Shown here: positions 1 to 64,000 of the stretch, piece by piece
How the letters are laid out: every line of letters begins with the position of its first letter
Numbering within the stretch: the first letter of the stretch is position 1
Notes under the pieces: model-generated
Told to the model about the DNA's origin: nothing
Seen by the model: the letters and a program-made list of their open reading frames with translations, nothing else
Database searches by the model: none
Assembly: GCA_001794635.1 (NCBI GenBank)
Contig: MGKE01000007.1
Coordinates: 8,774 to 72,773, forward strand
Length of the DNA stretch: 64,000 bases
Direction of reading: 5' to 3'
DNA from: Candidatus Yanofskybacteria bacterium RIFCSPLOWO2_01_FULL_39_28
Lineage (GTDB): Bacteria; Patescibacteriota; Minisyncoccia; 2-02-FULL-40-12; GWA2-44-9
Made by a program: the position numbers and the translations under genes

Positions 1-1
1 A

Positions 2-829
2 GCAAGCGGAATCGTGCTTTTGAAGGCATATGCTGACTACTACCATGGTTATAAAGATGGCGATAAGGAAGTTCGAGGATATGAAAGCCTAGTAAAAGAA
101 CTGTTAGAAAAATTCCCCGCAAGTGAAAGAATTATAGGAGAACAAAATCAAAAAGATTTTATAAAATTATATGGAGCAATTTTACGTGTGCGAAATATCC
201 TTATAACTTTTGATGAATTTGCTGGTAACGAAATCCTAACCGAACGAGATGTGCAGGATTATCACAGCATGTACATTGATATCTATAATGAATTCCGTAA
301 AGGCATAGAAGAAAAAAAAGAAAACATCAACGACGATGTAGTGTTTGAAATGGAACTTATCAAACAGATAGAGATAAATATTGACTATGTGCTCGGTCTT
401 ATCAAGAGATACCACGAAGACCATATTAAGAATCGGGAACTGTTACTTGATATTAACAAAGCGATAGATTCCAGCGTCGAGTTACGCAACAAAAAGGATC
501 TTATTAACCAATTCATTACATCTCTCGATGTTAAAGCAGCAGTTGATGAAGACTGGCAGAAATTTGTTGAAGAAAAGAAAATCGAAGAATTAGAGAAGAT
601 TATTACCGCCGAAAACCTTGATCATGATGCTACTTATGCATTTATTAAAAACGCATTTAGGGATGGGGCGGTTGCAATAACCGGCACAGCAATTTCAAGG
701 GTGTTGCCACCAGTATCTCGGTTTTCTCCAACTGGTGAACGGACCCAAAAACGAGAAGGTGTCCTGAATAAACTCACAAGTTTTTTTGAGAGATTCTTTG
801 ATATTTCTGGGGGTAAGTTTTTAGAATAA
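2..829 (+). CDS. hsdR: Type I restriction enzyme R subunit (HsdR), C-terminal fragment; 5' end lies outside the window
   Basis: The frame is open to the window edge. The helical C-terminal region (AILRVRNILITFDEF, DLINQFITSL, AFIKNAFRDG) matches my recollection of the conserved HsdR C-terminal domain. No helicase motifs fall inside the window. Confidence 0.55.
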   Translation, partial: ASGIVLLKAYADYYHGYKDGDKEVRGYESLVKELLEKFPASERIIGEQNQKDFIKLYGAILRVRNILITFDEFAGNEILTERDVQDYHSMYIDIYNEFRKGIEEKKENINDDVVFEMELIKQIEINIDYVLGLIKRYHEDHIKNRELLLDINKAIDSSVELRNKKDLINQFITSLDVKAAVDEDWQKFVEEKKIEELEKIITAENLDHDATYAFIKNAFRDGAVAITGTAISRVLPPVSRFSPTGERTQKREGVLNKLTSFFERFFDISGGKFLE

Positions 830-836
830 AATAACT

Positions 837-2396
837 ATGAAATCAATAATACTCGCAAGAGTTTCGACACAAGAGCAAATGGATGGGCAATCAATACCTG
901 CCCAGCTTGAGCGGTCCAGAGAATACCGGAAGCGTAAGGGGCTAGAACCGTGGAAAGAGTTTCAGTTTGATGAATCATCTATTAAGGACCATAGGAAAAA
1001 ATTTGAAGAAATTATCGATCTTATTAAAAGCTCAAGAGAGCGTGTTGCTTTTATCGTGGAAACAATTGATCGAATGCAACGCAGTTTCAAGGAATCGGTC
1101 TTATTGCTTGATATAATTAAGGCCGACAAAGTCGAAGTTCACTTTATTCGAGAAAACTTAATTATTGATAAGGATTCAAATAGTTCAGAGCTTTTGCGAT
1201 GGGATATGGGCGTAATGTTTGCTCGGGGCTTTGTGCTACAAATTAGTGATAATGTAAAAAGAACATTTAGGCAAAAACTGGCTAATGGAGAAGCGATAGG
1301 ACAACCTAAACTAGGATATATTTCAGCTATCAAGGATGGCAAGAAGTTTCATATACCCGATCCGGAAAAAGCACACTTTATACCAGCTATTTTTGAGCTC
1401 TATCTGCAAGGATGGTCTTTCAGGGCTATTGCTGATGAAATGTATAAAAGAGGCCTAAGAAGCAGGAATAATAAAAAGGTTTCTCAAAGCAATATTCAAA
1501 AAGTTATCAAAGACCCATTTTATTGCGGTATTATAATATCAAAGGGCAAAGAGTACCCTCATCATTACGAAAAATTGATTTCATTTGAAAAATATAGCAA
1601 GGCACAGAATTTGATGACTCGTAAAAGCAACCTTTCAACAAAGACCCGCCACAAGGTATTCGCCTTAAGTCGGCTGGTCCATTGTAAAAATTGCCACGGC
1701 CTCATATCGGCAGAACCAAAAAGGGGGCACCTCGTGTATTATAGCTGTTCTAACTATAAGAATATGTGCAAACGTCTTTATATTCGCGAGGAAGTTATGC
1801 TCAAGCCGGTCCTAAAAGCCCTGAAATCAATCCAGTTGCCACAGGAAAGAATGGATATGCTAGTAAACAGCTTAAAGCGCACCCATGAGGCAAAAAGGGC
1901 CTATCAGGAAGAAGCCACAAGCGAATTACGACAACGATACGATAAAATTCAAGCAATGAATGACCGGTTAATAGACATGCTTGCAGATGGGCGTATTACT
2001 GACGATGTATATGACAAGAAATTAAAACAATATAAAGAAGATCAAAGATCAATTGAGCTTCAATTACAAGAATATACAGATGCCGATGAGCAGTATCATA
2101 TCACGGCAAAAACAATACTATCACTAGCACAAAGGGCTTTAGAAATATTCAACCGTTCTGAAGTAACCGAAAAACAGCAATTTTTAGGGTATTTTCTTCA
2201 GAACGCTCAACTGAATGGAAGTAACCTAGAGTTTACCTTGAGAAACCCATTTAATTTGCTTGCAGAATATGCAAGCCGTCCTAACTGGCTCCCAGAACAT
2301 GACATTATTATAACCATTTTATCAGACCAAGAATACATGACCAATCTTTGGAATAAGCTCTGCTATATTAAGGAGGTGGCGAGAGTTGGAGACTAA
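837..2396 (+). CDS. Large serine recombinase (resolvase catalytic domain + recombinase domain + zinc ribbon + coiled coil)
   Basis: N-terminus IILARVSTQEQ (catalytic Ser motif), Cys cluster CKNCHG..YYSCSNYKNMC, long helical C-terminus. Starts 8 nt after the hsdR stop. Confidence 0.85.
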   Translation: MKSIILARVSTQEQMDGQSIPAQLERSREYRKRKGLEPWKEFQFDESSIKDHRKKFEEIIDLIKSSRERVAFIVETIDRMQRSFKESVLLLDIIKADKVEVHFIRENLIIDKDSNSSELLRWDMGVMFARGFVLQISDNVKRTFRQKLANGEAIGQPKLGYISAIKDGKKFHIPDPEKAHFIPAIFELYLQGWSFRAIADEMYKRGLRSRNNKKVSQSNIQKVIKDPFYCGIIISKGKEYPHHYEKLISFEKYSKAQNLMTRKSNLSTKTRHKVFALSRLVHCKNCHGLISAEPKRGHLVYYSCSNYKNMCKRLYIREEVMLKPVLKALKSIQLPQERMDMLVNSLKRTHEAKRAYQEEATSELRQRYDKIQAMNDRLIDMLADGRITDDVYDKKLKQYKEDQRSIELQLQEYTDADEQYHITAKTILSLAQRALEIFNRSEVTEKQQFLGYFLQNAQLNGSNLEFTLRNPFNLLAEYASRPNWLPEHDIIITILSDQEYMTNLWNKLCYIKEVARVGD

Positions 2397-2854
2397 TCTT
2401 GGTATTCAGCATAAGCATCGTGAGCCAATTTGTCGGCCCTTTTACCTAACACCGAATCTCTGGAATGATGAATATATGTTACGCCATCTTTGAATCTTTG
2501 CTCATATTTTTTTGCTTCATCAAATAGTGGTTTTATGTGGTCCTTTTTTATTCTATACTCCCCGTTCATCCACCTAACTACTAACTGGCTATCCATTCTT
2601 ACCTCAACATTGTATCTAGCAACGGCAACTGCTTTATCAAGAGCAAAAACCAATGCCCTAAATTCTGCTTCAGGAACAGTCATTTCTCCTAGATACTTTT
2701 TAAAATGACACTCTTCTCCTTTATAGTCTATTATTAAAACCCCACAAGCAGATTTGCCTTTGGATAACCTGTTTTTTAGATGTGCGTCTTTAATCCTACA
2801 ACAAGCATCAACTATAATCTTAGTCTTATTCATAATGACAAGATTATAGAACAA
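2393..2854 (-). CDS. RNase H type 1-like protein
   Basis: Acidic catalytic residues appear in the expected order: IIVDAC, EAEFRAL, MDSQLVV, ADKLAHDA. The true start is probably Met8 (2833), since a TATAAT lies just upstream. Convergent with the recombinase, with a 4-nt overlap at its stop. Confidence 0.75.
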   Translation of the reverse strand: MFYNLVIMNKTKIIVDACCRIKDAHLKNRLSKGKSACGVLIIDYKGEECHFKKYLGEMTVPEAEFRALVFALDKAVAVARYNVEVRMDSQLVVRWMNGEYRIKKDHIKPLFDEAKKYEQRFKDGVTYIHHSRDSVLGKRADKLAHDAYAEYQD

Positions 2855-2912
2855 TGTAGCTTTTTATCAAGACTTTTTTTATTATATTAATAGCCTATAG
2901 TATATATCATCT

Positions 2913-4619
2913 ATGAATAAGTATTCGAAAGTAACAACTTCAGGCTCAAACAACTTTGATGTTATAGTAATTAATACTATTTTTACTGTTTCCTACTTCT
3001 CATCAAAAGATGGCATAAAGACTTCCTCTAAAGACAAAGCGGATTACTTATCAAGCGTAGAGGAAGAAATAAAAAAATGCTCTGCTAAATTAAAAGATGG
3101 TGGTTTTATGTTTATATATGGCTTACCTGCCTGGCTACCCGAATATTTTAATCTCATAAGAAAAGACTTTACATTTAGATACTGGATTGCGATTGATGGT
3201 GGCCATAAAGATACATCAATAAAAAACAATATCCCCAAGAGTCACGTAGGCCTACTAATGCTATCAAAAGGAAATAAATATGGCCCATTAAATACCAAGC
3301 AGGAAAAGATTAGCTATTCGGCTTGCTTGCATTGTAGAAATAATCTTAAAGATTGGGGTGGAAAGAAACACTTGATGAACAAAAATGGAACAGCAATATC
3401 AGATGTATGGAAAGATTTTTATCATAAGAATGGCCATATTGTTGATTCTATCGGGATTAATCTCGAGTTGGTAGATTTTGATAAAACATCGATAAAAATT
3501 GACGGCAAGATAATCCCTCCTCAGATATTAGATAGGATATATAACTTAACCAATAGGATTGGCTATAGATTTGGACTCCACAATATAATCGTCCCACCTC
3601 CAAAGAGTGTTTTTAAAACACCGCCAAGTGTTGACACAAAAACCAGAGCTGCAGATTTAGACAAAGTAGTTATGGCGAATTGTATAGAAGAAATGAAAAG
3701 GCTATATAAAAGATATCCAAATGGTTGTTTTGATATTTTCTTTGCAGACCCTCCCTATAATTTAGATAAGAAATACGACAAGTATAAGGATACGAACAAT
3801 GAGACTGAATATATAAACTGGTCAAATGAATGGCTAGATTTAGGGATTAAACTCTTAAAACCGGGCGGGTCATTATTTTCCCTTAATATCCCGGAGTGGT
3901 CTCTTCATCAAGCAATTTATCTAAATGATATCGCATATTTTCAAAATTGGATTGTCTGGGATTCTATGTCAGTTCCTTTGGGCAAGATAATGCCTGCCCA
4001 TTATTCTTTATTGCACTATTCTCAAACTCCGAATGTTAAATTCTGCGGCCATAAATGGATTGATAATCCTGGTTATTGCCTAAGAGCTTCATGTATTAAA
4101 GCAAGGACGGTTTTGGGTGATGATAAGAAAGTAGTACTTGCTGATATATGGTCTGACGTTCACAGAATAAAACATAAGAAAAATAGAGATTACCATCCAT
4201 GTCAATTGCCTCATAAATTAATGGAGAGGATTATTAGCCTATTTTCAAAAGAGGGAGATTTAATATTCGACCCATTCGCCGGAGCAGGAACAACTGCTAT
4301 CGTAGCAAAGAAGCTAAATCGCCATTATTATACAACCGAAATTTCTGCGGACTATATAAATATAACAAACCGTAGATTGAAAGAAGTAGGTGAATATGGA
4401 GATATAGTTCTGCGCTCAGTTAAACACGACAACAATGGACTAACAAAAAAGAGCGTAGAATTAGTCGTACAAAAATTAGCATTAGAGCTAAGTAGGAAAC
4501 CCACCCTAGAAGAGTTGTTAAATAAAGGTAAGTTCAAGAGGACCGATTTAACAAAACTGTATGGAGATGAAAATAGGGCCTTAAAAGTAGCTAGAGTTGC
4601 TCTTACAAATAGTAATTAA
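2913..4619 (+). CDS. DNA methyltransferase, beta-class N6A/N4C family, with a degenerate N-terminal copy of its own core
   Basis: FFADPPYNL (motif IV) precedes FDPFAGAGTT (motif I). Residues ~60-190 echo ~300-420 (GGFMFIYGLPAW/GGSLFSLNIPEW, FRYWIAID/FQNWIVWD, SHVGLLML/AHYSLLHY, SDVWKDF/ADIWSDV) but lack both DPPY and FxGxG. Confidence 0.85.
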   Translation: MNKYSKVTTSGSNNFDVIVINTIFTVSYFSSKDGIKTSSKDKADYLSSVEEEIKKCSAKLKDGGFMFIYGLPAWLPEYFNLIRKDFTFRYWIAIDGGHKDTSIKNNIPKSHVGLLMLSKGNKYGPLNTKQEKISYSACLHCRNNLKDWGGKKHLMNKNGTAISDVWKDFYHKNGHIVDSIGINLELVDFDKTSIKIDGKIIPPQILDRIYNLTNRIGYRFGLHNIIVPPPKSVFKTPPSVDTKTRAADLDKVVMANCIEEMKRLYKRYPNGCFDIFFADPPYNLDKKYDKYKDTNNETEYINWSNEWLDLGIKLLKPGGSLFSLNIPEWSLHQAIYLNDIAYFQNWIVWDSMSVPLGKIMPAHYSLLHYSQTPNVKFCGHKWIDNPGYCLRASCIKARTVLGDDKKVVLADIWSDVHRIKHKKNRDYHPCQLPHKLMERIISLFSKEGDLIFDPFAGAGTTAIVAKKLNRHYYTTEISADYINITNRRLKEVGEYGDIVLRSVKHDNNGLTKKSVELVVQKLALELSRKPTLEELLNKGKFKRTDLTKLYGDENRALKVARVALTNSN

Positions 4620-5589
4620 ATATCTCCTTAAGTAGCTCTAGGTTTTTGTAATTGACGGCATAATCACAAGAGTTCACAAACCTGCCAACATCATTTTTGC
4701 CCCTAGCCATCCAGCCCGCTCCATCAATAAAATTAATAAATAGCACATCTTTTTTATTGGCCGCATTGTATCTCTTTATCGCAGAGAATAACGCATCGTT
4801 GGCGTCTCCTTTTTTAGTTTGACCAGAGGCAGTGGTTTTTGTATAGCTGCTTTCAATCAATATTTTCGGGTCTTTTTTATTAGGAATTATTAAATCTATC
4901 TTCGGGTTTCTTTCAGCTCCTGTGGTTGTTCTCTGGTAGTAACTTTCTAAAAGTTCTAGAGAACCCACTTCATATTTACCGTCTGGCACAAGTTTGCCTA
5001 TAATCTCTCTTTCTACAAATGTTCCTACCTTTTGACTAAATCTGCCTGAATATTTATCTTCCAACATAAGCCTCAATTTTGAAGTGTCTTTTTTAAGCGA
5101 GGATAAATTATTTATTACAAAACGTCTAAGGATTATCGGCTCATCAGCAAGTATTTCCATTAATAGTTTATCTTTGTGACCGCTTGTAAATATCCGAGAG
5201 AAAACTTTTATTAATTCCGGGTCTTCATTTATGCTTTCGAGATCGGCAACAGAAAGACCATATTTTTCATTAATAGCCGGAAGAATATAATTTTTTATCT
5301 TTTCATTTGATATGCCCGTGACCGCAAGGATTATAGCCCATCCAATATTTTCTTCTTTTGCTCCTTCGTTCATCATCAGGTCATATTCAGGCCGTCTCTT
5401 TATCGTTAAATCTATTACCTTTTTGAAATTATTTTCTGGGTTATCATCAAACTCTAATTTAGAAAAATCCTCTATAATGCTTTTAATAAAATTATCAAAT
5501 TGAGACGCCAAATCGGGCATTGGTATTGCCGGAGAAAGGGATTGATAGAATTCACCTAGAGATAGTCTCTGTGGTTTATTGTCGGTCAT
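4603..5589 (-). CDS. Putative type II restriction endonuclease (DpnII/MboI-like C-terminal core)
   Basis: Convergent with the methyltransferase and overlapping it by 17 nt. KIDLIIP..ILIESSYTKTTASGQ..FINFIDGAGW resembles, from memory, DpnII RFDFVI..LYLIEVNFYSGSGS..MWITDGQGW. Confidence 0.45.
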   Translation of the reverse strand: MTDNKPQRLSLGEFYQSLSPAIPMPDLASQFDNFIKSIIEDFSKLEFDDNPENNFKKVIDLTIKRRPEYDLMMNEGAKEENIGWAIILAVTGISNEKIKNYILPAINEKYGLSVADLESINEDPELIKVFSRIFTSGHKDKLLMEILADEPIILRRFVINNLSSLKKDTSKLRLMLEDKYSGRFSQKVGTFVEREIIGKLVPDGKYEVGSLELLESYYQRTTTGAERNPKIDLIIPNKKDPKILIESSYTKTTASGQTKKGDANDALFSAIKRYNAANKKDVLFINFIDGAGWMARGKNDVGRFVNSCDYAVNYKNLELLKEIFNYYL

Positions 5590-5624
5590 TTTAACCGAAC
5601 TTTAGCAGAATTAGCCGTGATTTG

Positions 5625-5652
5625 CAAAACAAAAAAGCAGGTTGTGCCTGCT
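5625..5652 (-). terminator. Intrinsic terminator after the 543-aa gene
   Basis: Stem AGCAGG/CCTGCT with a 5-nt loop, followed on the minus strand by TTTTTTGTTTTG. Confidence 0.65.
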
Positions 5653-5733
5653 CTTTGTTTTCAGAGATATTTTGTTATTAACTAATCAAAATATTCTTCC
5701 TGGTTTTATTTTAGGAAAGTCATGCGTAAGTTT

Positions 5734-7365
5734 TTAATTACTCTTTATTATTTCAATTTTTTTAACCCAAGTTTCAACATATCCTCCGTCATTATAGATA
5801 AATTCGTCTCCGTCTTTTTCTTCACACATAACATTATCAACCGTAGCCGTTACTTCAAATATAGTATTTCTATCTCTATCGTTGTCGCCTATATTCCCGA
5901 ATACATCAAAAATATATTTAACCCAGCTAGAGTCCCATTCCTCACCCCATTTTCGCAAACCTTCCTCATCATTAGAAAAATCTTCTTTTGAGCGAGGGTC
6001 ATCGGCGCTAGCCAGGAATGTTCCCCAGAAATGACCGTGTTTCTCGTGCGATCCAACAGGATGTTCCTTATCAATCACCCAAAACCTGATACCGCTCGTG
6101 TGAGCGTTGGGAGAAACCACCGCATTCCATGTTATCTCTTTGTCTCTGTATAAACTCCCGATATTACACCAAGTGAAAACAACATCGTTAAAAGTAGGAT
6201 TTACCTTGATTACGCCGAGAAGATTTAAAAGATGTTGAACTTCGGACAGATTATTAAACCACTCCAAGTCCTGTTTTACTTTTTCGTCTATATTTTCGTT
6301 GAATTCTAAAATCAAAATCTCGGCAAGCGCTTGTTTCTTGCCAACGTCAGATCCAGCGGCAACTTTGGCAAGTGGCTGATAAAACTCCTTTAAAAAATCG
6401 GCGTACATACAAAAAAGCCAGGAATTGTGGTTGCACTCATTTCTTTCTTGTGTAAATAACGGAGCGTTAATGCCATTGATATTCGACAACCTGAAATCGG
6501 AATTTCCCGAGATGTACGTAAAATTACTCGCCGCAGAGTCCCATTGGTAACGCATGGATACCTTGTCTGATATAAGTTCTTCGTCCCCAAATTCGTATAA
6601 ACGTCTGAAGTCAAAATCTATATAAGAATTTCCGTCAATGTTCTTAAAAGATTTTTCAACCGAGAAACTGCTTCCTAACCACCCAGAGTCATTAAAGATT
6701 CCCCAGCCAGAGCCAAAACCGCCGATTGAAGGATATTCAAGGACTTTTTTTAATTCTAGTCTGTCTTTTTCTATCCAATACCAAGTGTCTACGTATTCAC
6801 TCATATCAGAACCACTATTGCCGAGTTTTGTTGAAACAAACCACTGATTATTCAATTTATCTGAAACAATTTCATAACTTGGACCGTGTCTTTTACCGTT
6901 GCTAACAATGAGGTCAGCCAAGAATTCATCATTATAAAAAAAGTAGTAATTTGACGTACTCATTACGCCCATTATGGCGGCAAGGTTTACGTCGTTTACT
7001 TTCTTATATTCTATTATCGCATCAAATTCAGAATTAGGATTTCTTATGTCATTCCAAACATAGACGACATTTATATAATCTCCTATCTTTTCGGCGCTTT
7101 TACAGATAACAAATGCCTCAAGCGGTTCTTTCGGCCAGTTATCTAACGCTTCATTGGGATATTTGTATTCATTACAAAACTTCTTTCCCGCTTCACGATG
7201 CTGGGCGTACTCTTTATCCCAATCAACTTTCTCCGACTCATTGTCATCCAGCGACCACTCCTCATTTAATGGAGCGCTGTTTGTTCTAAATAAAAACAGG
7301 TTAATTAAAACCAAAAGCCCCATTACTAATACCACAATCCAATTTTGTTTTAGAAAATTTAACAT
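5734..7365 (-). CDS. Hypothetical membrane-anchored protein (543 aa)
   Basis: Long ORF with an N-terminal hydrophobic helix (WIVVLVMGLLVLINLFLF) and a Trp/Asp/Asn-rich remainder. I recognise no family. Confidence 0.8.
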   Translation of the reverse strand: MLNFLKQNWIVVLVMGLLVLINLFLFRTNSAPLNEEWSLDDNESEKVDWDKEYAQHREAGKKFCNEYKYPNEALDNWPKEPLEAFVICKSAEKIGDYINVVYVWNDIRNPNSEFDAIIEYKKVNDVNLAAIMGVMSTSNYYFFYNDEFLADLIVSNGKRHGPSYEIVSDKLNNQWFVSTKLGNSGSDMSEYVDTWYWIEKDRLELKKVLEYPSIGGFGSGWGIFNDSGWLGSSFSVEKSFKNIDGNSYIDFDFRRLYEFGDEELISDKVSMRYQWDSAASNFTYISGNSDFRLSNINGINAPLFTQERNECNHNSWLFCMYADFLKEFYQPLAKVAAGSDVGKKQALAEILILEFNENIDEKVKQDLEWFNNLSEVQHLLNLLGVIKVNPTFNDVVFTWCNIGSLYRDKEITWNAVVSPNAHTSGIRFWVIDKEHPVGSHEKHGHFWGTFLASADDPRSKEDFSNDEEGLRKWGEEWDSSWVKYIFDVFGNIGDNDRDRNTIFEVTATVDNVMCEEKDGDEFIYNDGGYVETWVKKIEIIKSN

Positions 7366-7405
7366 TTAACAATCAGGTTCAATCATAATATAACGATAGA
7401 CCGTT

Positions 7406-7516
7406 TTATTGCCAAAAAAATATTTTTAGCTCATAGGCAACTCCAACTACTAGAACTAAAATGGCCCCCAACATAAAACCTATTATTAAAAGTGCTTTTC
7501 TCGTTTCATCGTCCAT
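7406..7516 (-). CDS. Possible 36-aa single-pass membrane peptide
   Basis: ATG..TAA ORF below the track threshold: MDDETRKALLIIGFMLGAILVLVVGVAYELKIFFWQ. It sits between two co-oriented genes. Confidence 0.25.
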   Translation of the reverse strand: MDDETRKALLIIGFMLGAILVLVVGVAYELKIFFWQ

Positions 7517-7522
7517 ATTTTT

Positions 7523-7984
7523 TTACTTTTTCTTTGCTGTTTCAAATATGTTGTCAATTCGCCCAACAACCGCCTCACTACAGTGTATGTCGCTATCTTT
7601 GGATTCATAGGCCGTTATACCTCTTAAACGAAGAGCATGTTGAGCTTTATCAATCCATTCTTCCAAAGGTTGACTTAATGAGCAACCACCAGAGCCACAA
7701 TAACTTGCCAGAAGATATCCTATATTTGTACATATTTGCTCGTCATTTAGTTCTTCGGGTTCGCTGGAGAGAATTTTTCTATCCTCCATCTCAAAGAGTC
7801 GTGCCCGTTTTTCGCCCATGTCATCAAAGATAATGTCACCAGATACATACTCAGCATTACTAACAGGAGCAGAAGGTGTTTTGGAATTATCAACAAAAAG
7901 AAAAATATTCACCCCTATTAAGATAAAGATAAAAACAAAAACCGTTTTATTTACGTGTTTTAACTTATTGAAAATTAGTTTCAT
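7523..7984 (-). CDS. Hypothetical membrane-anchored/secreted protein (153 aa)
   Basis: N-terminal hydrophobic segment VFVFIFILIGVNIFLF. Overlaps the TerS-like gene by 20 nt, suggesting translational coupling. Confidence 0.7.
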   Translation of the reverse strand: MKLIFNKLKHVNKTVFVFIFILIGVNIFLFVDNSKTPSAPVSNAEYVSGDIIFDDMGEKRARLFEMEDRKILSSEPEELNDEQICTNIGYLLASYCGSGGCSLSQPLEEWIDKAQHALRLRGITAYESKDSDIHCSEAVVGRIDNIFETAKKK

Positions 7985-8390
7985 TTGATTTTTCTAATTT
8001 TTTCTCGTTTTCAACTCGGTCATATAGTTCCCCCAAGTCAAAAGGTTTTCCTGTTATGCTAACATCGGACTCATTCTTGTCTTTCCAGCTATAATTATTT
8101 TTAAGATTAAATATTGCACCAGCCACATGCTTACCTGAAAACAAGAATTCTTCTGCATATCTTTCACAAAGTGCTTTGGCTCTTTTTATGGTGCCAAAAA
8201 ATTCTTCGTCTTTTGAGTAGTTTAAAAGTGTCTGTCTGTTTACGCCAAGGCCTACTGCCAAACCACTCATGGTTAATGGTTTACCACTTTTTTCGCATCC
8301 ATCAAAATATTCCGAGATTGCCCTTTCTAACGCCTCGCTAGTTTTAAACTTTAATGGTCTGCCGACTTTGTTGTTTGGCACATTGTCCAT
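7965..8390 (-). CDS. Phage terminase small subunit-like (TerS) DNA-binding protein
   Basis: GRPLKFKT..LTMSGLAVGLGVNRQTLLNY..FFGTIKRAKALCERYAEE..GAIFNLKNNYSWKDK is the typical N-terminal HTH plus FxLKNxxxWKDK pattern of small terminase proteins. No TerL gene is adjacent. Confidence 0.7.
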   Translation of the reverse strand: MDNVPNNKVGRPLKFKTSEALERAISEYFDGCEKSGKPLTMSGLAVGLGVNRQTLLNYSKDEEFFGTIKRAKALCERYAEEFLFSGKHVAGAIFNLKNNYSWKDKNESDVSITGKPFDLGELYDRVENEKKLEKSNETNFQ

Positions 8391-8545
8391 AAGTTAATTA
8401 TAAGTGCCATTCAAAAGATTAAAACCAATGGCAAGACATAACCTTTAAATGTCTAACAACAAAGTTCCATCACTGTTTTTAAAATACCTGTTTTTGCCGT
8501 CTAACCTAGGCGAGCTTAAGAGGTAGTCCCCGAAGTGGTAACAAA

Positions 8546-9118
8546 TTACCTTTTGGACGTATTCTTATAAATTTCAACCACTTCTGATAATCCACTTTCG
8601 CCCTCGGTCCAATCCATAGCCCAGAGGGACCTATCAAATTCTCTCAACGAGGAGCAGTACTTCTTCCAAACACCTTTGCAGATATCTACATAATTGAAAT
8701 AATCTTCTGGTTTAAAATTTTCAGCTTTTGAAGGTAATTTTCTTTCCGCACATTTTTGCTTCTCTAGTTCCATTAAAGAATTTAAGGCCCTATAATCTAA
8801 AACCGTAAATTCTTCTGGATAGCAGACAGTTAAAATAGCCGAAGCAATGGCAATACCTACTCCTTTTATACCCAATAATTTCTTCAGTTTTTCCATTCTG
8901 TCTGTAGCCAGCCACAATTCCTTACTAAGTTCTTCTATGGATTGACCGTTCCATTTTGAAGCAATTTTTATACCAGAGGGCTTTCTTTTCCAAAAGACAA
9001 TGGCAAAAAACTCATTCCCTGTTAGACAGTGGTTTCTTTGAAAATTATTATAAACTTCTTTAAATAAATAACTTTCTAATTCGGAGGGGTAATATTTTAG
9101 ATAGTCCCGCAGTTCCAT
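8546..9118 (-). CDS. Hypothetical protein with a helix-hairpin-helix-like segment
   Basis: LLGIKGVGIAIASAILTVCYPEEFTVLDYR resembles an HhH/glycosylase-like motif. I place the start at MELRDYL (9118); the upstream 47 codons of the track ORF run through a GC-rich structured intergenic region. Confidence 0.6.
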   Translation of the reverse strand: MELRDYLKYYPSELESYLFKEVYNNFQRNHCLTGNEFFAIVFWKRKPSGIKIASKWNGQSIEELSKELWLATDRMEKLKKLLGIKGVGIAIASAILTVCYPEEFTVLDYRALNSLMELEKQKCAERKLPSKAENFKPEDYFNYVDICKGVWKKYCSSLREFDRSLWAMDWTEGESGLSEVVEIYKNTSKR

Positions 9119-9323
9119 AAAGCAATGCAGGGAATGTGTAAAAACACAAAGCCCGCTACTAGGAAGAGGTCTTACGACCATCTCTGCCAAAGTTTCCCCT
9201 GGCAACGCGATGAACGCCCTAATAACGGGGTCTCTATGTTCATCGCGATTACTGACCATGCCCTGCAGAATCTGCCGAGTTTAGGCCTTTATTTATTATT
9301 AAATTGTGGTTTAATTCTACTAC

Positions 9324-10145
9324 ATGAAAAACAAATATTCAATACAATCAACTTCAAGCGTAGATTTGAAAAAAGAGCTGGAAGATTTAGATACAGAAAC
9401 GCTAGAAAAACTCAGTGCAATTTTAAAAACCAAGGACTCTCTTTTAAAGACAAAAGGGCATAAAAAGTTAATCAATTACTTTCGGGAAACATCCGACAAG
9501 GAAGTTATACAAACTAAAATAAAAAGTTTTAGAAAAAAGTATGGAATACCACTAAACGGTTTTATTCTAAACCCCGATGACTACAAAGAAATACCAGAGA
9601 GTTGGTGGCACAAAACAGGGAAATTTATAAAATCATATGAACTTAATAAGGATGTATGCGACATACTTAAAATATATCGCTTGAGTAAGGATTGGGTCTT
9701 ATTTTTAACAGCATATCTCTTTTATAATAAATTAGTTATTGATGGAGCCGAGAATAGGTACAACTTACTCCAAGCAGTTGATATCAGTTCAAATAAAAAT
9801 AAAATCGCTGGTATAGACCCAGCCTTTTATCCCGTAGCTGTCTGTATCAGTACTTATGCGTCAAAAAGGGACATATTGGATTTTATAGGAAGGACTTACA
9901 ATCCCTTGATTTCGTCATTGCAAACAGAATACAAAAGTAAGGAAGTAAAAATTGGCAAATTCAGAACCAAAAAACCTGAAATTCAAGCAAGAAATAAATT
10001 TATTTATAACCATCGCCACTTGCCGTTTAAAGAAATAGTGAGCATGGTGAGCAGTGAGTTTCCTGGCAAGATAACAAACACTATTGACGAAGGTAGTGTG
10101 GGTAAAATAATTTCTCTGGAGAAGAAAAGACGAAAAGAAGTGTAG
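9324..10145 (+). CDS. Hypothetical protein (273 aa), first gene of the rightward module
   Basis: Long Lys-rich ORF, followed by a hairpin ACCCTGA/TCAGGT plus a T-run near 10184-10207. No recognisable motif. Confidence 0.7.
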   Translation: MKNKYSIQSTSSVDLKKELEDLDTETLEKLSAILKTKDSLLKTKGHKKLINYFRETSDKEVIQTKIKSFRKKYGIPLNGFILNPDDYKEIPESWWHKTGKFIKSYELNKDVCDILKIYRLSKDWVLFLTAYLFYNKLVIDGAENRYNLLQAVDISSNKNKIAGIDPAFYPVAVCISTYASKRDILDFIGRTYNPLISSLQTEYKSKEVKIGKFRTKKPEIQARNKFIYNHRHLPFKEIVSMVSSEFPGKITNTIDEGSVGKIISLEKKRRKEV

Positions 10146-10208
10146 TACAGAAAATTCTTATATTTTAACTTCCATTAAGGATACCCTGATTAAAAGTCAG
10201 GTATTTTT

Positions 10209-10346
10209 ATGTCCGAAAACAAAGAACAACAAAAAGAGATAGACCAAGTCGCAGAAAAATTGGCTGAGTTGTTTTTACATCAGATTTATCAGGACCTAAA
10301 TTTTCCAAAGAATAAAGACGTTAAAAACGAGCAATATGAACGATAA
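10209..10346 (+). CDS. Possible 45-aa protein
   Basis: ATG ORF (MSENKEQQKEIDQVAEKLAELFLHQIYQ...) whose stop overlaps the next start by 11 nt, which is typical mobile-element gene packing. Confidence 0.3.
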   Translation: MSENKEQQKEIDQVAEKLAELFLHQIYQDLNFPKNKDVKNEQYER

Positions 10347-10683
10347 AGAATCAAAATTATATAGATATTCAAGGGTTTATTGGGATGTGAGTGCAAGATT
10401 TAAGTTAAAACCTATTGAAATCCTGCTTATGTCTTATATTCATAGCCTTTCAACAAGAGGCAGGTGTTGGGCTTCCCAAAAGGGAATGGCAAAAATTATG
10501 GGGACGACTGAAACCACAGTTAACCAAAAGATTAAAAAATTAGTTGAAATGGATTTAATAGAAAAAGTTTCCTGTAATGAAGACCAAAAAAAGATGGAAT
10601 ATAAAACAACTGAAATCTGGCGAGAACTGGTTTGGGAGATAGAGCAATTTCTTAGTGAAAGACATAAAGAAAAAGCCCGATAG
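10336..10683 (+). CDS. Winged-helix DNA-binding protein
   Basis: CWASQKGMAKIMGTTETTVNQKIKKLVEMDLIEK is an HTH plus wing pattern. Confidence 0.65.
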   Translation: MNDKESKLYRYSRVYWDVSARFKLKPIEILLMSYIHSLSTRGRCWASQKGMAKIMGTTETTVNQKIKKLVEMDLIEKVSCNEDQKKMEYKTTEIWRELVWEIEQFLSERHKEKAR

Positions 10684-10937
10684 GGTTAAAAGAGAAGAGC
10701 CCTCGTCATTAAAAAACTTAATACAATAATAAATAATAAATTAATAATTAAATAATATTAAAAATAAAATCAGCTTTTAAAAGCTGATGATAGAGGTTTT
10801 ATTCTTTTAAACAGGAACATATAATACGCACGAACATGATTTTCCCTCATAGGTCACAATTAAAAGGCAGCCCGCAGATTTCTTATAAACGGAAGTCATG
10901 TTCGCGGGTTGCCTTTTGGTTGTAACCAAATCATTAT

Positions 10938-12518
10938 ATGAATAAAAAAAATGCAATTGGATATTGCCGTGTCAGCACCGATGAACAAGCCAAACACGGT
11001 CTTTCTTTAGATGTTCAGGAAGAATCCTGTAAAATGGCCATCCAAAGTGATGGATATGAACTACTAAAAATAATCAGGGACGAAGGTAAGAGTGGCGGAA
11101 ACCTTAATAGAGCTGGGATGAGGGAATTAATATCGCTGGTCATAAATAAAAAAATAGATGCCATTTATACTATAAGCGGTGACCGCCTAAACAGAAATAC
11201 CCTGGAATACATGCAGTTGAGAAAGTTGCTACGAGAAAATGATATTGATTTGAAATACATTAACCAAGCAAACACTGATGACTCGGCCATGGGAAGAACT
11301 ATGGACACGGTTCTAGCTTCCTTTAACGAATTCCAGAGATTGCAAACATCAGAAAAAGTTAAAAAGGTTTCAGCCGCTAGGGTTGAAGCTGGTTATTTCC
11401 CTACGGGAGCCCCTATCGGCTACAAAAACGATATTAATCCAGACCCAAATGCCGACAGACTGGCGAAAAAGGTTATAGTTCCCGATGCAATGGCTCCACT
11501 GGTAACAGAGGCCTTTAAATTCTTTGCTACGGGCAATTTTAATGGTTACGACCTTTGTAATTTACTAAACCAGAAAGGATTAAGGACAAGGTACGGTAAG
11601 CCGATGCTACCAAGCCGATTCTATGAACTATTAAAAAATAGAATATATCTTGGAGAGGTTCATCATGGCAAAAATCATAACCCTAACGGAAAGCACAAGC
11701 CCCTTATAGATAAGGCGACATTTGACAGGGTCCAGTCCATTCTAGACGGCCACAATAAGCATGCCTGCAGACGTAGGAAGTATTGTTGGCTCTTGGGCGG
11801 CTTTGTATACTGTGCCAGGCATGGAAAGCGATATACAGCCGAGTGGCATCTAAACAAAAAGTTGGCTTATTACCACTGCACCAACAGGAATGGGTGCGGA
11901 AAATACATTGAGACCAACAAATTGGAGGCCTTAATAGCCGATAAGTTTAAAGACTTAGAATTTAACCCTGAGTTTATTGATAAGATAATAGAAAAGGCAA
12001 AAACGGCTTTTTATGCAAGCAGAGATGAGTATGATGCCAAAAGACAGGCCTTGGTAAACCAGAAAACGGCTTTTGAGGCGAAATTAAAATCAGCTGAAGA
12101 TAAGTTGTTCTCGGAAATATTGTTAAGTGATGACTATAAGAGGATAAGATATGAAGTTAAAACAGAAATTGAAAGCATAGAAGAACAATTAGCGCATCTA
12201 TCTCAAAGGCAAGAGGTCAAAGTGGACATAGCAAAAGAAATTCTGTCATTTACGAAAAATATTTACCTGACTTACAAAAAAGCTCCGCCTCATATTAAAA
12301 GGCATTACTTGAGTCTGTTTTGGGACAGATTTGAGATCCAAGATGGAGTTATAATAAAATCCGTTTCCTCTATACTGTTCAACCATCTTTTAGATCTGGA
12401 ACAGATCTACCTTAAAAATCAAAACCCCCAGATTACTGGGGATTCTGACGTTCTTATAAATATAGCAACAGAGCTCCGCGGCCAGGACTCGAACCTGGAA
12501 CCATCTCCTTACACATGA
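10938..12518 (+). CDS. Large serine recombinase (integrase); its 3' end is read from the tRNA-Asn 3' exon
   Basis: AIGYCRVSTDEQ catalytic motif, recombinase domain, Cys cluster YCARHGKRY..YHCTNRNGC, coiled coil. The last ~45 nt (ELRGQDSNLEPSPYT) are the complement of the tRNA T arm and acceptor, and the stop lies 7 nt inside the intron. Confidence 0.85.
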   Translation: MNKKNAIGYCRVSTDEQAKHGLSLDVQEESCKMAIQSDGYELLKIIRDEGKSGGNLNRAGMRELISLVINKKIDAIYTISGDRLNRNTLEYMQLRKLLRENDIDLKYINQANTDDSAMGRTMDTVLASFNEFQRLQTSEKVKKVSAARVEAGYFPTGAPIGYKNDINPDPNADRLAKKVIVPDAMAPLVTEAFKFFATGNFNGYDLCNLLNQKGLRTRYGKPMLPSRFYELLKNRIYLGEVHHGKNHNPNGKHKPLIDKATFDRVQSILDGHNKHACRRRKYCWLLGGFVYCARHGKRYTAEWHLNKKLAYYHCTNRNGCGKYIETNKLEALIADKFKDLEFNPEFIDKIIEKAKTAFYASRDEYDAKRQALVNQKTAFEAKLKSAEDKLFSEILLSDDYKRIRYEVKTEIESIEEQLAHLSQRQEVKVDIAKEILSFTKNIYLTYKKAPPHIKRHYLSLFWDRFEIQDGVIIKSVSSILFNHLLDLEQIYLKNQNPQITGDSDVLINIATELRGQDSNLEPSPYT

Positions 12519-12724
12519 TCCATAACTTTCGTAATGGGGTGGACTATCTTATGTCCCCAAAGGGACCCGGGTATATAGTCTCTACACATTTATCACTTGC
12601 GTGAATTTAGCTCGGGATTGCCAGTTTAAAGGTTTCCCCGAATTAGCCCGGTTTTTCATCGCGCATTTCTGCGCGAAGCTGCCTTACTCGACAGGGAGCC
12701 GCTCTACCATTGAGCTACCGCGGA
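12474..12724 (-). tRNA. tRNA-Asn(GUU) split by a group I intron (exons 12691-12724 and 12474-12511); CCA not encoded
   Basis: The joined exons give a 72-nt cloverleaf: acceptor UCCGCGG/CCGCGGA, D arm GCUC-AAUGGUA-GAGC, anticodon loop CUGUUAA, variable UGGUU, T arm CCAGG-UUCGAGU-CCUGG, discriminator G. Close to bacterial tRNA-Asn sequences as I recall them. Confidence 0.85.
12512..12690 (-). ncRNA. Group I intron, IC3-like, 179 nt, no internal ORF
   Basis: P1 CUGU|C:GGCAG with U.G at the splice site; P2 UCGCGCA-GAAA-UGCGCGA; AAUUCGGGGAAACC..GGCAAUCCCGAGCUAAAUUC; P6 UCAC-GCAA-GUGA; GUGUAGAGACUAU; P3 CCGGG/CCCGG; P8 GUCCC-UUUG-GGGAC; P7' AUAGUC; P9 CCAUUAC-GAAA-GUUAUGG; terminal G. Confidence 0.85.
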
Positions 12725-12916
12725 ATGTTTTCGTCTAGCCATTTTCTACCCTGACCAGACTTCAAAAAATGTTCTCTTCTGATTGCTTCTGTTCTTGTAC
12801 CGCATTCTTCGTAGTAAAGCAGTACAAATGGACTATTTGCTCGTGTCCACTTATTGCTTCCGACACTATGTTCACGAAGTCTACTTATTAGAACATCAAT
12901 CTACCAATCAGAATAT

Positions 12917-12945
12917 ATTTTACCAAAAAACAAGAAATCAATCAA
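12917..12945 (-). promoter_or_regulatory. Candidate sigma-70 promoter facing the tRNA-Asn gene
   Basis: Minus strand reads TTGATT, a 17-nt spacer, then TGgTAAAAT (extended -10). It lies ~185 nt upstream of the tRNA 5' end. Confidence 0.3.
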
Positions 12946-12990
12946 TCCAAGATTTAAGTGGTTCGGAAGCTGTGGTTAAGGTCAAAGCAT

Positions 12991-13032
12991 AATAATCTAA
13001 ACGGCTCACCATGGTGAGCCGTTTAGATTATT
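12991..13032. repeat. 42-nt perfect palindrome centred on CCATGG
   Basis: AATAATCTAAACGGCTCACC|ATGGTGAGCCGTTTAGATTATT equals its own reverse complement. No flanking T-run. Confidence 0.9.
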
Positions 13033-13145
13033 GAAGAAAAGGAATCTGACCCATTTTCTACTCGATGGACTGGTGATATTTACATCCATTTAAATAGTTG
13101 ATATATTAAGTGAAGTTTTTTGAACAAAGAAATAGGAAGAATAAA

Positions 13146-13325
13146 ATGAATTGTCCCCATTGCAATAGTAATTTCAAGACCACAGAAGAACTAAATGAAC
13201 ATAGAAGAGAAGTTGCCATTATTAACCGTATAAATATGACTCCTCAGGAAACAGAGAACAGGGAGAGAGCTTGGCAGGCCTTATTTGATTTAGAAGAACT
13301 GCGAGCCATATATCCTGGATTTTAA
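13146..13325 (+). CDS. Small C2H2 zinc-finger-like protein (59 aa)
   Basis: MNCPHCNSNFKTTEELNEHRRE (CxxC..HxxxH-like). AGGAAG lies 8 nt upstream of the ATG at 13146. A terminator follows. Confidence 0.6.
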   Translation: MNCPHCNSNFKTTEELNEHRREVAIINRINMTPQETENRERAWQALFDLEELRAIYPGF

Positions 13326-13350
13326 CCGACCCAAATAGTCGGCTTTTTTA
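13326..13350 (+). terminator. Intrinsic terminator
   Basis: CCGAC-ccaaata-GTCGG followed by CTTTTTTATTT. Confidence 0.6.
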
Positions 13351-13562
13351 TTTGGGTTTATCCAATTTCGGCACATAACATGTCCGATAATTCTCTCGAA
13401 TCCATGTTCGGAGCCAGAGAAAATGACCTGAGTTTATGCAGGTTTTTTACTTCCATGAACATGGAAGTTTTTTAACTTATCCACACATAACGATAAATAT
13501 ATATTGACAAACGATAAGTCATAGATTAAGCTGGGGTTATTAATAAATTTAAAAAAATATTT

Positions 13563-14045
13563 ATGAAAAAAGTATCAACAAATTTTTTAAGATTTGTGAT
13601 CTTTCTCCTGGGAATAGGTGTTCTTGCTCTGTGTATTTTTGCCTTGCCGGGGGCGTGGAAAGGAGGCTCGGAAGAATTTCCTACGGCCAGTTGTGTAGTC
13701 CTTCTGATTGTTATGGGTATCTACATAACGGCTGCGCCTTTCCTTATTCTTTTATGGCAGGCCCTTAAACTATTGAACTATATTGACCATAATAAAGCTT
13801 TCTCGGATTTGTCTGTAAAAGCATTAAGGAATATAAAATATTGCGCCAGTATTATTGCTGTCGTGTATGTTGTATTTGTACCCCTTTTGATTCCGGTTGC
13901 GGAGGCAGACGACGCTCCAGGCCTTGTACCAATAGGACTTGTGATATCTTTCATTCCGATTGCGGTCGCGATCTTTGCCGCTGTTCTTCAGAGATTATTT
14001 CAAAACGCAATAGACATAAAATCTGAAAATGATTTAACGGTTTAA
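13563..14045 (+). CDS. DUF2975-like multi-pass membrane protein
   Basis: Four hydrophobic segments. Paired with the adjacent YozG-like HTH gene, a known association. Paralogous to 14273..14761 (ALKLLNYIDHNKAFSDLSVKALRNIKYCA versus AFKLLGYIGQNEVFSLSSVKALRTIKYCA). Confidence 0.75.
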   Translation: MKKVSTNFLRFVIFLLGIGVLALCIFALPGAWKGGSEEFPTASCVVLLIVMGIYITAAPFLILLWQALKLLNYIDHNKAFSDLSVKALRNIKYCASIIAVVYVVFVPLLIPVAEADDAPGLVPIGLVISFIPIAVAIFAAVLQRLFQNAIDIKSENDLTV

Positions 14046-14057
14046 AATATAGAAACT

Positions 14058-14261
14058 ATGGCAATTATAATCAACATTGACATAATGCTGGCTAAAAGAA
14101 AAATGAGCGTCACTGAACTTGCGGAGAAAGTCGGGATAACAATGGCCAACATTTCTATATTGAAAAATGGAAAAGCAAAAGCAATTCGCCTTTCCACGCT
14201 TGAGGCAATTTGCAAGGCTTTGGAATGTCAGCCCGGAGATATCTTGGAATATAAAAAATAA
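14058..14261 (+). CDS. XRE/Cro-type HTH transcriptional regulator (YozG-like, 67 aa)
   Basis: MSVTELAEKVGITMANISILKNGKAKAIRLSTLEAICKALECQPGDILEY is the canonical short HTH_26-type sequence. Confidence 0.85.
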   Translation: MAIIINIDIMLAKRKMSVTELAEKVGITMANISILKNGKAKAIRLSTLEAICKALECQPGDILEYKK

Positions 14262-14272
14262 ATAAAAAAATT

Positions 14273-14761
14273 ATGGAACGAGCTTCAATAATATTTCTAA
14301 AGACAGTAATTGTACTTATCGGAATCGTAGCACTTGTAGTCATGATTCGGTTTCCCTTGACCGAAGGGAGGGCCGTAAACTTAGACCTGTTTAGTATTTA
14401 CTCTGATCCGTTCATCATCTATGGGTACCTGGCGTCTATCCCGTTTTTTATTGCACTTTACCAAGCGTTTAAATTACTCGGATACATCGGACAAAATGAA
14501 GTATTCTCATTGAGCTCTGTGAAAGCTTTAAGGACTATAAAATATTGCGCAATCATATTAAGCATCTCAATTGTGATGGCAGCAATATACATAAGGATAT
14601 CTTGTTGCACAGTAGCTGAAGTAGACGGTGGAGACGATCCGGCGGGTTTTATTGCCGTAAGTATTGTGGCTACTTTTATTTCTATCGTAATCGCCACCGC
14701 GGCGGCGATGTTTGAACGGATTTTCCAAAATGCCCAAATAAAATTGGATGGGGTGAATTAG
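14273..14761 (+). CDS. DUF2975-like multi-pass membrane protein (paralog)
   Basis: Same topology and conserved central motif as 13563..14045. Confidence 0.75.
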   Translation: MERASIIFLKTVIVLIGIVALVVMIRFPLTEGRAVNLDLFSIYSDPFIIYGYLASIPFFIALYQAFKLLGYIGQNEVFSLSSVKALRTIKYCAIILSISIVMAAIYIRISCCTVAEVDGGDDPAGFIAVSIVATFISIVIATAAAMFERIFQNAQIKLDGVN

Positions 14762-14815
14762 GAAAAGCTATTGTTTTCTGCTAGACTCATGAATAACTAA
14801 TTAATAAGTAAACAT

Positions 14816-14935
14816 ATGGCAAAAAGAAGAACTGGTCTGAGCGGAAGTAATAACAAGCGCAGAAGAACACATTCCCCAAAAACTAAGAAACGTTTGGAGG
14901 CAAAAAGGATCATGCTGGAATCAAGAAAAAAGTAG
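14816..14935 (+). CDS. Possible 39-aa highly basic peptide
   Basis: ATG ORF MAKRRTGLSGSNNKRRRTHSPKTKKRLEAKRIMLESRKK, below the track threshold. Ribosomal-protein-like composition, but I recognise no family. Confidence 0.25.
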   Translation: MAKRRTGLSGSNNKRRRTHSPKTKKRLEAKRIMLESRKK

Positions 14936-14955
14936 AGGTAAAAATTGACAAAATA

Positions 14956-15678
14956 CTACCGAAAATCGACGAATAATGTCGAATTTTTGAGCAACTGAAT
15001 CGCCTTCCAGGGATTAAACCAGATAGTTGCCAAAGAGAAATAATCAGCTCCGGCTTTTTCATATAATTCTACGTCTTTATCAGAGTATATTCCTCCGCCT
15101 CCAATAATTTTTATATTTGGGTATTTTGCCCTTATATTTTTTATTGTTTTAATTGAGAATGACTTTAAACGCGCGCCGCTTTCGCCGCCTCTCTTCGTGG
15201 GCAGAGTATTTGCAATATGTATGTAACGCGCGCCCAGATTAACTAATCTGTCTATCTGATTATATATTTCATTTGTCGGAGAAAGTTTAAATATAACAAT
15301 TGGAAACTTCTTTACGCAGGCAACGACTTGATGATCTCTAATTTCTGATTCCGGTTCAATATTAGGACAACTTAAATTCAGCTCTACCGCAACCTGTTCA
15401 GAAATAAGATTAATCAGCTCGTTCCACTCTTCCGTTTGGATGGCCGTAATTGAGTAGATCTTTTTTGGATTAAACTTTTTTATTGACCTAATCCCCGGAT
15501 TTTGTAATTCCATCCTATTTACCCAGCCGTTCTTAATTGGTCTAATGGTTGTTACGGCTCTGTATAATCTTGTTATCCAACTTCCTCTTTTATGCAGAGT
15601 ATATGTTCCACATATGGAAGTGCATTTTACATGAGTTATATAATTTCCAAAAGGAGCACTGATTAGAAAATTCTTCAT
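14956..15678 (-). CDS. Dihydroorotate dehydrogenase-family TIM-barrel protein (short, 240 aa)
   Basis: Class-1 DHOD-like motifs LQNPGI, ELNLSCPN and IIGGGGI..DVELYEKAGAD. Confidence 0.65.
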   Translation of the reverse strand: MKNFLISAPFGNYITHVKCTSICGTYTLHKRGSWITRLYRAVTTIRPIKNGWVNRMELQNPGIRSIKKFNPKKIYSITAIQTEEWNELINLISEQVAVELNLSCPNIEPESEIRDHQVVACVKKFPIVIFKLSPTNEIYNQIDRLVNLGARYIHIANTLPTKRGGESGARLKSFSIKTIKNIRAKYPNIKIIGGGGIYSDKDVELYEKAGADYFSLATIWFNPWKAIQLLKNSTLFVDFR

Positions 15679-15768
15679 ACCTTGATTATAGTAAAAAGTT
15701 GTATTGAATCTGATTCTGGGAGCACAACAAAATCACCACTAGGGGTGATTTTGTTGTTTAAGTTATTA

Positions 15769-16026
15769 TTATGAGAGGTGCTTGGAGACAAGCTTGGTCA
15801 TCTCAAACATGTTGACAGTAGCTTTACCGGCGAATACTTTTTGCAAGCTCGCATCGGCATTAATGTTTCTCTTGTTATTCGCATCCTGAAGGCCATTCTT
15901 TTTGATATAGGCCCACAACTTCTTAACCACTTCCGACCTGGGCATAGGCCCTTTACCGACTACTGCCTCTAACTCCGCACTGACATTCATGGGTTTCATA
16001 AACGCAGAATTTGATTTTGGTGCCAT
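15769..16026 (-). CDS. SWIB/MDM2 domain protein
   Basis: PMNVSAELEAVVGKGPMPRSEVVKKLWAYIKKNGLQD..NINAD..LQKVFG is the SWIB signature. Start placed at MAPKSN (16026). Confidence 0.8.
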   Translation of the reverse strand: MAPKSNSAFMKPMNVSAELEAVVGKGPMPRSEVVKKLWAYIKKNGLQDANNKRNINADASLQKVFAGKATVNMFEMTKLVSKHLS

Positions 16027-16086
16027 ACGATTATTAATTAGTTTATACATACAAGTATACACCGTCTTGAATTCAATTACAAGTTC

Positions 16087-17307
16087 CTACCGTGAATAAC
16101 TTCTTCGCCAACGAGGAGGACTTTTATGTAAGTGGCGATTGCGACCAAAACTTCGCACCACTGGTTTATGGGCAAAAAACGCCTGACCGCCATGAGAAGT
16201 TACTGGGATTTCTTTTCTAATAAGTCGTTCAATATCTCGAACATCCCGTTGCTGGTCAGGCATAGCAAATGAGATTGCTTTGCCAGTTTCACCGGCTCTG
16301 CCGGTTCTACCAATACGATGAACATAGTCTTGAGTATTGTCGGGTAACTCAAAGTTTATTACCAACTTAATCCCCTGTACATCAATACCCCTAGCAGCAA
16401 TATCGGTTGCTACGAGAATTCTGTATTTGCCAGACTTGAATCCGGCCAAAGCTTCTTTTCTTTGCCCAAGCGAACGATCTGAGTGAATCTCAGCAGCTTT
16501 GTGACCCATATCTCTGATGGCCATACAGAGTTTTCTGGCACCGTGTCTAGTTCTCATGAACATAAGAACTGTCCCCGGATTTTCATCAAGAATTTTAGTT
16601 AAAAGATTAATTCTTTCTTCTTTCTTTACCAAAAATATTTCTTGATCAACAAGTTCCGCCACAGTTCCGGCCGGAGCAACTTCAACTCTAACCGGCAAGG
16701 CCATATAGGTAGAAGCGATCTTTGTTATCTCCGGTGGCATGGTCGCAGAAAAAAGCATCATCTGACGTTCAGAAGGTATAAGATTTAATATTTTCCTGAT
16801 TTGAGGTTCAAAGCCAATATCAAGCATCCGATCAGCTTCATCAAGAACTACAATCCGAACTAAATCTAACTTTAAATTCCCCTGCTCTATATGATCAACC
16901 AGACGACCCGGAGTGGCTATAATTATATTGGGGCGACGACGTAGAGCCATTAACTGCATTCTCATTGGCTCCCCGCCTATAAGAACGGCGGTTACCAACC
17001 CAAGGGAGCGGCCGATTTTCTGAAGCATATCGTCAACTTGAATCGCTAACTCTCGTGTCGGCAAAATAACTAGACCGATACCGTTGGAGTTTCTGAGACG
17101 CTGAAGAAGCGGCAAACCAAAAGCAAGAGTTTTACCTGTTCCAGTTTGTGCGATTCCGACAATATCTTTACCTTCTATACCAGGTCTAATGGTTTGGTGT
17201 TGAATAGGGGTCGGAGTAATAAAATTGTTTTGATCAAGAATCTTTAAGAATTCCTGGTCAATGCCAAGGTCATAAAAACCCTGAATGGGTGTTTTTTGTA
17301 TTGTCAT
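16087..17307 (-). CDS. DEAD-box ATP-dependent RNA helicase
   Basis: Q motif region, AQTGTGKT, PTRELA, DEAD, SAT, HRIGRTGRAG. Arg-rich C-terminal tail. Confidence 0.95.
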   Translation of the reverse strand: MTIQKTPIQGFYDLGIDQEFLKILDQNNFITPTPIQHQTIRPGIEGKDIVGIAQTGTGKTLAFGLPLLQRLRNSNGIGLVILPTRELAIQVDDMLQKIGRSLGLVTAVLIGGEPMRMQLMALRRRPNIIIATPGRLVDHIEQGNLKLDLVRIVVLDEADRMLDIGFEPQIRKILNLIPSERQMMLFSATMPPEITKIASTYMALPVRVEVAPAGTVAELVDQEIFLVKKEERINLLTKILDENPGTVLMFMRTRHGARKLCMAIRDMGHKAAEIHSDRSLGQRKEALAGFKSGKYRILVATDIAARGIDVQGIKLVINFELPDNTQDYVHRIGRTGRAGETGKAISFAMPDQQRDVRDIERLIRKEIPVTSHGGQAFFAHKPVVRSFGRNRHLHKSPPRWRRSYSR

Positions 17308-17506
17308 CTATTTAGAATTTAACGAAGAAATTAGCCAAACACTAGTGGCTTGAGACAGGTAAAGCCTTAACTTAATAGGCTTCCTGTCTCAAGCGCATCA
17401 ATTTTAATATTAATAAATGACCCGAGATCCTGAAGGCCACTATTAATGACACATATGAGGTTCGAGTCTCAACCCTGCTTCAAACAGAGCTTATCTATTT
17501 GATTTA

Positions 17507-17535
17507 ATTATACTCCCAATTACAAACAAAGTCAA
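17507..17535 (-). promoter_or_regulatory. Near-consensus sigma-70 promoter for the helicase gene (implies a ~190-nt leader)
   Basis: Minus strand reads TTGACT, a 17-nt spacer, then TATAAT. Confidence 0.55.
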
Positions 17536-17544
17536 ATCAACTTA

Positions 17545-18774
17545 CTATTCATAACGCAGAGCCTCCATGGGGCTCTTTTTTGATGCCTGACTGGCCGGGT
17601 AAATACCAAAAATAAAACCTATGGCTGTTGATACGACCACTCCCATAAGAGCTCCCGATACGGGAGAAGAAAACGGAAAATCAAAACCAGTGAAATGATG
17701 GATGGCAATAGTGGCAATAAAACTAATTGTAGAACCAAAAATTATTCCCAATACTCCACCAACCCCGGTTAGAATAACGGCTTCTATTAAAAACTGAGAG
17801 AGAATATCCTTATTTCTGGCTCCCAATGCCTTACGTAAACCGATTTCTCTTGTCCTTTCGGTTACCGAAACAAGCATTATGTTCATAATCCCCACTCCCC
17901 CGACAACAAGAGAAATAGCGGCAATAGAAGCCAGGATAATTGTCAAAACACTGGTTACGGTGCCTATGGTTTGAGCTGCATCTTCGGCAGTTTGGACAAC
18001 AAAATCATCATCTTCAGGATCATCAATGTCGTGGCTATCACGCAAGGTCAATTCTATATCCCTGACCAGACCAGGTATTTTATCCGCACTTGAAGCCGTA
18101 ATAACAATTCTTTGAATATAATCATAACCCAATATATACTGTTGAGCTGTGGTATAAGGCACAATTGCCACCTCATCATAATTAACAAACAAGGATTGGC
18201 CTTTTGGCATTAAGACTCCAATAACCCGATAACTTTTGTTTTTAATCTTAACCTTCTCGCCGACCGCATCCGAATAACCAAAAAGTTCTTCTTTTATTTT
18301 TGAACCGAGGATTATTGCGGATGATTTTTGAACAACATCTTCATTGGTAATAAACTCGCCCTCTTCAAGCTCAAGTTTATCAATGTCCTTATTACCTGGT
18401 GAGGCACCCAAAAGAGAAGTGTAAAATTTCTCTGAATCATAAGTAACGGTAGCTGGACCAAATACAAATGGCACTATTAAATTAGCATCGGGAACATTAC
18501 TCTTTTTAGCTAAAGCCACAACGTCTTTATCTCTCAGTGAATCAGTAAGGATACTGGATTCACCAAAATCACCTTTTCCCGGGATAACAAAAGCGCTATT
18601 AGAACCAAAATTCTCAATCTCGCCGAGAATAAATCCTTCTGCGCTATCGCCAATAGAGGTAACAATGGTTACCGCAGTTATACCGATAACAATACCCAAA
18701 ATGGTGAGGATAGATCTCACTTTATTAGTTACTAGACCGATCATGGCCATTTTAAATATGTCTTTTAGGTCCAT
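17545..18774 (-). CDS. ABC transporter permease, MacB/FtsX family
   Basis: N-terminal TM, large extracytoplasmic domain, C-terminal FtsX-type 3-TM bundle (ERTREIGLRKALGA). Confidence 0.9.
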   Translation of the reverse strand: MDLKDIFKMAMIGLVTNKVRSILTILGIVIGITAVTIVTSIGDSAEGFILGEIENFGSNSAFVIPGKGDFGESSILTDSLRDKDVVALAKKSNVPDANLIVPFVFGPATVTYDSEKFYTSLLGASPGNKDIDKLELEEGEFITNEDVVQKSSAIILGSKIKEELFGYSDAVGEKVKIKNKSYRVIGVLMPKGQSLFVNYDEVAIVPYTTAQQYILGYDYIQRIVITASSADKIPGLVRDIELTLRDSHDIDDPEDDDFVVQTAEDAAQTIGTVTSVLTIILASIAAISLVVGGVGIMNIMLVSVTERTREIGLRKALGARNKDILSQFLIEAVILTGVGGVLGIIFGSTISFIATIAIHHFTGFDFPFSSPVSGALMGVVVSTAIGFIFGIYPASQASKKSPMEALRYE

Positions 18775-18779
18775 ATGTT

Positions 18780-19499
18780 TTATTTTATAAGGTCACCCTT
18801 ACCGGCGATTTTTCTATCCTGGACTATTTTATCTGAGCTGATTTTACCATCATTAATTTGAATGATTCTTTTTGCTGATTGAGCAATATAGGTTTCATGT
18901 GTAACAATAACTATCGTATGCCCCCACTTGTTAAGTTTTTGGAAAAAATCTAAAACAATTTCGCCTGATTTAGAATCTAGATTACCCGTTGGTTCATCAG
19001 CAAAAATTATTTTAGGGTTATTAACCAACGCCCGGGCAATAGCCACTCTTTGTTTTTGTCCACCGGAAAGGCGTGAAGTTAAATAATCAGTTCTATGATT
19101 AAGCTCAACCAAATCAATCATCTTTTGAGCAACCTCGGTTCTTTTTGGCTCTTTAATTCCACTATAAATTAATGGCAGTTTGACATTATCTAGAACAGAA
19201 AGGCGGGGTAAAAGATTAAAGGCCTGAAAAACAAAACCCATAATATTGTTCCTGATATGAGCTAATTCATTGTCAGAAAATTTTTCAAGATTTTTGCCAT
19301 TTATCAAGTAACTTCCCGAGGTTGGTCGATCAAGACAACCTAATACCTGTAATAATGTTGATTTGCCAGATCCAGATGGTCCAGTTATTGCCACAAATTC
19401 GCCTTTATCTATTTTGAGGTTAATATTATCTAAGCCAATAGTTTCTATATCGTTATCGCGATATATTTTGGATAAGTTTTTTACTTCTATAAGGGCCAT
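18780..19499 (-). CDS. ABC transporter ATP-binding protein (MacB/LolD-type)
   Basis: Walker A GPSGSGKST, signature LSGGQKQR, Walker B IIFADEPTGNLD. Confidence 0.95.
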   Translation of the reverse strand: MALIEVKNLSKIYRDNDIETIGLDNINLKIDKGEFVAITGPSGSGKSTLLQVLGCLDRPTSGSYLINGKNLEKFSDNELAHIRNNIMGFVFQAFNLLPRLSVLDNVKLPLIYSGIKEPKRTEVAQKMIDLVELNHRTDYLTSRLSGGQKQRVAIARALVNNPKIIFADEPTGNLDSKSGEIVLDFFQKLNKWGHTIVIVTHETYIAQSAKRIIQINDGKISSDKIVQDRKIAGKGDLIK

Positions 19500-19500
19500 A

Positions 19501-21030
19501 TTATTCTCGAATAATTTTATCTCCTTCTTGAAGTCCGGAGATAATTTCTATTCTTCCATCAGAGCCCTTGAGGCCAGTTTTAATTTCAACTTCAAATATT
19601 TTTTTACCATCTTCTTGAGATATAAGAATTAGATTGGCAAATCTATCACTTTCCAGATTCTGGTCTATAACAACTTGGACATATTTTTTGCCGTCTTTAG
19701 AAATCACGTTCCGACTTGGAATATAAAGGACATCGTCTTTCCTTTGAGTCAGGATATCCATATCGGCTGTTAAGCCGGACAAGATTCTCTTGTCATTAGA
19801 ATCAAATTCAAGAGTTATTTTATAAACAGCCAAGCCTTCAACCATTCTTCCGGCTGGGTCAATATGAATAACCTTGGCCTTAAAAATATTATCTCTTCCG
19901 TAAGCATCTAGGGTAACATTGGCGCTATTGCCGACTGATATTTTGGCAACATCGGCTTCAGATACATTAGCTTCTATTTGAAACTTAGCATTGCCAATCA
20001 AAGAGACCATCACTTCATTTGGAGAAATAATTTCTCCCGGTTTAACATCAACATTGGCAACGATTCCAGCAAATGGAGAAACTAGCCAGTATCTGACAAG
20101 CTGTGCCTGAATCAGAGCCAGTGATGCTTTTGCTTGTTCAAGTTGAGATATTGCAATTTCAATATCATAACCTTCGCCGACAACTGTTTTATTAAGGATG
20201 GACGTATCAGAAATTCTGGTAATAATAGTGTCTATGTCAGATTTTATTTTATTCAAGTCGGCTGGATCAACGTTTGGTTGTCCGGCTAATTCCGATTGCA
20301 TCACTTCCAAACCAGCTTTTGTAATCAAAAGCATGTGTTTTGTTTTTGATATTAATGGGTCAATATCCGCATCATTTGGATTTGCTTGAGCTGCATAAAC
20401 TTCTGATTTGAGGCCGGTATTAAAAGCGGTAAAATACCAAGCCCCAACTCGTCCCAAATTGTCTTTGTTGTATATCTCGTAAAGAATTTCATCTTTTTGC
20501 TGAGCAAGATAAACTGAAGTACCATAGTTATTGTTAAAATATTTGTATTGAACATCAGTAAAATCAATCATCGCATCTATGCTTGATTTAACGGCCCTAG
20601 CTAAAGAGTCAATTACGGAACTGATATCTCCGCCGCTTTTGCTAGAAGCAATAATTTGATTCAAACGAAGTTCAGAAGCTGACACATTTGCTTTTTCCCT
20701 TTGCTCTTGAGCTAAAAGTTCTGAATCATCAAGTTTTATAAGTAACCGGCCGCCGGCAACTCTGTCTCCGCTTTTGACACCAACATAAGAAATCTTTCCA
20801 CTTCGCTCAAAAGCCAAATCAACAGATTGGGCAGATTTTACTCTTCCAGTTATATTAACTTCCTGTACCACGGACCCAATATTTGCTTCCGCAAATTCTA
20901 ACTCTGAGTCACTACCAGAAAATAAGAACCATCCCAGAATTGATAAAATCAAAATAAACGAGAACATAAAGGTCTTTTTTCGTTTCTTTAAGAGAGGGGT
21001 AAATTTATATAATATACTCATAAGCAACAT
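19501..21030 (-). CDS. HlyD/MacA-family periplasmic adaptor (membrane fusion protein)
   Basis: N-terminal TM, lipoyl-like hairpin halves (GRVKSAQSVDLAFERSGKI..GDRV and SPFAGIVANVDVKPGE), long coiled coil. Forms an operon with the ABC pair. Confidence 0.85.
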   Translation of the reverse strand: MLLMSILYKFTPLLKKRKKTFMFSFILILSILGWFLFSGSDSELEFAEANIGSVVQEVNITGRVKSAQSVDLAFERSGKISYVGVKSGDRVAGGRLLIKLDDSELLAQEQREKANVSASELRLNQIIASSKSGGDISSVIDSLARAVKSSIDAMIDFTDVQYKYFNNNYGTSVYLAQQKDEILYEIYNKDNLGRVGAWYFTAFNTGLKSEVYAAQANPNDADIDPLISKTKHMLLITKAGLEVMQSELAGQPNVDPADLNKIKSDIDTIITRISDTSILNKTVVGEGYDIEIAISQLEQAKASLALIQAQLVRYWLVSPFAGIVANVDVKPGEIISPNEVMVSLIGNAKFQIEANVSEADVAKISVGNSANVTLDAYGRDNIFKAKVIHIDPAGRMVEGLAVYKITLEFDSNDKRILSGLTADMDILTQRKDDVLYIPSRNVISKDGKKYVQVVIDQNLESDRFANLILISQEDGKKIFEVEIKTGLKGSDGRIEIISGLQEGDKIIRE

Positions 21031-21076
21031 GATTATACCACGATTTATTGATTTTACAAGAGTAAGAAGCTAAAAA

Positions 21077-22273
21077 TTAGTATCCCCTGAGTTTCTCAAT
21101 CTTATGGTGCTGACGAATTTTTTCTAGAGCTTTAGCTTCAATCTGTCGGATACGCTCACGAGTAACGGCAAATACCTTGCCCACTTCTTCAAGAGTATGG
21201 GTTACACCATCAGTAAGACCGAATCTCATATCAAGAATCTTCTGCTCACGAGGAGTTAGGTCATTAATAATTTCCTGAATATGAGTTTTGAGTATTGTCC
21301 TGGCCGTAGACATTGACGGGGTAATTGTATCTTCGTCAGGAATAAAACTTTCCAGAGCACTATCTTCGTCATCTTGCCCAACGGGTGCTTCAAGAGAAAC
21401 GGTGTCCTGGGATATTTTCTGAATATATCTTATTTTGTCTACTTCCACTCCCATTTCGGCGGCCACCTCTTCCGGTAATGGTTCTCGGCCTAAATCTTGA
21501 ACTAATCGACGAACCACCTGCTGATATTTATTTATTGTTTCCACCATGTGAACCGGGATGCGGATAGTTTTGCCTTGGTCAGCCAAAGCTCTAGTAATGG
21601 CTTGGCGAATCCACCAGGTAGCATAGGTTGAAAATTTAAATCCTCTTTTAAAATCAAATTTCTCAACTGCTTTGAACAGTCCAATATTCCCTTCCTGAAT
21701 TAAATCCAGTAGAGTCAGGTTCGCTGAACGGCCAACGTATTTTTTAGCAATAGAAACAACAAGCCGCAGGTTTGAGACAGCTAGTTTCTGTCTTGCCGCC
21801 TCATCGTTCTTTTCTATTTTCTTAGCCAATTCTACTTCTTCTTCGCTTGAAAGCAGTGGATACCGACCTATCTCTCTTAGATACATCTGGACCGAGTCGG
21901 AAGAAGACGCTTCTTCGAGTTCCAATTCAACTTTTTTCTTCTCGTCATATTCACGGGCTTTTTCTTCATGGAAGACTTGACCTGATTCAATAATGTTAAT
22001 GTTCGCCGATTCAAGACGATCATAAAGCATCTCCAAGCCCTTTATGTCAGTCTCGAGGTGCGGAAAAGCGTTGATAATTTCAGCTTGAGTTACGAAACCC
22101 CTGTGGCGGCCTTTTTCTATCAAAGCCAAAACCGCCTCTTCGCTCATCGGAGCTCTTTTTGGTTTCTGACCCTTTACTCGCTTGGCCTTTTTACTTTTGG
22201 ATAGCTTAACCGGTTTTTTTCTAGCAATTTTTTTAACCGGTTTTGATTTTTTCAGTTTATTTTTCTTTGCCAT
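21077..22273 (-). CDS. rpoD: RNA polymerase sigma factor RpoD (sigma-70)
   Basis: Regions 1.2-4.2 are recognisable ([48 protein letters not shown]). Basic N-terminal tail. Confidence 0.95.
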
Positions 22274-24089
22274 AATTATTATTTTTAATCGTTTTTTGAG
22301 TAAGCTTATTAAATTGGGTTAGTAAAATTTTTAACTTTTCTTTGTTGTCGTTTGACTCGGCTTCTTTTATGTCAAACTCAAGTATAGTGAGCTGGGCAAC
22401 GGTTGATTTGTGTTCAAGGCTTATTTTTAAGCGATTAAATTCCGATTTTAAATCTTCCTCGCTAAAGTCCTTTAATAATTCTTGTGATTTTAAATGAGAA
22501 AATTCCAGCTTCATCGCTGTGGCTTCATCAAATTGTTTTATAAATTCATTGAAATTAAATTTGTCCAAATCGTAATTTTTTAGTTTCATGACCGTTTCGG
22601 CTGTTAACGTGTCCAGATGGTTTATATCTAGATTACTTAATTCGCTTCTGAAGACGACCGGATTCCTAAATACCACGGCCAGTATAGCCGAACACAATAT
22701 ATTGTCTTGGCTAGATTGAATGGATGGTATTATTATTTGATTGTTACTGTTTAGATTGTGCCCCTCAAAAATTTCTAAGTCATCTTTAATCGTCAAAATG
22801 TCGGCGTTAATTGACTCTTCTTTGGTTTTTAAAACCGAAGCAAGTCGAGATACCCAATGATCTTTTTCAACCCGACTAGACAACCTTTTCAGCAATGGAC
22901 CGAGGTTGGAAATAAGAGCCTTTTTGCCACTAACTGAATTCAGATCCAATTCTGACTTGAGCTTGTCAAAGTAAAAATCAATAACCGGCTTGGCGGTTTT
23001 GACTTTTTCCTCCCACTTTTGGCCCTGCCCGTCCGGCAGGCAGGCGAATTTTTGAATGTAATCTGCCGGATCTTTACAATCTGGTTCCTGAATATGGACT
23101 ATGTTAATATTAAAATTTTGGCTTAATGCCAGTCCTATCCCCCTTCTTGTAGCTGTTAGTCCGGCTTGATCTGTGTCAAAGCAAAAATTGAGATTATTCG
23201 TAAACCTCTGCAAAAGTTGCAGATGACTTGGAGTAAGGGCCGTACCAGAGGTACCGGCAACATTCTTAACTCCAGCTTGATAAGACATTATAACATCTAT
23301 ATTTCCTTCCACAAGTAGGCAGGAGTCTTTTTGACGAGTCTCCATTTTTGCCTTATTTAAGCCGTAAAGAATCCGGCTTTTGTCATAAAGAAGGGTTTGA
23401 GGAGTATTTATATACTTACCAACATCGGCTGGATGATTATCACCGAAGACTCTGCCAGTAAAGCCGACAATCTGGTCATTAACATCAGCTACGGGAAAAA
23501 TAATGCGGGACCTAAAGCGATCATATATATCCTTGCCGCCTTCTTTCTTTAAACTAAGTCCGGCATCAATAATATCTTGATCCTTATAACCGCAGTCGTA
23601 GAGAAATTGTGAAAGATTGCGCCAACCCTCTGGCACAAACCCCAAACGAAATTCCCTAATAGACTGTTCGCTCATTTCCCTGTCTTTCAGATAGTCTAAA
23701 GCTGTTTTACCAGTTGAAGAATGATGAAGCTGTTTTTCAAAAAACCTAGCCGCTGTTTCACAAATCTCATAAAGGACCTGCTTAGCATCCTGAACAGATG
23801 GATCAAATTTTTCCAACTTGACTCCGGCCTTTTGAGCCAAGATTCTTAAAGCATCCCCAAACTCAACACCTTCCATTTCTTTAACAAAACCGAAAATATC
23901 CCCTCCTTTTTGGCAGCCAAAACAATGCCAAATCTGTCGCTCTGGAGAAATATAAAAAGACGGTGTTTTCTCGTTATGAAAAGGACAGCGGGCCTTGAAA
24001 TTATTGCCTGCTTTTTGAACCTTAATATAACCCGAAATAACGTCCACTACACTAAGACGTTCTTTGATTTTTGCGATATTATCAGACAT
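22257..24089 (-). CDS. dnaG: DNA primase DnaG
   Basis: Zinc finger [20 protein letters not shown] polymerase core, TOPRIM EGNIDV..DTDQAG. Overlaps rpoD by 17 nt. Confidence 0.95.
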
Positions 24090-24113
24090 TTAACTTATTT
24101 TACCATATTTTTA

Positions 24114-24143
24114 CTAAAAATAAAGCTCTCTTTTACGAGAGCT
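24114..24143 (-). terminator. Intrinsic terminator after purF
   Basis: AGCTCTC-6 nt-GAGAGCT followed on the minus strand by TTATTTTTAG. Confidence 0.7.
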
Positions 24144-24155
24144 CCTGTTTTTATA

Positions 24156-25625
24156 TTACCATTTGTTCCAAATTGGATCCCTGTTTTCAAAACAACCGAA
24201 ACAATAATCCTCTGTTCTTTTGCCTAAAAATCTTACCGCATCATAAAGATCAGTCAACCGAGAATATCCAACAAAGTTACAATCAAGGTATTTGGCCATA
24301 GATTCAGTATCAACATCAAACCCTGATTTTAAAAATTGTGGAGCAACAAGCTTCCCCTCTTTACCAGGCATATCAATGCCTTTCTGACATGGTCCTAAAA
24401 GAGCCGGAGCGGCTGATAGCCATCCCACCCAAACATCATGAGTGTAGCCCATTGATTTAAGGATCTTTCCAGCTATTTTTTTAAAAGCGCTAATAATCTT
24501 GCGAGATACGTTCCCTCTAACAATTGAGTCATCAACAAACCAAAAACGTGTAAAGGGGTTCCTTGTTAGAATCTCCTCTATTCCATGCTTCATAAAGTTC
24601 AATTTGCGACGTAAGGCATCTTCTCTGATTACTTGCTTTTCCTGAATAAAGCTTCGGGTGGCGTGAGTTCTTAAAATTATTGTATCAAGCCTCCTGTTTA
24701 AAGTATTACAAAAACCTTCTCCATAGAATTTAGCTGAATCAGGTATATAGGTAACCACGTCGTGAGGACTAATCAGGTGCCCATATTGTTTGGCTAAAAG
24801 AGAGCCAAGAATTTCTCTAAAACCAGACACTTGAACTCCAAAAATTTTTGATGTTGGATCACTAAAATAAACTAATTCATAAACACATTGATAGAGAGGA
24901 CCAAAAACATTTTCCCCGTATATCAATTCGGTTTGCAAACCCTCATTAGAAATAATCAGTATCTCCCCGGGGGCTATATCTCTAATATATTCAGCTCCAA
25001 TTTTTTCAAACGCAACATCTTCGGATGCAACCGCATAGCCACTGCCAACTTTGGCCAACTTCAATGGCCTGTTACCGTATCTGTCTCTAGCGGCTATGAG
25101 TTTGATTACTCCTTGATTATCTTTGACAAGCATGGCAATAGCGTAAGTGCCACGATAAGCACACAATCCATGTTTGACTGATTTAATTAAATCGTCCGTA
25201 CCCGATATAGACATGTTTTGAAGGATTATTTCCGAATCAGAGCTAGTCCAAAGAACTTGGCCTTTTTCTGCAAGAGCTTGCCTGTCTTCGTCCATAAAAG
25301 GAGAATCGCCATTTTGAGCCAAATAGACCTGACCACACGACATTTTTGCCATCAAAGGATGAGCGTTATCAATAGATCTTCTATCTCCTGCCGTGCCATA
25401 TCTTATGTGACCAACCCCACATGAATAACCTCTAGAGTCTTTTCCATCAAGAATGTCTTCAAGATTAGTAACCGTAAGCTCTGAACGTTCCCATAAAAAA
25501 TCTTGTGGGCCTCCACCTAAAACAATTCCTGCTCCATTTTCACCCCTATGAGGCAAGCCATTTAACATATCTATTATTTTCCTACACGGATCTGCGACAT
25601 TAAACACAGCAGCCACTCCACACAT
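24156..25625 (-). CDS. purF: Amidophosphoribosyltransferase-like class II glutamine amidotransferase
   Basis: N-terminal MCGV (Cys2 nucleophile), HRGENGAGI, PRTase-type loop VDDSIVRG. Confidence 0.85.
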   Translation of the reverse strand: MCGVAAVFNVADPCRKIIDMLNGLPHRGENGAGIVLGGGPQDFLWERSELTVTNLEDILDGKDSRGYSCGVGHIRYGTAGDRRSIDNAHPLMAKMSCGQVYLAQNGDSPFMDEDRQALAEKGQVLWTSSDSEIILQNMSISGTDDLIKSVKHGLCAYRGTYAIAMLVKDNQGVIKLIAARDRYGNRPLKLAKVGSGYAVASEDVAFEKIGAEYIRDIAPGEILIISNEGLQTELIYGENVFGPLYQCVYELVYFSDPTSKIFGVQVSGFREILGSLLAKQYGHLISPHDVVTYIPDSAKFYGEGFCNTLNRRLDTIILRTHATRSFIQEKQVIREDALRRKLNFMKHGIEEILTRNPFTRFWFVDDSIVRGNVSRKIISAFKKIAGKILKSMGYTHDVWVGWLSAAPALLGPCQKGIDMPGKEGKLVAPQFLKSGFDVDTESMAKYLDCNFVGYSRLTDLYDAVRFLGKRTEDYCFGCFENRDPIWNKW

Positions 25626-25673
25626 TTGGAACTCCTAGATCTTTTAAAAAAACCATCTATTATTTTACTTAAT

Positions 25674-25701
25674 AAAAAAGTCCTTGTCAAAAGGACTTTT
25701 G
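25674..25701 (-). terminator. Bidirectional-looking intrinsic terminator
   Basis: AGTCCTT-loop-AAGGACT flanked by an A-run and a T-run. Confidence 0.7.
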
Positions 25702-25706
25702 TGTTT

Positions 25707-27026
25707 TCATTTTACGATTATCTCTTCCCGCCAACCTCCAGCGGATTTTTTGGTAACTATATGCTGAAGATAAACATTCATCACTTCACTGCCCGATTCA
25801 AGGGAGTCAATGAGATTTTTCAGAGTCGCTCCGGATTCCGACCCTGAAGCAAAATTCTGGATATCGTCGAGAAGTATATTCATTGAAAATGATGCCGGCA
25901 AACCATTAACTACCACGCCTTTTATTTTCAGCTCAACTTCCTGGCGAGGCCGCCGGATAGGCAGTCTAACGGCAAATTCTCTAGTAGCTCTTGTGTTTTT
26001 ATCCTGGAAACTAATACTAATATCCAAAACCGCTTCAGCAACCGTATCTTTTATTTCCCAATCAACATCTTCGTAATTAAGAATGAGTGAAAAAGACGGC
26101 CGGTTGTCTTTGCTAATGTTTAACTTAGCTGGAACAAAAGAGTGGAAACGGTTATAGAGAAACTGCCGCTTGCTTAGATCTTCCGGCTGGCCGATGATTA
26201 TCGGCTTATACCTAGCGGCAGTCAGAGCCGCCGGTTCGGGCGGATCAAGAGCGCCAAATCTAGTTTTGCCATTGCCGCCCTCGATAACAATATCGGAATA
26301 GTAAGAAAACTGGTTCGGGTAAATAATAGCGAACCGGAAAACCCCGGATTGATCGTTAAATGAAATCTCGCGCTCTATCTCTAAGTATTCATCAATGGAA
26401 GTTGGATAGAACTTAACCACTTCCCGCAATCTTTCCATGTACATTTCGGTGGTATTTATGCCCTCATAACGCTTGAAAAGCTTATAACCAAATTTATCGT
26501 AAAACACGAAAACAAATCTTGGATAACCCCTGACGTCAAAATAAATCCAGGCCATCAGATCAGCAACACGAGACATATTTTGGGCTTTTTCTATCTGGTG
26601 AGGAGCGCCGTAAAACAGATAAACATGGGCCATATCACCGCGAAAATCGCCGTTGGCCTCGAAATTTGTCCCGGTTTGAGCGAATAGAACTTCGTTCTGA
26701 ATTCCGGCAATCAGTTTTTCTTTTTCTATCTTAAACTCATTTTCCGGAGTATTGGGATTTGGATCCCTAATCTCCAAAAAATAATCAATGAATCTTTTCA
26801 ACTCATCAGGGTTGTCGATTAATCCAAACGGCCTTATGTCCAGTTCCAGGTAACCGTTCTTTCTTTCATTCTCGGTAACAAAATAACGGTATGAATTCAA
26901 AAATTCCGTCTTTTCATTAAAAAGAGGATCTGTCGGTCTAGGCTCAAACCTGATTCGTTGGCCGGCACAACCTGTAAGAAGCAAAAAGCAAAGAACAAAA
27001 AGCAAGAGACAAGAGATTCTGGACAT
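25707..27026 (-). CDS. Lipoprotein with a degenerate GWxTD-like domain
   Basis: Lipobox LLLTGC. DPNPNTPENEF ... GDFRGDMAHVYLFYGAPHQIE resembles the GWxTD-domain pattern, with GWxTD itself degenerate. Confidence 0.8.
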   Translation of the reverse strand: MSRISCLLLFVLCFLLLTGCAGQRIRFEPRPTDPLFNEKTEFLNSYRYFVTENERKNGYLELDIRPFGLIDNPDELKRFIDYFLEIRDPNPNTPENEFKIEKEKLIAGIQNEVLFAQTGTNFEANGDFRGDMAHVYLFYGAPHQIEKAQNMSRVADLMAWIYFDVRGYPRFVFVFYDKFGYKLFKRYEGINTTEMYMERLREVVKFYPTSIDEYLEIEREISFNDQSGVFRFAIIYPNQFSYYSDIVIEGGNGKTRFGALDPPEPAALTAARYKPIIIGQPEDLSKRQFLYNRFHSFVPAKLNISKDNRPSFSLILNYEDVDWEIKDTVAEAVLDISISFQDKNTRATREFAVRLPIRRPRQEVELKIKGVVVNGLPASFSMNILLDDIQNFASGSESGATLKNLIDSLESGSEVMNVYLQHIVTKKSAGGWREEIIVK

Positions 27027-27646
27027 TAGCTTCCTCCTTCCAGAAGTCTGATAATATCGCTTCGATTGGCCCTAAGAATATGATATATACCGCCGACCCT
27101 GAATTCCGCGCCGGAAAAAATATTACGGGTCTTTCCGTTACCAACATTCTCGGTCATAAATTCAACCAATGCTTTTTCGTTTTTGGTTACCAGCCAATTT
27201 CCATCAGGCGCCATAATCCCGAGCAAAACATCGCTTGATAATCTATCGTGTCCCGTGACAGGATCTTTATCAGTTTTCCATTCAAGATATAAAAATGGAT
27301 CAGATTGCTTAGTACGTTCATTTAGCAAATCCTGCTCTTCTTGCCGGGAATACTCCTCTGCTACCGTCTCACTTGCCAGACGTTCGTTAAAATCTCTACA
27401 CTTGGAAACAGTCACTGGAATATGCCGGCTGACTATGCGGACAAAATCTCCGGGAACGGTGGGATTACTATACTCGGTTTCCAAGCCAAGATAAATACTA
27501 GCACAGTCAGAAATTCTTAATTCAATTCGCGACGTATTAACAACTTTCCAGTTGGTTACATCCGGAACAGGATTGGTTTGAGCCATCACAGAATGGGACC
27601 AAAAAAGCAGGCTAAAGCCAAAAATAACCGCCATATATCTCTTCAT
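27026..27646 (-). CDS. Secreted hypothetical protein
   Basis: Start chosen at MKRYMAVIFGFSLLFWSHSVMAQ (signal peptide), with GGAG 7 nt upstream. The track ORF extends to an ATG inside the heptamer repeat at 27733. Confidence 0.75.
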   Translation of the reverse strand: MKRYMAVIFGFSLLFWSHSVMAQTNPVPDVTNWKVVNTSRIELRISDCASIYLGLETEYSNPTVPGDFVRIVSRHIPVTVSKCRDFNERLASETVAEEYSRQEEQDLLNERTKQSDPFLYLEWKTDKDPVTGHDRLSSDVLLGIMAPDGNWLVTKNEKALVEFMTENVGNGKTRNIFSGAEFRVGGIYHILRANRSDIIRLLEGGS

Positions 27647-27723
27647 TTTCAACTCCATGATGTAAAAGAACTTTGAAGTTACCATACAATAATTAAAAAA
27701 CCCCCGCAATAGCAGAGGTTTAT

Positions 27724-27751
27724 CATTAGTCATTAGTCATTAGTCATTAGT
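27724..27751. repeat. Heptanucleotide tandem repeat (CATTAGT)x4
   Basis: Four perfect units, located 10 nt downstream of the Omp85-fusion stop and ~78 nt upstream of the next start. On the coding strand it reads (ACTAATG)x4, so each unit carries an ATG. Confidence 0.95.
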
Positions 27752-27760
27752 CAGATTATT

Positions 27761-30829
<3,069 letters not shown>

Positions 30830-30883
30830 TTTGAGCCTCTTTCTCTGTTGACAAAGAACTTACAATTTAAGGTCAAGCTATAC

Positions 30884-31351
30884 TTATTTAGAGAGTAGGT
30901 CAAGGTCGGCGATAACCTCATTTGCATGTTCGGCCGGTTTAACATCCGGATAAACCTTGACAATTTTGCCGTCAGGATTTATCAAATATGAGATTCGTTT
31001 GGTACCCATGTATTCCTTGCCCATAAATTTTTTCTTTTGCCACGCCCCATATTTTTTGACCACTTCTTTTTTATCATCAGCCAAGAGAGTAAACGGCAAT
31101 TTATATTTCTCGGCAAATTTGCCATGACTCTTAACCGAATCAACGCTTATTCCCAAAACAATACAATTAAGCTTCTTGAAATCGGGCAGGTTGTCTCTGA
31201 TCATGCAGGCCTCTTTTGTGCATCCAGGAGTGTCGTCTTTAGGATAAAAATAAACCAAAACCCACTTGCCTTTGTAGTCAGTGAGTGAATGTATTTCCCC
31301 AGCCTGATCAGGCAGAGAGAAATTCGGAGCTTTGGTGTTTAGTTTAAGCAT
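30884..31351 (-). CDS. bcp: Thiol peroxidase / peroxiredoxin Bcp
   Basis: FYPKDDTPGCTKEAC active-site motif; 155 aa. Confidence 0.9.
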   Translation of the reverse strand: MLKLNTKAPNFSLPDQAGEIHSLTDYKGKWVLVYFYPKDDTPGCTKEACMIRDNLPDFKKLNCIVLGISVDSVKSHGKFAEKYKLPFTLLADDKKEVVKKYGAWQKKKFMGKEYMGTKRISYLINPDGKIVKVYPDVKPAEHANEVIADLDLLSK

Positions 31352-31361
31352 ATTTAATTAT

Positions 31362-31631
31362 TCAACGATGAGGGCAACCGGCCCAACAACAAGGCCTGCG
31401 CTTTCCTTCTCTAAGCTCCGTACGCGTCCTCTCAATCCGGTGGCTTCTAGTCTCTGCTTTCTTGGCGGACTCAATCCAGCAGATCCACTCATTACGTGCA
31501 AGCGGCGTAATATCCTCCCAGGCCGCTCTTGACACTGGAGAAAAATTAAGGCCTTTTTTTAAATCCGCTGGCACTTTATGCACCGCGCCAGCAGTAATCT
31601 TGTCCTGAGCTCGTTGAAGGATTTTAGTCAT
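31362..31631 (-). CDS. YdeI/OmpD-associated family protein
   Basis: W..ITPLARNEWICWIESAKK.ETR..R and a C-terminal CCWAGCPHR. Confidence 0.7.
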   Translation of the reverse strand: MTKILQRAQDKITAGAVHKVPADLKKGLNFSPVSRAAWEDITPLARNEWICWIESAKKAETRSHRIERTRTELREGKRRPCCWAGCPHR

Positions 31632-31698
31632 AAATTTATTTTATCAAACCTTCTATCAAAGCACTTAATAACTTGACGATTTTTTGAATTCCGAATTT

Positions 31699-31786
31699 TG
31701 GCGGAGGCGGAGCGATTCGAACGCTCGATACCTTGCGGTATACTCGCTTTCCAAGCGAGCGCACTAGACCACTATGCGACGCCTCC
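31699..31786 (-). tRNA. tRNA-Ser(GGA), CCA encoded
   Basis: Acceptor GGAGGCG/CGCCUCC, anticodon arm CUCGC-UUGGAAA-GCGAG, long variable arm UAUACCGCAAGGUAUC, T arm GAGCG-UUCGAAU-CGCUC, then GCCA. Confidence 0.9.
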
Positions 31787-31845
31787 AAATAAAATCATGA
31801 TACTATCTTTTAAAATTACCAACAATATTACCAACTATGATGTGT

Positions 31846-31875
31846 CTTATAATTGTGCATATGCACAATTATAAG
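31846..31875. repeat. 30-nt perfect palindrome, 17 nt downstream of PaaX-like gene A
   Basis: CTTATAATTGTGCAT|ATGCACAATTATAAG. Near-copy of the palindrome at 32471-32512. Confidence 0.95.
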
Positions 31876-31892
31876 CAACTTTAAATATGCTT

Positions 31893-32420
31893 TTATAGAT
31901 TGTAATATCTCTTTAATTCTTCTTCCCTAGAACCAATGGAATTTGCCACGATAACATCTACATAATCAAATAAACCAAGTTGTTTGCATAAATCTCCAAG
32001 TTCTTCCTCGCACTTATAAGGAATAGTGAAAACACTTTTTTGCAGTATTTGAAAATCAAGATTTTTTAATCTGCTTCTTAGCCAGTTTCTTTCTTTATTC
32101 AAAGAATTTGGAATATCAAAAATAATCACTCGCCACTTATTGTCCCATCTTTTGTTTTTATTTTTTAAAGCAAAGTACTTAATTCTGGAATATTTAAACC
32201 AACCTATTCCTTGTTGTGTGAACTTATAACTATCTCCTCTCAAATTGGATAAAAAACCTCTGCCCTCCAGGTTTGTTAAACCCTTGCGAAATCTTTTATA
32301 TTCTGGCCCACTTACATGCCAACCTTTATAATAAATTGGTTGCCACTGCCACGTATCGTAAACATCAATGCCAAATCCTCCAATTGACTTAATTAATTTT
32401 AATACAAAATCTCCTTTCAT
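31893..32420 (-). CDS. PaaX-like protein: winged helix + Cas2-like-fold domain (gene A)
   Basis: KWRVIIFDIPNSLNKERNWLRSRLKNLDFQILQKSVFTIPY is the beta-alpha-beta pattern of the PaaX central Cas2-like domain. The N-terminal part is wHTH-like (FRKGLTNLEGRGFL). Confidence 0.7.
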   Translation of the reverse strand: MKGDFVLKLIKSIGGFGIDVYDTWQWQPIYYKGWHVSGPEYKRFRKGLTNLEGRGFLSNLRGDSYKFTQQGIGWFKYSRIKYFALKNKNKRWDNKWRVIIFDIPNSLNKERNWLRSRLKNLDFQILQKSVFTIPYKCEEELGDLCKQLGLFDYVDVIVANSIGSREEELKRYYNL

Positions 32421-32470
32421 GTTTAAACTTATAGTTTAATCGTAACTTTAAACTCATATTAACACTTCAT

Positions 32471-32512
32471 CAGTGTCTTATAATTATGCATATGCATAAT
32501 TATAAGACACTG
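32471..32512. repeat. 42-nt perfect palindrome, 50 nt upstream of PaaX-like gene A
   Basis: CAGTGTCTTATAATTATGCAT|ATGCATAATTATAAGACACTG equals its own reverse complement. Confidence 0.95.
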
Positions 32513-32556
32513 TGTTCTATATTGCAATACCCACCAGTGGAAATAAAAAGAGCTTT

Positions 32557-33147
32557 TTATAAGCTCTTTATTTTTTCTGCCAATTTTGAATAGAGTTCTC
32601 GCCGATGATTAATCTGCTCATGCTCTTCGTGGGTCAGCTCCTGATAGAGTTTTTTGAATCTTGGTATCCAGAAGATTGACCTAAACGGATAGCCAGGTTC
32701 ACATTTTATTCTCTGCTCCTCGGTAATAAAACCTTCAGTACTCCCCCTTTCAATTATCAAATTCTTTCCGTCATAGTAAGCACCGACGGCAATTAAGCGC
32801 GTTGTTCTTTTCTCCCACGGAATACCCTGCAGTTTGGCCAAAGCCGTATCAATCATTTCTTGGTCAGTCATCTCATATCCCAGCCAGCGACGGGATTTAA
32901 CCCCAGGTTCCCCCCCATTCAAAAAATCAATCTCCAATCCAGCATCGTCAGCCACGCAAGGAATACCAGACCATTTAAAATACGCCTTGGCTTTCAAAAT
33001 TGCATTTTCTTCAAACGTATTGCCGGTTTCCTCAATATCAGGAGCATCGGACAAGTCTTTAAGTGAGCTAACCTCGAAGTCTGTACCTAGAAACATGCCA
33101 ATTTCCTTAGCTTTGCCGGGATTTTTTGTCGCAACCAATATTCTCAT
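32557..33147 (-). CDS. rdgB: Non-canonical purine NTP pyrophosphatase (RdgB/HAM1 family)
   Basis: ILVATKNPGK..E, ETG.TFEENA.LKA, ADD(A/S)GLE, FRS.F motifs. Confidence 0.9.
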   Translation of the reverse strand: MRILVATKNPGKAKEIGMFLGTDFEVSSLKDLSDAPDIEETGNTFEENAILKAKAYFKWSGIPCVADDAGLEIDFLNGGEPGVKSRRWLGYEMTDQEMIDTALAKLQGIPWEKRTTRLIAVGAYYDGKNLIIERGSTEGFITEEQRIKCEPGYPFRSIFWIPRFKKLYQELTHEEHEQINHRRELYSKLAEKIKSL

Positions 33148-33184
33148 GGATTCCCTTTTTTAAATTAGCTGAGGTAATTCTAGC

Positions 33185-34087
33185 CTAGACTTTCATTCCT
33201 CGCAAGATTTTTATTCTTTCTTCCAGTGGAGGATGGGTCATAAATAGTTTGGCGAACCAATTAGCACCTTCTTTGCCTTTAAATGGGTTTGAAATAAAAA
33301 GATGAGCGGTGCCATTATGGGCGAATCGAGCCGGCACTTGGTCTTGGCCGATTTTTTGAAGTGCGCTAGCCAAGCCTTCGGGGTAACGAGTCAGCAAGGC
33401 ACCGGAAGCATCAGCTAAAAATTCCCTCTTCCTTGAAACGGCAAGTTGAATTATCATTGCCGCAATCGGAGCCAGAATAGCGGCGACAAGACCGATAAGC
33501 AAAACTATTCCTCCCCCGCCACGATTATCACGATCTCCGCCAAAAGAACCATGGAATGTTGCCCTTAAAATAATATCGGAGAGAATTGATATAAGTCCGG
33601 CCATCACAACTACAATTGTAGAAACTAGGATATCTCTGTTGCCGATATGGGATATCTCATGAGCCAAAACGCCTTCTAGTTCTTCATTCTGAAGTTTCTG
33701 GATTGCTCCAGTAGTGAGAGCAATGGCCGCATGTTGAGGATTCCGACCGGTAGCAAAAGCATTGATTTGAGGAGAATCAATTAAATAAATTCTGGGCAGA
33801 GGCAAGCCAGCTGTAATACACAAATTCTCAACCATCCGACAAATATATTCGTGGCCTTCCCGCTTAATCGGCCGGGCACAAGACATGGCTAAAGCTATCT
33901 TATCTGACTTCCAGTAGGCAAAAAGGTTCATGCCGATGCTTAAAAAAACGGCAATATATAAAATCTCCGGCGCCTGCCAGACATAAGAAATCCCCCAGCC
34001 AAAAATTATGATAAACAGAAAAAATCCAGTCATCAGCAACCATGTCTTTCTGATATTAGAATCCTTTTGTTGGTATAGATTTGCCAT
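33185..34087 (-). CDS. htpX: Zinc metalloprotease HtpX (M48)
   Basis: HEISHIGNRD zinc motif, four TM segments, C-terminal THPPLEERI. Confidence 0.95.
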   Translation of the reverse strand: MANLYQQKDSNIRKTWLLMTGFFLFIIIFGWGISYVWQAPEILYIAVFLSIGMNLFAYWKSDKIALAMSCARPIKREGHEYICRMVENLCITAGLPLPRIYLIDSPQINAFATGRNPQHAAIALTTGAIQKLQNEELEGVLAHEISHIGNRDILVSTIVVVMAGLISILSDIILRATFHGSFGGDRDNRGGGGIVLLIGLVAAILAPIAAMIIQLAVSRKREFLADASGALLTRYPEGLASALQKIGQDQVPARFAHNGTAHLFISNPFKGKEGANWFAKLFMTHPPLEERIKILRGMKV

Positions 34088-34095
34088 ATTGATTT

Positions 34096-34330
34096 AGTAA
34101 AATTGTTTCTCACCATTTTCTCAACCGGTGCTCCAGGATAGACAAACAATAGCTTTAAAACCTCCGGAAGCCTTCGGGAATTCCTTCATCTCTGTAAATT
34201 AGATGATTTTAATCAAATCATGATTTACAGGATTCAGTCAGTTCCCGCTTTCCTGTCGGTTTAAGGTAAAGCTTTGTTTGTAGCTATCCCTCCCGCAATG
34301 GTTTCGAAAATGATACGAAACAATTTTACT
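34096..34330. ncRNA. Unclassified 235-nt rod-like structured element (candidate ncRNA or htpX leader)
   Basis: Perfect 14-bp closing stem AGTAAAATTGTTTC/GAAACAATTTTACT. Inward are CATTTTC/GAAAATG, AACC/GGTT, GGATAG/CTATCC, ACAAACAA/TTGTTTGT and AGCTTTA/TAAAGCT, then a central open region and an apical stem CTGTAAAT..ATGATTT/AAATCAT..ATTTACAG. Confidence 0.4.
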
Positions 34331-34411
34331 CAAACTTTTTATCTGTAAAAAACATCTGACTGCTCTAAAAAAATACGGCCTGCAAAATGGGGAGGGGTTC
34401 ACAAATAATGT

Positions 34412-35347
34412 TCAATTTATAACATTCTGAGGATTGCCATTTGCTAGGGCAATCATATTCTCTACCCAAATTTCCATAAGATTATCAAGCGATTCCTGAG
34501 TATGCCATGCCATTGCCGGTAAAGCCCAAACATTTCCTTCGTAAGCTCCAATTTCCTTAGTGTTATCCCCTTCAAAAGCATACCCGGCAATTTCTTCTTT
34601 ATTTACCTTATTTAAAATATAATCTTCGTCCCACAAGACTTTAACCCTACCGATCCCAATCAAAATTGCCGTAGACTTCACGGAATCAAGTAATTTTTTG
34701 GTTATAATTTGTTTTGTCTCAGAGTTTTCAACCAAAGCCGGCATTATAACATCGGCTGTTTCAAACAATTCATCAAGCTCTACTTTTCTAAAACGATCAT
34801 CTCTGGACTTTCTTGACCAATAAACAACCTCCATTCCTATACCCTGACAAACTTCGGCCATCTTTTTACCAATTCTTCCTAATCCAATCACACCAGCTCT
34901 TTTTCCTTTCAACAGCATCGGCTTAGAATAATCCCAATCTATCTTCCAATTATTTTTAATAATTATAGGCAATCTTCTGGAAACATCAATTGCCATTGCA
35001 ACTGCATATTCGGCAACAGCGTCTGAAGAGAATCCTGGAACATTACATGCAAGCACTCCTATTTCTTTTAGAATTTGTGGCTTAATCCAATCAAATGATG
35101 TAGAAGAACTCATAACTGCTTTTACCCCAGATAGATCTTTCACGGTTTCTGCATCAAAATCCCAATCAAATACATCTGGATCAACAGCTAATATTTTATC
35201 GTCCTTGTCTTTCTTAAGTTGCTCTATATCCTGGAGCTTCCCTTGATGTCTTATAATTTCTATTGTTCCAAAAGAACCCAATTTATCTAATAAGATCTTT
35301 GATGGCAATATTGCTTTATCTTTTGGAACAATAAAATAAAACTTCAT
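34412..35347 (-). CDS. D-isomer-specific 2-hydroxyacid dehydrogenase family protein
   Basis: NAD-binding GVIGLGRIGKKMA. Catalytic-domain layout typical of the family. Confidence 0.85.
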   Translation of the reverse strand: MKFYFIVPKDKAILPSKILLDKLGSFGTIEIIRHQGKLQDIEQLKKDKDDKILAVDPDVFDWDFDAETVKDLSGVKAVMSSSTSFDWIKPQILKEIGVLACNVPGFSSDAVAEYAVAMAIDVSRRLPIIIKNNWKIDWDYSKPMLLKGKRAGVIGLGRIGKKMAEVCQGIGMEVVYWSRKSRDDRFRKVELDELFETADVIMPALVENSETKQIITKKLLDSVKSTAILIGIGRVKVLWDEDYILNKVNKEEIAGYAFEGDNTKEIGAYEGNVWALPAMAWHTQESLDNLMEIWVENMIALANGNPQNVIN

Positions 35348-35365
35348 ATTTTATTTAAAATTTTT

Positions 35366-35606
35366 AAAATCCCACAGCCCCATCTCATCTGAATCAATAC
35401 AACGAATAGATAGTCATTAAGGAGCAGAGGTTATATTTTCCTGGGAGTCCAATGGGGGTGGTCAGGCTCGGTCGGGATTTTGGCCGATCCGCATGGCCTG
35501 ACCGGGGACAACCACCATTGGTCAGAGAAAATATAACCTCTGCGACTGTAAGGACTCCATGAGGCGTAGTCCTTTGATGAAGATGAGGTGGGTCGAGAGG
35601 GATTTT
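35366..35606. ncRNA. Unclassified 241-nt rod-like structured element (candidate ncRNA or leader)
   Basis: Closing stems AAAATCCC/GGGATTTT and CATCTCATC/GATGAGGTG. A perfect 17-bp duplex pairs 35424-35440 with 35527-35543. Further in are CCAATGG/CCATTGG and GTCAGGC/GCCTGAC around a GC-rich apex. Confidence 0.4.
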
Positions 35607-35619
35607 AAAAAACTGGAAA

Positions 35620-36174
35620 TTAAAATTTTACCTGAACGGGTTCTCGGGCGGCTGATTCATTGAGTTGGAAGAATTCTTCTTTTTTGAAGCTGAACATGTT
35701 GGCGACAACATTGGTTGGGAACTGTTCAACTTGAGTATTAAGGGTCATGACATTGGTATTGTAAAATCTACGAGCGGCTTGGATCTTGTTTTCGGTGTCA
35801 GATAACTCATCTTGGAGCTTGGCGAATGACTCAACCGCTCTTAACTGAGGATAGGCCTCAGATAGGGCAAAAAGGCTCTTTAAAGCCCCGGAAAGCATGT
35901 TTTCGGCCTGTCCATGCTCTTTGACTGTTTGAGCGCTCATAGCCGCTGCCCGAGCATTAATAACTGCGTCCAAGGTCTGTTTCTCATGAGCCGCATAACC
36001 TTTTACCGTTTCAACCAGATTTGGTATTAGGTCGTAACGCCTCTTTAATTGGACATCTATATCCGACCACGATTCTTTAACCCTGTTTCGTGACCGAACC
36101 AGCATATTATATACTCCAGGAAACCAAATGATAATAATGACTATAATAACAGCTAAAATTATTGTAATATTCAT
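35620..36174 (-). CDS. lemA: LemA family protein
   Basis: N-terminal TM, YN.LV, W..IDVQLKRR.DLIPNLV, E.....AR..YN motifs. Confidence 0.9.
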   Translation of the reverse strand: MNITIILAVIIVIIIIWFPGVYNMLVRSRNRVKESWSDIDVQLKRRYDLIPNLVETVKGYAAHEKQTLDAVINARAAAMSAQTVKEHGQAENMLSGALKSLFALSEAYPQLRAVESFAKLQDELSDTENKIQAARRFYNTNVMTLNTQVEQFPTNVVANMFSFKKEEFFQLNESAAREPVQVKF

Positions 36175-36236
36175 AATAAATATATTTTATATAAATAGAT
36201 TAACTAGGTCAAACTAAAAAGAGGTAATAAACCTCT

Positions 36237-37466
36237 CTATTTACCGAAATATTTTCCAACTATCTCTAATCTACCGGTCCCGCAACCGACAAATTTAACA
36301 TGCAGAATATCCACAGTTTCAGGCAAACATTGTGACTCAATAACCGCCGCCCCCTCAGGAAGCTCTGTTGCCACCACATGAGGCCCGATATTATCGTAGA
36401 AATCCTCAAAACAGTTATTCACGTCGCCAGCATAAGGATCCACACCCTCAGGACAACTGTCTTGAACCGACTTTGTTCTTCTATTAATTACCTCGGCATG
36501 ATGCTCCATTTCAGCCCGACTTCTGGGATACATCGGCGGAGCGGTCCTGCCCGGATATTTGGTATCATCATAAGCCGCTTGAAATGTTGGGATAAACAGA
36601 TATTTCTTGCGAGTCTCTTTCTCAAAATTCTTGATGGTTTGATACCAAAGACCAGAACTCTCATCATATTTTTGAATCATACGAAGATAGTTATCCGAAT
36701 AAGGAACATCCTTTTCGTCTTTGTCAAAAACGAGAACGCCATACTCCATAAAGCCATCGAGAGCCCGGAGAGTCCTTAAGCCCTGCTTATCAGTTGGGGG
36801 ATTCATAACGCCAACAGAACCGATAAAAAACACCGGAAACCTAAACCTGGCAAGGTCCAATAATGAAGCGAAGTCACCTCGCATTTCTGTAGGAGCCCAC
36901 ATATAAATCACTGCCCGCCCATTCACCGTCACATAACGGCTTTGGTTTGGCAGAATAATATTTTTAATAAAAAATTCTATATCCTGCATAAAAGCCTGGC
37001 GGTTTTTGGCCAAACTCATATTCTTGGACCCGTTGGGTTCAACGTAATTACAGTTGCCGTGAATATGCTCATAAAGAACAAAAAACGGTCTTTTAGTATT
37101 TAGGCTTAGGTAGTTGGCCAACCAATGGTTATAATCCAAGCAGACATTAAAATGCAGAATATCAGCCCCAGATCCAAAATTCTCAAACAGCCTTATCTGC
37201 TCAATCATTTGCCCAGGAGTTTGAGTTTCTCCGGGAGTAAATAGTTCCGCCACCGGATGAACCGTAGAAACTTTGGGGAGATAATGCCAAGGAGTAATAC
37301 TGGCAAACCAACCGTTCAAACTGGTTGCCGTTATTTCTACACCCTTTATTGGGCCCATGGTTTCAACTCTCGAACTGTCAGATAATTGCCCTTCTGCCTG
37401 GACACAAATAACCACCCCAAAAATCAAGGCTAAACAGTTAAGGCGGGCGAGTATTTTTTTGGACAA
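36237..37466 (-). CDS. Secreted hypothetical protein (409 aa)
   Basis: Signal peptide LALIFGVVICVQAEG. Possibly a glycoside-hydrolase-like barrel, but I cannot support a family. Confidence 0.75.
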   Translation of the reverse strand: MSKKILARLNCLALIFGVVICVQAEGQLSDSSRVETMGPIKGVEITATSLNGWFASITPWHYLPKVSTVHPVAELFTPGETQTPGQMIEQIRLFENFGSGADILHFNVCLDYNHWLANYLSLNTKRPFFVLYEHIHGNCNYVEPNGSKNMSLAKNRQAFMQDIEFFIKNIILPNQSRYVTVNGRAVIYMWAPTEMRGDFASLLDLARFRFPVFFIGSVGVMNPPTDKQGLRTLRALDGFMEYGVLVFDKDEKDVPYSDNYLRMIQKYDESSGLWYQTIKNFEKETRKKYLFIPTFQAAYDDTKYPGRTAPPMYPRSRAEMEHHAEVINRRTKSVQDSCPEGVDPYAGDVNNCFEDFYDNIGPHVVATELPEGAAVIESQCLPETVDILHVKFVGCGTGRLEIVGKYFGK

Positions 37467-37544
37467 GCCCTATCCTCTTACTAATTGTTAAAGATTGGTA
37501 ATATATTAACACCTTAGAATACTAATAGCAATTACGGGTCGGCG

Positions 37545-39167
37545 TTATATTGATGATGCCCGCACAAACCCCAGAAATAAAGGGTGTGGGCTAAGGGGAC
37601 GAGATTTAAACTCCGGATGGAACTGGCTAGCAACAAAGAATTTGTGTTTTGGGATTTCAATAACTTCAACCAGATTTCCTTTTTTATGAATCCCCGAGAC
37701 CAGTAAACCATTCCTCTCCAAAATTTTACGATAAGTATTATTGACTTCATATCTATGACGATGCCTTTCAGATATTACATCCTGACCATACAAATTGTAG
37801 GCCAAGGTGCCCTTGACCAACCGGCACTCGTAAGCTCCTAATCTCATTGAACCGCCCAGATTTTTTTTTAAAATATTTTGGAACTGTTCTGGCATAGTGC
37901 AAATAACCGGCATGTTGGTTTTAGAATCAACTTCGGTCGTGTGAGCAGCTTTTAAACCGCAGGCATTACGAGCAAATTCAATTATCGCCAGCTGGAGACC
38001 ATAACACAGTCCCAAAAAAGGAATATTATTATTACGAACATAATTAATCGCTAGAATTTTGCCCTCAACTCCCCTTTTACCAAATCCGCCAGGAACAATT
38101 ATGCCATCAAATTTCTTAAGTTCCTCTAATGCGGCAGGTGTTTTTTCATAAGTTTCAGCGCTAAGCCAAGTTATTTCTGGTTTTCTGCCTAAAAACCAAG
38201 CTGCATGCTTAATCGCTTCAATAACTGAAAGATAAGAATCTGATAAAATAAAGTCTCCGGTGCCAAAATATTTTCCGACAATTCCTATTTTGACTGATTT
38301 CTTAGAAGAGCGAATGTTTTCAACCAACTTGTGCCATCTTCGCAAATTTTTAACTTTTGATTTTAAATTTAATTTCTGAAGAATTATTTTACCCAAATTA
38401 TCTTTTTCAAAATTTACTGGAACTTCATAGATGGAGCTGATATCAGGCGCCGAAATCACCGCCTCCGGACGGACATTGCAGAATATTGAGACTTTCTGTT
38501 TTCTGATTTCATCCAAAGGCTGGGAAGAACGGGCAATAATAACATCTGGCTGAATACCGGCGGAGTTCATCGCCCGAACCGCATGCTGGGTCGGCTTAGT
38601 TTTCATTTCGCCGATCATTTTGGGAATGGGGAGATAACTTACGAGCATGAATAAAATCTGATCCGGCATTTTGAGCTTCATAATTCTTGCCGTTTCCAAA
38701 AAAAGAACATTTTCATACTCACCTACCGTTCCGCCTATTTCAACTAAAACAAAATCGGCTTGGCTTTTTTTGGCAACATTCATCAACCTTTTTTCTATCT
38801 CATCAGTAACATGCGGAATTATTTGAACGCATTTGCCGGAATAACCAAGGTTGCGTTCACGATTTATAACCGTTTGGTAAATCAAGCCGGAGGTCATATA
38901 GTTATCACGGAGAATATCTTGGTCAAGAAATCTTTCGTAGTTGCCCATATCCTGATCCGTTTCTATTCCGTCATCAGTCACAAAAACTTCTCCGTGTTCG
39001 GTCGGGTTCATCGTCCCGGCATCAACATTCAAATATGGATCTATCTTTACCGCCGTGACACTAAAACCATAATCCTTGAGAATCCGAGCCGTTGAAGCGA
39101 CGGTGATACCTTTTCCGATTCCAGACATAACTCCACCAGCTACAAATATGAAACGAGTTTTAACCAT
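37545..39167 (-). CDS. pyrG: CTP synthase
   Basis: FIFVAGGVMSGIGKG, glutamine amidotransferase GLCYGLQ..HRHRYEVN. Start placed at MVKTRF (39167). Confidence 0.95.
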   Translation of the reverse strand: MVKTRFIFVAGGVMSGIGKGITVASTARILKDYGFSVTAVKIDPYLNVDAGTMNPTEHGEVFVTDDGIETDQDMGNYERFLDQDILRDNYMTSGLIYQTVINRERNLGYSGKCVQIIPHVTDEIEKRLMNVAKKSQADFVLVEIGGTVGEYENVLFLETARIMKLKMPDQILFMLVSYLPIPKMIGEMKTKPTQHAVRAMNSAGIQPDVIIARSSQPLDEIRKQKVSIFCNVRPEAVISAPDISSIYEVPVNFEKDNLGKIILQKLNLKSKVKNLRRWHKLVENIRSSKKSVKIGIVGKYFGTGDFILSDSYLSVIEAIKHAAWFLGRKPEITWLSAETYEKTPAALEELKKFDGIIVPGGFGKRGVEGKILAINYVRNNNIPFLGLCYGLQLAIIEFARNACGLKAAHTTEVDSKTNMPVICTMPEQFQNILKKNLGGSMRLGAYECRLVKGTLAYNLYGQDVISERHRHRYEVNNTYRKILERNGLLVSGIHKKGNLVEVIEIPKHKFFVASQFHPEFKSRPLSPHPLFLGFVRASSI

Positions 39168-39196
39168 TTTTAAAATATAGCACAACCTCAAGAATC

Positions 39197-39221
39197 AAAA
39201 AGACCCCACTGGGGTCTTTTT
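39197..39221 (-). terminator. Intrinsic terminator after groEL
   Basis: AGACCCC-act-GGGGTCT flanked by an A-run and a T-run. Confidence 0.75.
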
Positions 39222-39223
39222 GA

Positions 39224-41153
<1,930 letters not shown>

Positions 41154-41157
41154 ATTT

Positions 41158-41185
41158 CATATAGCATATAGCATGTAACATGTAA
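41158..41185. repeat. Heptamer tandem block (CATATAG)x2(CATGTAA)x2 abutting the groES start
   Basis: Four consecutive 7-nt units of pattern CAT[A/G]TA[G/A], 4 nt upstream of the groES ATG on the coding strand. No Shine-Dalgarno is visible. Confidence 0.85.
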
Positions 41186-41241
41186 CAAGGGGATGGTATT
41201 TTGATACATGATTCATGATACATTAATTTTGATTTTTATTT

Positions 41242-41269
41242 TTAGTAGTCTGACTAGTTGAAGTACTAA
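41242..41269. promoter_or_regulatory. CIRCE-like inverted repeat (possible HrcA operator)
   Basis: TTAGTAGTC-N10-AAGTACTAA versus the consensus TTAGCACTC-N9-GAGTGCTAA (7/9 per arm, spacer one nt long). Lies ~90 nt upstream of groES. Confidence 0.4.
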
Positions 41270-41363
41270 CAGATGGTATTATATTCAAAAATAAAAATGA
41301 GTCAAGGGGGGGGGTAGAAACCTGACAAACTAAAAAGCTCTGCCAGGCAGAGCTTTCAAAAAT

Positions 41364-43217
41364 TTAGTTTTCCAAAACAACTTCAAAGAATAGACCGTCG
41401 CGCAGATCTCTATCTATAACATAACCATCGGGTATAGGCGGCAGTTCCGGATAAAAAACTACCGAACCTTCATCCGTAACAGTTTCTACTCTAGCTTTTA
41501 ACCCGCCCTCAATTACATGCCAGCCGGAACTGCCGTTACCGGGAATATCCTGGGGAATAAGCTCTTTGGTTTCGGCAATTTTTTTATCAAAGAGGCCGCT
41601 TTTAGACTTCAGTGTGACCACGAGAAATATTTTTTGATTTGTGGCACCAAGCAAGCTGGAAAAATTTCTCAGAAAATCATCCACTCCCAAAAAGTAATCG
41701 GGAATAATCTTTTGTTTTTCCGTCCCGCCTCTTTGGCTGATAATCTGAAAAAACCAGGCTGAACTATAAATACCGAGTGCACCACCGACTCTTTTCTCGG
41801 CAGTCTTATCGGTATCAAGAGTGTCTTTGTTGTAAACAGGTTTTTCAACCTTGTCCCAATCAATCTCGATAGATATTTTTTTTCCGATGGGGTCTGCGGA
41901 TCCATTCCGATCAACGAATATTACTTCAAATTCAGGATCTTGACCGTAAATAACTTTGCTCGGAAATTTATAAGCCCCAAGCACAAACGTTCGGCCTTGG
42001 CCGGCTATAAAGTTAACGGAGATGGAAACTTCGGATATTTTCAGATCATAATCATTTTGAAACAATCGGCCATAAACCCGGGCAAAGAAAGATTCATATG
42101 CCGCTCTATAGGAAGAAAAGAAAAGGGTTTGAGCCCCGAATCTCGTGGTACTGGAAGCAAATAATTCTTTCCATAGAATCGGCTCGTAGCCCTCAAGTTC
42201 AACTTTTGAATCAATTTGGGTAACGCTTGCTTCTTGAGGCAGGGGAGCGCCGTATGTTTCACCTAAAATACTAAATACTTCTTGGACCAAAGACGGGGTT
42301 AATAGCGAATGAGATATTTTAATTTGAAAATTATGAATAGTTTTGCCCTCCGATTTAAATTCCAAATTAAATTTATTCAATCCACTAAGCAGAATCAGGG
42401 AAGTTTCCCCGTAAATACCGTAAGTTGAGTCAAAAGTAATAGTTCCCAAAACTTCTGAAGTTTTACCGACCAGCTTAAACGAATCTAGTTCAGAAATAGA
42501 AGTACCCATAACTTCAGCGGTGCGAAAACTGTAAATTACATTTTTAGCTCCGAGAAAAGGATGACCAAAAGCATAAATCCGGCCATTGGTATCAATGTAA
42601 GTAATTGTTCCTAAAGCGCTAAGGGTATTGGATTTGCCTGTTTCGTCTGACCACTCGGCCAGATCAACAACGATAGGCATGCCGGGTTTTAATTCAATTT
42701 TGGAACCCTGCCAAATAGAGCTGGAGCGACCTTGGCTAACCAGAATGTTTTGCTTATATAATGGAATTGGTTCAAATTTCATTCCCAAATAATTGAAGGA
42801 AGAGGCGCCACTTATGGTTTGACCAAAACTTGACTCTTTTATCATCAGGGATATAGGCGAAATCCCACCCCAATTCCAATTAAACAATGGAAGAGTATTT
42901 ACACGGAAAGCCAAAGCTCCGACTAATTTATCGCCAACATAAACGGGACTTCCGCTCATTCCACCGGCAATTTTATGGGAAGTAACAAACATAATTGCTT
43001 CACGAGTAGACCCTCTATATACACCCCTCAAAACGACGTCATAGCGCTTTATTGGAGTCCCTCTTTCAACGGAGTGAAAATAAGCTTTTACTTCTTTATT
43101 GGGACTAGATTCAATCAAACGATCAACCTCTTCAAGAGGCATTAACTCTTGAGCATTGGCCAAACCAGATAAAACCAAAAAAACCAGAAACAATAATCCA
43201 ATCTTTACTTTTCTCAT
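41364..43217 (-). CDS. Secreted SpoIVB/S55-like serine peptidase domain protein (617 aa)
   Basis: Signal peptide. GGMSGSPVYVGDKLVGALAF resembles the S55 active-site stretch GMSGSPII..G.lIGAvt. Confidence 0.65.
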   Translation of the reverse strand: MRKVKIGLLFLVFLVLSGLANAQELMPLEEVDRLIESSPNKEVKAYFHSVERGTPIKRYDVVLRGVYRGSTREAIMFVTSHKIAGGMSGSPVYVGDKLVGALAFRVNTLPLFNWNWGGISPISLMIKESSFGQTISGASSFNYLGMKFEPIPLYKQNILVSQGRSSSIWQGSKIELKPGMPIVVDLAEWSDETGKSNTLSALGTITYIDTNGRIYAFGHPFLGAKNVIYSFRTAEVMGTSISELDSFKLVGKTSEVLGTITFDSTYGIYGETSLILLSGLNKFNLEFKSEGKTIHNFQIKISHSLLTPSLVQEVFSILGETYGAPLPQEASVTQIDSKVELEGYEPILWKELFASSTTRFGAQTLFFSSYRAAYESFFARVYGRLFQNDYDLKISEVSISVNFIAGQGRTFVLGAYKFPSKVIYGQDPEFEVIFVDRNGSADPIGKKISIEIDWDKVEKPVYNKDTLDTDKTAEKRVGGALGIYSSAWFFQIISQRGGTEKQKIIPDYFLGVDDFLRNFSSLLGATNQKIFLVVTLKSKSGLFDKKIAETKELIPQDIPGNGSSGWHVIEGGLKARVETVTDEGSVVFYPELPPIPDGYVIDRDLRDGLFFEVVLEN

Positions 43218-43272
43218 TTTGTTCCTTTTTTAAAGAACTGTTACCGTAAGTTAAATATAACTAATCAGCCAT

Positions 43273-44265
43273 CTATTGCAATAACCCCGAATCTTTTTCT
43301 TTAATATAGGTGACGACCCCAAGTTTGTTCAAATTTTGATTATATTTTTCTAAGACAAATTTTTCAAAAGAACGCGGATGAAATTCGAGTTCATAATCAT
43401 TAAAAACTATTCGGCCGCCGGATTCATAAGTAACCGGGTTGGTTTTAATTTTGTTTTGCTGAATTTTTTTAACCAAATCTTCAAAAAAATCTCCCAAATC
43501 TGAATTCAAAATAAATTCAAAAAATCCGGCAACAGACAAAAATATCCTGCCAGGATTTACACTTTTCTCAACAAGTTTTTTTTTGGGTTTAAAATTGTAT
43601 AGGTAGTTGTTAATCCAGAGATTGGCGTCATAAAATCTTTCAACAAGATCCCGTTCAATCATGGCCGGTTTTAAATTAGCGTAGGTTTGAGCATTAAACA
43701 AGCTTTCATGTTTTATTTGAAGGCTTCTGTCGGTAATAAAATGATTAAAGCAAAACTTATCAGGCGCCACCTTTTCATGTTTCTTTCGCCTTACTCCAAG
43801 AACAGAAGTAATTAGCCACAAAAAAAGACGACAGGTATAAAGCCGGCCAGATTGAGCAATAATTAAAACATCAAAATCACTTTCCTCGTCAGTATTGCCA
43901 AGAGCAAGTGAACCGGAAGCAAATACACCTCTTAAATAAGGGGCTAGTGCTAAAAACTTGACCAATTTAAGAAACTTTTTACGTTTATGATAAGCAATGT
44001 TTTGGGCTTGGATTCTTGCATCATAAATTTCTCTCCTGCCTCTTAAAAAATAAAACTCATCTTCCTGGCCAATAATTTCTGAGGCAACCAATTTGTTCAA
44101 CTCTTCTTTGACTTCATTAAGACTAATTTCTCCAATACCAGATTTAAACATTGAGATCCTTGATGGATTGATTAAATTGCCATGAATCTCTGAAAAAGTA
44201 AGCGGGTGCTCAAGGGTATCATAATATACAAGAGTAGCCAGAATTGAATTACGAAGATAAGTCAT
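43273..44265 (-). CDS. Pol-beta-superfamily nucleotidyltransferase domain protein
   Basis: GVFASGSLALGNTDEESDFDVLIIA is the GS..(D/E)xD NTase motif. Confidence 0.7.
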   Translation of the reverse strand: MTYLRNSILATLVYYDTLEHPLTFSEIHGNLINPSRISMFKSGIGEISLNEVKEELNKLVASEIIGQEDEFYFLRGRREIYDARIQAQNIAYHKRKKFLKLVKFLALAPYLRGVFASGSLALGNTDEESDFDVLIIAQSGRLYTCRLFLWLITSVLGVRRKKHEKVAPDKFCFNHFITDRSLQIKHESLFNAQTYANLKPAMIERDLVERFYDANLWINNYLYNFKPKKKLVEKSVNPGRIFLSVAGFFEFILNSDLGDFFEDLVKKIQQNKIKTNPVTYESGGRIVFNDYELEFHPRSFEKFVLEKYNQNLNKLGVVTYIKEKDSGLLQ

Positions 44266-44316
44266 AATAAATAATTATGTCAAAAATCAAAAAGCTCTAC
44301 AAACCGTAGAGCTTTA

Positions 44317-45519
44317 TTACTTGAAAAGCCATCCGAGACCAAAAACCAAGATCGCCGCAACAAGGAAAATCGGCCAAAGATCTTGATTTCCCTCCTGCTT
44401 GACTGGCTGAACACTTACGCTTCGATGAGAGTTTATCGATTCTCTCAGAAAAGCGAATGGACTATCCTCAACCCCATCTATCAGAAATAGGTCAGCTGAA
44501 GGATCTCCACCGGTCCTCGATATAAGCAATCGAAGATTGTTCGGATTGACACGAGTTATACCCTGAGCCACAAGATCCTTTTCGTCAGACTCCCAATAAT
44601 CAAAGTTCAGCTTGTACCTATTCTTCAAGATATCGACGAGCTGAACGCCCCTTCTGGTACCTATGCCAACGGCATAGATCCCAAATCCCCTTTTTTTGTA
44701 CTCAAGAAGAACTAAATCCAACCTCTTTCGATATTCTTGAATTGCCTGAGCTTCTTTTAAATTCTCTGCCTGTCTCTCGGGATCATTGGTTGGAGAAGGA
44801 AGATCAAGACCGAAATCACCGTCAGAGAATATAAACAGTACTCTATTGGTCTTATATCCGACTGTAGCTTTTTTGTTGCCGGTCAAATACTGCTCATACA
44901 GATCGAGAGATTGATAAACACTCTCAAGCCCGACGACTATATCAGAAGAGTTGAGGTAGAATTCTCTCTCAATCAATGTCTTAGGAGGAACAAGCAAGGA
45001 AGACACCCGGTTAAAGAATTTATCAGCATGCCTGTTGAAATCTACCAAAGGCATCGGCCCTTTGGAACCATTGGCAAAAATGAAAAAAGAAACCTTGTCT
45101 CCGCCCTTAATAACATTGGAAGAAAACAGATTTAGAATTTCCCTTCTTGCTATTTCGACCCGGCTCAAGTTGGACGGACCCCAATCCTGCGCAAATTCAG
45201 AGAAAGATGTGCCAACCAGAATATGTAGCTCCACCGGCCCAGTCACCGGAACAATCCCATTCCTAGAGATAGAAGGTTTAGCTAAAGCTGTCATTCCTAA
45301 TCCGAAAAACAAAATCATAAAAAGCCAGAACCTTAAAGGTCCTAAAAACGAATAAATAGAACCATGAGTCCTTACCGGCATTTTTATCAGGCGTCTTATC
45401 AGCACAGCAGTAAAAATAATCAAAAGCACAGGGATACCATAAAGACCGAAAAGATATTCAGGATTAGCAAAATAAAAATTATTACTGAGATCCTCCCACT
45501 GAACCAAGATAATCCCCAT
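44317..45519 (-). CDS. Membrane protein with a vWA-like domain (degenerate MIDAS), Bat-cluster member
   Basis: N- and C-terminal TM segments. HILVGTSFSEF replaces DxSxS. RVLFIFSDGDFG is a vWA beta-strand pattern. Confidence 0.6.
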   Translation of the reverse strand: MGIILVQWEDLSNNFYFANPEYLFGLYGIPVLLIIFTAVLIRRLIKMPVRTHGSIYSFLGPLRFWLFMILFFGLGMTALAKPSISRNGIVPVTGPVELHILVGTSFSEFAQDWGPSNLSRVEIARREILNLFSSNVIKGGDKVSFFIFANGSKGPMPLVDFNRHADKFFNRVSSLLVPPKTLIEREFYLNSSDIVVGLESVYQSLDLYEQYLTGNKKATVGYKTNRVLFIFSDGDFGLDLPSPTNDPERQAENLKEAQAIQEYRKRLDLVLLEYKKRGFGIYAVGIGTRRGVQLVDILKNRYKLNFDYWESDEKDLVAQGITRVNPNNLRLLISRTGGDPSADLFLIDGVEDSPFAFLRESINSHRSVSVQPVKQEGNQDLWPIFLVAAILVFGLGWLFK

Positions 45520-45521
45520 AT

Positions 45522-46238
45522 TTACCCCTTCTTCTTAGAATCGCTTCCGCCGCCCGGTTTGGTCGGATCTATCCTCCCGGGCTCGCCATCCTTAGGTGTT
45601 CCGGAATTGGGCTTGTAGCCAAGGGTCAGGCGAGGCGGTCCGGGACCCTCAAGAGCCTTTTTAGTATCTTCCGGATCAATGGAAAGATCAAAGTTAAAAC
45701 TGTGATTGAAGTAAACATCTGGGCCAGGACCTTTTTCAACGGCCACCTTGAAATCTTCGCTTATTTCTTCGTTGACCATTTTTATAATCTTCTCTTTTTC
45801 AGTTTCAGTCTTAGCTGACCCGTAAAGAGCCTGGGCCCTTCTGAACTTCGCTGAAGCAACCAACTGAGAAGCTAAATGATTATTCCTATTATCCTGCAGA
45901 TCCTTGTCATTTATAACAGCATCAAAATCACCAATAAGGTAATGACGCACCGCTCTATCGATATAGTTTTCCTTGTACCAAAACCTATCTGCTGCCCACC
46001 GCAGACCCAGTCTACCGGACAAGCTGTAATAATAACCAAGAGCCTCCATTTCCTGCTCAATCAGCTCAGTATCTTTAGCCTCAGCAGCTAAGTTGAAAAG
46101 CTGACGATGGTTGTAAAATCCACCCAAAGTAAAAGAAGCATAAGCAACAATCAAGACTAGAGGTAGCAACAATGTCATAACTACGAACCGCTTGCGACGC
46201 CTGGAACGGACATCTTTAATGGATCTTTGCTCGGCCAT
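45522..46238 (-). CDS. Membrane-anchored hypothetical protein with a Gly/Pro-rich tail
   Basis: N-terminal TM VVMTLLLPLVLIVAYASF, helical repeat-like middle, C-terminus PGPPR..GEPGRIDPTKPGGGSDSKKKG. Occupies the position of BatC-type proteins. Confidence 0.55.
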   Translation of the reverse strand: MAEQRSIKDVRSRRRKRFVVMTLLLPLVLIVAYASFTLGGFYNHRQLFNLAAEAKDTELIEQEMEALGYYYSLSGRLGLRWAADRFWYKENYIDRAVRHYLIGDFDAVINDKDLQDNRNNHLASQLVASAKFRRAQALYGSAKTETEKEKIIKMVNEEISEDFKVAVEKGPGPDVYFNHSFNFDLSIDPEDTKKALEGPGPPRLTLGYKPNSGTPKDGEPGRIDPTKPGGGSDSKKKG

Positions 46239-46330
46239 TTTTGTCTCCTATTTGATATTTCAATGAACTTGGATAAAACAATACAATAAATCCCGGCACT
46301 TTTCAAGACCCACAACAACCTCCAAATCAC

Positions 46331-46364
46331 CAAAACAAAAATCCCCAGCATCATGCTTGGGGAT
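46331..46364 (-). terminator. Intrinsic terminator
   Basis: ATCCCCAGCA/TGCTTGGGGAT stem followed on the minus strand by TTTTGTTTTG. Confidence 0.7.
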
Positions 46365-46381
46365 CATCAGCAAACTATAAA

Positions 46382-47512
46382 TTATGGGGAACGAAGTCCG
46401 AATAATTCAATCAATAGGCCCAAGAAAATTGCCAAAAACAGAAATACTAGAGCAGGTGACAAAAATACCTGGAACAGATCCGTTCTTATGCTAAATCTCT
46501 TAATCCCGACCTCCGCTCTTTCGAGCCGGTTAATCTCCTCATAGGCCTTCTTCAGGCCCTCCACGCTCATTATATCAAAATACTTCCCGCCATACTCACT
46601 CACTCTCTTAGCAAATTCAGGGACTTGATATGGCACAAATTGCCCATCCTCATCATAAGTTCCATTACTGGCAATATAGATAAGGTAGGGCTTAATGTTC
46701 CGGAACTGAAGTTCTTTAAGCTCTTTTTCTGGAAAAGAATAAACATCAGCATCGGTTATTATCAATATGGAACCACTCTTGATTTTTCTGGCCCGCTCAT
46801 TCTGATTTAAATATTTTACTAAGGCCTGCAGGGCTGGCGCAATATCAGTACCTCCGCCATCGCCGTATACCTTCTGGCATCGATAATCCGGAATATTGAG
46901 GATAGGACAGCTGGAATAACTTACCCATGGCGCGTTGTACACCTGAAAATAGTAAAGCTCATCGTCATCAAGGGTAAACTCCTGTATCATGTGGGGGTTA
47001 GAGGCAAAAACCCACAAGGAAACAAAGTCTTTCTGCCCCCGACGCATTTTAACGAACTCCAGATGACTTTCAGCGGCGATCTGGGCTTTGGTTTCTTTTG
47101 AATTGGTAAAAAATTCGGCCATCGAGGTGGAATTATCCCTCAGATCTATCCTTATCCTCGATTGGACCGTCACATCCTCTTCCTTGATCTGAGTTAAGAA
47201 TGGGACAGCCAAAGCAACAAGGAAAATAAGACAGGTCCCGATAACGAACAATTTCGGAATAAAGTATTTGAACCTTCTTGGAAATCCGTGCTGGAATTTT
47301 CTATAGGCATCCTCGCCGACATTGACCATAGAGAATCTCCTTCTCGAGAATATTTCTATGATTAACTTTAAAACAACGACCACAAACAATAAGAGGCCCA
47401 GCTTAACGGCCATATCAAGATCGACATACTGAACCTGATCAATATCCAACTCCAGAAGACGATATATATTTGACATTATCAGCTGCCAGAATTCACTGGT
47501 CTTACTAACCAT
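46382..47512 (-). CDS. vWA domain membrane protein (BatA-like)
   Basis: Two N-terminal TMs, MIDAS DLRDNSTSM (DxSxS), ILIITDAD, C-terminal TM. Confidence 0.8.
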   Translation of the reverse strand: MVSKTSEFWQLIMSNIYRLLELDIDQVQYVDLDMAVKLGLLLFVVVVLKLIIEIFSRRRFSMVNVGEDAYRKFQHGFPRRFKYFIPKLFVIGTCLIFLVALAVPFLTQIKEEDVTVQSRIRIDLRDNSTSMAEFFTNSKETKAQIAAESHLEFVKMRRGQKDFVSLWVFASNPHMIQEFTLDDDELYYFQVYNAPWVSYSSCPILNIPDYRCQKVYGDGGGTDIAPALQALVKYLNQNERARKIKSGSILIITDADVYSFPEKELKELQFRNIKPYLIYIASNGTYDEDGQFVPYQVPEFAKRVSEYGGKYFDIMSVEGLKKAYEEINRLERAEVGIKRFSIRTDLFQVFLSPALVFLFLAIFLGLLIELFGLRSP

Positions 47513-47583
47513 AACCGGTCCTTCGGCGAGACATAATTTGCCTTTCTTTTTTATTAAAATTTCAACGTCCTTAAGCTAGAATC

Positions 47584-47620
47584 TAAAATAAAATCCCGTT
47601 CTTTACAAGTACGGGATTTT
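47584..47620 (-). terminator. Intrinsic terminator
   Basis: AAATCCCGT/ACGGGATTT stem followed on the minus strand by TTTTATTTTAG. Confidence 0.65.
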
Positions 47621-47628
47621 CTAAAGAC

Positions 47629-48804
47629 TTAAGGATAGGTACCGACCAATTCGGACACCAACCCCAGAACCAATGCGAAGAACATGACCAGAAGACCACT
47701 TATAAGAAAAGGTTGAAAAATATCCATTCTGGCAGTTCTCTTTATCTCTTTTTCCTCTATTTTCTCAAGGTGGTCTATGGTTCGATAGGCTTTCTCCATT
47801 GCAAGTTTGTCGTTGATGTCAAAGTAGACACCGCCGTAACTTGCCAAGGTCTTCTTTAATTTTTCGGTATTCTCTTGCCGTATCGCAGAATTAATCTCTT
47901 TAGAATTACTATAGTTAGTATTAGCAATATAAATGACATACGGTCTGATGCCCCTATTCTGCATTTCTCTGAGTTCTAATTCGGGATATGTTGAAGCTGC
48001 TAGATCCGTTATCATCAGAATAGCCCTTGGACGATTACTTGTCCGGCCATTCTCGTCAAAATACCTTATACCAGCCATTAGCGCGCCGGCAATATCGGTA
48101 TCGCCTTCTCCTGGCCAAAGACCTATTCGTTCTTTAGACACTACTATGTCTATGCAAGCGTCATTAGGATCGTTGGCTGAATGAGGGAGGCACTGATGCC
48201 TTGGATCGGCCAAGACATAAGGCGCATCCCTGACTTTAGGAAAGTACAACTCGCTGTCATCGCTGAAGCCTTCTATATTATAAGCCTCGGTGCTGAATAC
48301 CCAGATTGATATCCGATCATTCTGACTCTTCCGCATCTCAAGAAATTTTAAGTAATAATTCCTGGCAAATTCTGCCAGCGACATGTCGGCCTCGCCATAA
48401 GGCCAACCCATCGATATTGAAAGATCGATGAAATCTATCCTTTCCCTAGACTGAGTTATCCTTATTTCCTCGCCGGCACTTAACAAATGGGGGGCGGCCA
48501 GAGCAATACTGAAGAAAGCAACCCCAATGAAAGATAAACCGTAAAGAAGTCTAAAATATGCTTTCTTGATGAAATTAGTCCTGGGATAAATTAAATGGCC
48601 GGAGTACATAATTGAATGCTTACGCCGGCCAAATACCAACATTGCCACCTTAATAAGAAGGAGGGCTCCGATAATATACCAGACTAGAACGGCTAGCCTC
48701 ACATTCCCGTACCTAATAGCAGAAAGATCAAGATCAAGAAAGATTCCTAGTTTTAAAACAACAGCTTCATAAAAACTTAACATTTCAAGGATTATCTTTT
48801 CCAT
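47629..48804 (-). CDS. vWA domain membrane protein (BatA/BatB-like, paralog)
   Basis: MIDAS IDLSISM, ILMITDLA. Same topology and C-terminal block (GG.YFDI...AY..I..LE) as 46382..47512. Confidence 0.8.
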   Translation of the reverse strand: MEKIILEMLSFYEAVVLKLGIFLDLDLSAIRYGNVRLAVLVWYIIGALLLIKVAMLVFGRRKHSIMYSGHLIYPRTNFIKKAYFRLLYGLSFIGVAFFSIALAAPHLLSAGEEIRITQSRERIDFIDLSISMGWPYGEADMSLAEFARNYYLKFLEMRKSQNDRISIWVFSTEAYNIEGFSDDSELYFPKVRDAPYVLADPRHQCLPHSANDPNDACIDIVVSKERIGLWPGEGDTDIAGALMAGIRYFDENGRTSNRPRAILMITDLAASTYPELELREMQNRGIRPYVIYIANTNYSNSKEINSAIRQENTEKLKKTLASYGGVYFDINDKLAMEKAYRTIDHLEKIEEKEIKRTARMDIFQPFLISGLLVMFFALVLGLVSELVGTYP

Positions 48805-49910
48805 GAAAGTTTATCAAGCAAGCCAGTCAAGAACATTTTATGCCACCGGAGAGAATTGATATCGTGCTTAATAGATAGAACGTTGTTTCCTAACCGGAGC
48901 CTGGCTGTGTCATTATCCGGACTGGCTAAGCCGCCTTCCAAATAAATTGCTTGCCGTCTAAGATGATAGGCCAGCGAGAGATATGTATTTTTCGGTGATC
49001 CAATCGCCTTGCTGTTCTTAACCTTCTCTTCTATCTGCCCAGGGGTATCACCAGGATTCAAGTCCGTAACAGCAGACAAAAGAAGGGCATTGATACCGAT
49101 ACAAATATCCCGCCTGAAATCGTTCAATTTATCGCTGGACCTAGAGGACTCGAGCTCGCCTATAATCCTGTTTAGTGTTGAGGCTAATCTTTTCCTTGCC
49201 TGTCCGAAGGTAAGCGCTTCACTGGCAACGACGTATTGGCTTAGTTCACCATCTGGCGCAACCGGATCGGTAAGCATACCGGCCCTTGACCTCTGAGACG
49301 ATCTTAGCCAACTGACCATGAGAAAAACCCAGAGACCAAGAAAGAGAACGGCTGTACTCGGAATAACAAACCGGTAAAGCCAAGCCCTCTCCGAAACATT
49401 ACCCAATTTAAGACCGTCCCTGATGTCAAGATAAGGGTCGGTGGGAATAGTCGTTGTCACATAATTGATGTGAACTTCAAGCGACTCGACCGGTTCTTCG
49501 GTCTTAAGTTCGCTTGCCTCATCACCGGCCATTTTCTTGGCCCAATCGAATTTTATCTTCGGTATTTTTTTGAGTCCTTTTTCCTTGCCGATTATTCTGA
49601 AACTTACCAAAACATCCTGCCAATACTCGCCATTCTTTGGAACAAGATCATTTAACTTGACATTCATCACCTCAAACGGTTCGCCAACCTTGGACTGAAA
49701 GTTGTTAACGTCTATCTGGTCGGTAAAAATAACTATCTCTTCTTTCCATCTTGTCAAGTCAAGATATCTGATGCGGTAATTGACTGTAAACACCTCGCCT
49801 GTCTTAACTACTGTGGGAGTAGGCGGAAATGTATCAACCGCAATGGGTTGAGCATAAAGCGGGGTAGCCAAGAGTAGAAGGATAGCGGTTCCAGCCAATT
49901 TGTACCTCAT
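48792..49910 (-). CDS. BatD-like / DUF4381-like membrane protein
   Basis: Signal peptide LLLLATPLYAQ, N-terminal Ig-like region, central TM (VLFLGLWVFLMVSWL), cytoplasmic tail. Located between the DUF58 and vWA genes. Confidence 0.5.
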   Translation of the reverse strand: MRYKLAGTAILLLLATPLYAQPIAVDTFPPTPTVVKTGEVFTVNYRIRYLDLTRWKEEIVIFTDQIDVNNFQSKVGEPFEVMNVKLNDLVPKNGEYWQDVLVSFRIIGKEKGLKKIPKIKFDWAKKMAGDEASELKTEEPVESLEVHINYVTTTIPTDPYLDIRDGLKLGNVSERAWLYRFVIPSTAVLFLGLWVFLMVSWLRSSQRSRAGMLTDPVAPDGELSQYVVASEALTFGQARKRLASTLNRIIGELESSRSSDKLNDFRRDICIGINALLLSAVTDLNPGDTPGQIEEKVKNSKAIGSPKNTYLSLAYHLRRQAIYLEGGLASPDNDTARLRLGNNVLSIKHDINSLRWHKMFLTGLLDKLSWKR

Positions 49911-49986
49911 GTTCTTGCCTTTCTTGTAAAAGAGCCAGCGAATTTAATAAAAATTAAATAAAAAAACGCCGTTTGTCAACAGCGTT

Positions 49987-50937
49987 TTAAAATCTTAGAA
50001 GCTTGTGCCGTATCATGAAAAACTTACGCAATCTGTTAATCTGTTTTCCCGGCTCAAGGACCACCGAGTAAATACCGATCTTCCTCAGCTCTTTTCTAAG
50101 AGCCCGTCTTTGTCTTCTTATCTCTCGCCCTATTTCGTGGGCTTGTTTTCTTGAAATGGTTATCTGATCTCCGGTTTCAATATTCTCAAGACGCAAAGAA
50201 CCTGGACCGGCCATACTGGCAACTTCCAGAGGATTATCCAAAAATATGAATATGACCTCGTGCTTGGAAGCGATGAACTTTAATAATCGTAGGGATTGAT
50301 TTGAGGCAAGCATCCTTTCAAAACCGACAAAGTCGGAAATTACCGGAATAAAGCACTGCCTATCGCACGTCCTTCTTATAAAATCCAGCATCACCGCAAA
50401 ATCAGTCTTTCTGACATTGATCTTCTTGCCATCAGCCGGATGTCTTTCCATGAAATCATACAAAGTCTTTAACATGTGTACGAAACTGAACACTCCGCCC
50501 TTTGGTGGAAGGTTCAGAACTATCCTGTCAGTAAAGCCAGTCAACCCTATTTGGTCCTGATACCTGGCGCCGGTCGTACCGATGAAACCGACCGCCTCAA
50601 GAAGCATCCTCCGTTTGCTATGATCAATACCGGCATCTATCGCGCTACTCGATAAGTCAACAAAAAACCTGATTGGAACCTCATGTTCCTCAATCGTTTT
50701 CATCGCCCAAATTATGCCTTCATCCGGATCATACAAAGACCAAACTATGAGATTAGACGGGTCTCTGTCTTCGTCGTATTCCCGAATATCAAATAGGATA
50801 TTGCTTGGACCAAAAAAAACGCTTTTATGGGAACCAAGTCGTAGTCGTCTTGATAACTTAATTAACGGAATGCCGCCTTTTATATGATCCAGGGACGATA
50901 AAATATCACTGAATTTGAAGCTTATTTGGGAATCCAT
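49987..50937 (-). CDS. DUF58 family protein (vWA-like, MoxR partner)
   Basis: Immediately downstream of the MoxR ATPase and overlapping it. FKEFREY-like segment (FDIREYDEDRDPSNLIVWS) followed by a vWA-like fold pattern. Confidence 0.7.
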   Translation of the reverse strand: MDSQISFKFSDILSSLDHIKGGIPLIKLSRRLRLGSHKSVFFGPSNILFDIREYDEDRDPSNLIVWSLYDPDEGIIWAMKTIEEHEVPIRFFVDLSSSAIDAGIDHSKRRMLLEAVGFIGTTGARYQDQIGLTGFTDRIVLNLPPKGGVFSFVHMLKTLYDFMERHPADGKKINVRKTDFAVMLDFIRRTCDRQCFIPVISDFVGFERMLASNQSLRLLKFIASKHEVIFIFLDNPLEVASMAGPGSLRLENIETGDQITISRKQAHEIGREIRRQRRALRKELRKIGIYSVVLEPGKQINRLRKFFMIRHKLLRF

Positions 50938-52064
50938 GTTTCGGCCAGTATTCTTTCGACTATTTTTCTTGGCGAAACGTCATCGCTCAGAGTGCTTGGC
51001 TGAAGCATAAAAACATGCTGCATTACTGAAGGAGCTATCGCTTTAACATGCTCAGCTAGAACAACTTCATTTTCGCCCGTCATCCAGGCATATGCTTTGG
51101 CTGCCGCTTTCAAATGATAATTCCTTCTGGGTGAACACCCGCAGGCAACGTATTTATTGATAAATTCCACTAAACTTGAGTCCGCATATCTCTTTCTTTT
51201 CTCGCCAAAGTCCTCTATGTCCTGCGAATATGGTCTGGAATTATCATTATATCTCTGAACCAACTCACGAGCTTGGTCTGACAGCCGAAGACTATCAACC
51301 ATCTCCGCAATATCCAGCAAGTCGCTTAAATCTCCAATAACTTCCACTTTTTCATTGACAACATTTTCTGATTCAATCCTCATTTCATCTTCTCGGGGAG
51401 GTAAACCGATTTTAAACCGATAAGTGAACCGATCCTGCTGAGCCGGCGATAAAGGAAAAGTTCCTTCAAGTTCAATCGGATTGGATGTGGCTAAAACTAT
51501 AAAAAAATCTCTGCCCTTAGGATCACCAGGAACCGGATAAAGCGGATACGGCTCTGATTTGATGATTCCGGTATTTGGATCAGTAGTGTTCATCATGACA
51601 TGAGCACCCTCCATACCCGTCAGGAGAGCGGTCAAGCTCTTGGCTGGTGTTCTGGTCAGCTCGTCATAAGCCAGAACATGACAGTGCAAGGGGCCCTTCA
51701 TCAATGTTCGAGTCCCGGTGATCACATCCCTCTCTTCTTTACCGATTAAATCCTTGGGCATCATATCAATCGTACCGACAAATTTGCTGATATCCGCTCT
51801 CAGGGCCGATGATAAATGGGTGAGAATAGCAGTTTTACCGCGGCCATGCCAATCCTCAAGATAAACATGAGCTTGGGCCTGTTTCTTGCCAAGCTTGTCA
51901 TCTCTCCACATGGGCGTAATAAAAGCCATAACCGTACCGAAGATGGCTCGATTGGCTCCGAAAACAAATTTCATCGGTTGCCGTATCACTTCCTTGACAA
52001 ATTCTCTACCTTCTTTACTGTTCCTAATCATTATTATCTCCAGATTTTCAATGTTCTTTGGCAA
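50922..52064 (-). CDS. MoxR-like AAA+ ATPase
   Basis: Walker A HGRGKTA, Walker B plus MoxR motif VLAYDELTRTPAKSLTALLTGMEG, LATSNP..EGT..L..AQ.DRF. Confidence 0.85.
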   Translation of the reverse strand: MPKNIENLEIIMIRNSKEGREFVKEVIRQPMKFVFGANRAIFGTVMAFITPMWRDDKLGKKQAQAHVYLEDWHGRGKTAILTHLSSALRADISKFVGTIDMMPKDLIGKEERDVITGTRTLMKGPLHCHVLAYDELTRTPAKSLTALLTGMEGAHVMMNTTDPNTGIIKSEPYPLYPVPGDPKGRDFFIVLATSNPIELEGTFPLSPAQQDRFTYRFKIGLPPREDEMRIESENVVNEKVEVIGDLSDLLDIAEMVDSLRLSDQARELVQRYNDNSRPYSQDIEDFGEKRKRYADSSLVEFINKYVACGCSPRRNYHLKAAAKAYAWMTGENEVVLAEHVKAIAPSVMQHVFMLQPSTLSDDVSPRKIVERILAETWIPK

Positions 52065-52093
52065 TAAAATTACATAAAATTTATACTATGTCA

Positions 52094-52118
52094 ATATAAA
52101 ACGCCCCTGAATGGGGCG
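52094..52118 (-). terminator. Intrinsic terminator
   Basis: CGCCCC-tgaat-GGGGCG followed on the minus strand by TTTTATATT. Confidence 0.65.
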
Positions 52119-52133
52119 CTGTTCTACGAGTCA

Positions 52134-53069
52134 TTACTCAACAAATTTAAGTAGCTCTTTTATATCCTCATTTGGCGTAACATAGATAGTATCGAAAACC
52201 CGCTTCACCGTTCCACCTTCCTGACTATGGTTCTGGACAAAAAAGAAGCTACTTTCATCCCGTTCGAACCTGAACGGATTTTGAGTGGTGATAACACCAA
52301 ACACCTCGCCCCTATCATTAGCCGCCACTCCCCCGCTTAATCCGCCAAAGGAAAATCTGTGGTCCCTGGCCATTTTAACTTTTATATAGGATTCATTCTC
52401 ATGCTGAAGAAGGATGCTTTTTATCTCATCGCTTAATTTATCGTCTTTGATTATTGCCGCCGGATCCGGCTTTACTACTATACCTTCAAGCTCATCGATG
52501 ACAACCTGGCTTTCTTTGGTTAAATCCCTCTGGACTTTCCCATAATAGGTCCTGAATATATCAATAACTCTGTCCGGAAATCCATCCGCTTCATTTAAGG
52601 CTCTGATACCGTGGGGATGCGGATGAATGCCTTTGATAAAAACCCTATCCCCGACTTTGGGTCTTTCCTTGGCAACCAGCAACAACTCGGGAAAATCCCT
52701 TGAAGAGAAAAAGGAATCTATCCTTATCAGAGCGGCATCCCGAATAGGAGGAACCTTAACCACGCGAGCCGTATAGACCTTACCGTTAAAAAAAACTTTG
52801 CAGTAATCTGGCCCGAACGTGCCGAATTCATCGGTAAAGTGCTTAGCCGTATAGAATATTCCCCGCTCGCGGTCAGCTAAAGAACCGGAAGCGACGATAT
52901 AAGGCTGTCTTTCGGCCCACTCCAGTGCCAAGAAAGCAAGGTTTGTTTTAAATTCTTGAGGATAATAACCTCCCTCCTTATACTCATTTATTAGACGAGG
53001 CGGACCACAAGCCACCATAAGCCAAGCGGCAATAAATACCAACCAGCGAAAAATCTTTTTTTTATTCAC
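52134..53069 (-). CDS. Trypsin-like (S1) serine peptidase lipoprotein
   Basis: Lipobox LMVACG. H-D-S triad in order (YTAKHF, RDAALIRI, FGGLSGGV). GTG start. Confidence 0.7.
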   Translation of the reverse strand: MNKKKIFRWLVFIAAWLMVACGPPRLINEYKEGGYYPQEFKTNLAFLALEWAERQPYIVASGSLADRERGIFYTAKHFTDEFGTFGPDYCKVFFNGKVYTARVVKVPPIRDAALIRIDSFFSSRDFPELLLVAKERPKVGDRVFIKGIHPHPHGIRALNEADGFPDRVIDIFRTYYGKVQRDLTKESQVVIDELEGIVVKPDPAAIIKDDKLSDEIKSILLQHENESYIKVKMARDHRFSFGGLSGGVAANDRGEVFGVITTQNPFRFERDESSFFFVQNHSQEGGTVKRVFDTIYVTPNEDIKELLKFVE

Positions 53070-53241
53070 TTATCGCCTCGCTTAGCAATTCCTTATAAAC
53101 TTCGTGATTATTAATATCGACCCCATTTTCATCTATCTGGTGAATCCGTGTCATTTATCTTTTTTTAATGTTCCAGTGCAATGAGTATATTGAATAAACT
53201 GATTATAGTCAAATTAAAAAAATATGGTATAATATGGCATC

Positions 53242-54576
53242 GTGACACCGATTGAATTGAGTAAAGAAATAAGGAATCTTCCGAACAATCCCGGAATATA
53301 CCTGTTCAAGAATTCCAAAAATAAGCCTCTCTATATAGGCAAGGCTTTAAATTTAAAAAACAGAGTCAAATATTACCTAAAAACCAATGACGCTAGATTT
53401 AAAAAAATGATATCCGAAGCCCATAAAATAGACTTTAGGGAAACGAATAGTGAAATAGAAGCATTGATATTAGAATCTCAATATATTAAAAAATATAAGC
53501 CGGAATTTAACATCGTCCTCCGTGATGATAAACAATACAGTTCTGTTATTTTCACTGATGATCCGTTTCAGAAAATATTTGTCACCCACCAACCGCAAAA
53601 CAAGCTACTAAGAGACAAGGAACAAGAGACAAGGAAGATTAAAAATCTGACTTGGTTACATGGTAGCCCGTCTTTTGTCTCCGAACACATCGGCCCTTTT
53701 ACTGATGCGGGGGCGTTAAAAACAACATTGAGATTGCTTCGCCGAATCTTCCCCTACTGCACCTGCAAACAACAACATAACAATTATTGTCTCAACTATC
53801 ACATTGGCAAATGCCTCGGTTTCTGCTGCCTTAAAAAACAAACAGCTAACAACTTGCAACTAATAATTTATAGAAAAAATATTAAAGCAATTAAAGACAT
53901 CTTGTCTGGCAAAAGAGAATCTCTTATAAAAGATTTTGAGAAAAAAATGAAAAATCTTTCCAATAAACAAGACTACGAAAAAGCAATAGAACTTCAAGGT
54001 AAAATAGAAAAAATAAGAAGGGTTTTTAAAAACGCCCGAATTATTAATAAAAATCCGGTTATGATATATCATAACTCCTCGCGGATCTTAAATTCTTTAC
54101 AAAACATTTTGAATTTACTATCACTGCCCCACCGGATTGAGTGTTACGATATTGCTAATATTCAAGGCAAACACGCTGTTGGAGCAATGGCGGTCTTTAT
54201 TAATGGAAGATCGGATAAAAATGAATACAGAAAATTTAAAATTTACACTAAAAATACGCCAAATGATGCGGCAATGATTAAAGAGATTTTAATTCGTCGA
54301 TTTAATCATTCAGAGTGGCCAAAACCAAACCTAATTCTTGTTGACGGTGGCAAAGCCCAATTAAACATCGCCAAAAAGATTTCAAAAAAAATACCGATCA
54401 TCGCCTTAACAAAAAACGAGAAACATGTTGGAGAAAAAATACTCACAAGCGCTGGAAAAATGATTACTCTTTCCAAATTACCAACCGACATAAGAAACTT
54501 ACTGATTAACCTAGACTCCGAAGCCCACAACTTCGCTATTTCTTACTACCGAAAATTACACAGAAAATCGGTTTGA
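53242..54576 (+). CDS. uvrC: Excinuclease ABC subunit C-like protein, short form lacking the C-terminal (HhH)2
   Basis: GIY-YIG (PGIYLFKN..PLYIGKA.NLKNRV), Cys cluster YCTC..C..H.GKCLGFC, UVR motif DYEKAIELQGKIEKI, RNase H-like endonuclease domain (IECYDIANIQG). GTG start 8 nt after TATAAT. Confidence 0.85.
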   Translation: MTPIELSKEIRNLPNNPGIYLFKNSKNKPLYIGKALNLKNRVKYYLKTNDARFKKMISEAHKIDFRETNSEIEALILESQYIKKYKPEFNIVLRDDKQYSSVIFTDDPFQKIFVTHQPQNKLLRDKEQETRKIKNLTWLHGSPSFVSEHIGPFTDAGALKTTLRLLRRIFPYCTCKQQHNNYCLNYHIGKCLGFCCLKKQTANNLQLIIYRKNIKAIKDILSGKRESLIKDFEKKMKNLSNKQDYEKAIELQGKIEKIRRVFKNARIINKNPVMIYHNSSRILNSLQNILNLLSLPHRIECYDIANIQGKHAVGAMAVFINGRSDKNEYRKFKIYTKNTPNDAAMIKEILIRRFNHSEWPKPNLILVDGGKAQLNIAKKISKKIPIIALTKNEKHVGEKILTSAGKMITLSKLPTDIRNLLINLDSEAHNFAISYYRKLHRKSV

Positions 54577-54591
54577 TTTCTAGCCATTAAA

Positions 54592-54963
54592 ATGCTAAGA
54601 TTGCAAGATCAAATGATGGTTTTTATATTAAGAATTTTAGGCAACTCGGTAGCTTTGTATGCCGCCGCTTGGTTTGTAGCCGGATTAAGCTTTGGCGGTG
54701 GAATTAAGGAGTATTTGATAGCCGGATTTATTTTGGGTTTGCTTAACACAATAGTCCGACCAATACTAAAGCTCATTTCCACGCCCATCATTATCCTGAC
54801 ATTCGGACTTTTTACTATTGTCATCAATGCCTTGCTTTTATGGCTGGTTGATTATATATTTGACTTCATACTAATCAGTGATATTGTTGCTCTTGTCTGG
54901 GTAACCATAGTTGTTGGAATAGTCAATATCATAATATCAGCGATAATCAAAATATTTGATTAA
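54592..54963 (+). CDS. Phage holin family IV / DUF360-type 4-TM membrane protein
   Basis: LNTIVRPILKLISTPIIILTFGLFTIVINALLLWL is the family's core pattern. Confidence 0.7.
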   Translation: MLRLQDQMMVFILRILGNSVALYAAAWFVAGLSFGGGIKEYLIAGFILGLLNTIVRPILKLISTPIIILTFGLFTIVINALLLWLVDYIFDFILISDIVALVWVTIVVGIVNIIISAIIKIFD

Positions 54964-54966
54964 ATT

Positions 54967-55173
54967 ATGTTAACTTACGCCCACATTTTAATATCAGTCT
55001 TACTGATAGCCGGAATCCTCCTCCAGCAAAGAGGTGGCGGTTTGTCGTCAACTTTTGGCGGAGGAATGATGGAGTATAGCACCAAAAGAGGAGCAGAAAA
55101 AGGTATTTTTTACGCAACCATAGTTCTAGCGGTTTTATTTCTAAGTATTTCAGTGGCCAGACTCTTGCTCTAA
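54967..55173 (+). CDS. secG: Preprotein translocase subunit SecG
   Basis: LLIAGILLQQRGGGLSSTFGGG, two TMs, 68 aa. Confidence 0.85.
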   Translation: MLTYAHILISVLLIAGILLQQRGGGLSSTFGGGMMEYSTKRGAEKGIFYATIVLAVLFLSISVARLLL

Positions 55174-55227
55174 ATATATAGCCCTCCTTCGCTAAAGCTT
55201 CGGAAGGGCACTTCTTCGCATGAAGAA

Positions 55228-57078
55228 ATGCCTGCACTTCGAAGCTCCGCAAGGAGCGAAGAAGTGGATAAACAGCGTCAACTAGATGATTTTTTTGGAA
55301 TTCCATCTCCAGAAGAAAATAAGAACGGAACTTCAAATAAAAAAACTTCCGGCTTAAAGGAGGTTCTTAATGGTAAAAATAAAATTTTAACCAAACTTAA
55401 CCTTCTTCCAAAAGTCTTGTCAAACAAAGAACGATATTTGATTTTAGCTTTTTTATTTTTAATCACCGGCTCCATAATTGCTATCCCCATAACCTCTTAT
55501 CTTCATTTAACAATGCCGGTTGCCGCTAAAGGCGGCCAAATAAGCGAAGGGGTTGTTGGTGAACCGCGTCATGTTAACCCACTTCTTTACCAAACCGACG
55601 CTGACAGAGACCTAGTCAAACTTATTTATTCTGGTCTTTTTAAATACAATGAGGATGGAAAACTCGTACCTGATTTGGCCAAATCTTACGAGATATCTCC
55701 CGATGAACTTAACTACACAGTGTATTTGAGAGAAAATATATTTTGGCATGACGGTAAACCATTAACAGTTGACGATATAATCTTTACCGTCAGAACAGCC
55801 CAGAACACAGATTATGGCAGCATGCAAAGAATCAATTGGCAAGGAGTTGAACTAGAAAAAGCAAACGACCACACTCTAATATTCAAACTCAAAAACAAAT
55901 ACGCCCAATTTCTAAATAATTTGACTCTGCCTATCATGCCTCAACATCTTTGGGAAAACATTAGGCCTATCAATTTTGCCCTTTCCGAACTTAACTTAAA
56001 GCCAATCGGCTCCGGGCCATATATGTTTAAGAAGATCCAGAAAGACTCTTCGGGCAGAATACGCCTCTACGAATTGACGGCGAATCAAGATTTTTATAGC
56101 CAAGAACCTTTCATAGAAAAAATCCAACTTAAATTTTACGAATCGGAAGACGCTTTAGTAGAGGCCTTTAATAGAAGTGAGTTTGATAACTTGAGTTTTA
56201 TTTCTTCTAAAAACTTAAACAAAATTAAATTTAAACAACGCCTGGACACAGAAGAAACTAGAATGCCAAGATACTTCGGTCTATTTTTCAATCAAAATCA
56301 AAGTAAAGCTTTGTCGGATAAAAATATCCGACTGGCTCTTGCTCACGCAACAAACAAAGAAGCATTGGTTAATAATGTTTTAGATGGAAACGGTGTAGCT
56401 ATTGATTCACCGATGATTGATGCGGTTTTTTTCTCGGAACAGGAAACAAAAAAATATGATTATAATAAGGATCTGGCCAAAGAAACTCTTGATAAAAACG
56501 GCTGGAATCAAAATGACCCGCCCGCCGGCGAGGCAGGTGAAAACGGCATCCGAATCAAAGGTGAAGAAAAATTATCAATAAAACTGACCACCTCCACCTG
56601 GCCAGAATTAGCTGAAGTAGCCAAACAGATTAAAGACCAGTGGTTAGAGATTGGGGTTGATGTTCAAATTGAAATGCTGCCTACTCCAGAATTACAGCAG
56701 ACTATTAAGGAACGAGATTATCAGATACTTCTTTTTGGAGAAATTCTCAACCTTGACCCGGATCCTTTTAGTCTGTGGCATTCCTCACAAAAAAAGGATC
56801 CCGGTCTAAATTTAGCCTTATACGACAATAAATCCGCTGACACCTTGCTTGAAGACGCTAGAAAAACAATTGCCCCCACTGAAAGAATGAAAAAGTACCA
56901 AGAATTCCAGAATCTGATAATTGAAGACATTCCGGCAATTTTCTTATATAGCCCCTATTACCTATATGCTCATTCTAAAAAGTTAAAAGGTGTTGAAAAC
57001 AAAATTATCGCAATGCCATCAGATAGATTGTTGAATATTGAGAAATGGTATGTGGAGACTAAGAGAGTTTGGAAATGA
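55228..57078 (+). CDS. ABC transporter family-5 (peptide/nickel type) substrate-binding protein, TM-anchored; start uncertain
   Basis: LIYSGLFKYNEDGKLVPDLAKSYEISPD..NYTVYLRENIFWHDGKPLT.DD is the SBP_bac_5 signature. An N-terminal TM lies ~70 aa in. The 5' end overlaps a GC-rich palindromic element, and a GTG at 55264 is an alternative start. No permease or ATPase is nearby. Confidence 0.85.
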   Translation: MPALRSSARSEEVDKQRQLDDFFGIPSPEENKNGTSNKKTSGLKEVLNGKNKILTKLNLLPKVLSNKERYLILAFLFLITGSIIAIPITSYLHLTMPVAAKGGQISEGVVGEPRHVNPLLYQTDADRDLVKLIYSGLFKYNEDGKLVPDLAKSYEISPDELNYTVYLRENIFWHDGKPLTVDDIIFTVRTAQNTDYGSMQRINWQGVELEKANDHTLIFKLKNKYAQFLNNLTLPIMPQHLWENIRPINFALSELNLKPIGSGPYMFKKIQKDSSGRIRLYELTANQDFYSQEPFIEKIQLKFYESEDALVEAFNRSEFDNLSFISSKNLNKIKFKQRLDTEETRMPRYFGLFFNQNQSKALSDKNIRLALAHATNKEALVNNVLDGNGVAIDSPMIDAVFFSEQETKKYDYNKDLAKETLDKNGWNQNDPPAGEAGENGIRIKGEEKLSIKLTTSTWPELAEVAKQIKDQWLEIGVDVQIEMLPTPELQQTIKERDYQILLFGEILNLDPDPFSLWHSSQKKDPGLNLALYDNKSADTLLEDARKTIAPTERMKKYQEFQNLIIEDIPAIFLYSPYYLYAHSKKLKGVENKIIAMPSDRLLNIEKWYVETKRVWK

Positions 57079-57195
57079 TTAAGTCTGTCTTCGCCCATTC
57101 AGGGCACGGCGTAAATTTCTACTAAAATTTCGCCTTTTACTCGGTTCAGTCAACCTCCGTAAATCCCTTCATGGGCTGAAAGATAGACTTAATCA
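57076..57195 (+). other. 120-nt structured element starting at the SBP stop codon
   Basis: TGATTAAGTCTGTCTT..GCCCAT pairs with ATGGGC..AAGATAGACTTAATCA (~25 bp with one G.U and a bulge). It encloses the hairpin GGCG(U)AAAUUU-cuacua-AAAUUUCGCC. Confidence 0.4.
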
Positions 57196-57211
57196 TTGTT
57201 CTGGATTGTTG

Positions 57212-57240
57212 TTGCAATTTTAAAATGGTTATGCTATACT
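57212..57240 (+). promoter_or_regulatory. Sigma-70 promoter for tRNA-Leu
   Basis: TTGCAA, a 17-nt spacer, then TATACT, 54 nt upstream of the tRNA. Confidence 0.6.
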
Positions 57241-57293
57241 GTATTTAACATCGTAAGTATCTCATTACTTTCTACCCTTTCTCTCAAATAAAA

Positions 57294-57380
57294 GCCCCCG
57301 TGGTGGAACTGGCAGACATGCATGCTTCAGGAGCATGTGGCCGCAAGGCCGTACAGGTTCAAATCCTGTCGGGGGCACCA
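57294..57380 (+). tRNA. tRNA-Leu(CAG), CCA encoded
   Basis: Acceptor GCCCCCG/CGGGGGC, anticodon arm CAUGC-UUCAGGA-GCAUG, long variable arm UGGCCGCAAGGCCGU, T arm ACAGG-UUCAAAU-CCUGU, then ACCA. Confidence 0.92.
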
Positions 57381-57468
57381 ACTAAATAAGCTAATTATCT
57401 ATCTCTTACAAATAAATCTCTTATTTGTAGATTCGTACTTTCGTACCGATTAGTAATTAGTAGTCATT

Positions 57469-59394
57469 ATGATAGAACAAAAAAATAAACCCTCGTCTCA
57501 TCAAACAAGACGAATCTCGCCCGGTCAGAGCGCGAGACGCCATCATACCTCTCAAATCCACCAGTCGATGGATCGAGGTCCAATAGATCCTAACAAAAAG
57601 GACATGAGAAAACTTCAGCGTTCCCAAAGGGATCGCTGGATGAAGCCGGTTGTCCGGCATGTTAAAGTTCTACGGGAAACTTTCCGGAAAGAACAACAAA
57701 GAGAAGCCGGCACCGAAACCGGCGGTCTTAAGATAGTCCATTTCGGCGGTCTTGGTGAAGTCGGCCGAAACATGTCCGCCATCCAATATGACAATGAGAT
57801 AATCCTTATTGATGCCGGCGTTCGTTTCGGTGACGAAAAAATGCCAGGCATAGATTTTATTATTCCCAATCCTGGCTATTTGGAGGAAAAGGAACATATG
57901 GTAAAAGCTATGTTTTTCACCCACGGCCACATGGACCATGTTGGGGCTTTGCCTTTTGTTTTGGATAAAATTGGAGATCCAGATTTTTATGCAGCTCCTC
58001 TAACCAAGGCTCTGCTCATGAAACGTCTTGAAGAATTCAAAGACCGCAAACCAATAGATATTATGACTATCCAGCCAGGCGAAGAAATAAAGATATCCGA
58101 TAAACTCACGGTTAAAGTTCTCCGTATTAACCACTCCATTCCTGACGATCTTGAAATAATAATTAAAACTCCGATTGGCAATATCGTTCACACTTCTGAC
58201 TTTAAATTTGATGATACCCCGGTTAATGACAAACCGGCTGATGTAGAAGAAATGGAAAGAATGAGCCGCGAAGAAGGTGTTTTGGTCCTTATGTCTGACT
58301 CAACCGGCGCTGAAAACGAAGGCCACTCTTTATCTGAACAAGATATTACCAAAAATTTGGATGACATAATCAGCAATGCTACCGGTATGCTTATAATGGG
58401 AACATTCGCTTCTCTGATTAACCGCGTCCAGCAGATAATCACTATTTCGGAAAAATATGGCAAGAAAATTGTTTTTGACGGTTACTCCATGAAAACCAAT
58501 GTTGAAATATGTAAAAAGTTAGGTTATTTAAAAATGGCTCGCGATACTCAGATATCAATGGAACAAATAGATGACTACCCGCGCGATAAAATTGTGGCCG
58601 TTGTAACTGGCGCCCAAGGTGAGGGTAATGCGGTTTTAATGCGTATTGCCAATGGTGACCATAAATATGTCCGTATCCTTAAAAACGACACGATTGTGTT
58701 CTCGTCTTCGGTCATTCCCGGTAATGAAAAAGATGTTCAATTTCTAAAGGATCAGCTCTACCGCAATGGAGCCAAGGTTTTAAATTATAAAATGCTTGAC
58801 GTTCATGCTGGCGGACACGGAAATAAAGAAGACTTGCGCCGAATGATCCAGTTAATGAAACCTAAATTCTTCTTCCCTATTCATGGACAATATTCAATGA
58901 TGATCAACCATGGTCTGATGGCTCAAGGAGAAGGTGTCTTACCAGAAAATACCATAATCGCCGACAACGGCTCCATTACTCACATTGAAAAAGATAAGTG
59001 GTGGTTTGAACGCGAGAAAGCCCCGTCTGATTACGTCTTCGTTGACGGGCTCGGCGTCGGTGATATCGGCAATGTTGTTTTACGGGACAGACAGATCCTG
59101 GCCGAAGATGGCATGTTTGTTATCGTCGCCCTTGTTCAACATTCACAGTCAGCACAAGGCCACAAACTAATGTCTAGCCCAGACATTATTTCCCGCGGCT
59201 TCATTTACCTTAAAGAAAACCGAGAACTTCTGATGGAAGTCCGCAAGAGAATCAGGAAAATTGTTGAAAGCCAGCGCGCCTATGAACCAAATTTCGCTTA
59301 CATGAAAGACCAACTCCGCAACCAAATCGGCCTATTCCTCTTCCAAAAAACCCAGAGACGACCCATGATTCTGCCTGTGGTTATTGAAGTTTAA
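57469..59394 (+). CDS. rnj: Ribonuclease J (metallo-beta-lactamase/beta-CASP) with a basic ~85-aa N-terminal extension; start uncertain
   Basis: LKIVHFGGLGEVGRNM, THGHMDHVGALP, beta-CASP and C-terminal domain. The upstream basic region may or may not be translated. Confidence 0.92.
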   Translation: MIEQKNKPSSHQTRRISPGQSARRHHTSQIHQSMDRGPIDPNKKDMRKLQRSQRDRWMKPVVRHVKVLRETFRKEQQREAGTETGGLKIVHFGGLGEVGRNMSAIQYDNEIILIDAGVRFGDEKMPGIDFIIPNPGYLEEKEHMVKAMFFTHGHMDHVGALPFVLDKIGDPDFYAAPLTKALLMKRLEEFKDRKPIDIMTIQPGEEIKISDKLTVKVLRINHSIPDDLEIIIKTPIGNIVHTSDFKFDDTPVNDKPADVEEMERMSREEGVLVLMSDSTGAENEGHSLSEQDITKNLDDIISNATGMLIMGTFASLINRVQQIITISEKYGKKIVFDGYSMKTNVEICKKLGYLKMARDTQISMEQIDDYPRDKIVAVVTGAQGEGNAVLMRIANGDHKYVRILKNDTIVFSSSVIPGNEKDVQFLKDQLYRNGAKVLNYKMLDVHAGGHGNKEDLRRMIQLMKPKFFFPIHGQYSMMINHGLMAQGEGVLPENTIIADNGSITHIEKDKWWFEREKAPSDYVFVDGLGVGDIGNVVLRDRQILAEDGMFVIVALVQHSQSAQGHKLMSSPDIISRGFIYLKENRELLMEVRKRIRKIVESQRAYEPNFAYMKDQLRNQIGLFLFQKTQRRPMILPVVIEV

Positions 59395-59496
59395 CAAAAT
59401 ATCCATACAGTACTATTGACTTTAGGACTTAAGGGAGTATAATGATAGGTAATGGTAGTATAGCTATGTAAATTACATCGCTAAAGCTGCGTGTCA

Positions 59497-59535
59497 ACAA
59501 ATGGAGCCTTTGTAAAAGGGCTCCATTTGTTTTAT
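59497..59535 (+). terminator. Intrinsic terminator after rnj
   Basis: 12-bp stem ACAAATGGAGCC/GGCTCCATTTGT followed by TTTTA. Confidence 0.75.
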
Positions 59536-59544
59536 AATCCCACT

Positions 59545-59628
59545 CGTGGATCCGGGCCTGTAGTTTATGTAGTAAAATACTGCCATCGATACGCAGCGAA
59601 ACGAGTGCAAATCTCGTCGGGTCCACGC
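59545..59628 (+). ncRNA. Candidate small RNA between two terminators
   Basis: Putative promoter TTGTAA-17 nt-TATAAT (59510-59538) embedded in the rnj terminator. The body closes with CGUGGAUCCGG/UCGGGUCCACG and contains the hairpin CGAG-UGCAAAU-CUCG. It is followed by the terminator at 59629-59655, which works on the plus strand too. Confidence 0.3.
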
Positions 59629-59655
59629 TAAAAAATCTCCGAAAGGAGATTTTTT
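59629..59655 (-). terminator. Bidirectional intrinsic terminator
   Basis: AAAAAATCTCC-GAAA-GGAGATTTTTT. Confidence 0.75.
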
Positions 59656-60610
59656 AGTTATCTATGATTTTCTGAATTTTAATATCACTAACCAGTTCAA
59701 AGTAATGGTTGCCACTAGCTACTCCGCGACTTTCAATTTCTCCTGAAATGATCATCTGATCGCCAACTATTATGTTTGGTAAGAAAGTAAAATCAAGAAT
59801 ATTACTTCTGGAAATAAGGTAGTGCTCACAAATAGAAGCCTCATTATCGCACTTTTTGAACCAGAGATAATTTTGATATGTGGGTGAAACAAGCGAAGCA
59901 TCTCCTCTATATTCAACGGTTTTATTCTCAATCTTATCAATAAACCTGAACATGGAGAGGATTTGGTTGAATTCATTAGATTTTAAAAACTCTTGTCCTG
60001 AATCAAACTTAATTACCGAATCATCCTTTAAAAAGAGCTGGTAATAAGAATAGCCCGGCAGTCCTGCAAATTCCACATAAGTACCCGAATATAAAGATTC
60101 TTGCCTAAGGATATCTTCCTGATATTTAAAATAATTTTTAATAAAGATGTTCAGATCCTGCTTGTTTGCTTTATGAATAGTAAAATCAAACACTAGCCAC
60201 ATGTCGGCTTCTCTTTTATTTATATTACCTATCCGCCACAAATCATTTCCTGCATCTGTTTTGTTTTCTTGAACTTCTAAATAATCCGGATACCTGAACT
60301 CAAACCCATACTCCTCATTGCGGTAGGTTTGCCAGTTGGCAAACGGGTCTTGAGTTTTTTGCTCGGCTCTTTTTTGCTGAAGCTCTTGGATTTGTTTCTG
60401 ACCGTCTTCGGCTATTTTCTTGGCTTCATTAAAATTACTCCAAGCCAGATATGTAGCGTAACCATAAACAACCGCACCGGTTATAACCAAAGCCCCAATC
60501 AAAGCCAAAAAGTTAGGAGTAAAGTTTGCTTTGATTAATCCTTTAAGCGATATTACCGATTGAGAAGTTTCTGATTGAATTTGAGTAAGATCGTTTGGTT
60601 CATTATCCAT
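59654..60610 (-). CDS. Membrane-anchored hypothetical protein (318 aa)
   Basis: TM FLALIGALVITGAVVYGYATYLAW followed by an extracytoplasmic domain. No recognisable motif. Confidence 0.75.
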   Translation of the reverse strand: MDNEPNDLTQIQSETSQSVISLKGLIKANFTPNFLALIGALVITGAVVYGYATYLAWSNFNEAKKIAEDGQKQIQELQQKRAEQKTQDPFANWQTYRNEEYGFEFRYPDYLEVQENKTDAGNDLWRIGNINKREADMWLVFDFTIHKANKQDLNIFIKNYFKYQEDILRQESLYSGTYVEFAGLPGYSYYQLFLKDDSVIKFDSGQEFLKSNEFNQILSMFRFIDKIENKTVEYRGDASLVSPTYQNYLWFKKCDNEASICEHYLISRSNILDFTFLPNIIVGDQMIISGEIESRGVASGNHYFELVSDIKIQKIIDN

Positions 60611-60679
60611 GTTTAATCCTAATTATAACATAAGTTAAGTCACCATACCACACACCCTTAATCTTCTTTCAACACCCAT

Positions 60680-60715
60680 ATTAGGTAAATTCATCATATG
60701 ATGAATTTACCTAAT
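60680..60715. repeat. 36-nt perfect palindrome, 30 nt downstream of PaaX-like gene B
   Basis: ATTAGGTAAATTCATCAT|ATGATGAATTTACCTAAT. Confidence 0.95.
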
Positions 60716-60745
60716 TTAAACAACTCAATAAAAAACAAGAGTGGG

Positions 60746-61312
60746 TTAGACTAATATAATGCCGTTTCTTTTCTCAAAATCATAACGTAATTGTTCCTCC
60801 CCTGAAATCTCATGGCAAGTTATTTGGTGAATATATCTTTCAACTTCAAAAGCTTTGCCTACAACAGCGATTTCATTTTTACATTCAAAGGGGTAAGCCC
60901 AGACACTTCGCTGAAACATAACAAAACCAAGTTCTTTTAATTTTCCAAGTAAAGCGGCTCTTGCTTTATATTTCTTAGCTGGAATATCAAAAATAACCAA
61001 TCGCCAATTTTTATCCCACTGCTTCGGAGTTTCAACGGAAAGATTATCTAGGTTATATTTACGGGTATACTTTCGACCAGCCTTTGTCGTTGTAATAATA
61101 TACATACCATCCGAACTAGGTTCTATATTAATAAACCCTTTGCGTCTAAGGTGATATAAGCTGCTTCTAAATTGCTTCCATTTTCTTCTCTTTAGTTCTT
61201 TTTGGATCGCACCAACAGCCCTAAGGCCAAAATAAGGATTAGTGGCCGCAACTAAAACTACGCCTCCGACCACAAGTGTTGTTAATAAAATTCTTGAAAA
61301 AGGTTTATCCAT
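60746..61312 (-). CDS. PaaX-like protein: N-terminal TM + winged helix + Cas2-like-fold domain (gene B)
   Basis: NWRLVIFDIPAKKYKARAALLGKLKELGFVMFQRSVWAYPF parallels gene A. wHTH-like LYHLRRKGFI. N-terminal hydrophobic LLTTLVVGGVVLVAA. Confidence 0.7.
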   Translation of the reverse strand: MDKPFSRILLTTLVVGGVVLVAATNPYFGLRAVGAIQKELKRRKWKQFRSSLYHLRRKGFINIEPSSDGMYIITTTKAGRKYTRKYNLDNLSVETPKQWDKNWRLVIFDIPAKKYKARAALLGKLKELGFVMFQRSVWAYPFECKNEIAVVGKAFEVERYIHQITCHEISGEEQLRYDFEKRNGIILV

Positions 61313-61324
61313 AATTATTTCTTA

Positions 61325-61370
61325 TTACTATTAGGTAAATCTATCATATGATAGATTTACCTAATAGTAA
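61325..61370. repeat. 46-nt perfect palindrome, 12 nt upstream of PaaX-like gene B
   Basis: TTACTATTAGGTAAATCTATCAT|ATGATAGATTTACCTAATAGTAA. Confidence 0.95.
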
Positions 61371-61443
61371 ATTGTGTATACACATATCGCTTACTATAAT
61401 TCTACGTAAGCATTGAGCCAATAAAAAGAGGGCTATTTGCCCA

Positions 61444-61890
61444 CTAGGTTAAATGCTTAAGCATAACCGCACACTTCATGTATCTTTTAGTCGTAAACAT
61501 CCAGTAGTTTTTTATGTTTTCGGGAAGATTTTTTCTAGGACAAGTTAGGAAACCCCTTCTTTTATAAAAATTAAACCAGTAATACATTGTAACAAAAGCC
61601 ACTGTTTTGACGCCTCTTTCTTTGGCGACCTTTGTCCTGTGCTCTATTAACGCAGAACCAATACCCTGGTGACGAAATTCTTTTTTAACTACAATGGGGG
61701 TCAAAATTGCTACGTCGCGGCCATGAAAATCCAATCCGGCGCAGGCAATAACTCTTCCTCCGCTCTTTACGACCCAGAAATTTCTGATTGGTTCCCGCCT
61801 GTCGAGAGTCCCCATATTGGCTTCCCGTATCAAGCCAGTCATATCTTTCCTGTGTTTTTCATTTGCCTTTATTATTCTTGCCGTTGTCAT
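61444..61890 (-). CDS. GNAT family N-acetyltransferase
   Basis: VVKKEFRHQGIGSALI (motif A, Q/RxxGxG/A). Confidence 0.8.
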   Translation of the reverse strand: MTTARIIKANEKHRKDMTGLIREANMGTLDRREPIRNFWVVKSGGRVIACAGLDFHGRDVAILTPIVVKKEFRHQGIGSALIEHRTKVAKERGVKTVAFVTMYYWFNFYKRRGFLTCPRKNLPENIKNYWMFTTKRYMKCAVMLKHLT

Positions 61891-61940
61891 AGTTAATACC
61901 TCTTGGTATTATTAAAGAACATACTAAATACTAACTTAAA

Positions 61941-63011
61941 ATGAGCAAAGATCAAGAAATTAGAATTTTCTCGGGTATTCGGCCGAGTGGCAAATTACAC
62001 TTAGGTAATTATCTGGGAGCGATAAAAAATTGGCTTGCCCTGAGCGAAGCCGAAGGGATAGACCAGGCAATTTTTGCTGTGGTTGATTATCACGGCATAA
62101 CTACACCCTATGATCCCAAGACTTATCAGAAACAAATAATGGATGTGATTTTAGATTATCTCGCTGCCGGAGTTGATCCTGAAAAAGCGCTTCTTATACG
62201 CCAATCTAAAGTCCAGCAACACACAGAACTGGCTTGGATTTTTAGTACGATTACTCCGGTTGGTTGGCTTGAGCGTTTACCAAACTATAGAGAAAAAGTG
62301 AAAGAAGTTAAAAATATTGCCACGCCAGGATTAGGTGTTTACCACACTTCTGCTGAAAATTCTAGAAAAATAGAAGTATCGCATAGTTATGAGCACAATC
62401 TATCTCTTCTTGCCTACCCAGTTTTAATGGCTGCTGATATTTTGCTATATAAATCAAACCTTGTTCCTGTTGGAGAAGACCAGTTGGCTCATCTAAACAT
62501 AACTAATGAGATTGGAAATAAATTTAATCATCTTTTCGGTGAAGTTTTCCCAAACGTAAAAGCTCACATAGCTCAAGGAGCGCGGATTATGTCCCTTCAA
62601 GATCCGACAAAAAAAATGTCCAAGACGGGAGACGAAGGTATTGCCTTATCTGATGGCCCAGATACAATCATGGAAAAAATTAAAAAAGCCACGACTGATT
62701 CGGAAAAAGAAATTATTTTTAATGAAGAGAGTAAACCTGGCATTTCTAATCTGCTCACAATTTATTCTCTCCTTTCTGGAAAAGAAATAAAATCAATTGA
62801 AAAAGACTATAACAGTAAAACTTATGTTCATTTCAAAAACGACCTAGCCGAAGTGGTGATTAGTTTCCTCAAACCATTCCAGGAAAAAAGAAAAGGTTTT
62901 GAAAAAGATGTGGAACAAGTTGAAGCCATACTTGAAAACTCCGAAGAAAAAGCCATTAATATCGCCGCCAAAACAATGAAAGAGGTTAAAGAAAAGATGG
63001 GCTTGCTTTGA
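61941..63011 (+). CDS. trpS: Tryptophan--tRNA ligase
   Basis: SGIRPSGKLHLGNYLGA (HIGH-type), GEDQ, KMSKT. Confidence 0.93.
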   Translation: MSKDQEIRIFSGIRPSGKLHLGNYLGAIKNWLALSEAEGIDQAIFAVVDYHGITTPYDPKTYQKQIMDVILDYLAAGVDPEKALLIRQSKVQQHTELAWIFSTITPVGWLERLPNYREKVKEVKNIATPGLGVYHTSAENSRKIEVSHSYEHNLSLLAYPVLMAADILLYKSNLVPVGEDQLAHLNITNEIGNKFNHLFGEVFPNVKAHIAQGARIMSLQDPTKKMSKTGDEGIALSDGPDTIMEKIKKATTDSEKEIIFNEESKPGISNLLTIYSLLSGKEIKSIEKDYNSKTYVHFKNDLAEVVISFLKPFQEKRKGFEKDVEQVEAILENSEEKAINIAAKTMKEVKEKMGLL

Positions 63012-63025
63012 GCTAGCCGAAGAAT

Positions 63026-63817
63026 TTATTCTAGCAGATATTTAATTAACTTCTTGGTATCATCTGGCTCCTTAACCTCAAAACACAAAACTCCGGTTTT
63101 GAGAGTCGGCTCGTCATTGCCTTCATGAGTAAAATCATCCCCAACAAAAAGCATATTTTGAATAGGTGTGTTTAAATATTTCTCTATCTGTTTGATACCG
63201 TAACCCTTATCAATTCCTTTGCGTGTCACATCTATTGAAGTAAGGCCGGCTAACTTAACCTCCATATCCAACAGATGTTTCTGAAGAACTTCTTCTATTT
63301 TTAACCTTGTGTCAGAATGATTTTTATTCCATTTTTCTTTTAGCTCAAGTGGGGCTTCCTGGCCAAAAACTGAAAAAGTTACCTGGCTTCCCCTGTCTTC
63401 AATTAACTCGCCGTATATTTTTTCCGGGTGTTTATAATTAAGCTCTTGAAAAGTTTTCTCAAAAGCGGCCAGTATTTTTTCTTTTTCTTCTTTTGAAAAA
63501 TACTGACTATAAACTTCGGACCAATTACTGCCCTCGTATTTATAAAACGAAGTTGCTGTCATGGGAAACAGATAAAGATTAGCCAGAAGTTCTTTGGTTA
63601 CTAACAATTTAGACAAAAGTTGACGCTGAAATAATTCATATTTTCCTCCACCAATCACAGCTATCTTTTTTGTTTGAAGCAACTGGCCCAAAAGTAAACC
63701 CGTTTCTTGATCTACTGGCGATTTGCTTTCAGTCAGAGTTCCATCCAAATCAAAAACAACCAGCTTCTTATCTTTTGGAACATCATCTAAACTGTTTAAG
63801 GGTTTGTTGGTTTTCAT
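63026..63817 (-). CDS. HAD-IIB family hydrolase (phosphomannomutase/Cof-like)
   Basis: VVFDLDGTLT (motif I), capped IIB layout, GDDFTHEGNDE (motif IV-like). Confidence 0.75.
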   Translation of the reverse strand: MKTNKPLNSLDDVPKDKKLVVFDLDGTLTESKSPVDQETGLLLGQLLQTKKIAVIGGGKYELFQRQLLSKLLVTKELLANLYLFPMTATSFYKYEGSNWSEVYSQYFSKEEKEKILAAFEKTFQELNYKHPEKIYGELIEDRGSQVTFSVFGQEAPLELKEKWNKNHSDTRLKIEEVLQKHLLDMEVKLAGLTSIDVTRKGIDKGYGIKQIEKYLNTPIQNMLFVGDDFTHEGNDEPTLKTGVLCFEVKEPDDTKKLIKYLLE

Positions 63818-63878
63818 TGAAAATTGTTTTATTATATATTATACTATTTTCCAGTACATAATTAAAGCTGGATAAACT

Positions 63879-64000
63879 GTGGCCAACTCAGAAAAGAAAT
63901 TAAGTTTGGGAATATTTGGCACAGCAAAAAATGGCCAGAATAAATACTTAATGGTTAAACATGCTTACGGACTTAAAAAATGGTCATTGCCAGGGGGAGG
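63879..64000 (+). CDS. Possible NUDIX hydrolase, N-terminal fragment (runs off the window)
   Basis: Open frame to the window end. ...KYLMVKHAYGLKKWSLPGG resembles the stretch preceding a Nudix box. Start codon uncertain (GTG at 63879). Confidence 0.35.
   Translation, partial: MANSEKKLSLGIFGTAKNGQNKYLMVKHAYGLKKWSLPGG

Follow-up and report, generated by a model that had tools for sequence, protein, structure and literature searches.

A mobile island with a terminal large serine integrase at the end of a tRNA-Asn gene in Candidatus Yanofskybacteria

Satellite phage P4, an integrative and replicative element, encodes in its control region a small structured RNA, the CI immunity RNA, which heads an operon. 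The 3' ends of tRNA genes are reportedly the classical niche of tyrosine integrases. Large serine integrases such as those of phiC31, Bxb1 and A118 and CcrA/B have a Resolvase domain with an RVST serine, a recombinase domain and a zinc ribbon, and in phages and SCC they leave a short shared core only, without long direct repeats; SCC also inserts at the extreme 3' end of an essential conserved gene, carries restriction-modification (R-M) cargo and has a helicase adjoining the recombinase. PICI/SaPI and PLE elements have an end-placed integrase, a divergent control region, a replication gene and a small terminase without large terminase or structural genes, and the PLE of Vibrio cholerae is an example of a satellite able to use a large serine recombinase (PMC9638900). 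Tycheposons of Prochlorococcus integrate at tRNA genes in streamlined genomes without conjugation (bioRxiv 10.1101/2020.12.28.424599); they have replication modules, occur in cargo-carrying and PICI-like forms, and show flanking-DNA capture and island accretion beside the tRNA.

The locus described here, from a tiny groundwater bacterium of the Patescibacteria/CPR, resembles each of these systems in part. We analysed 64,000 nt of its DNA (the window). The 526-aa integrase has the domains and the RVST serine of the phage and SCC enzymes, with CcrB and CcrA as its best NCBIfam matches, far under the cut-offs; the locus, too, has just a short common core and lacks long direct repeats, and it shares the SCC features given above, the helicase being found in relatives of this element. 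Unlike those integrases, however, it targets a tRNA 3' end, its reading frame crosses the core and its family was confined to Patescibacteria in the scan made; and, unlike in the ccrAB operon, the two recombinases of the island are 8.5 kb apart. The PICI/SaPI and PLE features are likewise all present, but the island is bigger than typical PICIs, int is the last gene of the rightward operon rather than adjoining a repressor, the small terminase (TerS) is not family-wide, the target is a tRNA, no gene was recognisable as a master repressor or as serving capsid remodelling or interference, and there is no known helper phage. The traits listed for Tycheposons recur as well, although those use tyrosine recombinases and leave partial tRNA copies of ~40 nt, whereas this element has a large serine integrase, a 7-bp core and a LOOT RNA.

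Table 1. Features of the island and its tRNA target in the window
Feature	Position	Strand	Basis
In-window part of integrated island	1..12479	.	100% identity of L010/L011/L012 to window; empty alleles L078, L089, L095, L151
Type I restriction enzyme R subunit, C-terminal part (cargo)	14..829	+	PF12008 1e-66
Second large serine recombinase (Ser519), 519 aa	837..2396	+	Pfam Resolvase/Recombinase/Zn_ribbon, phrog_95
RNase H-like protein, RVT_3 domain	2393..2854	-	PF13456 1.9e-14; phrog_531; NCBIfam RNase HI models
Type II N6/N4 DNA methyltransferase (cargo)	2913..4619	+	PF01555 1e-51; PADLOC MTase_II 6e-79
Type II restriction endonuclease, BanI/DpnII-like (cargo)	4603..5589	-	PF24447, PF04556
Bidirectional intrinsic-terminator-like hairpin ending leftward operon	5632..5656	-	
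543-aa protein, N-terminal hydrophobic segment	5734..7365	-	
36-aa hydrophobic peptide ORF	7406..7516	-	
153-aa protein, N-terminal hydrophobic segment	7523..7984	-	
TerS (GP3_package), no adjoining TerL	7965..8390	-	PF16677 3e-18; phrog_606 3e-24
190-aa Ogg2-like HhH-GPD protein	8546..9118	-	Profile vs PDB, Ogg2 glycosylases 6.9e-06 to 3e-04
LOOT RNA transcription unit	9136..9342	-	RF03000, own model R1, covariation, promoter/flank conservation
273-aa protein, first rightward-operon gene	9324..10145	+	Large orphan family, 667 cluster representatives
45-aa ORF	10209..10346	+	tblastn matches in sister elements L160, L162, L164, L165
Winged-helix protein (HTH_36/DnaD_N), replication-gene slot	10336..10683	+	Pfam; PHROG replication-initiator families
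Very A+T-rich stretch with hairpin and imperfect inverted repeat (~50-nt arms), upstream of int	10706..10927	.	
Large serine integrase, 526 aa	10938..12518	+	Pfam Resolvase + Recombinase + Zn_ribbon_recom
7-bp core common to attB, attR and distal junction	12473..12479	.	Alignments
tRNA-Asn(GUU) 3' exon, attB left half	12474..12511	-	Intronless tRNA-Asn genes, P1 covariation
Group I intron between anticodon nt 35 and 36 (host feature, outside element)	12512..12690	-	RF00028 60.5 bits, splice sites
tRNA-Asn 5' exon (host)	12691..12724	-	ARAGORN -i, exon comparison

Insertion at the tRNA-Asn gene

A group I intron (Rfam RF00028) interrupts the tRNA gene on the minus strand (12474-12724). ARAGORN missed this gene in default mode, and with -i found it but labelled it Thr(tgt). 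We rejected this label because the ligated exons (...CUGU joined to UAAGG...) match 23 intronless tRNA-Asn genes in related metagenomes, giving Asn(GUU), and covariation in P1 (C-G, G-C, A-U) at intron position +1 supports the placement of the splice sites. The crossover lies at the final 6 nt of the tRNA plus 1 nt, with the junction exactly at the tRNA 3' end: the core reads GCTCCGC on the plus strand and GCGGAGC in the tRNA sense (tRNA nt 68-73 plus 1), and since the element re-supplies these bases the tRNA is kept intact. Relatives occupy intronless tRNA-Asn genes having the same 3' exon, so that the intron is incidental. The first-pass annotation was right that a large serine recombinase at a tRNA is unusual, and within the literature library searched there was no paper on large-serine-integrase elements at tRNA genes.

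Comparison with empty sites defined the junction further. In host B (empty allele L078, 5,532 nt) and host C (L089, 3,702 nt), the flanks of the occupied and empty alleles are 100% identical and identity stops at ...GCGGAGC; L095 is a syntenic empty locus with 81-84% identity on each side, in which homology of the left flank begins at the tRNA GCGGAG, and L151 is a further empty-site allele. In two further hosts, which are distantly related, chromosomes that are otherwise identical thus occur both with and without the island DNA, contrary to a fixed synteny in all relatives, and the serine integrase does abut an att site at the 3' end of the tRNA, as had been proposed. From position 938 into the tRNA intron, the window is 99.98% identical to L001 and 99.93% to L003, although the rpoD/dnaG flanking genes of the occupied hosts are only 64-74% identical (hosts ~70% elsewhere). 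Such copies, at least 99.9% identical in divergent hosts, together with the empty alleles, show recent mobility.

The 7 kb singled out in the first-pass annotation, which had it end at a terminator at 5625, makes up the integrase-side half of a larger mobile island: the unit that host B either carries or lacks measures at least 21.6 kb. The island extends at least 9.2 kb past the left edge of the window (window position 1 is L011 position 9165), so its left end is outside the window, and L011 and L010 are 100% identical across 21.56 kb. Two att cores are separated by 19,645 bp, one at the tRNA and the other internal, at L011 1992-1998. Beyond this internal tRNA-end scar lies a fragment of at least 2 kb of an ECF-sigma/efflux operon, suggesting that the element once captured DNA from its flank or that a second element, using the 519-aa recombinase, accreted to it. 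Identity between host B and the window contigs passes through the internal core into the ECF-sigma block, suggesting that the P arm used for attP prediction is possibly a fossil; the contigs of hosts B and C did not show where the transferred unit ends distally. Neither an excised circle nor an attP junction turned up, IMG/VR lacked the predicted attP, none of the contigs seen was circular, and the element yielded no recognisable recombination directionality factor.

The integrase ORF has the coordinates first assigned to it, its last 45 nt consisting of 38 nt of 3'-exon complement and 7 nt of intron. Residues 1-514 are encoded by the element, and the final 12 codons and stop lie in host tRNA/intron DNA, past the conserved part of the protein. 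The earlier statement that the tRNA 3' exon encodes the C-terminus thus holds for the integrated copy, but the 12-residue tail is host DNA read through after integration; because the frame crosses the core, the tail would differ between the integrated and excised forms. The A+T-rich stretch upstream of int is possibly an origin or an int control region.

Gene content and the LOOT RNA

Upstream of the window, the island carries the full hsdR, an hsdM-S fusion, an excisionase-like HTH_17 gene matching phrog_66 and a gene for a 372-aa unknown protein (gene tables of L010-L013); within the window follow the C-terminal part of hsdR, the second large serine recombinase, the RNase H-like gene and the type II R-M genes. 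The island also has a tRNA-Sec-like gene. In short contigs from other samples, an unbroken stretch links hsdR to the 519-aa recombinase, the R-M genes and the 543-aa gene. The 543-aa gene is a repeated assembly break point, at which contigs end, and its product had no match in Pfam, PHROG, PADLOC or NCBIfam.

The first-pass gene calls were upheld. The leftward unit does end in a terminator, now placed at 5632-5656, and the TerS-like protein passed profile searches. TerS relatives at 69-70% identity occur on other contigs with LOOT elements, and one at 53% lies in a phage contig (L168), adjoining a TerL-sized gene and a portal. Searches of Pfam and PHROG for capsid, portal, tail and TerL genes were empty, in line with the first reading. 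The HhH-like 190-aa protein is a distant Ogg2-type HhH protein in which the Schiff-base Lys is replaced by Ala and the Asp is kept (D108 invariant); its AF2 model (pLDDT 95.6) had Ogg/OGG1 as best Foldseek matches, weak at TM 0.45-0.49. The 273-aa protein (AF2 pLDDT 89.3) may have a C-terminal helix-turn-helix and had no match in PDB, BFVD or Pfam. Matches to HTH_36 and DnaD_N bear out the winged-helix call, and the same replication slot holds AAA_25 helicases in other members.

The 200-nt structured region noted between the two operons is the LOOT RNA, present in a single copy. Its core (9287-9166, minus strand) scored 65.2 bits with RF03000 and 86.8 bits with our own model, R1, preceded by a promoter-like TTGAAT-17-TAGAAT at 9342-9314 and followed by a conserved 3' motif, GGGCUUUGUGUUUUU, at 9165-9136. 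In the alignment, 97% of cells were paired, compensatory changes occurred in 31 of the 36 pairs, and promoter spacing and flanking motifs were conserved (36 loci). The match to the Rfam family (Weinberg et al. 2017, PMC5737381) is full-length, above the gathering score and with the same covarying helices, whereas here LOOT accompanies a single type of mobile element, is preceded by a promoter of its own and is flanked on the 5' and 3' sides by conserved sequence that the Rfam model does not include; the LOOT literature examined assigned it no function or genomic context. We infer that LOOT, transcribed from this conserved promoter where the leftward operon begins, would be the regulatory RNA of the element, acting as a cis leader/attenuator or as an immunity RNA like P4 CI, a mechanism suggested by analogy with the operon-start position of the latter.

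Alternative accounts of the island

We put at about 0.82 the probability that the element is joined at the 7-bp tRNA-Asn core with its integrase at the end, is mobile between hosts and was inserted by that integrase; this figure covers the demonstrated statements and integrase-mediated insertion and excludes the satellite and LOOT proposals. The 526-aa integrase would integrate the element by attP x attB recombination, excision would give the enzyme a different C-terminal tail, the element would replicate as a circle via the gene slot directly upstream of int (here the winged-helix gene), and the leftward arm would be exchangeable cargo, here two R-M systems. Tentatively, hijacking of helper-phage packaging is the most likely transfer route and phage-satellite behaviour plausible, because the element and its nearest sisters retain TerS without TerL, capsid or portal. 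The initial PICI-like reading is thus a hypothesis, and TerS was absent from all 57 genome loci of the wider integrase family, where replication genes, LOOT and defence cargo recur.

The island may also be composite, a possibility that we rate somewhat short of even and that is compatible with the preferred explanation: an element with the 526-aa integrase and LOOT would have fused or accreted in tandem with a Ser519 element comprising the type I R-M genes, the 372-aa protein and the excisionase-like HTH, the two now travelling together. The two recombinases share merely 22% identity (BLASTP), relatives of Ser519 (30-45% identity, tblastn) adjoin tRNA-Asn in L086, L096, L103, L106 and L126, none with LOOT, the empty site of host B has a Ser519-like gene fragment already adjoining the tRNA, and the island has only one LOOT. 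However, there is no core or tRNA-end scar at the 3' end of Ser519, where the convergent RNase H-like gene overlaps its stop, and the sole internal scar was found further left, at L011 1992-1998. That 5625-12724 is instead a self-contained PICI-like satellite of ~7 kb, the genes to its left being chromosomal or a separate island, is very unlikely: although the terminator closes the leftward operon, several family members are apparently 7-10 kb (L161) and sister elements L162 and L164-167 share the TerS/HhH/LOOT/regulator/wHTH/int block as one unit, no att-like core or tRNA remnant was found around 5625, the sequence from at least L011 position 1 to the tRNA is 100% identical in ~70%-identical hosts and missing as one block from the empty alleles, and the contigs from other samples run unbroken from hsdR to the 543-aa gene.

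Spread by uptake of larger fragments, through natural transformation or generalised transduction, and homologous recombination with the tRNA exon as crossover would account for the identity running past the internal core into ~2 kb of ECF-sigma/efflux DNA, and for four or five assemblies ending within ~90 nt of each other, left of L011 position 1. We consider it unlikely, since the tRNA side offers only 58 nt of shared sequence between hosts ~70% identical elsewhere, a poor substrate for homologous recombination; in addition, the ECF block bears no relation to the DNA that natively lies downstream in hosts B and C, the junction falls at the same 7-bp core in three hosts as well as at the fossil scar, and the integrase family shares this geometry. 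Least probable, to the point of being scarcely credible, is a decayed prophage in which int and terS happen to have survived: phage-like genes are present, namely TerS and several with PHROG matches, but the near-identical copies in divergent hosts, the empty alleles, the apparently intact state of all ORFs, the conservation of a layout free of structural genes in dozens of genomes and the absence of the integrase family from the 2.9 million viral contigs of IMG/VR all argue against it.

Distribution in Patescibacteria

The integrase ORF ended at or within a convergent tRNA gene (Lys, His, Asn, Phe or Arg) in 41 of the 57 homologue loci. LOOT was found in 33 of these 57, in 31 of the 32 close relatives having upstream sequence and also in L160-L167, and in none of seven phage contigs. 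No capsid, portal or TerL family recurred across the homologue loci; the shared layout consists of the tRNA-end integrase, LOOT, the replication-gene slot and a variable cargo arm, in which defence genes are the commonest recognisable families. The island belongs to a widespread, LOOT-bearing and apparently undescribed family that carries mostly anti-phage defence cargo.

Occupied and empty alleles and the extent of the island

The exact sequence of the 526-aa integrase protein, which is also annotated in the Candidatus Yanofskybacteria MAG GCA_001794285.1, was found on 17 contigs, three of which differ in their right flank: L002, which equals the window, L001 (host B) and L003 (host C). From position 938 through the tRNA 3' exon, L001 and L003 were 99.98% and 99.93% identical to the window at the nucleotide level, and this identity broke down approximately 20 nt into the intron. 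By contrast, rpoD and dnaG in the flanks of the hosts were only 64-74% identical, indicating that these hosts are distantly related. Two empty alleles were identified, one (L078) matching the host B flank at 100% over 5,532 nt and the other (L089) matching the host C flank at 100% over 3,702 nt. Occupied and empty alleles diverge directly past ...CCGCGGAGC, and the native trailer at the tRNA end reads CAAGTAGG... in host B and CAAATAGG... in host C. The presence or absence of the island is polymorphic within the same chromosomal background in hosts B and C, and the comparison with empty sites proposed in the first-pass annotation has in this way yielded island-free alleles with fully identical flanks. 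Chimeric assembly is an unlikely source of the three right-flank contexts: the 58 nt they share at the tRNA fall short of the assembler's k (141), and the empty alleles match exactly.

The first-pass annotation had described a satellite-like module of about 7 kb, bounded on the left by a terminator at 5625. The terminator of the leftward operon was confirmed, but it does not delimit the island. A second copy of the 7-bp core (GCGGAGC in the tRNA sense) lies at 1992-1998 of L011, the island-bearing contig of the window's host that reaches further left, 19,645 bp from the core at window 12473-12479; since window position 1 corresponds to L011 9165, the whole of window 1-12479 is island. Locus L095, from the window's own sample, is syntenic with the window's host on both sides of the tRNA (81% identity in the DEAD helicase upstream and 83.6% over 2,028 nt in the ECF-sigma operon downstream), and its ECF-sigma start codon lies approximately 3 nt past the tRNA end, with the same order found in L151 at 70% identity. 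In the island-bearing contig, homology to the ECF-sigma operon picks up again at L011 1998. The host B contig L010 equals the window's contig not only across this internal core but along all 1,998 nt of ECF-sigma block covered by the locus. The DNA native to hosts B and C on the downstream side bears no relation to this block. It follows that host B gained at least 21.6 kb, in which the ECF-sigma fragment travels as passenger DNA. At the far left, the efflux adaptor gene (L010/L011 1-465 (-) and beyond) is called at 357 aa on the host B contig and at 437 aa on that of the window, against 592 aa for its counterpart in L095; contigs of four to five assemblies stop approximately 870-950 nt to the left of L011:1, their ends no more than about 90 nt apart. 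These data suggest that the true left end of the island lies inside the efflux adaptor gene; the distal junction for hosts B and C was not in the fetched loci.

We take the internal core to be the scar of an earlier stay in an L095-like genome, after which the flanking DNA would have been captured. The alternative is that a second element, one relying on the 519-aa recombinase, was accreted; relatives of this recombinase also occur at tRNA-Asn, without LOOT RNA (Rfam RF03000).

Features of the island and of its tRNA-Asn target, in window coordinates
Feature	Position	Strand	Remarks
Type I R-M system, HTH_17 excisionase-like gene, 372-aa protein	left of window		island
1.3 kb non-coding DNA with tRNA-Sec-like gene	left of window		island
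Second large serine recombinase (519 aa)	837-2396	+	22% identical to the 526-aa integrase
RNase H-like gene	within window		island
Type II methyltransferase/endonuclease pair	within window		island
Terminator of leftward operon	5632-5656		
543-aa protein	5734-7365		
TerS	7965-8390		PF16677, phrog_606
LOOT RNA	9166-9287	-	RF03000
273-aa protein	9324-10145		first gene of rightward operon
wHTH protein	10336-10683		HTH_36/DnaD_N, PHROG replication-initiator families
526-aa integrase	10938-12518	+	
tRNA-Asn 3' exon	12474-12511	-	intronless homologues
Group I intron	12512-12690	-	RF00028, splice sites
tRNA-Asn 5' exon	12691-12724	-	refined from splice-site comparison

The integrase and its tRNA-Asn target

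The integrase carries a Resolvase domain (PF00239, 2.7e-29, residues 6-152) with the motif CRVSTDEQ, which includes the nucleophilic serine, followed in the C-terminal half by Recombinase (PF07508, 1.9e-10) and Zn_ribbon_recom (PF13408, 1.4e-06) domains; it matches phrog_95 at 7e-83, and its Cys/His columns are invariant in an alignment of 29 sequences. It is assigned to the large serine recombinases and is predicted to catalyse attP x attB recombination. No sequence other than the core was shared by attB, the proximal junction and the distal scar, and neither direct repeats of the tRNA 3' exon nor long repeats were found within the window, as expected of a serine integrase. As the first-pass annotation had it, the last 45 nt of the integrase ORF comprise 38 nt of exon complement and 7 nt of intron. 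The core falls within codons 512-514 (E-L-R), and the 12 residues past it (GQDSNLEPSPYT) come from translation of tRNA and intron sequence of the host; should the arm from L011 1999 onward be the partner arm, the excised integrase would end ...ELRLQNAFRILDWPKISEDFKYFHSIPAFQQFI. A functional role of this exon-encoded tail is not borne out, since the final 40 or so columns of the family alignment lack conservation, and we take the tail as read-through rather than a functional fusion.

The predicted attP junction, ...AATATAGCAACAGA GCTCCGC CTACAGAACGC..., had no match in IMG/VR, the integrase family was likewise absent from that database, and there were no circular contigs among all the fetched loci. 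To our knowledge, the directionality factors (RDFs) on which excision by serine integrases depends are not recognisable by homology; the island does contain an HTH_17 excisionase-like gene. Both predicted attP arms (L011 ~2003-2018 and window ~12441-12454) contain the motif ATTCTGA(nn)(G)CGTTCT, inverted and at unequal distances of 4 and 18 nt from the core. Between the wHTH gene and the integrase gene (10706-10927) there is a 65-nt, extremely A+T-rich stretch, a hairpin at 10769-10788 and an imperfect inverted repeat with arms of approximately 50 nt at 10826-10927; this region could be an origin or an integrase control element.

The target tRNA gene, which was not detected by ARAGORN at default settings, is split by a group I intron matching the Rfam covariance model RF00028 (12474-12724 (-), 60.5 bits). 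Searching metagenomes with the 38-nt 3' exon as query returned 78 loci (L077-L154, from groundwater), 70 of which could be scored. An intron of 178-533 nt was present at the same point in 47 of these, and the remaining 23 have an intronless gene reading ...GGCUCCCUGU|UAAGGAG..., in which the two window exons are joined exactly. The base after CUGU covaries with the base preceding the guide sequence GCAG (C-G, G-C, A-U), which puts the U.G pair of the splice site behind anticodon base 35; the window intron ends in G, has the U.G pair at its 5' splice site and would leave exons that ligate to a normal tRNA. Based on the intronless genes, which correspond to the ligated exons, and on the splice-site covariation, the identity Thr(tgt) given by ARAGORN with its intron option was rejected in favor of Asn(GUU). 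The special significance at first attached to an intron-containing target does not hold. At least four sequence types of group I intron were seen among tRNA-Asn genes with an identical 3' exon (L077-L154).

Besides the window's own, at least two recurrent junction types follow the same tRNA-Asn end, one reading GCGGCCATTCTGGTGTG... (L080, L085, L094, L099, L120, L125 and L154) and one reading CA..GTCGTGA...AATCGTGGC..AGAATCAGTG (L081, L086, L088, L096, L103, L104 and L115). The latter goes with relatives of the 519-aa recombinase, so that elements of several types share this tRNA-Asn end as a hotspot. In locus L085, two tRNA-Asn copies in convergent orientation are separated by 1.2 kb. Just past the tRNA in the window (13563-14761) lies a tandem DUF2975 - XRE-type HTH_26 - DUF2975 module with a 35-nt internal repeat, which is absent from the syntenic L095.

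A family of LOOT-bearing islands at tRNA ends

A family scan using one genome per species recovered 57 loci with integrase relatives at 32-59% identity. Most of the records are titled as Patescibacteria lineages, and several otherwise, for example as Gammaproteobacteria, Flavobacteriaceae and Bathyarchaeia MAGs. In 41 of the 57 loci the integrase ORF terminates at or inside a tRNA gene of convergent orientation, and four more loci break off ahead of the stop codon. The targets of the 41 are tRNA-Asn, with or without an intron (17), Lys(UUU) (12), His(GUG) (10), Phe (1) and Arg (1); ARAGORN called four of the Asn targets Thr, the same miscall as for the window's gene. From left to right, the family layout comprises a variable leftward arm, LOOT, a rightward gene of 200-310 aa from heterogeneous families, small ORFs, a replication-type slot, the integrase and the tRNA. 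The slot is occupied by an AAA_25 RepA/DnaB-like helicase, by a wHTH protein (as in the window) or by a 450-556-aa protein of unknown function. Among the 148 proteins of the leftward arms, defence genes were among the commonest recognisable Pfam families, including C5 and N6 methylases, Mrr, ResIII, Eco57I, GmrSD, HEPN_Swt1 and AEP-TOTE; HEPN_AbiU2 was found in L161. No capsid, portal or large terminase ranked among the 25 commonest Pfam and PHROG families. The 190-aa and 273-aa proteins were rejected as family-wide core genes, because the genes flanking LOOT differ in family between members. A putative intron-borne GIY-YIG ORF in the relative L160 was also rejected, the tRNA being intronless and the ORF lying upstream of it. 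The Patescibacteria contig L161 has two LOOT copies (8013-8133 and 13806-13922) and two serine recombinases, probably representing two elements at a short distance.

The 200-nt structured region from which the two operons had been described as diverging proved to hold a full-length LOOT RNA, scoring 65.2 bits over model positions 1-121 against a gathering threshold of 46.4. LOOT was present in all seven loci first tested with Rfam, 1.7-3.4 kb upstream of the integrase gene on the opposite strand. Our own covariance model, built on eight sequences (the window and seven loci), detected LOOT in 33 of the 57 loci, by our count 31 of the 32 close relatives having upstream sequence on the contig, and also in additional relatives (L160-L167); it detected none in seven phage contigs. 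In the 33-sequence alignment, which was fitted to the model and hence is biased towards its pairs, 97.2% of pair cells were canonical and 31 of the 36 pairs had double changes, compared with 31-43% paired in slid-partner controls. A sigma-70-like promoter ends 22-29 nt ahead of the Rfam model start in approximately 29 of 36 LOOT loci, and the model is flanked by the conserved motifs ACAAyUGAAUA on the 5' side and GGGCUUUUUG, a short hairpin with a U-run, on the 3' side. The first downstream gene begins 20-70 nt later, and its family varies between elements, which argues against a gene-specific riboswitch and for an element-level RNA heading a cargo or late operon. We prefer to read LOOT as a putative cis-acting leader/attenuator or as a putative immunity RNA of the type that satellite phage P4 uses; a role as a replication primer is possible.

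Cargo, satellite features and implications

Neither Pfam nor PHROGs matched the 543-aa, 153-aa and 372-aa proteins, nor did NCBIfam match the 543-aa and 372-aa proteins, and PADLOC matched the methyltransferase alone among ten island proteins. The 273-aa protein belongs to a large orphan family (667 clusters at 50% identity) and, despite a confident model (pLDDT 89.3), had no match in Pfam, PDB (by sequence or fold) or BFVD. The wHTH call was confirmed, and the HhH-like call on the 190-aa protein gained support from a profile match to Ogg2-type glycosylases. This protein is a member of a Patescibacteria family whose profile matched Ogg2 among the PDB sequences with E values of 7e-06 to 3e-04; its predicted structure (pLDDT 95.6) had Foldseek top matches that were all Ogg/OGG1 but weak (E >= 0.06, TM 0.45-0.49). 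The conserved Asp is invariant, but the catalytic Lys is replaced by Ala (GVGIAIAS), suggesting that the protein is not a bifunctional lyase. Contigs from several independent assemblies break in the 543-aa gene (window ~5893-6003 and 7161-7188) and within hsdR (L011 ~7350-7630), which suggests population-level variation. A tRNA-Sec-like or allo-tRNA-like gene with anticodon CCA was noted at L011 2535-2635 (-), inside the island and approximately 6.5 kb to the left of window position 1; it has an acceptor stem of 9 bp and a long variable arm. Its RF01852 score (29.5 bits) is below the gathering threshold of 47, and scanning the gene-less 1.3 kb on the left against Rfam gave nothing but this match. 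Further structured-looking non-coding DNA surrounds it (L011 2380-3270).

The first-pass annotation had likened the module to a phage satellite. Its TerS call passed profile searches (GP3_package, PF16677, 3e-18, 66.4 bits against a cut-off of 29.4; phrog_606, 3e-24), and no structural, TerL or lysis genes of the island were matched in such searches. TerS relatives of 69-70% identity occupy the same position, after the gene downstream of LOOT, on other LOOT-bearing contigs; the intervening gene is a homologue of the 190-aa protein in L162, where the integrase is 70% identical, and an unrelated 228-aa protein in L164 and L165, where an integrase fragment is about 65% identical. TerL was found on none of the TerS-bearing LOOT contigs (L162 and L164-L167). 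The 64-kb phage contig L168 encodes a 53% TerS relative, after which come a TerL-sized gene of 492 aa and a portal gene. A TerS retained without TerL and shared with such a phage favors a satellite, and PLE of Vibrio cholerae (PMC9638900) provides the precedent of a satellite using a serine integrase. However, TerS was absent from all 57 genome loci of the wider family, the island is of large size, and genes for interference or capsid remodelling were not recognisable in it. Neither a helper phage nor a packaged form is known, and both the integrase family and the predicted attP were absent from IMG/VR. PICIs are typically about 10-15 kb, with a master repressor adjoining the integrase gene. 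The island resembles PICI-like satellites in having an integrase and its own small terminase without capsid, portal, tail, lysis or TerL genes, but differs in its size of at least 21.6 kb, in the integrase gene following the replication slot, and in a 273-aa first gene without a recognisable repressor fold. We hold, at somewhat less than even odds, that the window island may behave as a phage satellite. Overall, its best-fitting functional analogues are tycheposons (bioRxiv 10.1101/2020.12.28.424599) and SCC-type islands, although it lacks the defining features of both: tycheposons have a tyrosine recombinase and partial tRNA repeats, rather than a serine type and a 7-bp repeat, and SCC uses CcrA/B or CcrC and targets the rlmH 3' end instead of tRNA-Asn, the CcrB model scoring 122.6 bits against a cut-off of 900.

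The window island is an entry point to a conserved class of tRNA-end-targeting, LOOT-bearing serine-integrase islands, of which we found no description in the literature searched. We put at roughly 0.3 the probability of a broader reading, in which a single family of replicative islands of this kind, spread over the whole phylum and controlled by LOOT as an RNA immunity/attenuation switch, would enable Patescibacteria, which are without known conjugative systems, to swap much of their pool of defence genes, and in which the TerS branch, including the window island, would represent the first CPR phage satellites. The orphan LOOT RNA, described in 2017, gains a concrete and testable genomic role. 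The natural tRNA-end targets of these serine integrases (Asn, Lys, His, Phe and Arg) reflect a specificity normally tied to tyrosine integrases, and natural attB/attP pairs could be mined from the family for genome engineering. Given the presence/absence alleles in public groundwater metagenomes, excision, circularisation and helper linkage are testable by read mapping. For CPR bacteria, whose mobile elements are barely known, such islands may provide a route for horizontal transfer and defence-gene turnover.

Follow-up and report, generated by a model that had tools for sequence, protein, structure and literature searches.

Group I introns that interrupt the anticodon of bacterial tRNA genes have already been described in Patescibacteria, and these introns are the closest precedents for the locus analysed here. 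Williams 2020 (bioRxiv 10.1101/2020.01.27.920355), which raised the number of known tRNA intron settings from 4 to 21, lists a group I intron between positions 35 and 36 of tRNA-Asn under the name 'Asn.4Ug'. This paper is cited by Nakagawa et al. 2026 (PMC13011429) both for that setting and for its occasional miscall as Thr.2Ug. Across 95 complete Patescibacteria genomes, the latter study (mSystems, PMC13011429) reports 35/36 group I introns in 15 tRNA-Asn(GUU) and 3 tRNA-Asp(GUC) genes, notes that ARAGORN and tFind frequently label such genes tRNA-Thr(UGU) interrupted at 33/34, gives tRNA intron lengths of 184-894 nt (n=333) and classifies none of the Patescibacteria tRNA introns as IC. It also demonstrates guanosine-dependent self-splicing in vitro for two introns at the 35/36 site, one from an Asn and the other from an Asp pre-tRNA; sequencing placed their junctions at 35/36, and ligation was lost when the terminal G was mutated to C (PMC13011429).

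In this work we analyse a locus within a 64-kb window, by which we mean the whole stretch of DNA examined. With a probability of roughly 0.9, the locus is a Patescibacteria (CPR) tRNA-Asn(GUU) gene in which an ORF-less, 179-nt self-splicing group I intron separates positions 35 and 36 of the anticodon. Both the intron type and its insertion point have been published and tested for Patescibacteria, and the locus is a clean example of them, not a discovery. The sequence-only reading that preceded this analysis knew of no group I intron in a tRNA-Asn or at 35/36, and was wrong in this respect because Williams 2020 and Nakagawa et al. 2026 report tRNA-Asn 35/36 introns.

Gene layout and intron anatomy

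The gene lies on the minus strand. Its 5' exon (12691..12724, 34 nt) spans tRNA positions 1-35 and ends in C32 U33 G34 U35, the group I intron occupies 12512..12690 (179 nt), and the 3' exon (12474..12511, 38 nt; positions 36-73) extends from U36 to the discriminator G73, with no CCA encoded at its end. Once the intron is removed, the joined exons (72 nt, anticodon loop CUGUUAA) form a cloverleaf with anticodon GUU that ARAGORN calls tRNA-Asn(gtt), its sole mismatch being G.A at 27:43. The intron therefore separates anticodon positions 35 and 36, and its host is a tRNA of the GUN-anticodon kind. The Rfam model RF00028 (Intron_gpI) matches 12704-12520 on the minus strand with 60.5 bits (E 7e-13), above its gathering score of 50 bits and with model positions 1-253 matched in full; it is the only group I match to this model in the 64-kb window.

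We mapped the helices of the intron by hand, and the resulting structure agrees with the Rfam alignment and with a thermodynamic fold; all of the following elements are on the minus strand. In P1 (12679..12694), exon nucleotides C32-U35 and intron C1 pair with the guide GGCAG at intron positions 8-12 (CUGU|C:GGCAG, loop GAGUAA), and U35.G9 provides the wobble pair at the 5' splice site. P2 (12659..12676, intron 15-21/26-32) consists of 7 bp, UCGCGCA-GAAA-UGCGCGA, capped by a GAAA tetraloop. The 5' strand of P3, CCGGG (12647..12651, intron 40-44), has its partner at 12567-12571, beyond a P4-P5-P6 domain (12586..12641, intron 50-105) that is made up of P4 UCGGGG/UCCCGA (intron 50-55/74-79, with AAA as J4/5), a P5 with just two base pairs (59-60/69-70) around the 8-nt loop UUUAAACU, P6 GC/GU (80-81/104-105) and P6a UCAC-GCAA-GUGA (87-90/95-98) with its GCAA loop. 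The 5' strand of P7, GACUAU (12575..12580, intron 111-116), lies inside GUGUAGAGACUAUAUACC and is separated by only 3 nt from the 3' strand of P3, CCCGG (12567..12571, intron 120-124), which forms the core pseudoknot with P7. These elements are followed by P8 GUCCC-UUUG-GGGAC (12553..12566, intron 125-129/134-138), the 3' strand of P7, AUAGUC (12542..12547, intron 144-149), a 7-bp P9 with a GAAA cap and one U.U mismatch (12520..12537, intron 154-160/165-171), and a terminal guanosine (omega G; 12512, intron 179) directly before U36. Pairing of the P10 type with the 3' exon is, by eye, essentially absent (at most 1 bp), and the exons are therefore presumably aligned via the anticodon stem. The longest same-strand ORF within the intron encodes 25 aa in the ORF list, and an endonuclease ORF is absent.

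Much of this structure had been read correctly from the letters. The exon and intron coordinates and sequences across 12724-12474 on the minus strand are exact to the base, every listed helix is present together with the U.G wobble and the terminal G (P9 with its U.U mismatch), and the intron does lack an ORF. The joined exons form the proposed 72-nt tRNA-Asn(GUU) by ARAGORN call and by identity features alike, and the identification of a compact group I intron is borne out both by the RF00028 score and by covariation in 26 relatives.

Covariation and predicted splicing

Relatives were collected by scanning species-representative genomes for GTAGAGACTANATACC, followed by 15-45 nt and then ATAGTCC, which yielded at least 118 loci, nearly all of them titled as Patescibacteria/CPR MAGs; exons and introns were parsed by anticodon-stem pairing and P1. 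Among the matches listed, we parsed at least 50 tRNA-Asn, at least 26 tRNA-Asp and at least 15 tRNA-Tyr genes interrupted at 35/36, as well as at least 8 tRNA-Leu genes interrupted at 34/35. The survey of related genomes that the sequence-only reading had proposed for the insertion point therefore returns at least 50 more tRNA-Asn 35/36 introns.

Covariation was assessed on an alignment of 26 introns from the sub-lineage of the window intron, comprising 20 Asn introns (that of the window included), 4 Asp introns and the 2 published Asp introns. Standard pairs fill 94.1% of pair cells, versus 32-47% after a shift of the 3' partners by 1-3 columns; changes on both sides are seen in 27 of 49 pairs (224 cells), and none of 500 shuffles reaches any of the observed pairing measures. 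The covarying helices are P2, P3, P5, P6a, P8 and P9, with two-sided changes in all 7 pairs of P2, 3 of the 5 pairs of P3 (99% of whose cells are paired), 4 of 5 in P8 and 6 of 7 in P9. Each of the exon pairs of P1 (U.G, G-C, U-A and C-G) occurs in 26/26 relatives, and the terminal G (column G187) is likewise invariant in all 26. The invariance of P7 and of the ACC of P3' carries no weight, since both are fixed by the search pattern. The alignment shows a group I core, with a P4-P6 stack, P3-P8 and a P3/P7 pseudoknot, that has covariation support.

On this structure, splicing would begin with the folding of the intron within the pre-tRNA into P1-P2, P4-P6 and the P3-P8/P7 pseudoknot with P9. 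The guide GGCAG would pair with exon nucleotides C32-U35 and place U35 in the U.G wobble, after which an external guanosine would attack behind U35. [quoted passage not shown] By analogy with the two relatives that splice in vitro at the same site, the window intron most likely self-splices as they do; we infer this chemistry for a copy whose sequence, covariance-model match, covariation and tRNA identity are observed directly.

An alternative is that the intron has decayed and lost the ability to splice, the locus being a tRNA pseudogene while another tRNA-Asn serves the cell. The window intron is indeed the shortest of its family among the matches listed, with a P5 reduced to 2 bp and a mismatch in P9, and it lies in a neighbourhood full of mobile DNA, with a pseudogene close by. 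Yet it retains all of the family-invariant columns, and in other metagenomes the helices of diverged 179/180-nt copies are preserved by paired changes. Introns of 179 or 180 nt in tRNA-Asn occur in at least 8 of the metagenome contigs listed; six of eight such contigs align without indels, with 6-16 substitutions, many of them paired (125G-138C to A-U, 40C-124G to U-A). The short P4-P5 module, for its part, is found in at least 119 metagenome contigs with several host tRNAs (tRNA-Leu(UAA) in at least 30 cases, Asn, Asp and others), which makes the 2-bp P5 a module in wide use and no sign of damage; the published 184-nt and 196-nt tRNA-Asp introns share it, and in vitro splicing is documented for the 196-nt intron. 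A second, intron-less tRNA-Asn(GUU) was detected neither by ARAGORN nor by Rfam within the 64-kb window, nor in the flanks of related loci among the matches listed. We therefore consider decay very improbable and retain the reading of an intron that probably self-splices.

The population to which the locus belongs offers further variants. Exact-protein look-up places the tRNA-Asn locus in several aquifer metagenome contigs, three of which carry a pre-tRNA 100% identical to that of the window and represent the same population. Strain L124 (99.5% identical) has a 192-nt intron that corresponds to the window intron plus a 13-nt hairpin in P5; in addition, its P8 closing pair G125-C138 has become A-U by a double change, and C40 has become U with P3 still paired.

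In terms of length, the intron lies below the published minimum of 184 nt (333 introns, PMC13011429) and ties for shortest among the approximately 190 introns parsed from the matches listed, the next being 180, 181 and 184 nt. The observation that it is shorter than the ~205-nt Azoarcus intron is true, but the difference is marginal within the family, where published lengths start at 184 nt and relatives measure 179, 180 and 181 nt. Our search of the literature returned nothing usable on the smallest group I intron. There is a slim chance that, among recorded natural group I splicing ribozymes, the 179-nt form is the shortest, its 2-bp P5 with the recurring 8-nt loop UUUAAA(A/C)U then serving as a compact stand-in for the usual P9-tetraloop receptor; if so, it would constitute a minimal natural scaffold, with a ready comparison in the sister strain that has a 13-nt longer P5. 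Some value remains for ribozyme engineers, who may be interested in a ribozyme that nature has reduced to 179 nt and that has a 192-nt sister allele as its counterpart.

Host tRNA identity and genomic neighbourhood

A U1-A72 pair and a discriminator G73 are features of bacterial tRNA-Asn. [quoted passage not shown] Intron-less tRNA-Thr(UGU) genes in related loci (at least 16) do not exceed 70% identity to the joined exons, and an example of them starts with GCC.

Automated annotation gives a different picture of the host gene. Default ARAGORN reports no gene at the tRNA-Asn locus when run on the window, and with introns allowed it returns tRNA-Thr(tgt) i(33,179), an intron of equal length shifted by 2 nt, a displacement that arises because both junctions read U|...G. 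That the gene is a tRNA-Thr(UGU) with its 179-nt intron two bases upstream, at 33/34, is favoured by this intron-aware call and by boundaries that likewise have U before the intron and G at its end, but is highly implausible given a P1 in which U33-A is Watson-Crick and U35.G a wobble in 26/26 relatives (so that a Thr-type splice site would have no wobble pair), the U1-A72 pair and discriminator G found in all tRNA-Asn hosts parsed (n at least 50), the identity of at most 70% between the exons and intron-less tRNA-Thr(UGU) genes of related loci among the matches listed, and a gene with equal Thr/Asn ambiguity whose sequenced splice products are of the 35/36 type, the Thr call being described as a tool artefact (PMC13011429). 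On the grounds of P1 pairing and tRNA identity we reject the 33/34 placement, and we proceed with tRNA-Asn(GUU) interrupted at 35/36. The practical significance of the locus is one of annotation, in that a tRNA-Asn missed by default ARAGORN and turned into tRNA-Thr by its intron-aware mode would skew the estimated genome completeness and codon table; as a discovery the locus carries little weight.

The DNA around the gene was also surveyed. Homology with the otherwise identical contig L123 ends one base past the discriminator, at window position 12473, and beyond the tRNA 3' end L123 continues with a terminator hairpin and unrelated genes. In the window, the 3' end of tRNA-Asn is adjoined by at least 12.4 kb of mobile DNA that runs off the window start. 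Abutting the tRNA is a large serine recombinase gene (10938-12518, plus strand), whose final 45 nt run antisense to the 3' exon of the tRNA and to 7 intron nucleotides. At no fewer than five further loci, genes for homologous recombinases (25-58% identical) lie convergent to an intron-containing tRNA-Asn gene and terminate 52-63 nt within it. The island further contains a DnaD-like gene, a LOOT RNA, a gp3-like packaging gene, restriction-modification genes and a second serine recombinase; a literature search on the LOOT motif gave nothing usable. Within the window, no repeat of the tRNA 3' end that could mark the far boundary of the island was detected above chance level.

Upstream of tRNA-Asn lies the remnant of a GIY-YIG gene (12945-12715, minus strand), interrupted by an in-frame stop, the last codons of which overlap tRNA-Asn nucleotides 1-10; intact homologues elsewhere end on tRNA-Asn in the same manner. 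This gene was considered as a homing endonuclease of the intron and rejected, since its homologues also precede intron-less tRNA-Thr and tRNA-Val genes and it is thus not tied to the intron.

Comparison with known tRNA introns

The 35/36 insertion site, together with the phylum named in the titles of the nearest relatives, places the intron in the Patescibacteria class of 35/36 tRNA introns. Among the matches listed, the closest is L042 (Patescibacteria bin H41-bin108_1), with a pre-tRNA 89% identical to that of the window, identical exons and an intron of 193 nt. A scan of viral contigs gave two matches only, of which L002 is an Ile2/Met-type intron in a CAU-anticodon tRNA.

With the described tRNA-Asn 35/36 introns of Patescibacteria, the locus has in common the host tRNA, the insertion site, the U35.G wobble, the terminal G and the ARAGORN miscall as Thr(UGU). 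Its exons are close to the published ones, and their first 25 nt are those of GCA_030583765.1. In the Michel-Westhof scheme, P7.1 and P7.2 of subgroup IA lie between P7 and P3'. The published Asn introns of Saccharimonadia (222-235 nt) carry an insert between P7 and P3', whereas the window intron has none.

The closest published introns are not those of tRNA-Asn but two Microgenomatia introns at 35/36 of tRNA-Asp(GUC), that of GCA_001029755.1 (196 nt), which self-splices in vitro, and that of GCA_030583725.1 (184 nt). They share with the window intron the blocks GGCUAAUUCGGGGAAACCUUUAAA(A/C)UGG(U/C)AAUCCCGAGCUAAAU and AAAUGUGUAGAGACUAUAUACC...AGAUAGUCC, the guide GGCAG, a short P5 and the lack of an insert after P7. 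The P4-P5 and P7 blocks of the GCA_001029755.1 intron match those of the window almost base for base, the stretch GUGUAGAGACUAUAUACC being identical, and its identity to the window intron reaches 80% of aligned positions versus 71-73% for the other group I introns compared. The Microgenomatia introns differ in their host, tRNA-Asp, and in P2, P6a, P8 and P9, which are of other sequence and length.

Classical IC3 introns, in cyanobacterial tRNA-Leu(UAA) at 34/35 and in tRNA-Ile(CAU) of the Azoarcus type, have a like architecture, in that they possess P2, lack P5abc and carry GNRA loops at P2 and P9, and their P4 and J6/7-P7 motifs are similar to those of the window intron. Acidobacteriota Ile2 introns labelled IC3 share with it UUCGGGGAA...AUCCCGAGC and GUGUAGAGACU. 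The classical introns differ in host tRNA, insertion site and length (205-250 nt), and the P5 of the window intron lacks the CCUAAG...UAUGG motif of the IC3 sequences compared; with the Nostoc and Acidobacteriota introns the window intron shares 70-73% identity, the background level of permissive alignment. Judged from its helices, the 179-nt intron displays an IC3-type architecture in which P2 is present and P5abc, P7.1 and P7.2 are absent. The likeness to IC3 introns proposed from sequence alone fits this architecture, but none of the Patescibacteria tRNA introns was assigned to IC in the published classification. The points in which the locus adds to the described systems are small, consisting of a length 5 nt below the minimum of the published survey and of the subgroup label, since the intron looks like IC3 in architecture whereas the published classifier puts the tRNA introns of the phylum outside IC.

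Flanking genes and elements of the tRNA-Asn locus

[quoted passage not shown] The large serine recombinase ORF of the island (10938-12518, plus strand) enters the tRNA-Asn gene in antisense by 45 nt, ending within the last 7 nt of the intron. Homologous recombinases (25-58% identical) overrun intron-containing tRNA-Asn genes in the same antisense manner in at least five other loci (L014, L073, L096, L105 and L178), and this shared arrangement suggests a Patescibacteria (CPR) family of serine-recombinase elements targeting tRNA-Asn. The island also contains a LOOT RNA (9166-9287, minus strand; Rfam RF03000, 65.2 bits versus a gathering score of 46.4), which overlaps the start of an ORF at 8546-9259 (minus strand); a gene for gp3-like DNA packaging (7965-8390) is located nearby.

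At the 5′ end, the remnant of a GIY-YIG nuclease gene (12715-12945, minus strand; Pfam PF01541, E 1.2e-5), broken by an in-frame TAG at 12903-12901, has its final codons (IPR-stop) encoded by nucleotides 1-10 of the tRNA-Asn. Intact homologues of 82-85 aa end in like manner at three other loci (L027, L078 and L192), and L078 has a duplication of the first ~11 nt of the tRNA. A tie between this gene and the intron was rejected, because homologues also lie immediately 5′ of an intron-less tRNA-Thr (L012) and an intron-less tRNA-Val (L168): these GIY-YIG genes are associated with tRNA 5′ ends, not with the intron. Elsewhere in the 64-kb window we identified ordinary, intron-less genes for tRNA-Ser(GGA) (31699-31786, minus strand) and tRNA-Leu(CAG) (57294-57380, plus strand), and found within it no further tRNA-Asn and no tRNA-Thr.

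Distribution of related introns and of the short P4-P5 module

Introns of one sub-lineage occupy both tRNA-Asp and tRNA-Asn in the MAG CAYSAY01 (L037 and L117). Their 83% identity within a single MAG fits a spread of the intron between tRNAs that have C32-U35 in common, the segment that the guide sequence GGCAG recognises.

The short P4-P5 module TTCGGGGAAACCTTTAAANTGGNAATCCCGAGC (12622-12633, in the region of intron nucleotides 58-69), comprising a 2-bp P5 and an 8-nt loop, recurs in at least 119 metagenome contigs (L126-L244), its hosts among the matches listed being introns of tRNA-Leu(UAA) 34/35, tRNA-Asn, tRNA-Asp and others. One conceivable role of the module, among others, would be that of a receptor to the GAAA loop of P9.

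Long and short intron alleles

A 99.5%-identical strain (L124, 5410-5680, corresponding to 12474-12724 here) carries a 192-nt intron allele, and the two introns constitute a natural long/short allele pair. In the L124 intron, P5 bears a 13-nt hairpin that is absent from the intron of the window, and P8 shows a double change from G-C to A-U.

Follow-up and report, generated by a model that had tools for sequence, protein, structure and literature searches.

A mini-PaaX gene bracketed by two copies of its own palindrome in a CPR bacterium: a candidate autorepressor module

Gene A, in the 64-kb stretch of DNA analysed here in full (the window), encodes a PaaX-like protein that joins a winged helix-turn-helix (wHTH) to a Cas2-like fold, and is bracketed by two copies of a long perfect palindrome. 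Nearly all of the ~150 closest relatives examined are bracketed in this way, which, judged from sequence, points to a self-contained autoregulatory module. We consider it probable that the product is a dimeric mini-PaaX repressor with one operator at its promoter and an auxiliary operator just past its own stop codon. CPR/Patescibacteria have tiny genomes with few recognisable regulators, and to our knowledge almost none of their transcription factors have been characterised experimentally. No description of this family or its palindromes was found in the literature searched (PaaX/Cas2-like proteins in Patescibacteria, PF20803 and Parcubacteria palindromes). The features at gene A are:

31699–31786, minus strand: tRNA-Ser(GGA), co-directional with gene A, 59 nt after the downstream palindrome (ARAGORN)
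31846–31875, no strand: downstream copy (D), a 30-bp perfect palindrome with centre CATATG at 31858–31863; proposed auxiliary operator/roadblock
31893–32420, minus strand: gene A, mini-PaaX protein of 175 aa (open reading frame)
32471–32512, no strand: upstream copy (U), a 42-bp perfect palindrome with centre CATATG at 32489–32494; proposed primary operator
32499–32527, minus strand: predicted sigma-70-type promoter of gene A, TTGCAA (32527–32522), 17-nt spacer, TATAAT (32504–32499) (consensus match)
32547–32569, no strand: canonical bidirectional terminator-like hairpin over the stop codon of the upstream gene Ham1 (gene end 32557) (inverted-repeat and terminator scans)

The gene A protein matched the Pfam domain PaaX_M (PF20803) with E = 6.9e-20, above the gathering score, and CRISPR_Cas2 with E = 1.9e-5; the CRISPR_Cas2 score was 25.2 for gene A and 19.4 for its paralogue gene B, the cut-off being 23.8. 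It scored 22.6 against the Cas2 model TIGR01573 (cut-off 24.5) and 20.9 bits against the PaaX equivalog TIGR02277 (cut-off 264.55). The AF2 model (pLDDT 78.9) places a wHTH of three helices and a beta-wing (~residues 1–81) before a beta-alpha-beta-beta-alpha-beta domain, the Cas2-like/PaaX_M part (~residues 90–175), and the top Foldseek matches in the PDB were PaaX (8a39, aligned over 136 columns) and Rv0674 (3kfw), followed by Cas2 proteins. Domain match, model and structural neighbours together support the first-pass annotation of this protein as PaaX-like, with a wHTH and a Cas2-like fold. The chain ends after the Cas2-like domain and has no Pfam match to PaaX_C, nor any sequence match to the Pfam PaaX N-terminal domain. 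Compared alone with PDB sequences, the N-terminal domain found PadR proteins as its best, weak matches (E ~0.01), and the Cas2-like domain found chance matches only. PHROGs gave no match, and PADLOC returned matches to Cas2 models only. A Cas2-type aspartate, D102 at the end of strand beta-1, is invariant among relatives together with other residues, and a purely scaffolding role would leave it unexplained.

U consists of two 21-nt arms with zero spacer, CAGTGTCTTATAATTATGCAT followed directly by ATGCATAATTATAAGACACTG, and lies 50 nt upstream of gene A; D, CTTATAATTGTGCAT followed directly by ATGCACAATTATAAG, lies 17 nt past the stop codon and extends imperfectly to 31842–31880. One arm position (A/G) distinguishes the two copies, with the mirror-image change in the opposite arm. 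Coordinates, sequences, gaps and mirrored difference are all as first annotated. When the window was simulated 100 times under a first-order Markov model, the longest zero-spacer arm arising by chance was 7–12 nt, against real arms of 15, 18, 21, 21 and 23 nt. Six contigs from independent assemblies carry identical palindromes at gene A, and likewise at gene B, which rules out an assembly artefact. A third long palindrome in the window (12991–13032) lies near a large serine recombinase gene.

The -10 box of the predicted gene A promoter, which matches the consensus at 10/12 positions, sits within an arm of U, and the start is predicted at ~32492, the palindrome centre. This geometry is repeated in the relatives L009, L100 and L081, and an orthologue with 71% identity to gene A keeps the palindrome with a spacer to the ATG that differs in both length and sequence. 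The terminator-like hairpin at the Ham1 stop codon makes gene A a separate transcription unit. Neither palindrome has a true T-run, and their stems are A+T-rich and loopless; a terminator scan flagged U solely on the plus strand, on account of 5 T among the 8 bases of its tail, TGTTCTATAT. The canonical terminators found at 39193, 15724 and 59628 in the window look different, and the earlier view that the palindromes are not ordinary intrinsic terminators holds.

The same layout recurs with a different palindrome at gene B, as had been noticed at first pass:

60680–60715, no strand: downstream copy of gene B, a 36-bp perfect palindrome 30 nt after the stop codon (palindrome scan)
60746–61312, minus strand: gene B, paralogue of 188 aa (open reading frame)
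61325–61370, no strand: upstream copy of gene B, a 46-bp perfect palindrome 12 nt before the ATG (palindrome scan)

The gene B protein is 35% identical to that of gene A, has the same two-domain fold (PF20803, E = 3.8e-18, above the gathering score) and carries in addition an N-terminal hydrophobic helix followed by a K/R cluster. For the half of the family that has an N-terminal membrane anchor, a speculative idea is that the anchor ties the chromosomal sites of the protein to the membrane. The two gene B copies differ from each other at two mirrored positions, and a weaker predicted promoter (TTTACT-17-TATGAT, 61371–61343; 9/12) overlaps the upstream palindrome, its -10 falling at the palindrome centre, unlike that of gene A. 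The neighbours of the two genes are housekeeping genes (Ham1, M48 peptidase, tRNA-Ser, GNAT acetyltransferase and TrpS), and no paa genes flank either one.

Clustered at 50% identity, the family has 6,589 representatives, almost all of 170–230 aa; the relatives recovered came almost all from CPR genomes, with no paa genes near these loci. We compared the 240 nt upstream with the 240 nt downstream of 149 related CPR loci, the ~150 closest relatives from this family of thousands, and scored a shared 24-mer with at most 5 mismatches. The flanks shared a gene-specific 24-mer at 138 of these loci (~93%), compared with 12 of 296 shuffled-pair controls. When the centre of D was used as the probe, an upstream copy was found at 49/54 loci versus 6/268 controls. 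Long palindromes are ~19-fold enriched within 200 nt of PaaX-like genes, and every palindrome sequence is private to its own gene. The palindromes thus belong to the gene, as proposed, and are not generic repeats.

Each palindrome family is confined to its own gene within the window, and only 4 extra copies were found in 423 kb of neighbouring DNA, both of which make it extremely improbable that the palindromes are generic dispersed REP-like elements or attachment sites of nearby serine recombinases. The latter idea draws on the palindrome at 12991–13032 and on recombinase islands that adjoin a relative. We rejected a serine-recombinase attachment site: the relative's contigs do differ by a recombinase island, but the breakpoint follows tRNA-Ser rather than the palindrome, the L083–L085 island beginning after the tRNA, ~400 nt beyond the palindrome. 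One orphan copy, a gene-B-type palindrome, lies directly upstream of Ham1 in another genome. Palindromes scattered independently of PaaX-like genes had been named beforehand as an observation that would count against a regulator; the few orphans go only marginally in that direction. A small regulon predicts exactly such copies, and orphan cognate sites are expected of a trans-acting factor.

Averaged over 132 U/D pairs, the site spans ~36 bp (median palindrome length 38–40 bp). Dyad complementarity is 0.77–0.89 at positions 1–4, 0.55–0.67 at positions 5–8 and 0.72–0.87 at positions 10–17, and U–D identity follows a profile of the same shape. At loci that lack perfect palindromes, the centre and the outer inverted blocks persist, with a non-symmetric middle between them. 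One of three centres (CGATCG, CATATG or CGTACG) is present in 62 of 85 cases despite differing arms, and zero spacer is seen in 94/120 gene-proximal palindromes versus 15/65 background palindromes. A conserved centre with outer inverted blocks is, on sequence grounds, what marks the binding site of a protein with two-fold symmetry and not a continuous stem; symmetry running through the centre fits a dyad-symmetric complex, which needs it, whereas a hairpin does not. The first-pass annotation had offered a hairpin/cruciform or a symmetric dimer-binding site, and it is the second, an operator, that is best supported, given near-universal bracketing among the ~150 closest relatives. Hairpin or cruciform formation as a general requirement is contradicted by the mid-zone dip in symmetry across the 132 pairs and by the imperfection of most U copies.

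Two features of the site sit less easily with an operator. The distance from outer block to centre varies by up to ~3 bp per half-site, from one relative to another and also within a locus, between its two copies (L004 and L098), which would be awkward for a rigid dimer. In addition, direct alignment of U with D is more often the better one than inverted alignment (61 versus 22, p = 2e-5), a preference that the operator model does not predict. The check proposed earlier for covariation between protein and DNA was suggestive at most: partial Mantel correlations were all weak (0.12–0.17), with the outer block slightly closer to the N-terminal domain and the inner block slightly closer to the C-terminal domain.

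Differences between copies in the variable zone are mirrored in 27/38 cases, and mirrored indels occur besides mirrored substitutions. Symmetry reaches beyond the core common to both copies in some loci (L100 and L115), perfect copies are in excess when compared with copies that have one or two mismatches, and the longest perfect zero-spacer palindromes reach 66 nt. The arms of quasi-palindromes are homogenised by template switching even when there is no selection (PMC7202029, PMC8604942, PMC13100816), and perfect symmetry may partly come from this process. The mirrored change at gene A, first taken as evidence of selection, is therefore real but does not by itself carry that meaning, since template switching yields the same outcome.

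The palindromes might instead be cruciforms or hairpins that are bound, cut or recombined at their centre by the Cas2-like domain, which would make the unit an excisable, invertible or selfish cassette, a reading we hold to be unlikely. The long perfect zero-spacer palindromes, the mirrored substitutions and indels, the symmetry of L100 beyond its shared core and the excess of the perfect state would all agree with structure-specific recognition, but most family members lack symmetry in the middle zone, and the majority of U copies are imperfect. The invariant Cas2-type aspartate, the similarity to Cas2 models (E ~1e-5), the 61:22 preference for direct orientation and a centre with flanking inverted blocks, recalling lox, FRT or hix cores, speak for the same reading, yet neither Pfam nor Foldseek recognised a recombinase or transposase fold in the gene A protein. 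Nor do the loci behave as mobile units: there are no target-site duplications and no shared 5-mer or longer at the junctions of 32 pairs, the gene is present in all of the 22+22 contigs, which show no presence/absence or inversion polymorphism, the 71%-identical orthologue occupies the syntenic position, and no relative of gene A occurs among 2.9 million viral contigs. U and D differ while each remains perfect, which argues against a recent crossover at the centre since hybrids would be imperfect. The initial suggestion of a possibly mobile palindrome–gene–palindrome cassette, for which presence/absence variants had been proposed as the check, thus found no backing. A narrower version, which we think very unlikely, would have the Cas2-like domain catalytic at C-R-W-W-Y-G, with the winged helices docking the dimer on the private arms so that it nicks, cuts or exchanges strands at the dyad of two direct sites bracketing its own gene. 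If true, the unit would represent a novel type of cassette for site-specific DNA processing, with the Cas2 fold as its basis, and would bear on Cas2 recruitment to palindromic CRISPR repeats.

The two copies are not equivalent. Across the family D is commoner and more perfect than U, which is imperfect at 31/45 loci, and D lies a median of 15 nt from the stop codon. A -10-like hexamer occurs in the distal arm of U at 19/45 loci versus 9/45 for D (p = 0.04); consensus promoters were detected at only 5/30 upstream palindromes. The distance from U to D is 572–856 bp and carries no signal of helical phasing (Rayleigh p > 0.48), a test with little power at 570–850 bp. Canonical terminators are rare downstream of PaaX-like genes (~7%), equally so with a palindrome (4/62) and without (6/91), which says nothing for or against D as their stand-in.

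This scarcity, the closeness of D to the stop codon and the stability of the predicted RNA hairpins (-17.7 to -28.4 kcal/mol, z-scores -5.5 to -10) might suggest that the palindromes act at the RNA level, as 5' and 3' mRNA stem-loops that would terminate transcription, protect the 3' end or be processed by RNase III, the encoded protein playing no part. We find this improbable. Loop bases are self-complementary in 78% of cases, which a hairpin does not need; mismatches compatible with G.U pairing on the sense strand are not in excess (7 G.T versus 7 A.C); the gene A start is predicted at the centre of U, so that only half of U would be transcribed; and the T-run is absent, the middle zone is asymmetric family-wide and no Rfam family reached threshold on the palindromes. 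The private sequence of every paralogue would also be left unexplained.

D could alternatively be the operator or promoter of the next gene, at gene A the tRNA-Ser, with bracketing a by-product of a regulator lying upstream of its target. The same tRNA-Ser(GGA) follows the orthologues L081, L082 and L086, four clade members in all with identities of 53–100%, and is the sole neighbour conserved across the gene-A clade; it may be a regulated target. TATAAT within the arms, the gene-B-type palindrome just upstream of Ham1 and the tRNA genes found within ~250 nt of roughly 10% of loci would also be in keeping with such a role. We nevertheless consider this account improbable, because D is equally frequent whichever way the neighbour points (39 co-directional to 18 convergent next genes at loci with D, 49 to 26 without), lies between long convergent ORFs at many loci and tracks the stop codon of the PaaX-like gene rather than the start of the neighbour. 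Its presence regardless of neighbour direction also means that any role assigned to D is guesswork.

For the autorepressor we favour, the following mechanism may be envisaged. By analogy with PaaX, the Cas2-like domain would serve as the dimerisation module, and the dimer would read a private two-fold symmetric site of ~36–42 bp, with the variable winged helices contacting the outer blocks ~10–17 bp from the dyad and the conserved dimer body lying over the conserved central hexamer C-R-W-W-Y-G. U covers the predicted -10 box and start of the gene's own promoter, and binding there would switch the gene off (negative autoregulation). D, usually the more perfect copy and situated in the first non-coding DNA past the stop codon, would be an auxiliary operator that cooperates with the promoter site by looping, blocks transcription across the 3' boundary, or does both; within the gene-A clade, a further function of this copy is probably to link the protein with the neighbouring tRNA-Ser(GGA). 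Where the protein would not read the sequence, the simplest way for perfect symmetry to persist is homogenisation of the long inverted repeats by template switching.

Each family member would thus have its predicted binding site written beside its gene, twice, giving hundreds of protein/site pairs that could be used for deriving a recognition code, for orthogonal repressors and for regulatory wiring in uncultured organisms. The placement of a second site directly past the regulator's own stop codon in ~90% of cases raises a general question, and the family is a natural data set on the drift of long operators towards perfect palindromes.

Several known systems share parts of this arrangement. 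REP/RAYT elements likewise consist of a single-copy gene flanked by its own family-specific palindrome, but the protein here is not an HUH/Y1 transposase and the palindromes are neither dispersed in tens to hundreds nor interrupted by a loop or spacer. Sites of the loxP, FRT, hix and dif type are also ~30–40 bp long, with inverted blocks round a short conserved centre, and the present sites resemble them in occurring as two copies, usually direct, around the gene of the presumed binding protein; they differ in that there is no recombinase fold, no rearranged variant in the 22+22 contigs and no hybrid between diverged copies. PadR proteins give the best PDB sequence matches of the N-terminal domain, although the match is weak (E ~0.01), and the dimerisation module here would be Cas2-like instead of a C-terminal helix. 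The ferredoxin-like beta-alpha-beta-beta-alpha-beta fold is shared with Cas2 and VapD, as are (F/Y)DI at the end of strand beta-1 and QxSVF, and the sequence matches, weak but real, are accompanied by structural ones. Here, by contrast, the fold is fused to a winged helix, and the window contains neither cas1 nor a CRISPR array (no 18-mer pair spaced 20–120 nt; one 18-mer present at least 3 times). The looping systems lac (O1/O2), gal (OE/OI) and deo pair a weaker promoter operator with a second, often better, operator hundreds of bp past the start site, and the weaker U and better D resemble this, except that the second operator would here enclose the whole gene of the regulator, 572–856 bp away. 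PaaX of E. coli W (8a39) is the best structural match, and in it a winged helix likewise precedes a PaaX_M domain. From its 39-bp operator, TGATTC-N27-GAATCA, E. coli PaaX sterically hinders RNA polymerase and so represses its own promoter (PMC9493321). The present sites match that operator in size and resemble its long inverted repeat with distant contacts in their outer blocks 10–17 positions from the dyad and their predicted overlap with the promoter. PaaX has ~300 aa compared with 175 here and possesses a C-terminal effector-binding domain that is missing from the mini-PaaX protein, so that sensing of phenylacetyl-CoA is not expected. The mini-PaaX sites are further set apart from that of PaaX by their conserved central hexamer, their often perfect palindromes and a second copy past the stop codon, which is near-universal among the relatives examined.

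Two PaaX-like paralogues in the window, genes A and B, are each bracketed by an upstream and a downstream palindromic site of their own:

31893–32420, minus strand: gene A (175 aa)
32471–32512: gene A upstream palindrome, 42 nt, perfect, without spacer, 50 nt from the ATG
31846–31875: gene A downstream palindrome, 30 nt, perfect, same family as the upstream copy, 17 nt past the stop codon
60746–61312, minus strand: gene B (188 aa, 35% identity to A)
61325–61370 and 60680–60715: gene B palindromes, sequence unlike gene A's
32547–32569: canonical terminator spanning the stop codon of Ham1
31699–31786: tRNA-Ser(GGA), co-directional after gene A, as after its relatives in loci L081 (6605–6689), L082 (6652–6741) and L086 (2486–2575)

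These coordinates bear out the first-pass annotation, which had placed gene A between two palindrome copies differing at a single arm position, with the change mirrored in the opposite arm, and had noted that gene B is bracketed likewise, by a palindrome of another sequence. The gene A downstream copy extends imperfectly to 31842–31880, and the gene B copies differ at two positions, both mirrored. The longest zero-spacer arm in simulated windows (100 Markov simulations) was 7–12 nt, compared with arms of 15, 18, 21, 21 and 23 nt in the real window. Both gene A palindromes have the same sequence in six contigs from independent assemblies and are therefore not assembly artefacts.

Both proteins matched Pfam PaaX_M (E = 7e-20 for A, 4e-18 for B) and, weakly, Cas2 models. 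AF2 models (pLDDT 78.9 for A, 83.6 for B) predicted a winged helix, a linker helix and a beta-alpha-beta-beta-alpha-beta domain, with PaaX (8a39) and Rv0674 (3kfw) as the top PDB structural matches, followed by many Cas2 structures. Both proteins fall short of the PaaX equivalog model (20.9 bits versus a cut-off of 264.55) and are without the C-terminal domain of PaaX; their architecture is therefore PaaX-like, but they are not PaaX. Invariant residues include the aspartate ending strand beta-1 (FDIP) and QKSV, motifs common to Cas2 and these proteins. Searched by profile, 1.84 billion cluster representatives yielded 6,589 relatives (4,943 at E ≤ 1e-10), and nearly all of the best 150 were 170–230 aa long. 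The nearest protein in the databases is assigned to a Candidatus Yanofskybacteria (CPR) bacterium. Almost all relatives found in genomes came from Patescibacteria, and none was found in 2.9 million viral contigs. An N-terminal hydrophobic 17-mer (Kyte–Doolittle mean ≥1.8) with a K/R cluster after it was present in 78 of 159 family proteins, including gene B (residues 8–25; window 61238–61291) but not gene A. This stretch, low-confidence in AF2, may be an N-out/C-in membrane anchor, in which case the DNA-binding domain would be tethered to the membrane.

Genomes and metagenomes supplied 159 non-redundant loci for comparison. The bracketing confirmed in the window extends to about 93% of the relatives examined, the ~150 closest. 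Upstream and downstream flanks had a 24-mer in common (≤5 mismatches) at 138/149 loci versus 12/296 shuffled-pair controls. This test is independent of palindromes and stronger than the palindrome scan, which overlooks upstream copies because they are often degenerate (31/45 imperfect). Of 153 loci, 85 had a long palindrome ≤200 nt from the gene, where the density in the remainder of those loci predicts ~6, and the spacer was zero in 94/120 gene-proximal palindromes versus 15/65 in the background. Median site length was 38–40 bp, with median gaps of 15 nt between stop codon and downstream copy and 30 nt between the end of the upstream copy and the ATG.

Palindrome sequence differs gene by gene. 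Dispersal as REP-like elements, the alternative named in the first-pass annotation, is excluded at the tested scale, since within the 64-kb window each family is confined to its own gene and orphan copies are few: extra cognate sites numbered 4 in 423 kb of neighbouring DNA versus 0 in 1.6 Mb of controls. These few copies are consistent with a small regulon. The L081 genome, which also carries the 71%-identical gene A orthologue, has a gene-B-type 40-nt perfect palindrome (5248–5287; arms TCATTCGGTAAATTCCTCAT and ATGAGGAATTTACCGAATGA) between its M48 peptidase and Ham1 genes; no palindrome occupies the orthologous position in the window, and the L081 copy is an orphan site and possible trans target. 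L148 (33–76) and L078 (5658–5703) each hold a third copy of their own palindrome, at 1.3–2.3 kb from the gene. The window holds a third 42-nt perfect zero-spacer palindrome (12991–13032; AATAATCTAAACGGCTCACCATGGTGAGCCGTTTAGATTATT, centre CCATGG), 77 nt upstream of a 71-aa C2H2-like ORF (13110–13325); no PaaX-like gene or pseudogene was found near it, and it may be an orphan site whose paralogue is unlinked. A group I intron (12520–12704; Rfam RF00028, 60.5 bits) splits a tRNA-like gene (12470–12730, minus strand) that ARAGORN missed. The position of this gene, directly 3' of a large serine recombinase gene (10938–12518, plus strand), suggests that an island has integrated at a tRNA. A LOOT RNA (Rfam RF03000, 65.2 bits) was found at 9166–9287, minus strand.

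The further proposal that palindrome, gene and palindrome form a mobile or recombining cassette is a weak one. No target-site duplications were found, and the gene is present, with place and orientation unchanged, in all 22+22 contigs carrying its neighbours, so that no presence/absence polymorphism was seen. The 71%-identical gene A orthologue retains the LemA-M48-Ham1 context, and copies that are each perfect despite differing argue against crossovers at the centre. Among 133 loci, alignment of the two copies was better as direct repeats in 61 and as inverted repeats in 22, with 50 ties (p = 2e-5), a comparison informative only where sites are asymmetric enough.

Alternatively, the downstream copy could be the operator of the next gene, but it is equally common where that gene is convergent. 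In the gene-A clade (gene A and close relatives), tRNA-Ser(GGA) is always next and may be a true target. It is kept in all four loci (window, L081, L082 and L086) despite differing upstream neighbours, and in L083–L085 a serine-recombinase island begins about 210 nt downstream of it. Roughly 10% of family members have a tRNA gene no more than about 250 nt away.

The terminator at the Ham1 stop codon makes gene A its own transcription unit. Promoters were taken as consensus matches, with predicted start sites. The sigma-70-type promoter predicted for gene A (TTGCAA-17-TATAAT) is a good consensus match; its −10 box falls within the upstream palindrome's distal arm and its start at the palindrome centre, and the predicted geometry is the same in L009, L100 and L081. 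A weaker predicted promoter of gene B (9/12) overlaps the palindrome, with the −10 at its centre. A −10-like hexamer occupied the distal arm of 19/45 upstream versus 9/45 downstream copies (p = 0.04), a difference that could explain the lower symmetry of upstream copies. From the predicted gene A start, transcription would include only half of the upstream copy, which counts against the palindromes being RNA hairpins. Although the predicted RNA stems would be very stable, there is no G·U bias and the hairpin loop is itself symmetric, leaving this a weak alternative; the downstream copy may double as a terminator or roadblock.

Arm differences were fully mirrored at 27 of 38 positions in 22 cognate pairs, mirrored indels were seen in L004, and in L100 and L115 symmetry reaches past the sequence common to both copies. 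Asymmetric pairs per site were bimodally distributed, with a spike at zero. Mirrored change, initially taken as evidence of selection, need not be so, since a quasi-palindrome that undergoes template switching has one of its arms copied onto the other, and its inverted repeat can grow longer (PMC7202029, PMC8604942, PMC13100816). With long arms, such switching would turn full symmetry into an attractor; perfect symmetry here is compatible with both template switching and selection for cruciform formation and does not separate them.

Averaged over 132 pairs, dyad symmetry was high at 1–4 positions from the centre, lower at 5–8, high at 10–17 and gone by 19–20, and identity between the two copies within a locus followed the same profile. 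Of 85 perfect palindromes, 62 had CGATCG, CATATG or CGTACG as their central hexamer, despite arms unrelated between paralogues. Loci without perfect palindromes keep the centre and outer inverted blocks around a non-symmetric middle, as in L012 (TGTGTTATTC-TATGCT-CGTACG-CACACA-GAATAACACA); because this asymmetric middle zone is family-wide, continuous pairing is not required for function. Judged from sequence, the profile looks like that of a site for a two-fold symmetric protein that touches the DNA at the dyad and again about 1.3 helical turns out on each side, and does not look like a stem needing pairing throughout. The E. coli PaaX operator, TGATTC-N27-GAATCA (PMC9493321), agrees in size with these sites. 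Together, symmetry profile and operator size favour the symmetric dimer-binding site that the first-pass annotation had offered as one option, and a putative operator is the best-supported reading of the palindromes, one we hold to be reasonably probable. It is tempting to suppose that the conserved centre is read by the conserved Cas2-like body and the private, gene-specific arms by the variable winged helix; the suggested covariation between protein and palindrome amounted to a weak lean in this direction in partial Mantel tests.

One simple idea for the second site is that, going downstream from the promoter, the first non-coding DNA that could host an auxiliary operator lies just past the stop codon. 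The operator reading leaves unexplained the preference of the two copies for direct orientation (61 versus 22), the distance between outer block and centre, which varies by up to 3 bp, and the invariance of the Cas2-type aspartate. No published description was found in the literature searched. Steric hindrance is how E. coli PaaX represses its own promoter (PMC9493321), and our finding extends this PaaX-type repressor/operator theme with a new variation.

Follow-up and report, generated by a model that had tools for sequence, protein, structure and literature searches.

Two hairpin elements in the lemA-htpX region

The window (the whole stretch of DNA analysed, 64 kb in length) carries on its minus strand the genes lemA, a D-2-hydroxyacid dehydrogenase gene and htpX, all co-oriented and separated by short gaps. 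Two of these gaps hold long rod-like structures, element 1 (e1) and element 2 (e2), and the gene coordinates agree with the original prediction that both rods lie in intergenic space; minus-strand genes are found on either side of each. A GC-corrected sliding scan across the window places e1 and e2 among its three strongest structure outliers, at -4.8 to -5.7 standard deviations; the third, at approximately 59441-59680, consists of two terminator-like hairpins between convergent genes. The features of the region are compiled below, with related loci designated by their L numbers.

33185-34087, minus strand: htpX, with its start codon at 34087
34096-34330, minus strand (assigned functional strand): e1, a rod of 235 nt with its end 8 nt short of the htpX start codon
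34157-34190, minus strand: 3' core of e1, GAUGAAGGAAUUCCCGAAGGCUUCCGGAGGUUUU, conserved in alignments and in the paralog L120
34192-34230, minus strand: variable apical hairpin (tip) of e1, approximately 39 nt, from alignments with relatives
34234-34262, minus strand: 5' core of e1, AAACCGACAGGAAAGCGGGAACUGACUGA, nearly invariant among species in alignments and kept in L120, a paralog in a LOG-lon leader
34317-34330, minus strand: 5' strand of the closing helix of e1, perfect over 14 bp and A/U-rich, partner 34096-34109
34331-34350, minus strand: 20 nt upstream of e1, UUUUACAGAUAAAAAGUUUG, conserved with L069
34412-35347, minus strand: D-2-hydroxyacid dehydrogenase gene (Pfam)
35361-35373, plus strand: local flank of e2, pairs with 35599-35611 (UUUUUAAAAUCCC/GGGAUUUUAAAAA) and lengthens the rod
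35376-35592, plus strand (favoured): core of e2, a 217-nt repeat, 99.5-100% identical to L119:330-546
35452-35492, plus strand: G+C-rich apex block of e2, identical at 41 of 41 positions in another species (L092, L091)
35593-35611, plus strand: lemA-side flank of e2, UCGAGAGGGAUUUUAAAAA, conserved directly after the lemA stop codon in L092 and L080
35620-36174, minus strand: lemA

Element 1 folds as a single long imperfect hairpin, with a minimum free energy of -84.4 kcal/mol on the plus strand (z = -9.0) and of -99.0 kcal/mol on the minus strand (z = -10.9), and none of 200 shuffled sequences folded equally well; the predicted rod is thus real, and its perfect 14-bp closing stem is present. 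The e1 covariance model, R1, matches 34092-34334 on the minus strand with 274 bits. Of the 14 pairs in the closing helix, 11 are A-U, and four extra pairs lengthen this helix to approximately 4-5 nt from the AUG; the same 14 bp constitute a perfect terminal inverted repeat of e1, a feature of the MITE type. The 5' and 3' cores pair with each other as a CUGAAUC/GAUGAAG tandem-G·A motif, and UUUUACAGAUAAAAAGUUUG, immediately upstream, may represent a promoter or the context of the 5' end. A 22-codon open reading frame in the 3' arm (MKEFPKASGG...) was rejected after inspection by eye, its frame being kept in L069, shifted in L120 and deprived of its start codon in L086. A K-turn or box C/D motif was likewise discarded, for the CUGA and UGAUGA segments pair as a symmetric tandem G·A loop without a 3-nt bulge, and the snoRNA matches are not significant.

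For the second rod, the segment 35366-35606 yields -115.4 kcal/mol on the plus strand (z = -9.8) and -104.2 kcal/mol on the minus strand (z = -8.6). The rod shape and the perfect 17-bp duplex (35424-35440 with 35527-35543) stood as originally described, but the extent had to be revised: the natural unit is 35376-35592, bounded by terminal inverted repeats of 12-13 bp (35378-35390 and 35581-35592, CCCCATCTCATCT/AGATGAGGTGGG), and the outer helix of 8-13 bp is formed by local flanks. The ends are sharp, in that identity between copies begins at 35376 and stops at 35592, and the flank pairing UUUUUAAAAUCCC/GGGAUUUUAAAAA is restricted to the lemA/e2/dehydrogenase arrangement. A- and T-tracts flank the element (UUUUUUAAAAUCCC...GGGAUUUUAAAAAUUUU).

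The original prediction presented the rods as flanking the dehydrogenase gene. This tie is not supported, as relatives devoid of the dehydrogenase still keep e1 before htpX and an e2-type rod after lemA; the gene occupies a variable slot between lemA and htpX, in which relatives carry other genes or none, and its closest homologs are at most 72% identical. Four dehydrogenase loci of Patescibacteria were found in the reference-genome collection, from two Gottesmanbacteria, one Saccharibacteria and one unclassified Patescibacteria MAG, with identities of 55-60% for three of them and 47% for the Saccharibacteria protein. None of the four carries a rod, one having two tRNAs upstream instead; because these relatives are without rods, the link was dropped, and the dehydrogenase gene is placed outside the rod element family. 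According to the window gene list and Pfam, no transposase gene adjoins either rod and no integrase occurs in the neighbourhood. A serine recombinase 23 kb away is the sole recombinase observed.

Conservation, covariation and strand of element 1

Homologs of e1 are located directly before htpX, in unchanged orientation, in L069 (HtpX 92% identical), L086 (85%) and L092 (87%), which makes four species in total; before LOG-lon, e1 occurs in one, as the paralog L120, which shares its genome with L069. The window species has an e1-like 5' arm next to e2 in its LOG-lon leader. With respect to L069, the arms of e1 are 93-97% identical in nucleotide sequence, compared with 82% for htpX and 79% for lemA; with respect to L086, the values are 81-84%, 76% and 73%. 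The closing helix covaries in L086 (AAACUUUCC/GGAAAGUUU) and in L092. Paired cells make up 95.6% of the e1 alignment, and changes on both sides affect 44 of the 82 base pairs, against 15.2 ± 2.9 in shuffles (0 of 500 reaching the observed number) and 7-13 in slid controls, for few lineages and an alignment fitted to the model. With 44 of 82 pairs compensatory and with location and orientation before htpX conserved in four species, e1 is, as judged by sequence comparison, conserved and under selection. These properties, together with the G·U pairs of the sense strand, fit the earlier suggestion of a novel ncRNA or a very long structured htpX leader.

The tip behaves differently from the arms and cores: its sequence differs in L005, L069 and L120, it is shortened in L008 and missing in L086, and in L092 the apex of e2 takes its place. 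Furthermore, the apical ≈ 39 nt are swapped among strains that are identical elsewhere. The element as a whole is absent in close relatives, such as L071 (HtpX 94% identical) and the contig of P0134 (86%), and further relatives have non-homologous rods at the same position before htpX; htpX can therefore do without e1. No rods are present in relatives in which lemA-gene-htpX spacing is tight. Long hairpins were also observed at unrelated intergenic sites of relatives, for example before lemA in L069.

The strand and the ends of the rods were inferred from G·U asymmetry and position. G·U pairs conserved on the sense strand of e1 turn into mismatches in the antisense rows, and for each of the nine rods immediately 5' to htpX or LOG in relatives, the gene-sense strand gives the more stable fold. 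On the other hand, the five rods just 3' of lemA or of a beta-CASP gene all favour the antisense strand, and the favoured strand of e2 in the window is antisense to lemA, the dehydrogenase gene and htpX, a preference that a simple leader model does not account for. G·U pairs are scarce, 3-4 of approximately 90, such that a DNA-level palindrome is possible for part of the signal.

The rods stop 1-12 nt ahead of the start codon, and e1 pairs positions -22 to -5 of htpX, a gene which, like the others concerned in this genome, has no Shine-Dalgarno sequence. In the window, L069, L086 and L092, positions -18 to -4 are predicted to be ≈ 75% paired, the AUG itself being mostly free. Partition functions computed from 5 to 55 °C for the same four loci gave a flat unpaired probability for -18 to -4, and the rods stayed folded up to 55 °C; the idea of an htpX thermosensor thus found no support in melting in silico, which is a prediction only. 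Scans for promoters and terminators around every rod performed no better than on shuffles: neither window rod was called a terminator, and no promoter was called before e1.

Copies, junctions and kinship of element 2

A second copy of e2 resides in the leader of the LOG-lon operon (L119), 99.5-100% identical over exactly 217 nt, and metagenome contigs yielded four combinations of flanks around the repeat, X denoting the flank of the second copy that faces away from LOG:

lemA/e2/dehydrogenase: the window
X/e2/LOG: L119
dehydrogenase/e2/LOG: L003 and L008
lemA/e2/X: L125

To judge from the contigs, these four junction types suggest that the two copies of e2 recombine, probably by inversion. Some of the junction contigs could be mis-joins, because the 217-nt repeat is longer than the k-mers of the assemblers; against this, separate assemblies of several samples arrived at identical junctions, and private SNPs are present in L003. 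Contig breaks are frequent within rods.

The original prediction also considered MITE-like insertions. This is favoured weakly, and for e2 only, by the two near-identical copies and the terminal inverted repeats, but many copies, a convincing target-site duplication and a transposase were not seen, and relatives have orthologous hairpins where the lemA-side copy lies. No further copy of e1 or e2 is present in the 64-kb window or, outside the htpX and LOG regions, in ≈ 370 kb of related loci. Pattern scans for the terminal repeats gave no match to e1 in the metagenome collection and none to e2 in the reference-genome collection, results that say little on copies in the own genome, since the source contig was likewise unmatched; the viral collection gave none to the e1 core, the e2 apex or the 120-nt element patterns. 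The flanks of the two e2 copies have at most AG...(N3)AG in common, too short to judge a target-site duplication.

In the window, L092, L086 and L085, rods of the e2 type begin approximately 15 nt or less past the lemA stop codon; L080 keeps the conserved flank alone. As UCGAGAGGGAUUUUAAAAA is conserved after the lemA stop codon in L092 and L080, the e2 site is syntenic; the arms of e2 are orthologous to the post-lemA rod of L092, with synteny extending past the repeat ends. Among the post-lemA rods, 25 of 44 pairs are compensatory in three species, the three of five rods that could be aligned with MAFFT.

The two elements had been taken to share no sequence. They have the CUGAAUC/GAUGAAG motif in common, however, and the e1 covariance model matches the centre of e2, if weakly (18.7 bits, E = 2.6e-4). 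In addition, a relative carries a chimera of e1 arms and e2 apex, in that the apex sequence of e2 forms the tip of the e1-like rod before htpX in L092/L091. By these sequence criteria, e1 and e2 are distantly related rather than unrelated.

With Rfam 15, cmscan gave no relevant match, be it for the window at the gathering score, for 34000-35700 at E up to 10, where snoRNA models were the best matches (E ≥ 0.1), or for eight related rod loci, which returned tRNAs only. No family, RF00013 included, thus matches either rod. As far as sampled, the rod family is previously undescribed and confined to a small clade of groundwater Candidatus Yanofskybacteria.

Possible roles of the rods

It can be rationalized that e1 and e2 represent one fast-evolving family of long-hairpin RNAs in the untranslated regions around lemA-htpX and LOG-lon. 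That its members are modular mRNA hairpins which act in cis at genes of protein quality control is a reading to which we give even weight for and against. Element 1 would be transcribed with htpX from the minus strand, and its A/U-rich closing helix would pair the rod's 5' end with the 14-18 nt directly upstream of the htpX start codon. The initiation region would thereby be held in duplex, because the closing helix reaches it and a Shine-Dalgarno sequence is absent there, and htpX expression would presumably need the rod to be opened or cut. Candidate openers are a factor that reads the invariant purine-rich internal loops (GGGAACUGACUGA/GAUGAAGGAAUUCCCGAAGG, including the tandem G·A motif) or a double-strand RNase. 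The tip would be dispensable and exchanged among family members by recombination. Element 2 would be a related rod that relatives keep after lemA; in the window species, a second, inverted and near-identical copy is nested in the LOG-lon leader in sense orientation. Recombination between the homologous copies would produce both reciprocal combinations of flanks, most likely through inversion of a segment larger than 35 kb, for which the aquifer population would be polymorphic.

The rods may instead be selfish, MITE- or REPIN-like palindromic DNA repeats, spreading or converting between intergenic sites without regulatory function, the hairpin being a by-product of inverted-repeat architecture or an ssDNA transposition intermediate. 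Correia repeat-enclosed elements (CREE) of Neisseria and similar MITEs are intergenic inverted repeats of 100-250 bp, co-transcribed with their neighbours as long hairpins, that can change mRNA processing and expression and act as substrates for genome rearrangement; CREE number in the hundreds, duplicate a TA target and have conserved terminal repeats. Element 2 is reminiscent of CREE in its sharp ends, terminal inverted repeats, recombination between copies and more than one copy, near-identical in different contexts and orientations, and a selfish nature would also suit the presence of e1 in some close relatives and its loss from others, the nested modules (e2 core in e1-like arms in L119, e2 apex as the tip of an e1-like rod in L092), the nearly exclusive Watson-Crick pairing, the contigs that frequently break in rods and the rearrangement mediated by e2. 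Unlike CREE, the rods were found in one or two copies per species (two of e2 and one of e1, with no extra copy in the window), without a clear target-site duplication or a nearby transposase, and their interior is best conserved, not their ends. The arms and core loops of e1 exceed the adjacent coding sequence in conservation, position and orientation with respect to htpX and LOG, or lon, are fixed among species with a consistent strand bias, the lemA-side e2 is syntenic with the L092 rod past the repeat ends, and the terminal-repeat patterns (metagenome and reference-genome collections) and core patterns (viral collection) found no match, so that we consider selfish repeats unlikely. REP/BIME and REPIN of proteobacteria are palindromic extragenic units after stop codons or between cistrons, whose hairpins stabilise upstream mRNA and whose doublets form longer hairpins; REP units, however, are ≈ 35 nt long, highly repeated and mobilised by RAYT transposases. 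The rods share their palindromic nature and placement, but measure 180-280 nt, are of low copy number and of many different sequences, and no RAYT-like gene was seen nearby, in what was not a systematic search. Placement of this kind also agrees with mRNA punctuation, in which oversized terminators or intercistronic hairpins, cut by RNase III or blocking exonucleases, would determine how stable the lemA, dehydrogenase and htpX messages are relative to one another, no signal being sensed. The e2-type rods start right after lemA, A- and T-tracts lie beside e2, e1 may be intercistronic since the genes share one orientation with little space between them, no promoter was detected before e1, and the rods remain folded to 55 °C in silico. 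Punctuation is nevertheless rather improbable, for neither rod was called by the terminator scan, both are about ten times the length that a terminator needs, the antisense strand gives the better fold in the post-lemA rods, rods are missing where lemA-gene-htpX spacing is tight, and sequence-specific recognition is indicated by two invariant parts, the internal loops of e1 and the apex of e2.

The vicinity of htpX and lon, classic heat-shock genes that belong to the sigma-32 regulon in E. coli, brings RNA thermometers to mind, with e1 and its analogues before htpX or lon exposing the start region when the closing helix, 11 of 14 pairs A-U and abutting the start codon, melts on heat shock; the non-homologous rods of other species at the identical position could be read in the same way. 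ROSE and FourU thermometers and the rpoH and cspA mRNA sensors are cis-acting structures next to the start codons of stress genes, and the extended structures of rpoH and cspA are similar in size to the rods. In known thermometers, however, it is the Shine-Dalgarno sequence or the AUG that is paired, and melting occurs at physiological temperatures, in contrast to e1, which pairs -22 to -5 upstream of a gene without Shine-Dalgarno sequence, leaves the start codon outside the helix and shows no predicted melting, -18 to -4 staying ≈ 75% paired at 5-55 °C in the window, L069, L086 and L092. A thermometer would moreover need neither 235 nt nor invariant internal loops, and we regard it as highly improbable. 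Least credible of all, to the point of being hardly tenable, are independent trans-acting small RNAs, such as divergent 6S-like or protein-sequestering RNAs with incidental neighbours. Their case comprises the overall rod shape, the strong conservation of internal loops and apex, and the favoured e2 strand antisense to its window neighbours. Like 6S RNA, the rods have a closing stem, a terminal stem and a length of the same order, but the suggested resemblance was not borne out: neither RF00013 nor any other Rfam model matches at E up to 10, and the large, open-promoter-like central bubble is absent, the internal loops of minimum-free-energy and centroid structures being small (≈ 8 nt per side or fewer). 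Neither end of the rods has a terminator, more than one paralog per genome occurs at specific gene starts, and close relatives have lost the element. Integron attC sites were rejected as well; they resemble the rods as imperfect hairpins with conserved structure, variable sequence and strand-biased folding that flank a variable gene, but the ends of e1 and e2 are without R/L core sites (RYYYAAC/GTTRRRY), the two are in opposite orientation, no integrase is nearby, and the slot genes of relatives are without rods.

Returning to the modular cis-acting hairpins, their furthest extension would be that ultra-small CPR bacteria possess a lineage-specific RNA regulon for protein quality control, in which paralogous htpX and lon leader hairpins are read by a common factor via invariant loops, with tips and cores shuffled through recombination. 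The inverted e2 pair would then act as a reversible switch, an inversion of more than 35 kb exchanging the 5' flank of the lon leader (the promoter side and outer helix), such that two expression states coexist in the aquifer population. We put this forward as a speculative proposal that is probably wrong in this full form.

CPR bacteria, or Patescibacteria, have tiny genomes with few recognisable regulators, and their control of stress genes is almost wholly uncharted. A rod family at two protease loci, better conserved than the surrounding genes, would rank with the earliest candidates for a cis-regulatory RNA system particular to this radiation. Combining core loops that are conserved, arms that covary and tips that can be swapped, the rods offer a clean natural case of modular RNA evolution. 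As a caution, rods of this kind are places where assemblies of these genomes break or are mis-joined, and the e2 pair documents recombination-driven structural polymorphism inside a wild, uncultivated population.

Two folded elements and their setting

Two intergenic gaps are framed by the co-oriented minus-strand genes lemA, D-2-hydroxyacid dehydrogenase and htpX, and each is occupied by a rod-like hairpin:

35620-36174, minus strand: lemA
35366-35606: element 2, minimum free energy (MFE) -115.4 kcal/mol on the plus and -104.2 kcal/mol on the minus strand
34412-35347, minus strand: D-2-hydroxyacid dehydrogenase
34096-34330: element 1, a single rod, MFE -84.4 kcal/mol on the plus and -99.0 kcal/mol on the minus strand
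33185-34087, minus strand: htpX (M48 peptidase)

The z-scores of both elements all lie between -8.6 and -10.9, with none of 200 shuffles folding equally well, and a GC-corrected scan that slides across the entire window places the elements among its three strongest outliers, the third being two ordinary terminator-like hairpins between convergent genes. Folds, z-scores and scan thus agree with the original prediction that two rods are present. As for the suggested check against Rfam, 6S RNA included, no Rfam 15 model matches either rod, even at E up to 10; the only matches in the window, all away from the rods, are LOOT RNA (9166-9287, minus), a group I intron (12520-12704, minus) and tRNA. 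No additional copy of either element was found in the window, and promoter and terminator scans around the rods gave nothing above shuffles. Many Rifle aquifer contigs carry the dehydrogenase protein in identical form, and the comparative data consist of these near-identical contigs together with more distant relatives. Patterns matching the window found no match in the scannable collections, where the source contig itself seems masked.

The content of the slot between lemA and htpX (window 34088-35619, compared with L069, L073-L080, L085 and L098) changes from species to species. It may be empty or hold the dehydrogenase, an M24-like peptidase or a small tautomerase-like ORF, which in L069 has decayed to 44 codons, and the slot has the look of a minor hot spot for gene turnover. 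The nearest relatives of the dehydrogenase, at most 72% identical, include two from Gottesmanbacteria among the reference genomes, and none of them has rods beside it.

Other structured features were recorded in the window. A hairpin about 100 nt long (10826-10909) precedes a large serine recombinase gene (10938-12518, plus), and the group I intron match comes directly after that gene; the region 10826-12704 is perhaps an integrated element. Both PaaX_M/Cas2-like genes (31893-32420 and 60746-61312, minus) have perfect palindromes of 36-46 bp close upstream (31815-31906, 32471-32512, 60680-60715, 61325-61370). One such palindrome also occurs in a relative (L082, ~3545-3590), and they are probably operators of these regulators. 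ARAGORN places a tRNA-Ser(GGA) at 31699-31786 (minus), where the Rfam tRNA model is silent at gathering score; in relatives (L106:2190-2460, L072:4960-5230) a tRNA-like gene is split into two halves around a long hairpin and a complete second tRNA, giving a very stable nested structure overall. A multi-stem element of about 120 nt (57079-57197, plus) directly follows the SBP_bac_5 stop codon upstream of tRNA-Leu and RNase J. Without a match in Rfam, it has a homolog directly after lemA in another species (L069:3403-3527; 87% identity over 93 nt), and its outer stem and inner hairpin covary (GGUU..AACC to CCGC..GCGG).

Conservation of element 1 and its variable tip

In L069 (GCA_030697885.1; HtpX 92% identical) the dehydrogenase is missing and 598 nt separate lemA from htpX; element 1 keeps its position and orientation there, ending 8 nt before the htpX ATG. 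Element 1 also precedes htpX in L086 (HtpX 85%), in a shorter version, and in L092/L091 (HtpX 87%), in diverged form. Judging from gene order, element 1 is tied to htpX and not to the dehydrogenase. In both L069 and L086 its arms exceed the adjoining genes in conservation (93-97% versus 82% for htpX and 79% for lemA at the nucleotide level in L069; 81-84% versus 76% and 73% in L086), and two internal-loop segments, AAACCGACAGGAAAGCGGGAACUGACUGA and GAUGAAGGAAUUCCCGAAGGCUUCCGGAGGUUUU, are near-invariant. In a model-guided alignment 95.6% of cells are paired; two-sided changes occur in 44 of 82 pairs, compared with 15.2 +/- 2.9 in shuffles (0 of 500) and 7-13 in slid-partner controls. These figures draw on a small number of independent lineages, in an alignment that was itself fitted to the model. 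Where G.U pairs are kept on the htpX-sense strand, the antisense rows show mismatches, and the sense strand folds better by 15 kcal/mol. Element 1 is not universal among relatives: the closest by HtpX (L071, 94%) and another (86%) have spacers of 13 and 75 nt with no rod, and relatives in which a gene abuts htpX likewise lack one. Where the intergenic region is free in L080, L087, L094 and L098, non-homologous rods end 7-12 nt before the htpX start.

The apical hairpin, or tip (34192-34230, ~39 nt), is the variable part. Over 3.2 kb, L005 departs from the window only here, where about 17 differences swap the hairpin for another with pairing preserved. Further variants occur in L069 and L120, the tip is shortened in L008 and absent from L086, and tips are only about 55-60% alike. 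The L005 tip loop, GTGAGCTTGTCG, recurs in a paralog in the leader of the LOG-lon operon (LOG and the lon protease gene) of another species (L120), which suggests that the tip was imported by recombination from a family member.

Kinship and apparent recombination of element 2

In its arms and in the flank CGAGAGGGAUUUU, which adjoins the lemA stop codon, element 2 is homologous to the post-lemA rod of L092 and to a rod situated ahead of LOG in L121; compensatory changes are seen at 25 of 44 predicted pairs across these three sequences. By this homology, element 2 is also vertically inherited after lemA. The two rods had been taken to share no sequence, which is contradicted by several observations: a common motif, CUGAAUC/GAUGAAG, forms a 3-bp helix beside tandem G.A; the element 1 model matches the centre of element 2 (18.7 bits, E 2.6e-4); and the 41-nt G+C-rich apex of element 2 (35452-35492) is identical in L092/L091, where it replaces the tip of the element 1-like rod before htpX, so that L092 is a natural chimera of element 1 arms and element 2 apex. 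A paralog of element 1 also precedes LOG-lon in a genome that carries element 1 before htpX. On this evidence the two elements are related.

Contigs L003 and L008 track the window from the dehydrogenase into element 2 and split off at 35592 into LOG-lon. L119 shares its sample with a window-type contig and contains window 35376-35592 (99.5% identity), in a copy 100% identical to element 2 of L001, L005 and L011. This copy has gene X, which is unrelated, on one side and LOG-lon on the other; it is in sense orientation, 57 nt upstream of the LOG start, and nested in outer helices whose 5' strand resembles the element 1 5' arm. In L125, 2,012 nt that match the lemA side of the window at 100% continue via element 2 into the X flank. 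All four flank combinations thus exist around the 217-nt unit, the pattern left when two copies recombine reciprocally; if these face opposite ways along the chromosome, the exchange would invert more than 35 kb. At 35508, copies on different contigs have an A/G difference in common, consistent with gene conversion. The repeat exceeds the assemblers' k-mers, and the junctions are known from assembled contigs; against mis-assembly, several samples independently gave the same junctions, and L003 has private SNPs. Many metagenome contigs (L006, L007, L009, L010, L014, L015 and L126) start or stop inside either element; the rods are thus assembly break points, in keeping with repeat or strain heterogeneity.

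Nature and putative role of the rods

The original interpretation is partly right: structured elements unmatched in Rfam are supported, and 6S likeness, a simple thermosensor and a typical MITE are not. A 6S RNA is ruled out by the absence of a model match and of a central bubble; attC sites by the lack of core sites and of an integrase and by the opposing orientation of the rods. Typical MITEs or REPINs are disfavoured by the low copy number in the window and related loci, the conserved interior and the fixed position. The closest behaviour is that of Correia-type hairpin repeats crossed with structured leader RNA. Long hairpins are not confined to the starts of htpX and LOG, because upstream of lemA in L069 (L069:2650-2840) there is a near-perfect rod, about 185 nt long, that contains two perfect ~20-bp stems.

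Among the rods directly 5' of htpX or LOG, the gene-sense strand gives the better fold in all nine cases, which supports an RNA role in mRNA leaders. In all five directly 3' of lemA or the beta-CASP gene, which include element 2 of the window and the L085 rod, it is the antisense strand that folds better; conversion from sense-oriented paralogs might account for this, as might an antisense transcript. Genes in this region lack a Shine-Dalgarno sequence, and in the predicted fold the closing helix of element 1 and four further pairs sequester positions -22 to -5. A simple melting thermometer is unsupported, because positions -18 to -4 keep a predicted unpaired probability of ~0.25 at all temperatures from 5 to 55 C. 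The rod might instead keep the initiation region closed, or mark the mRNA for processing, with release by a factor recognising the invariant loops or by a double-strand RNase; this model is the weakest link.

Full-text literature searches found no description of elements of this kind in Patescibacteria. The rods are an undescribed family of structured elements, for which the comparative case for selection on structure is good and an association with htpX and lon loci plausible, and one member of which, element 2, is, from its contig junctions, a pair of recombining copies.
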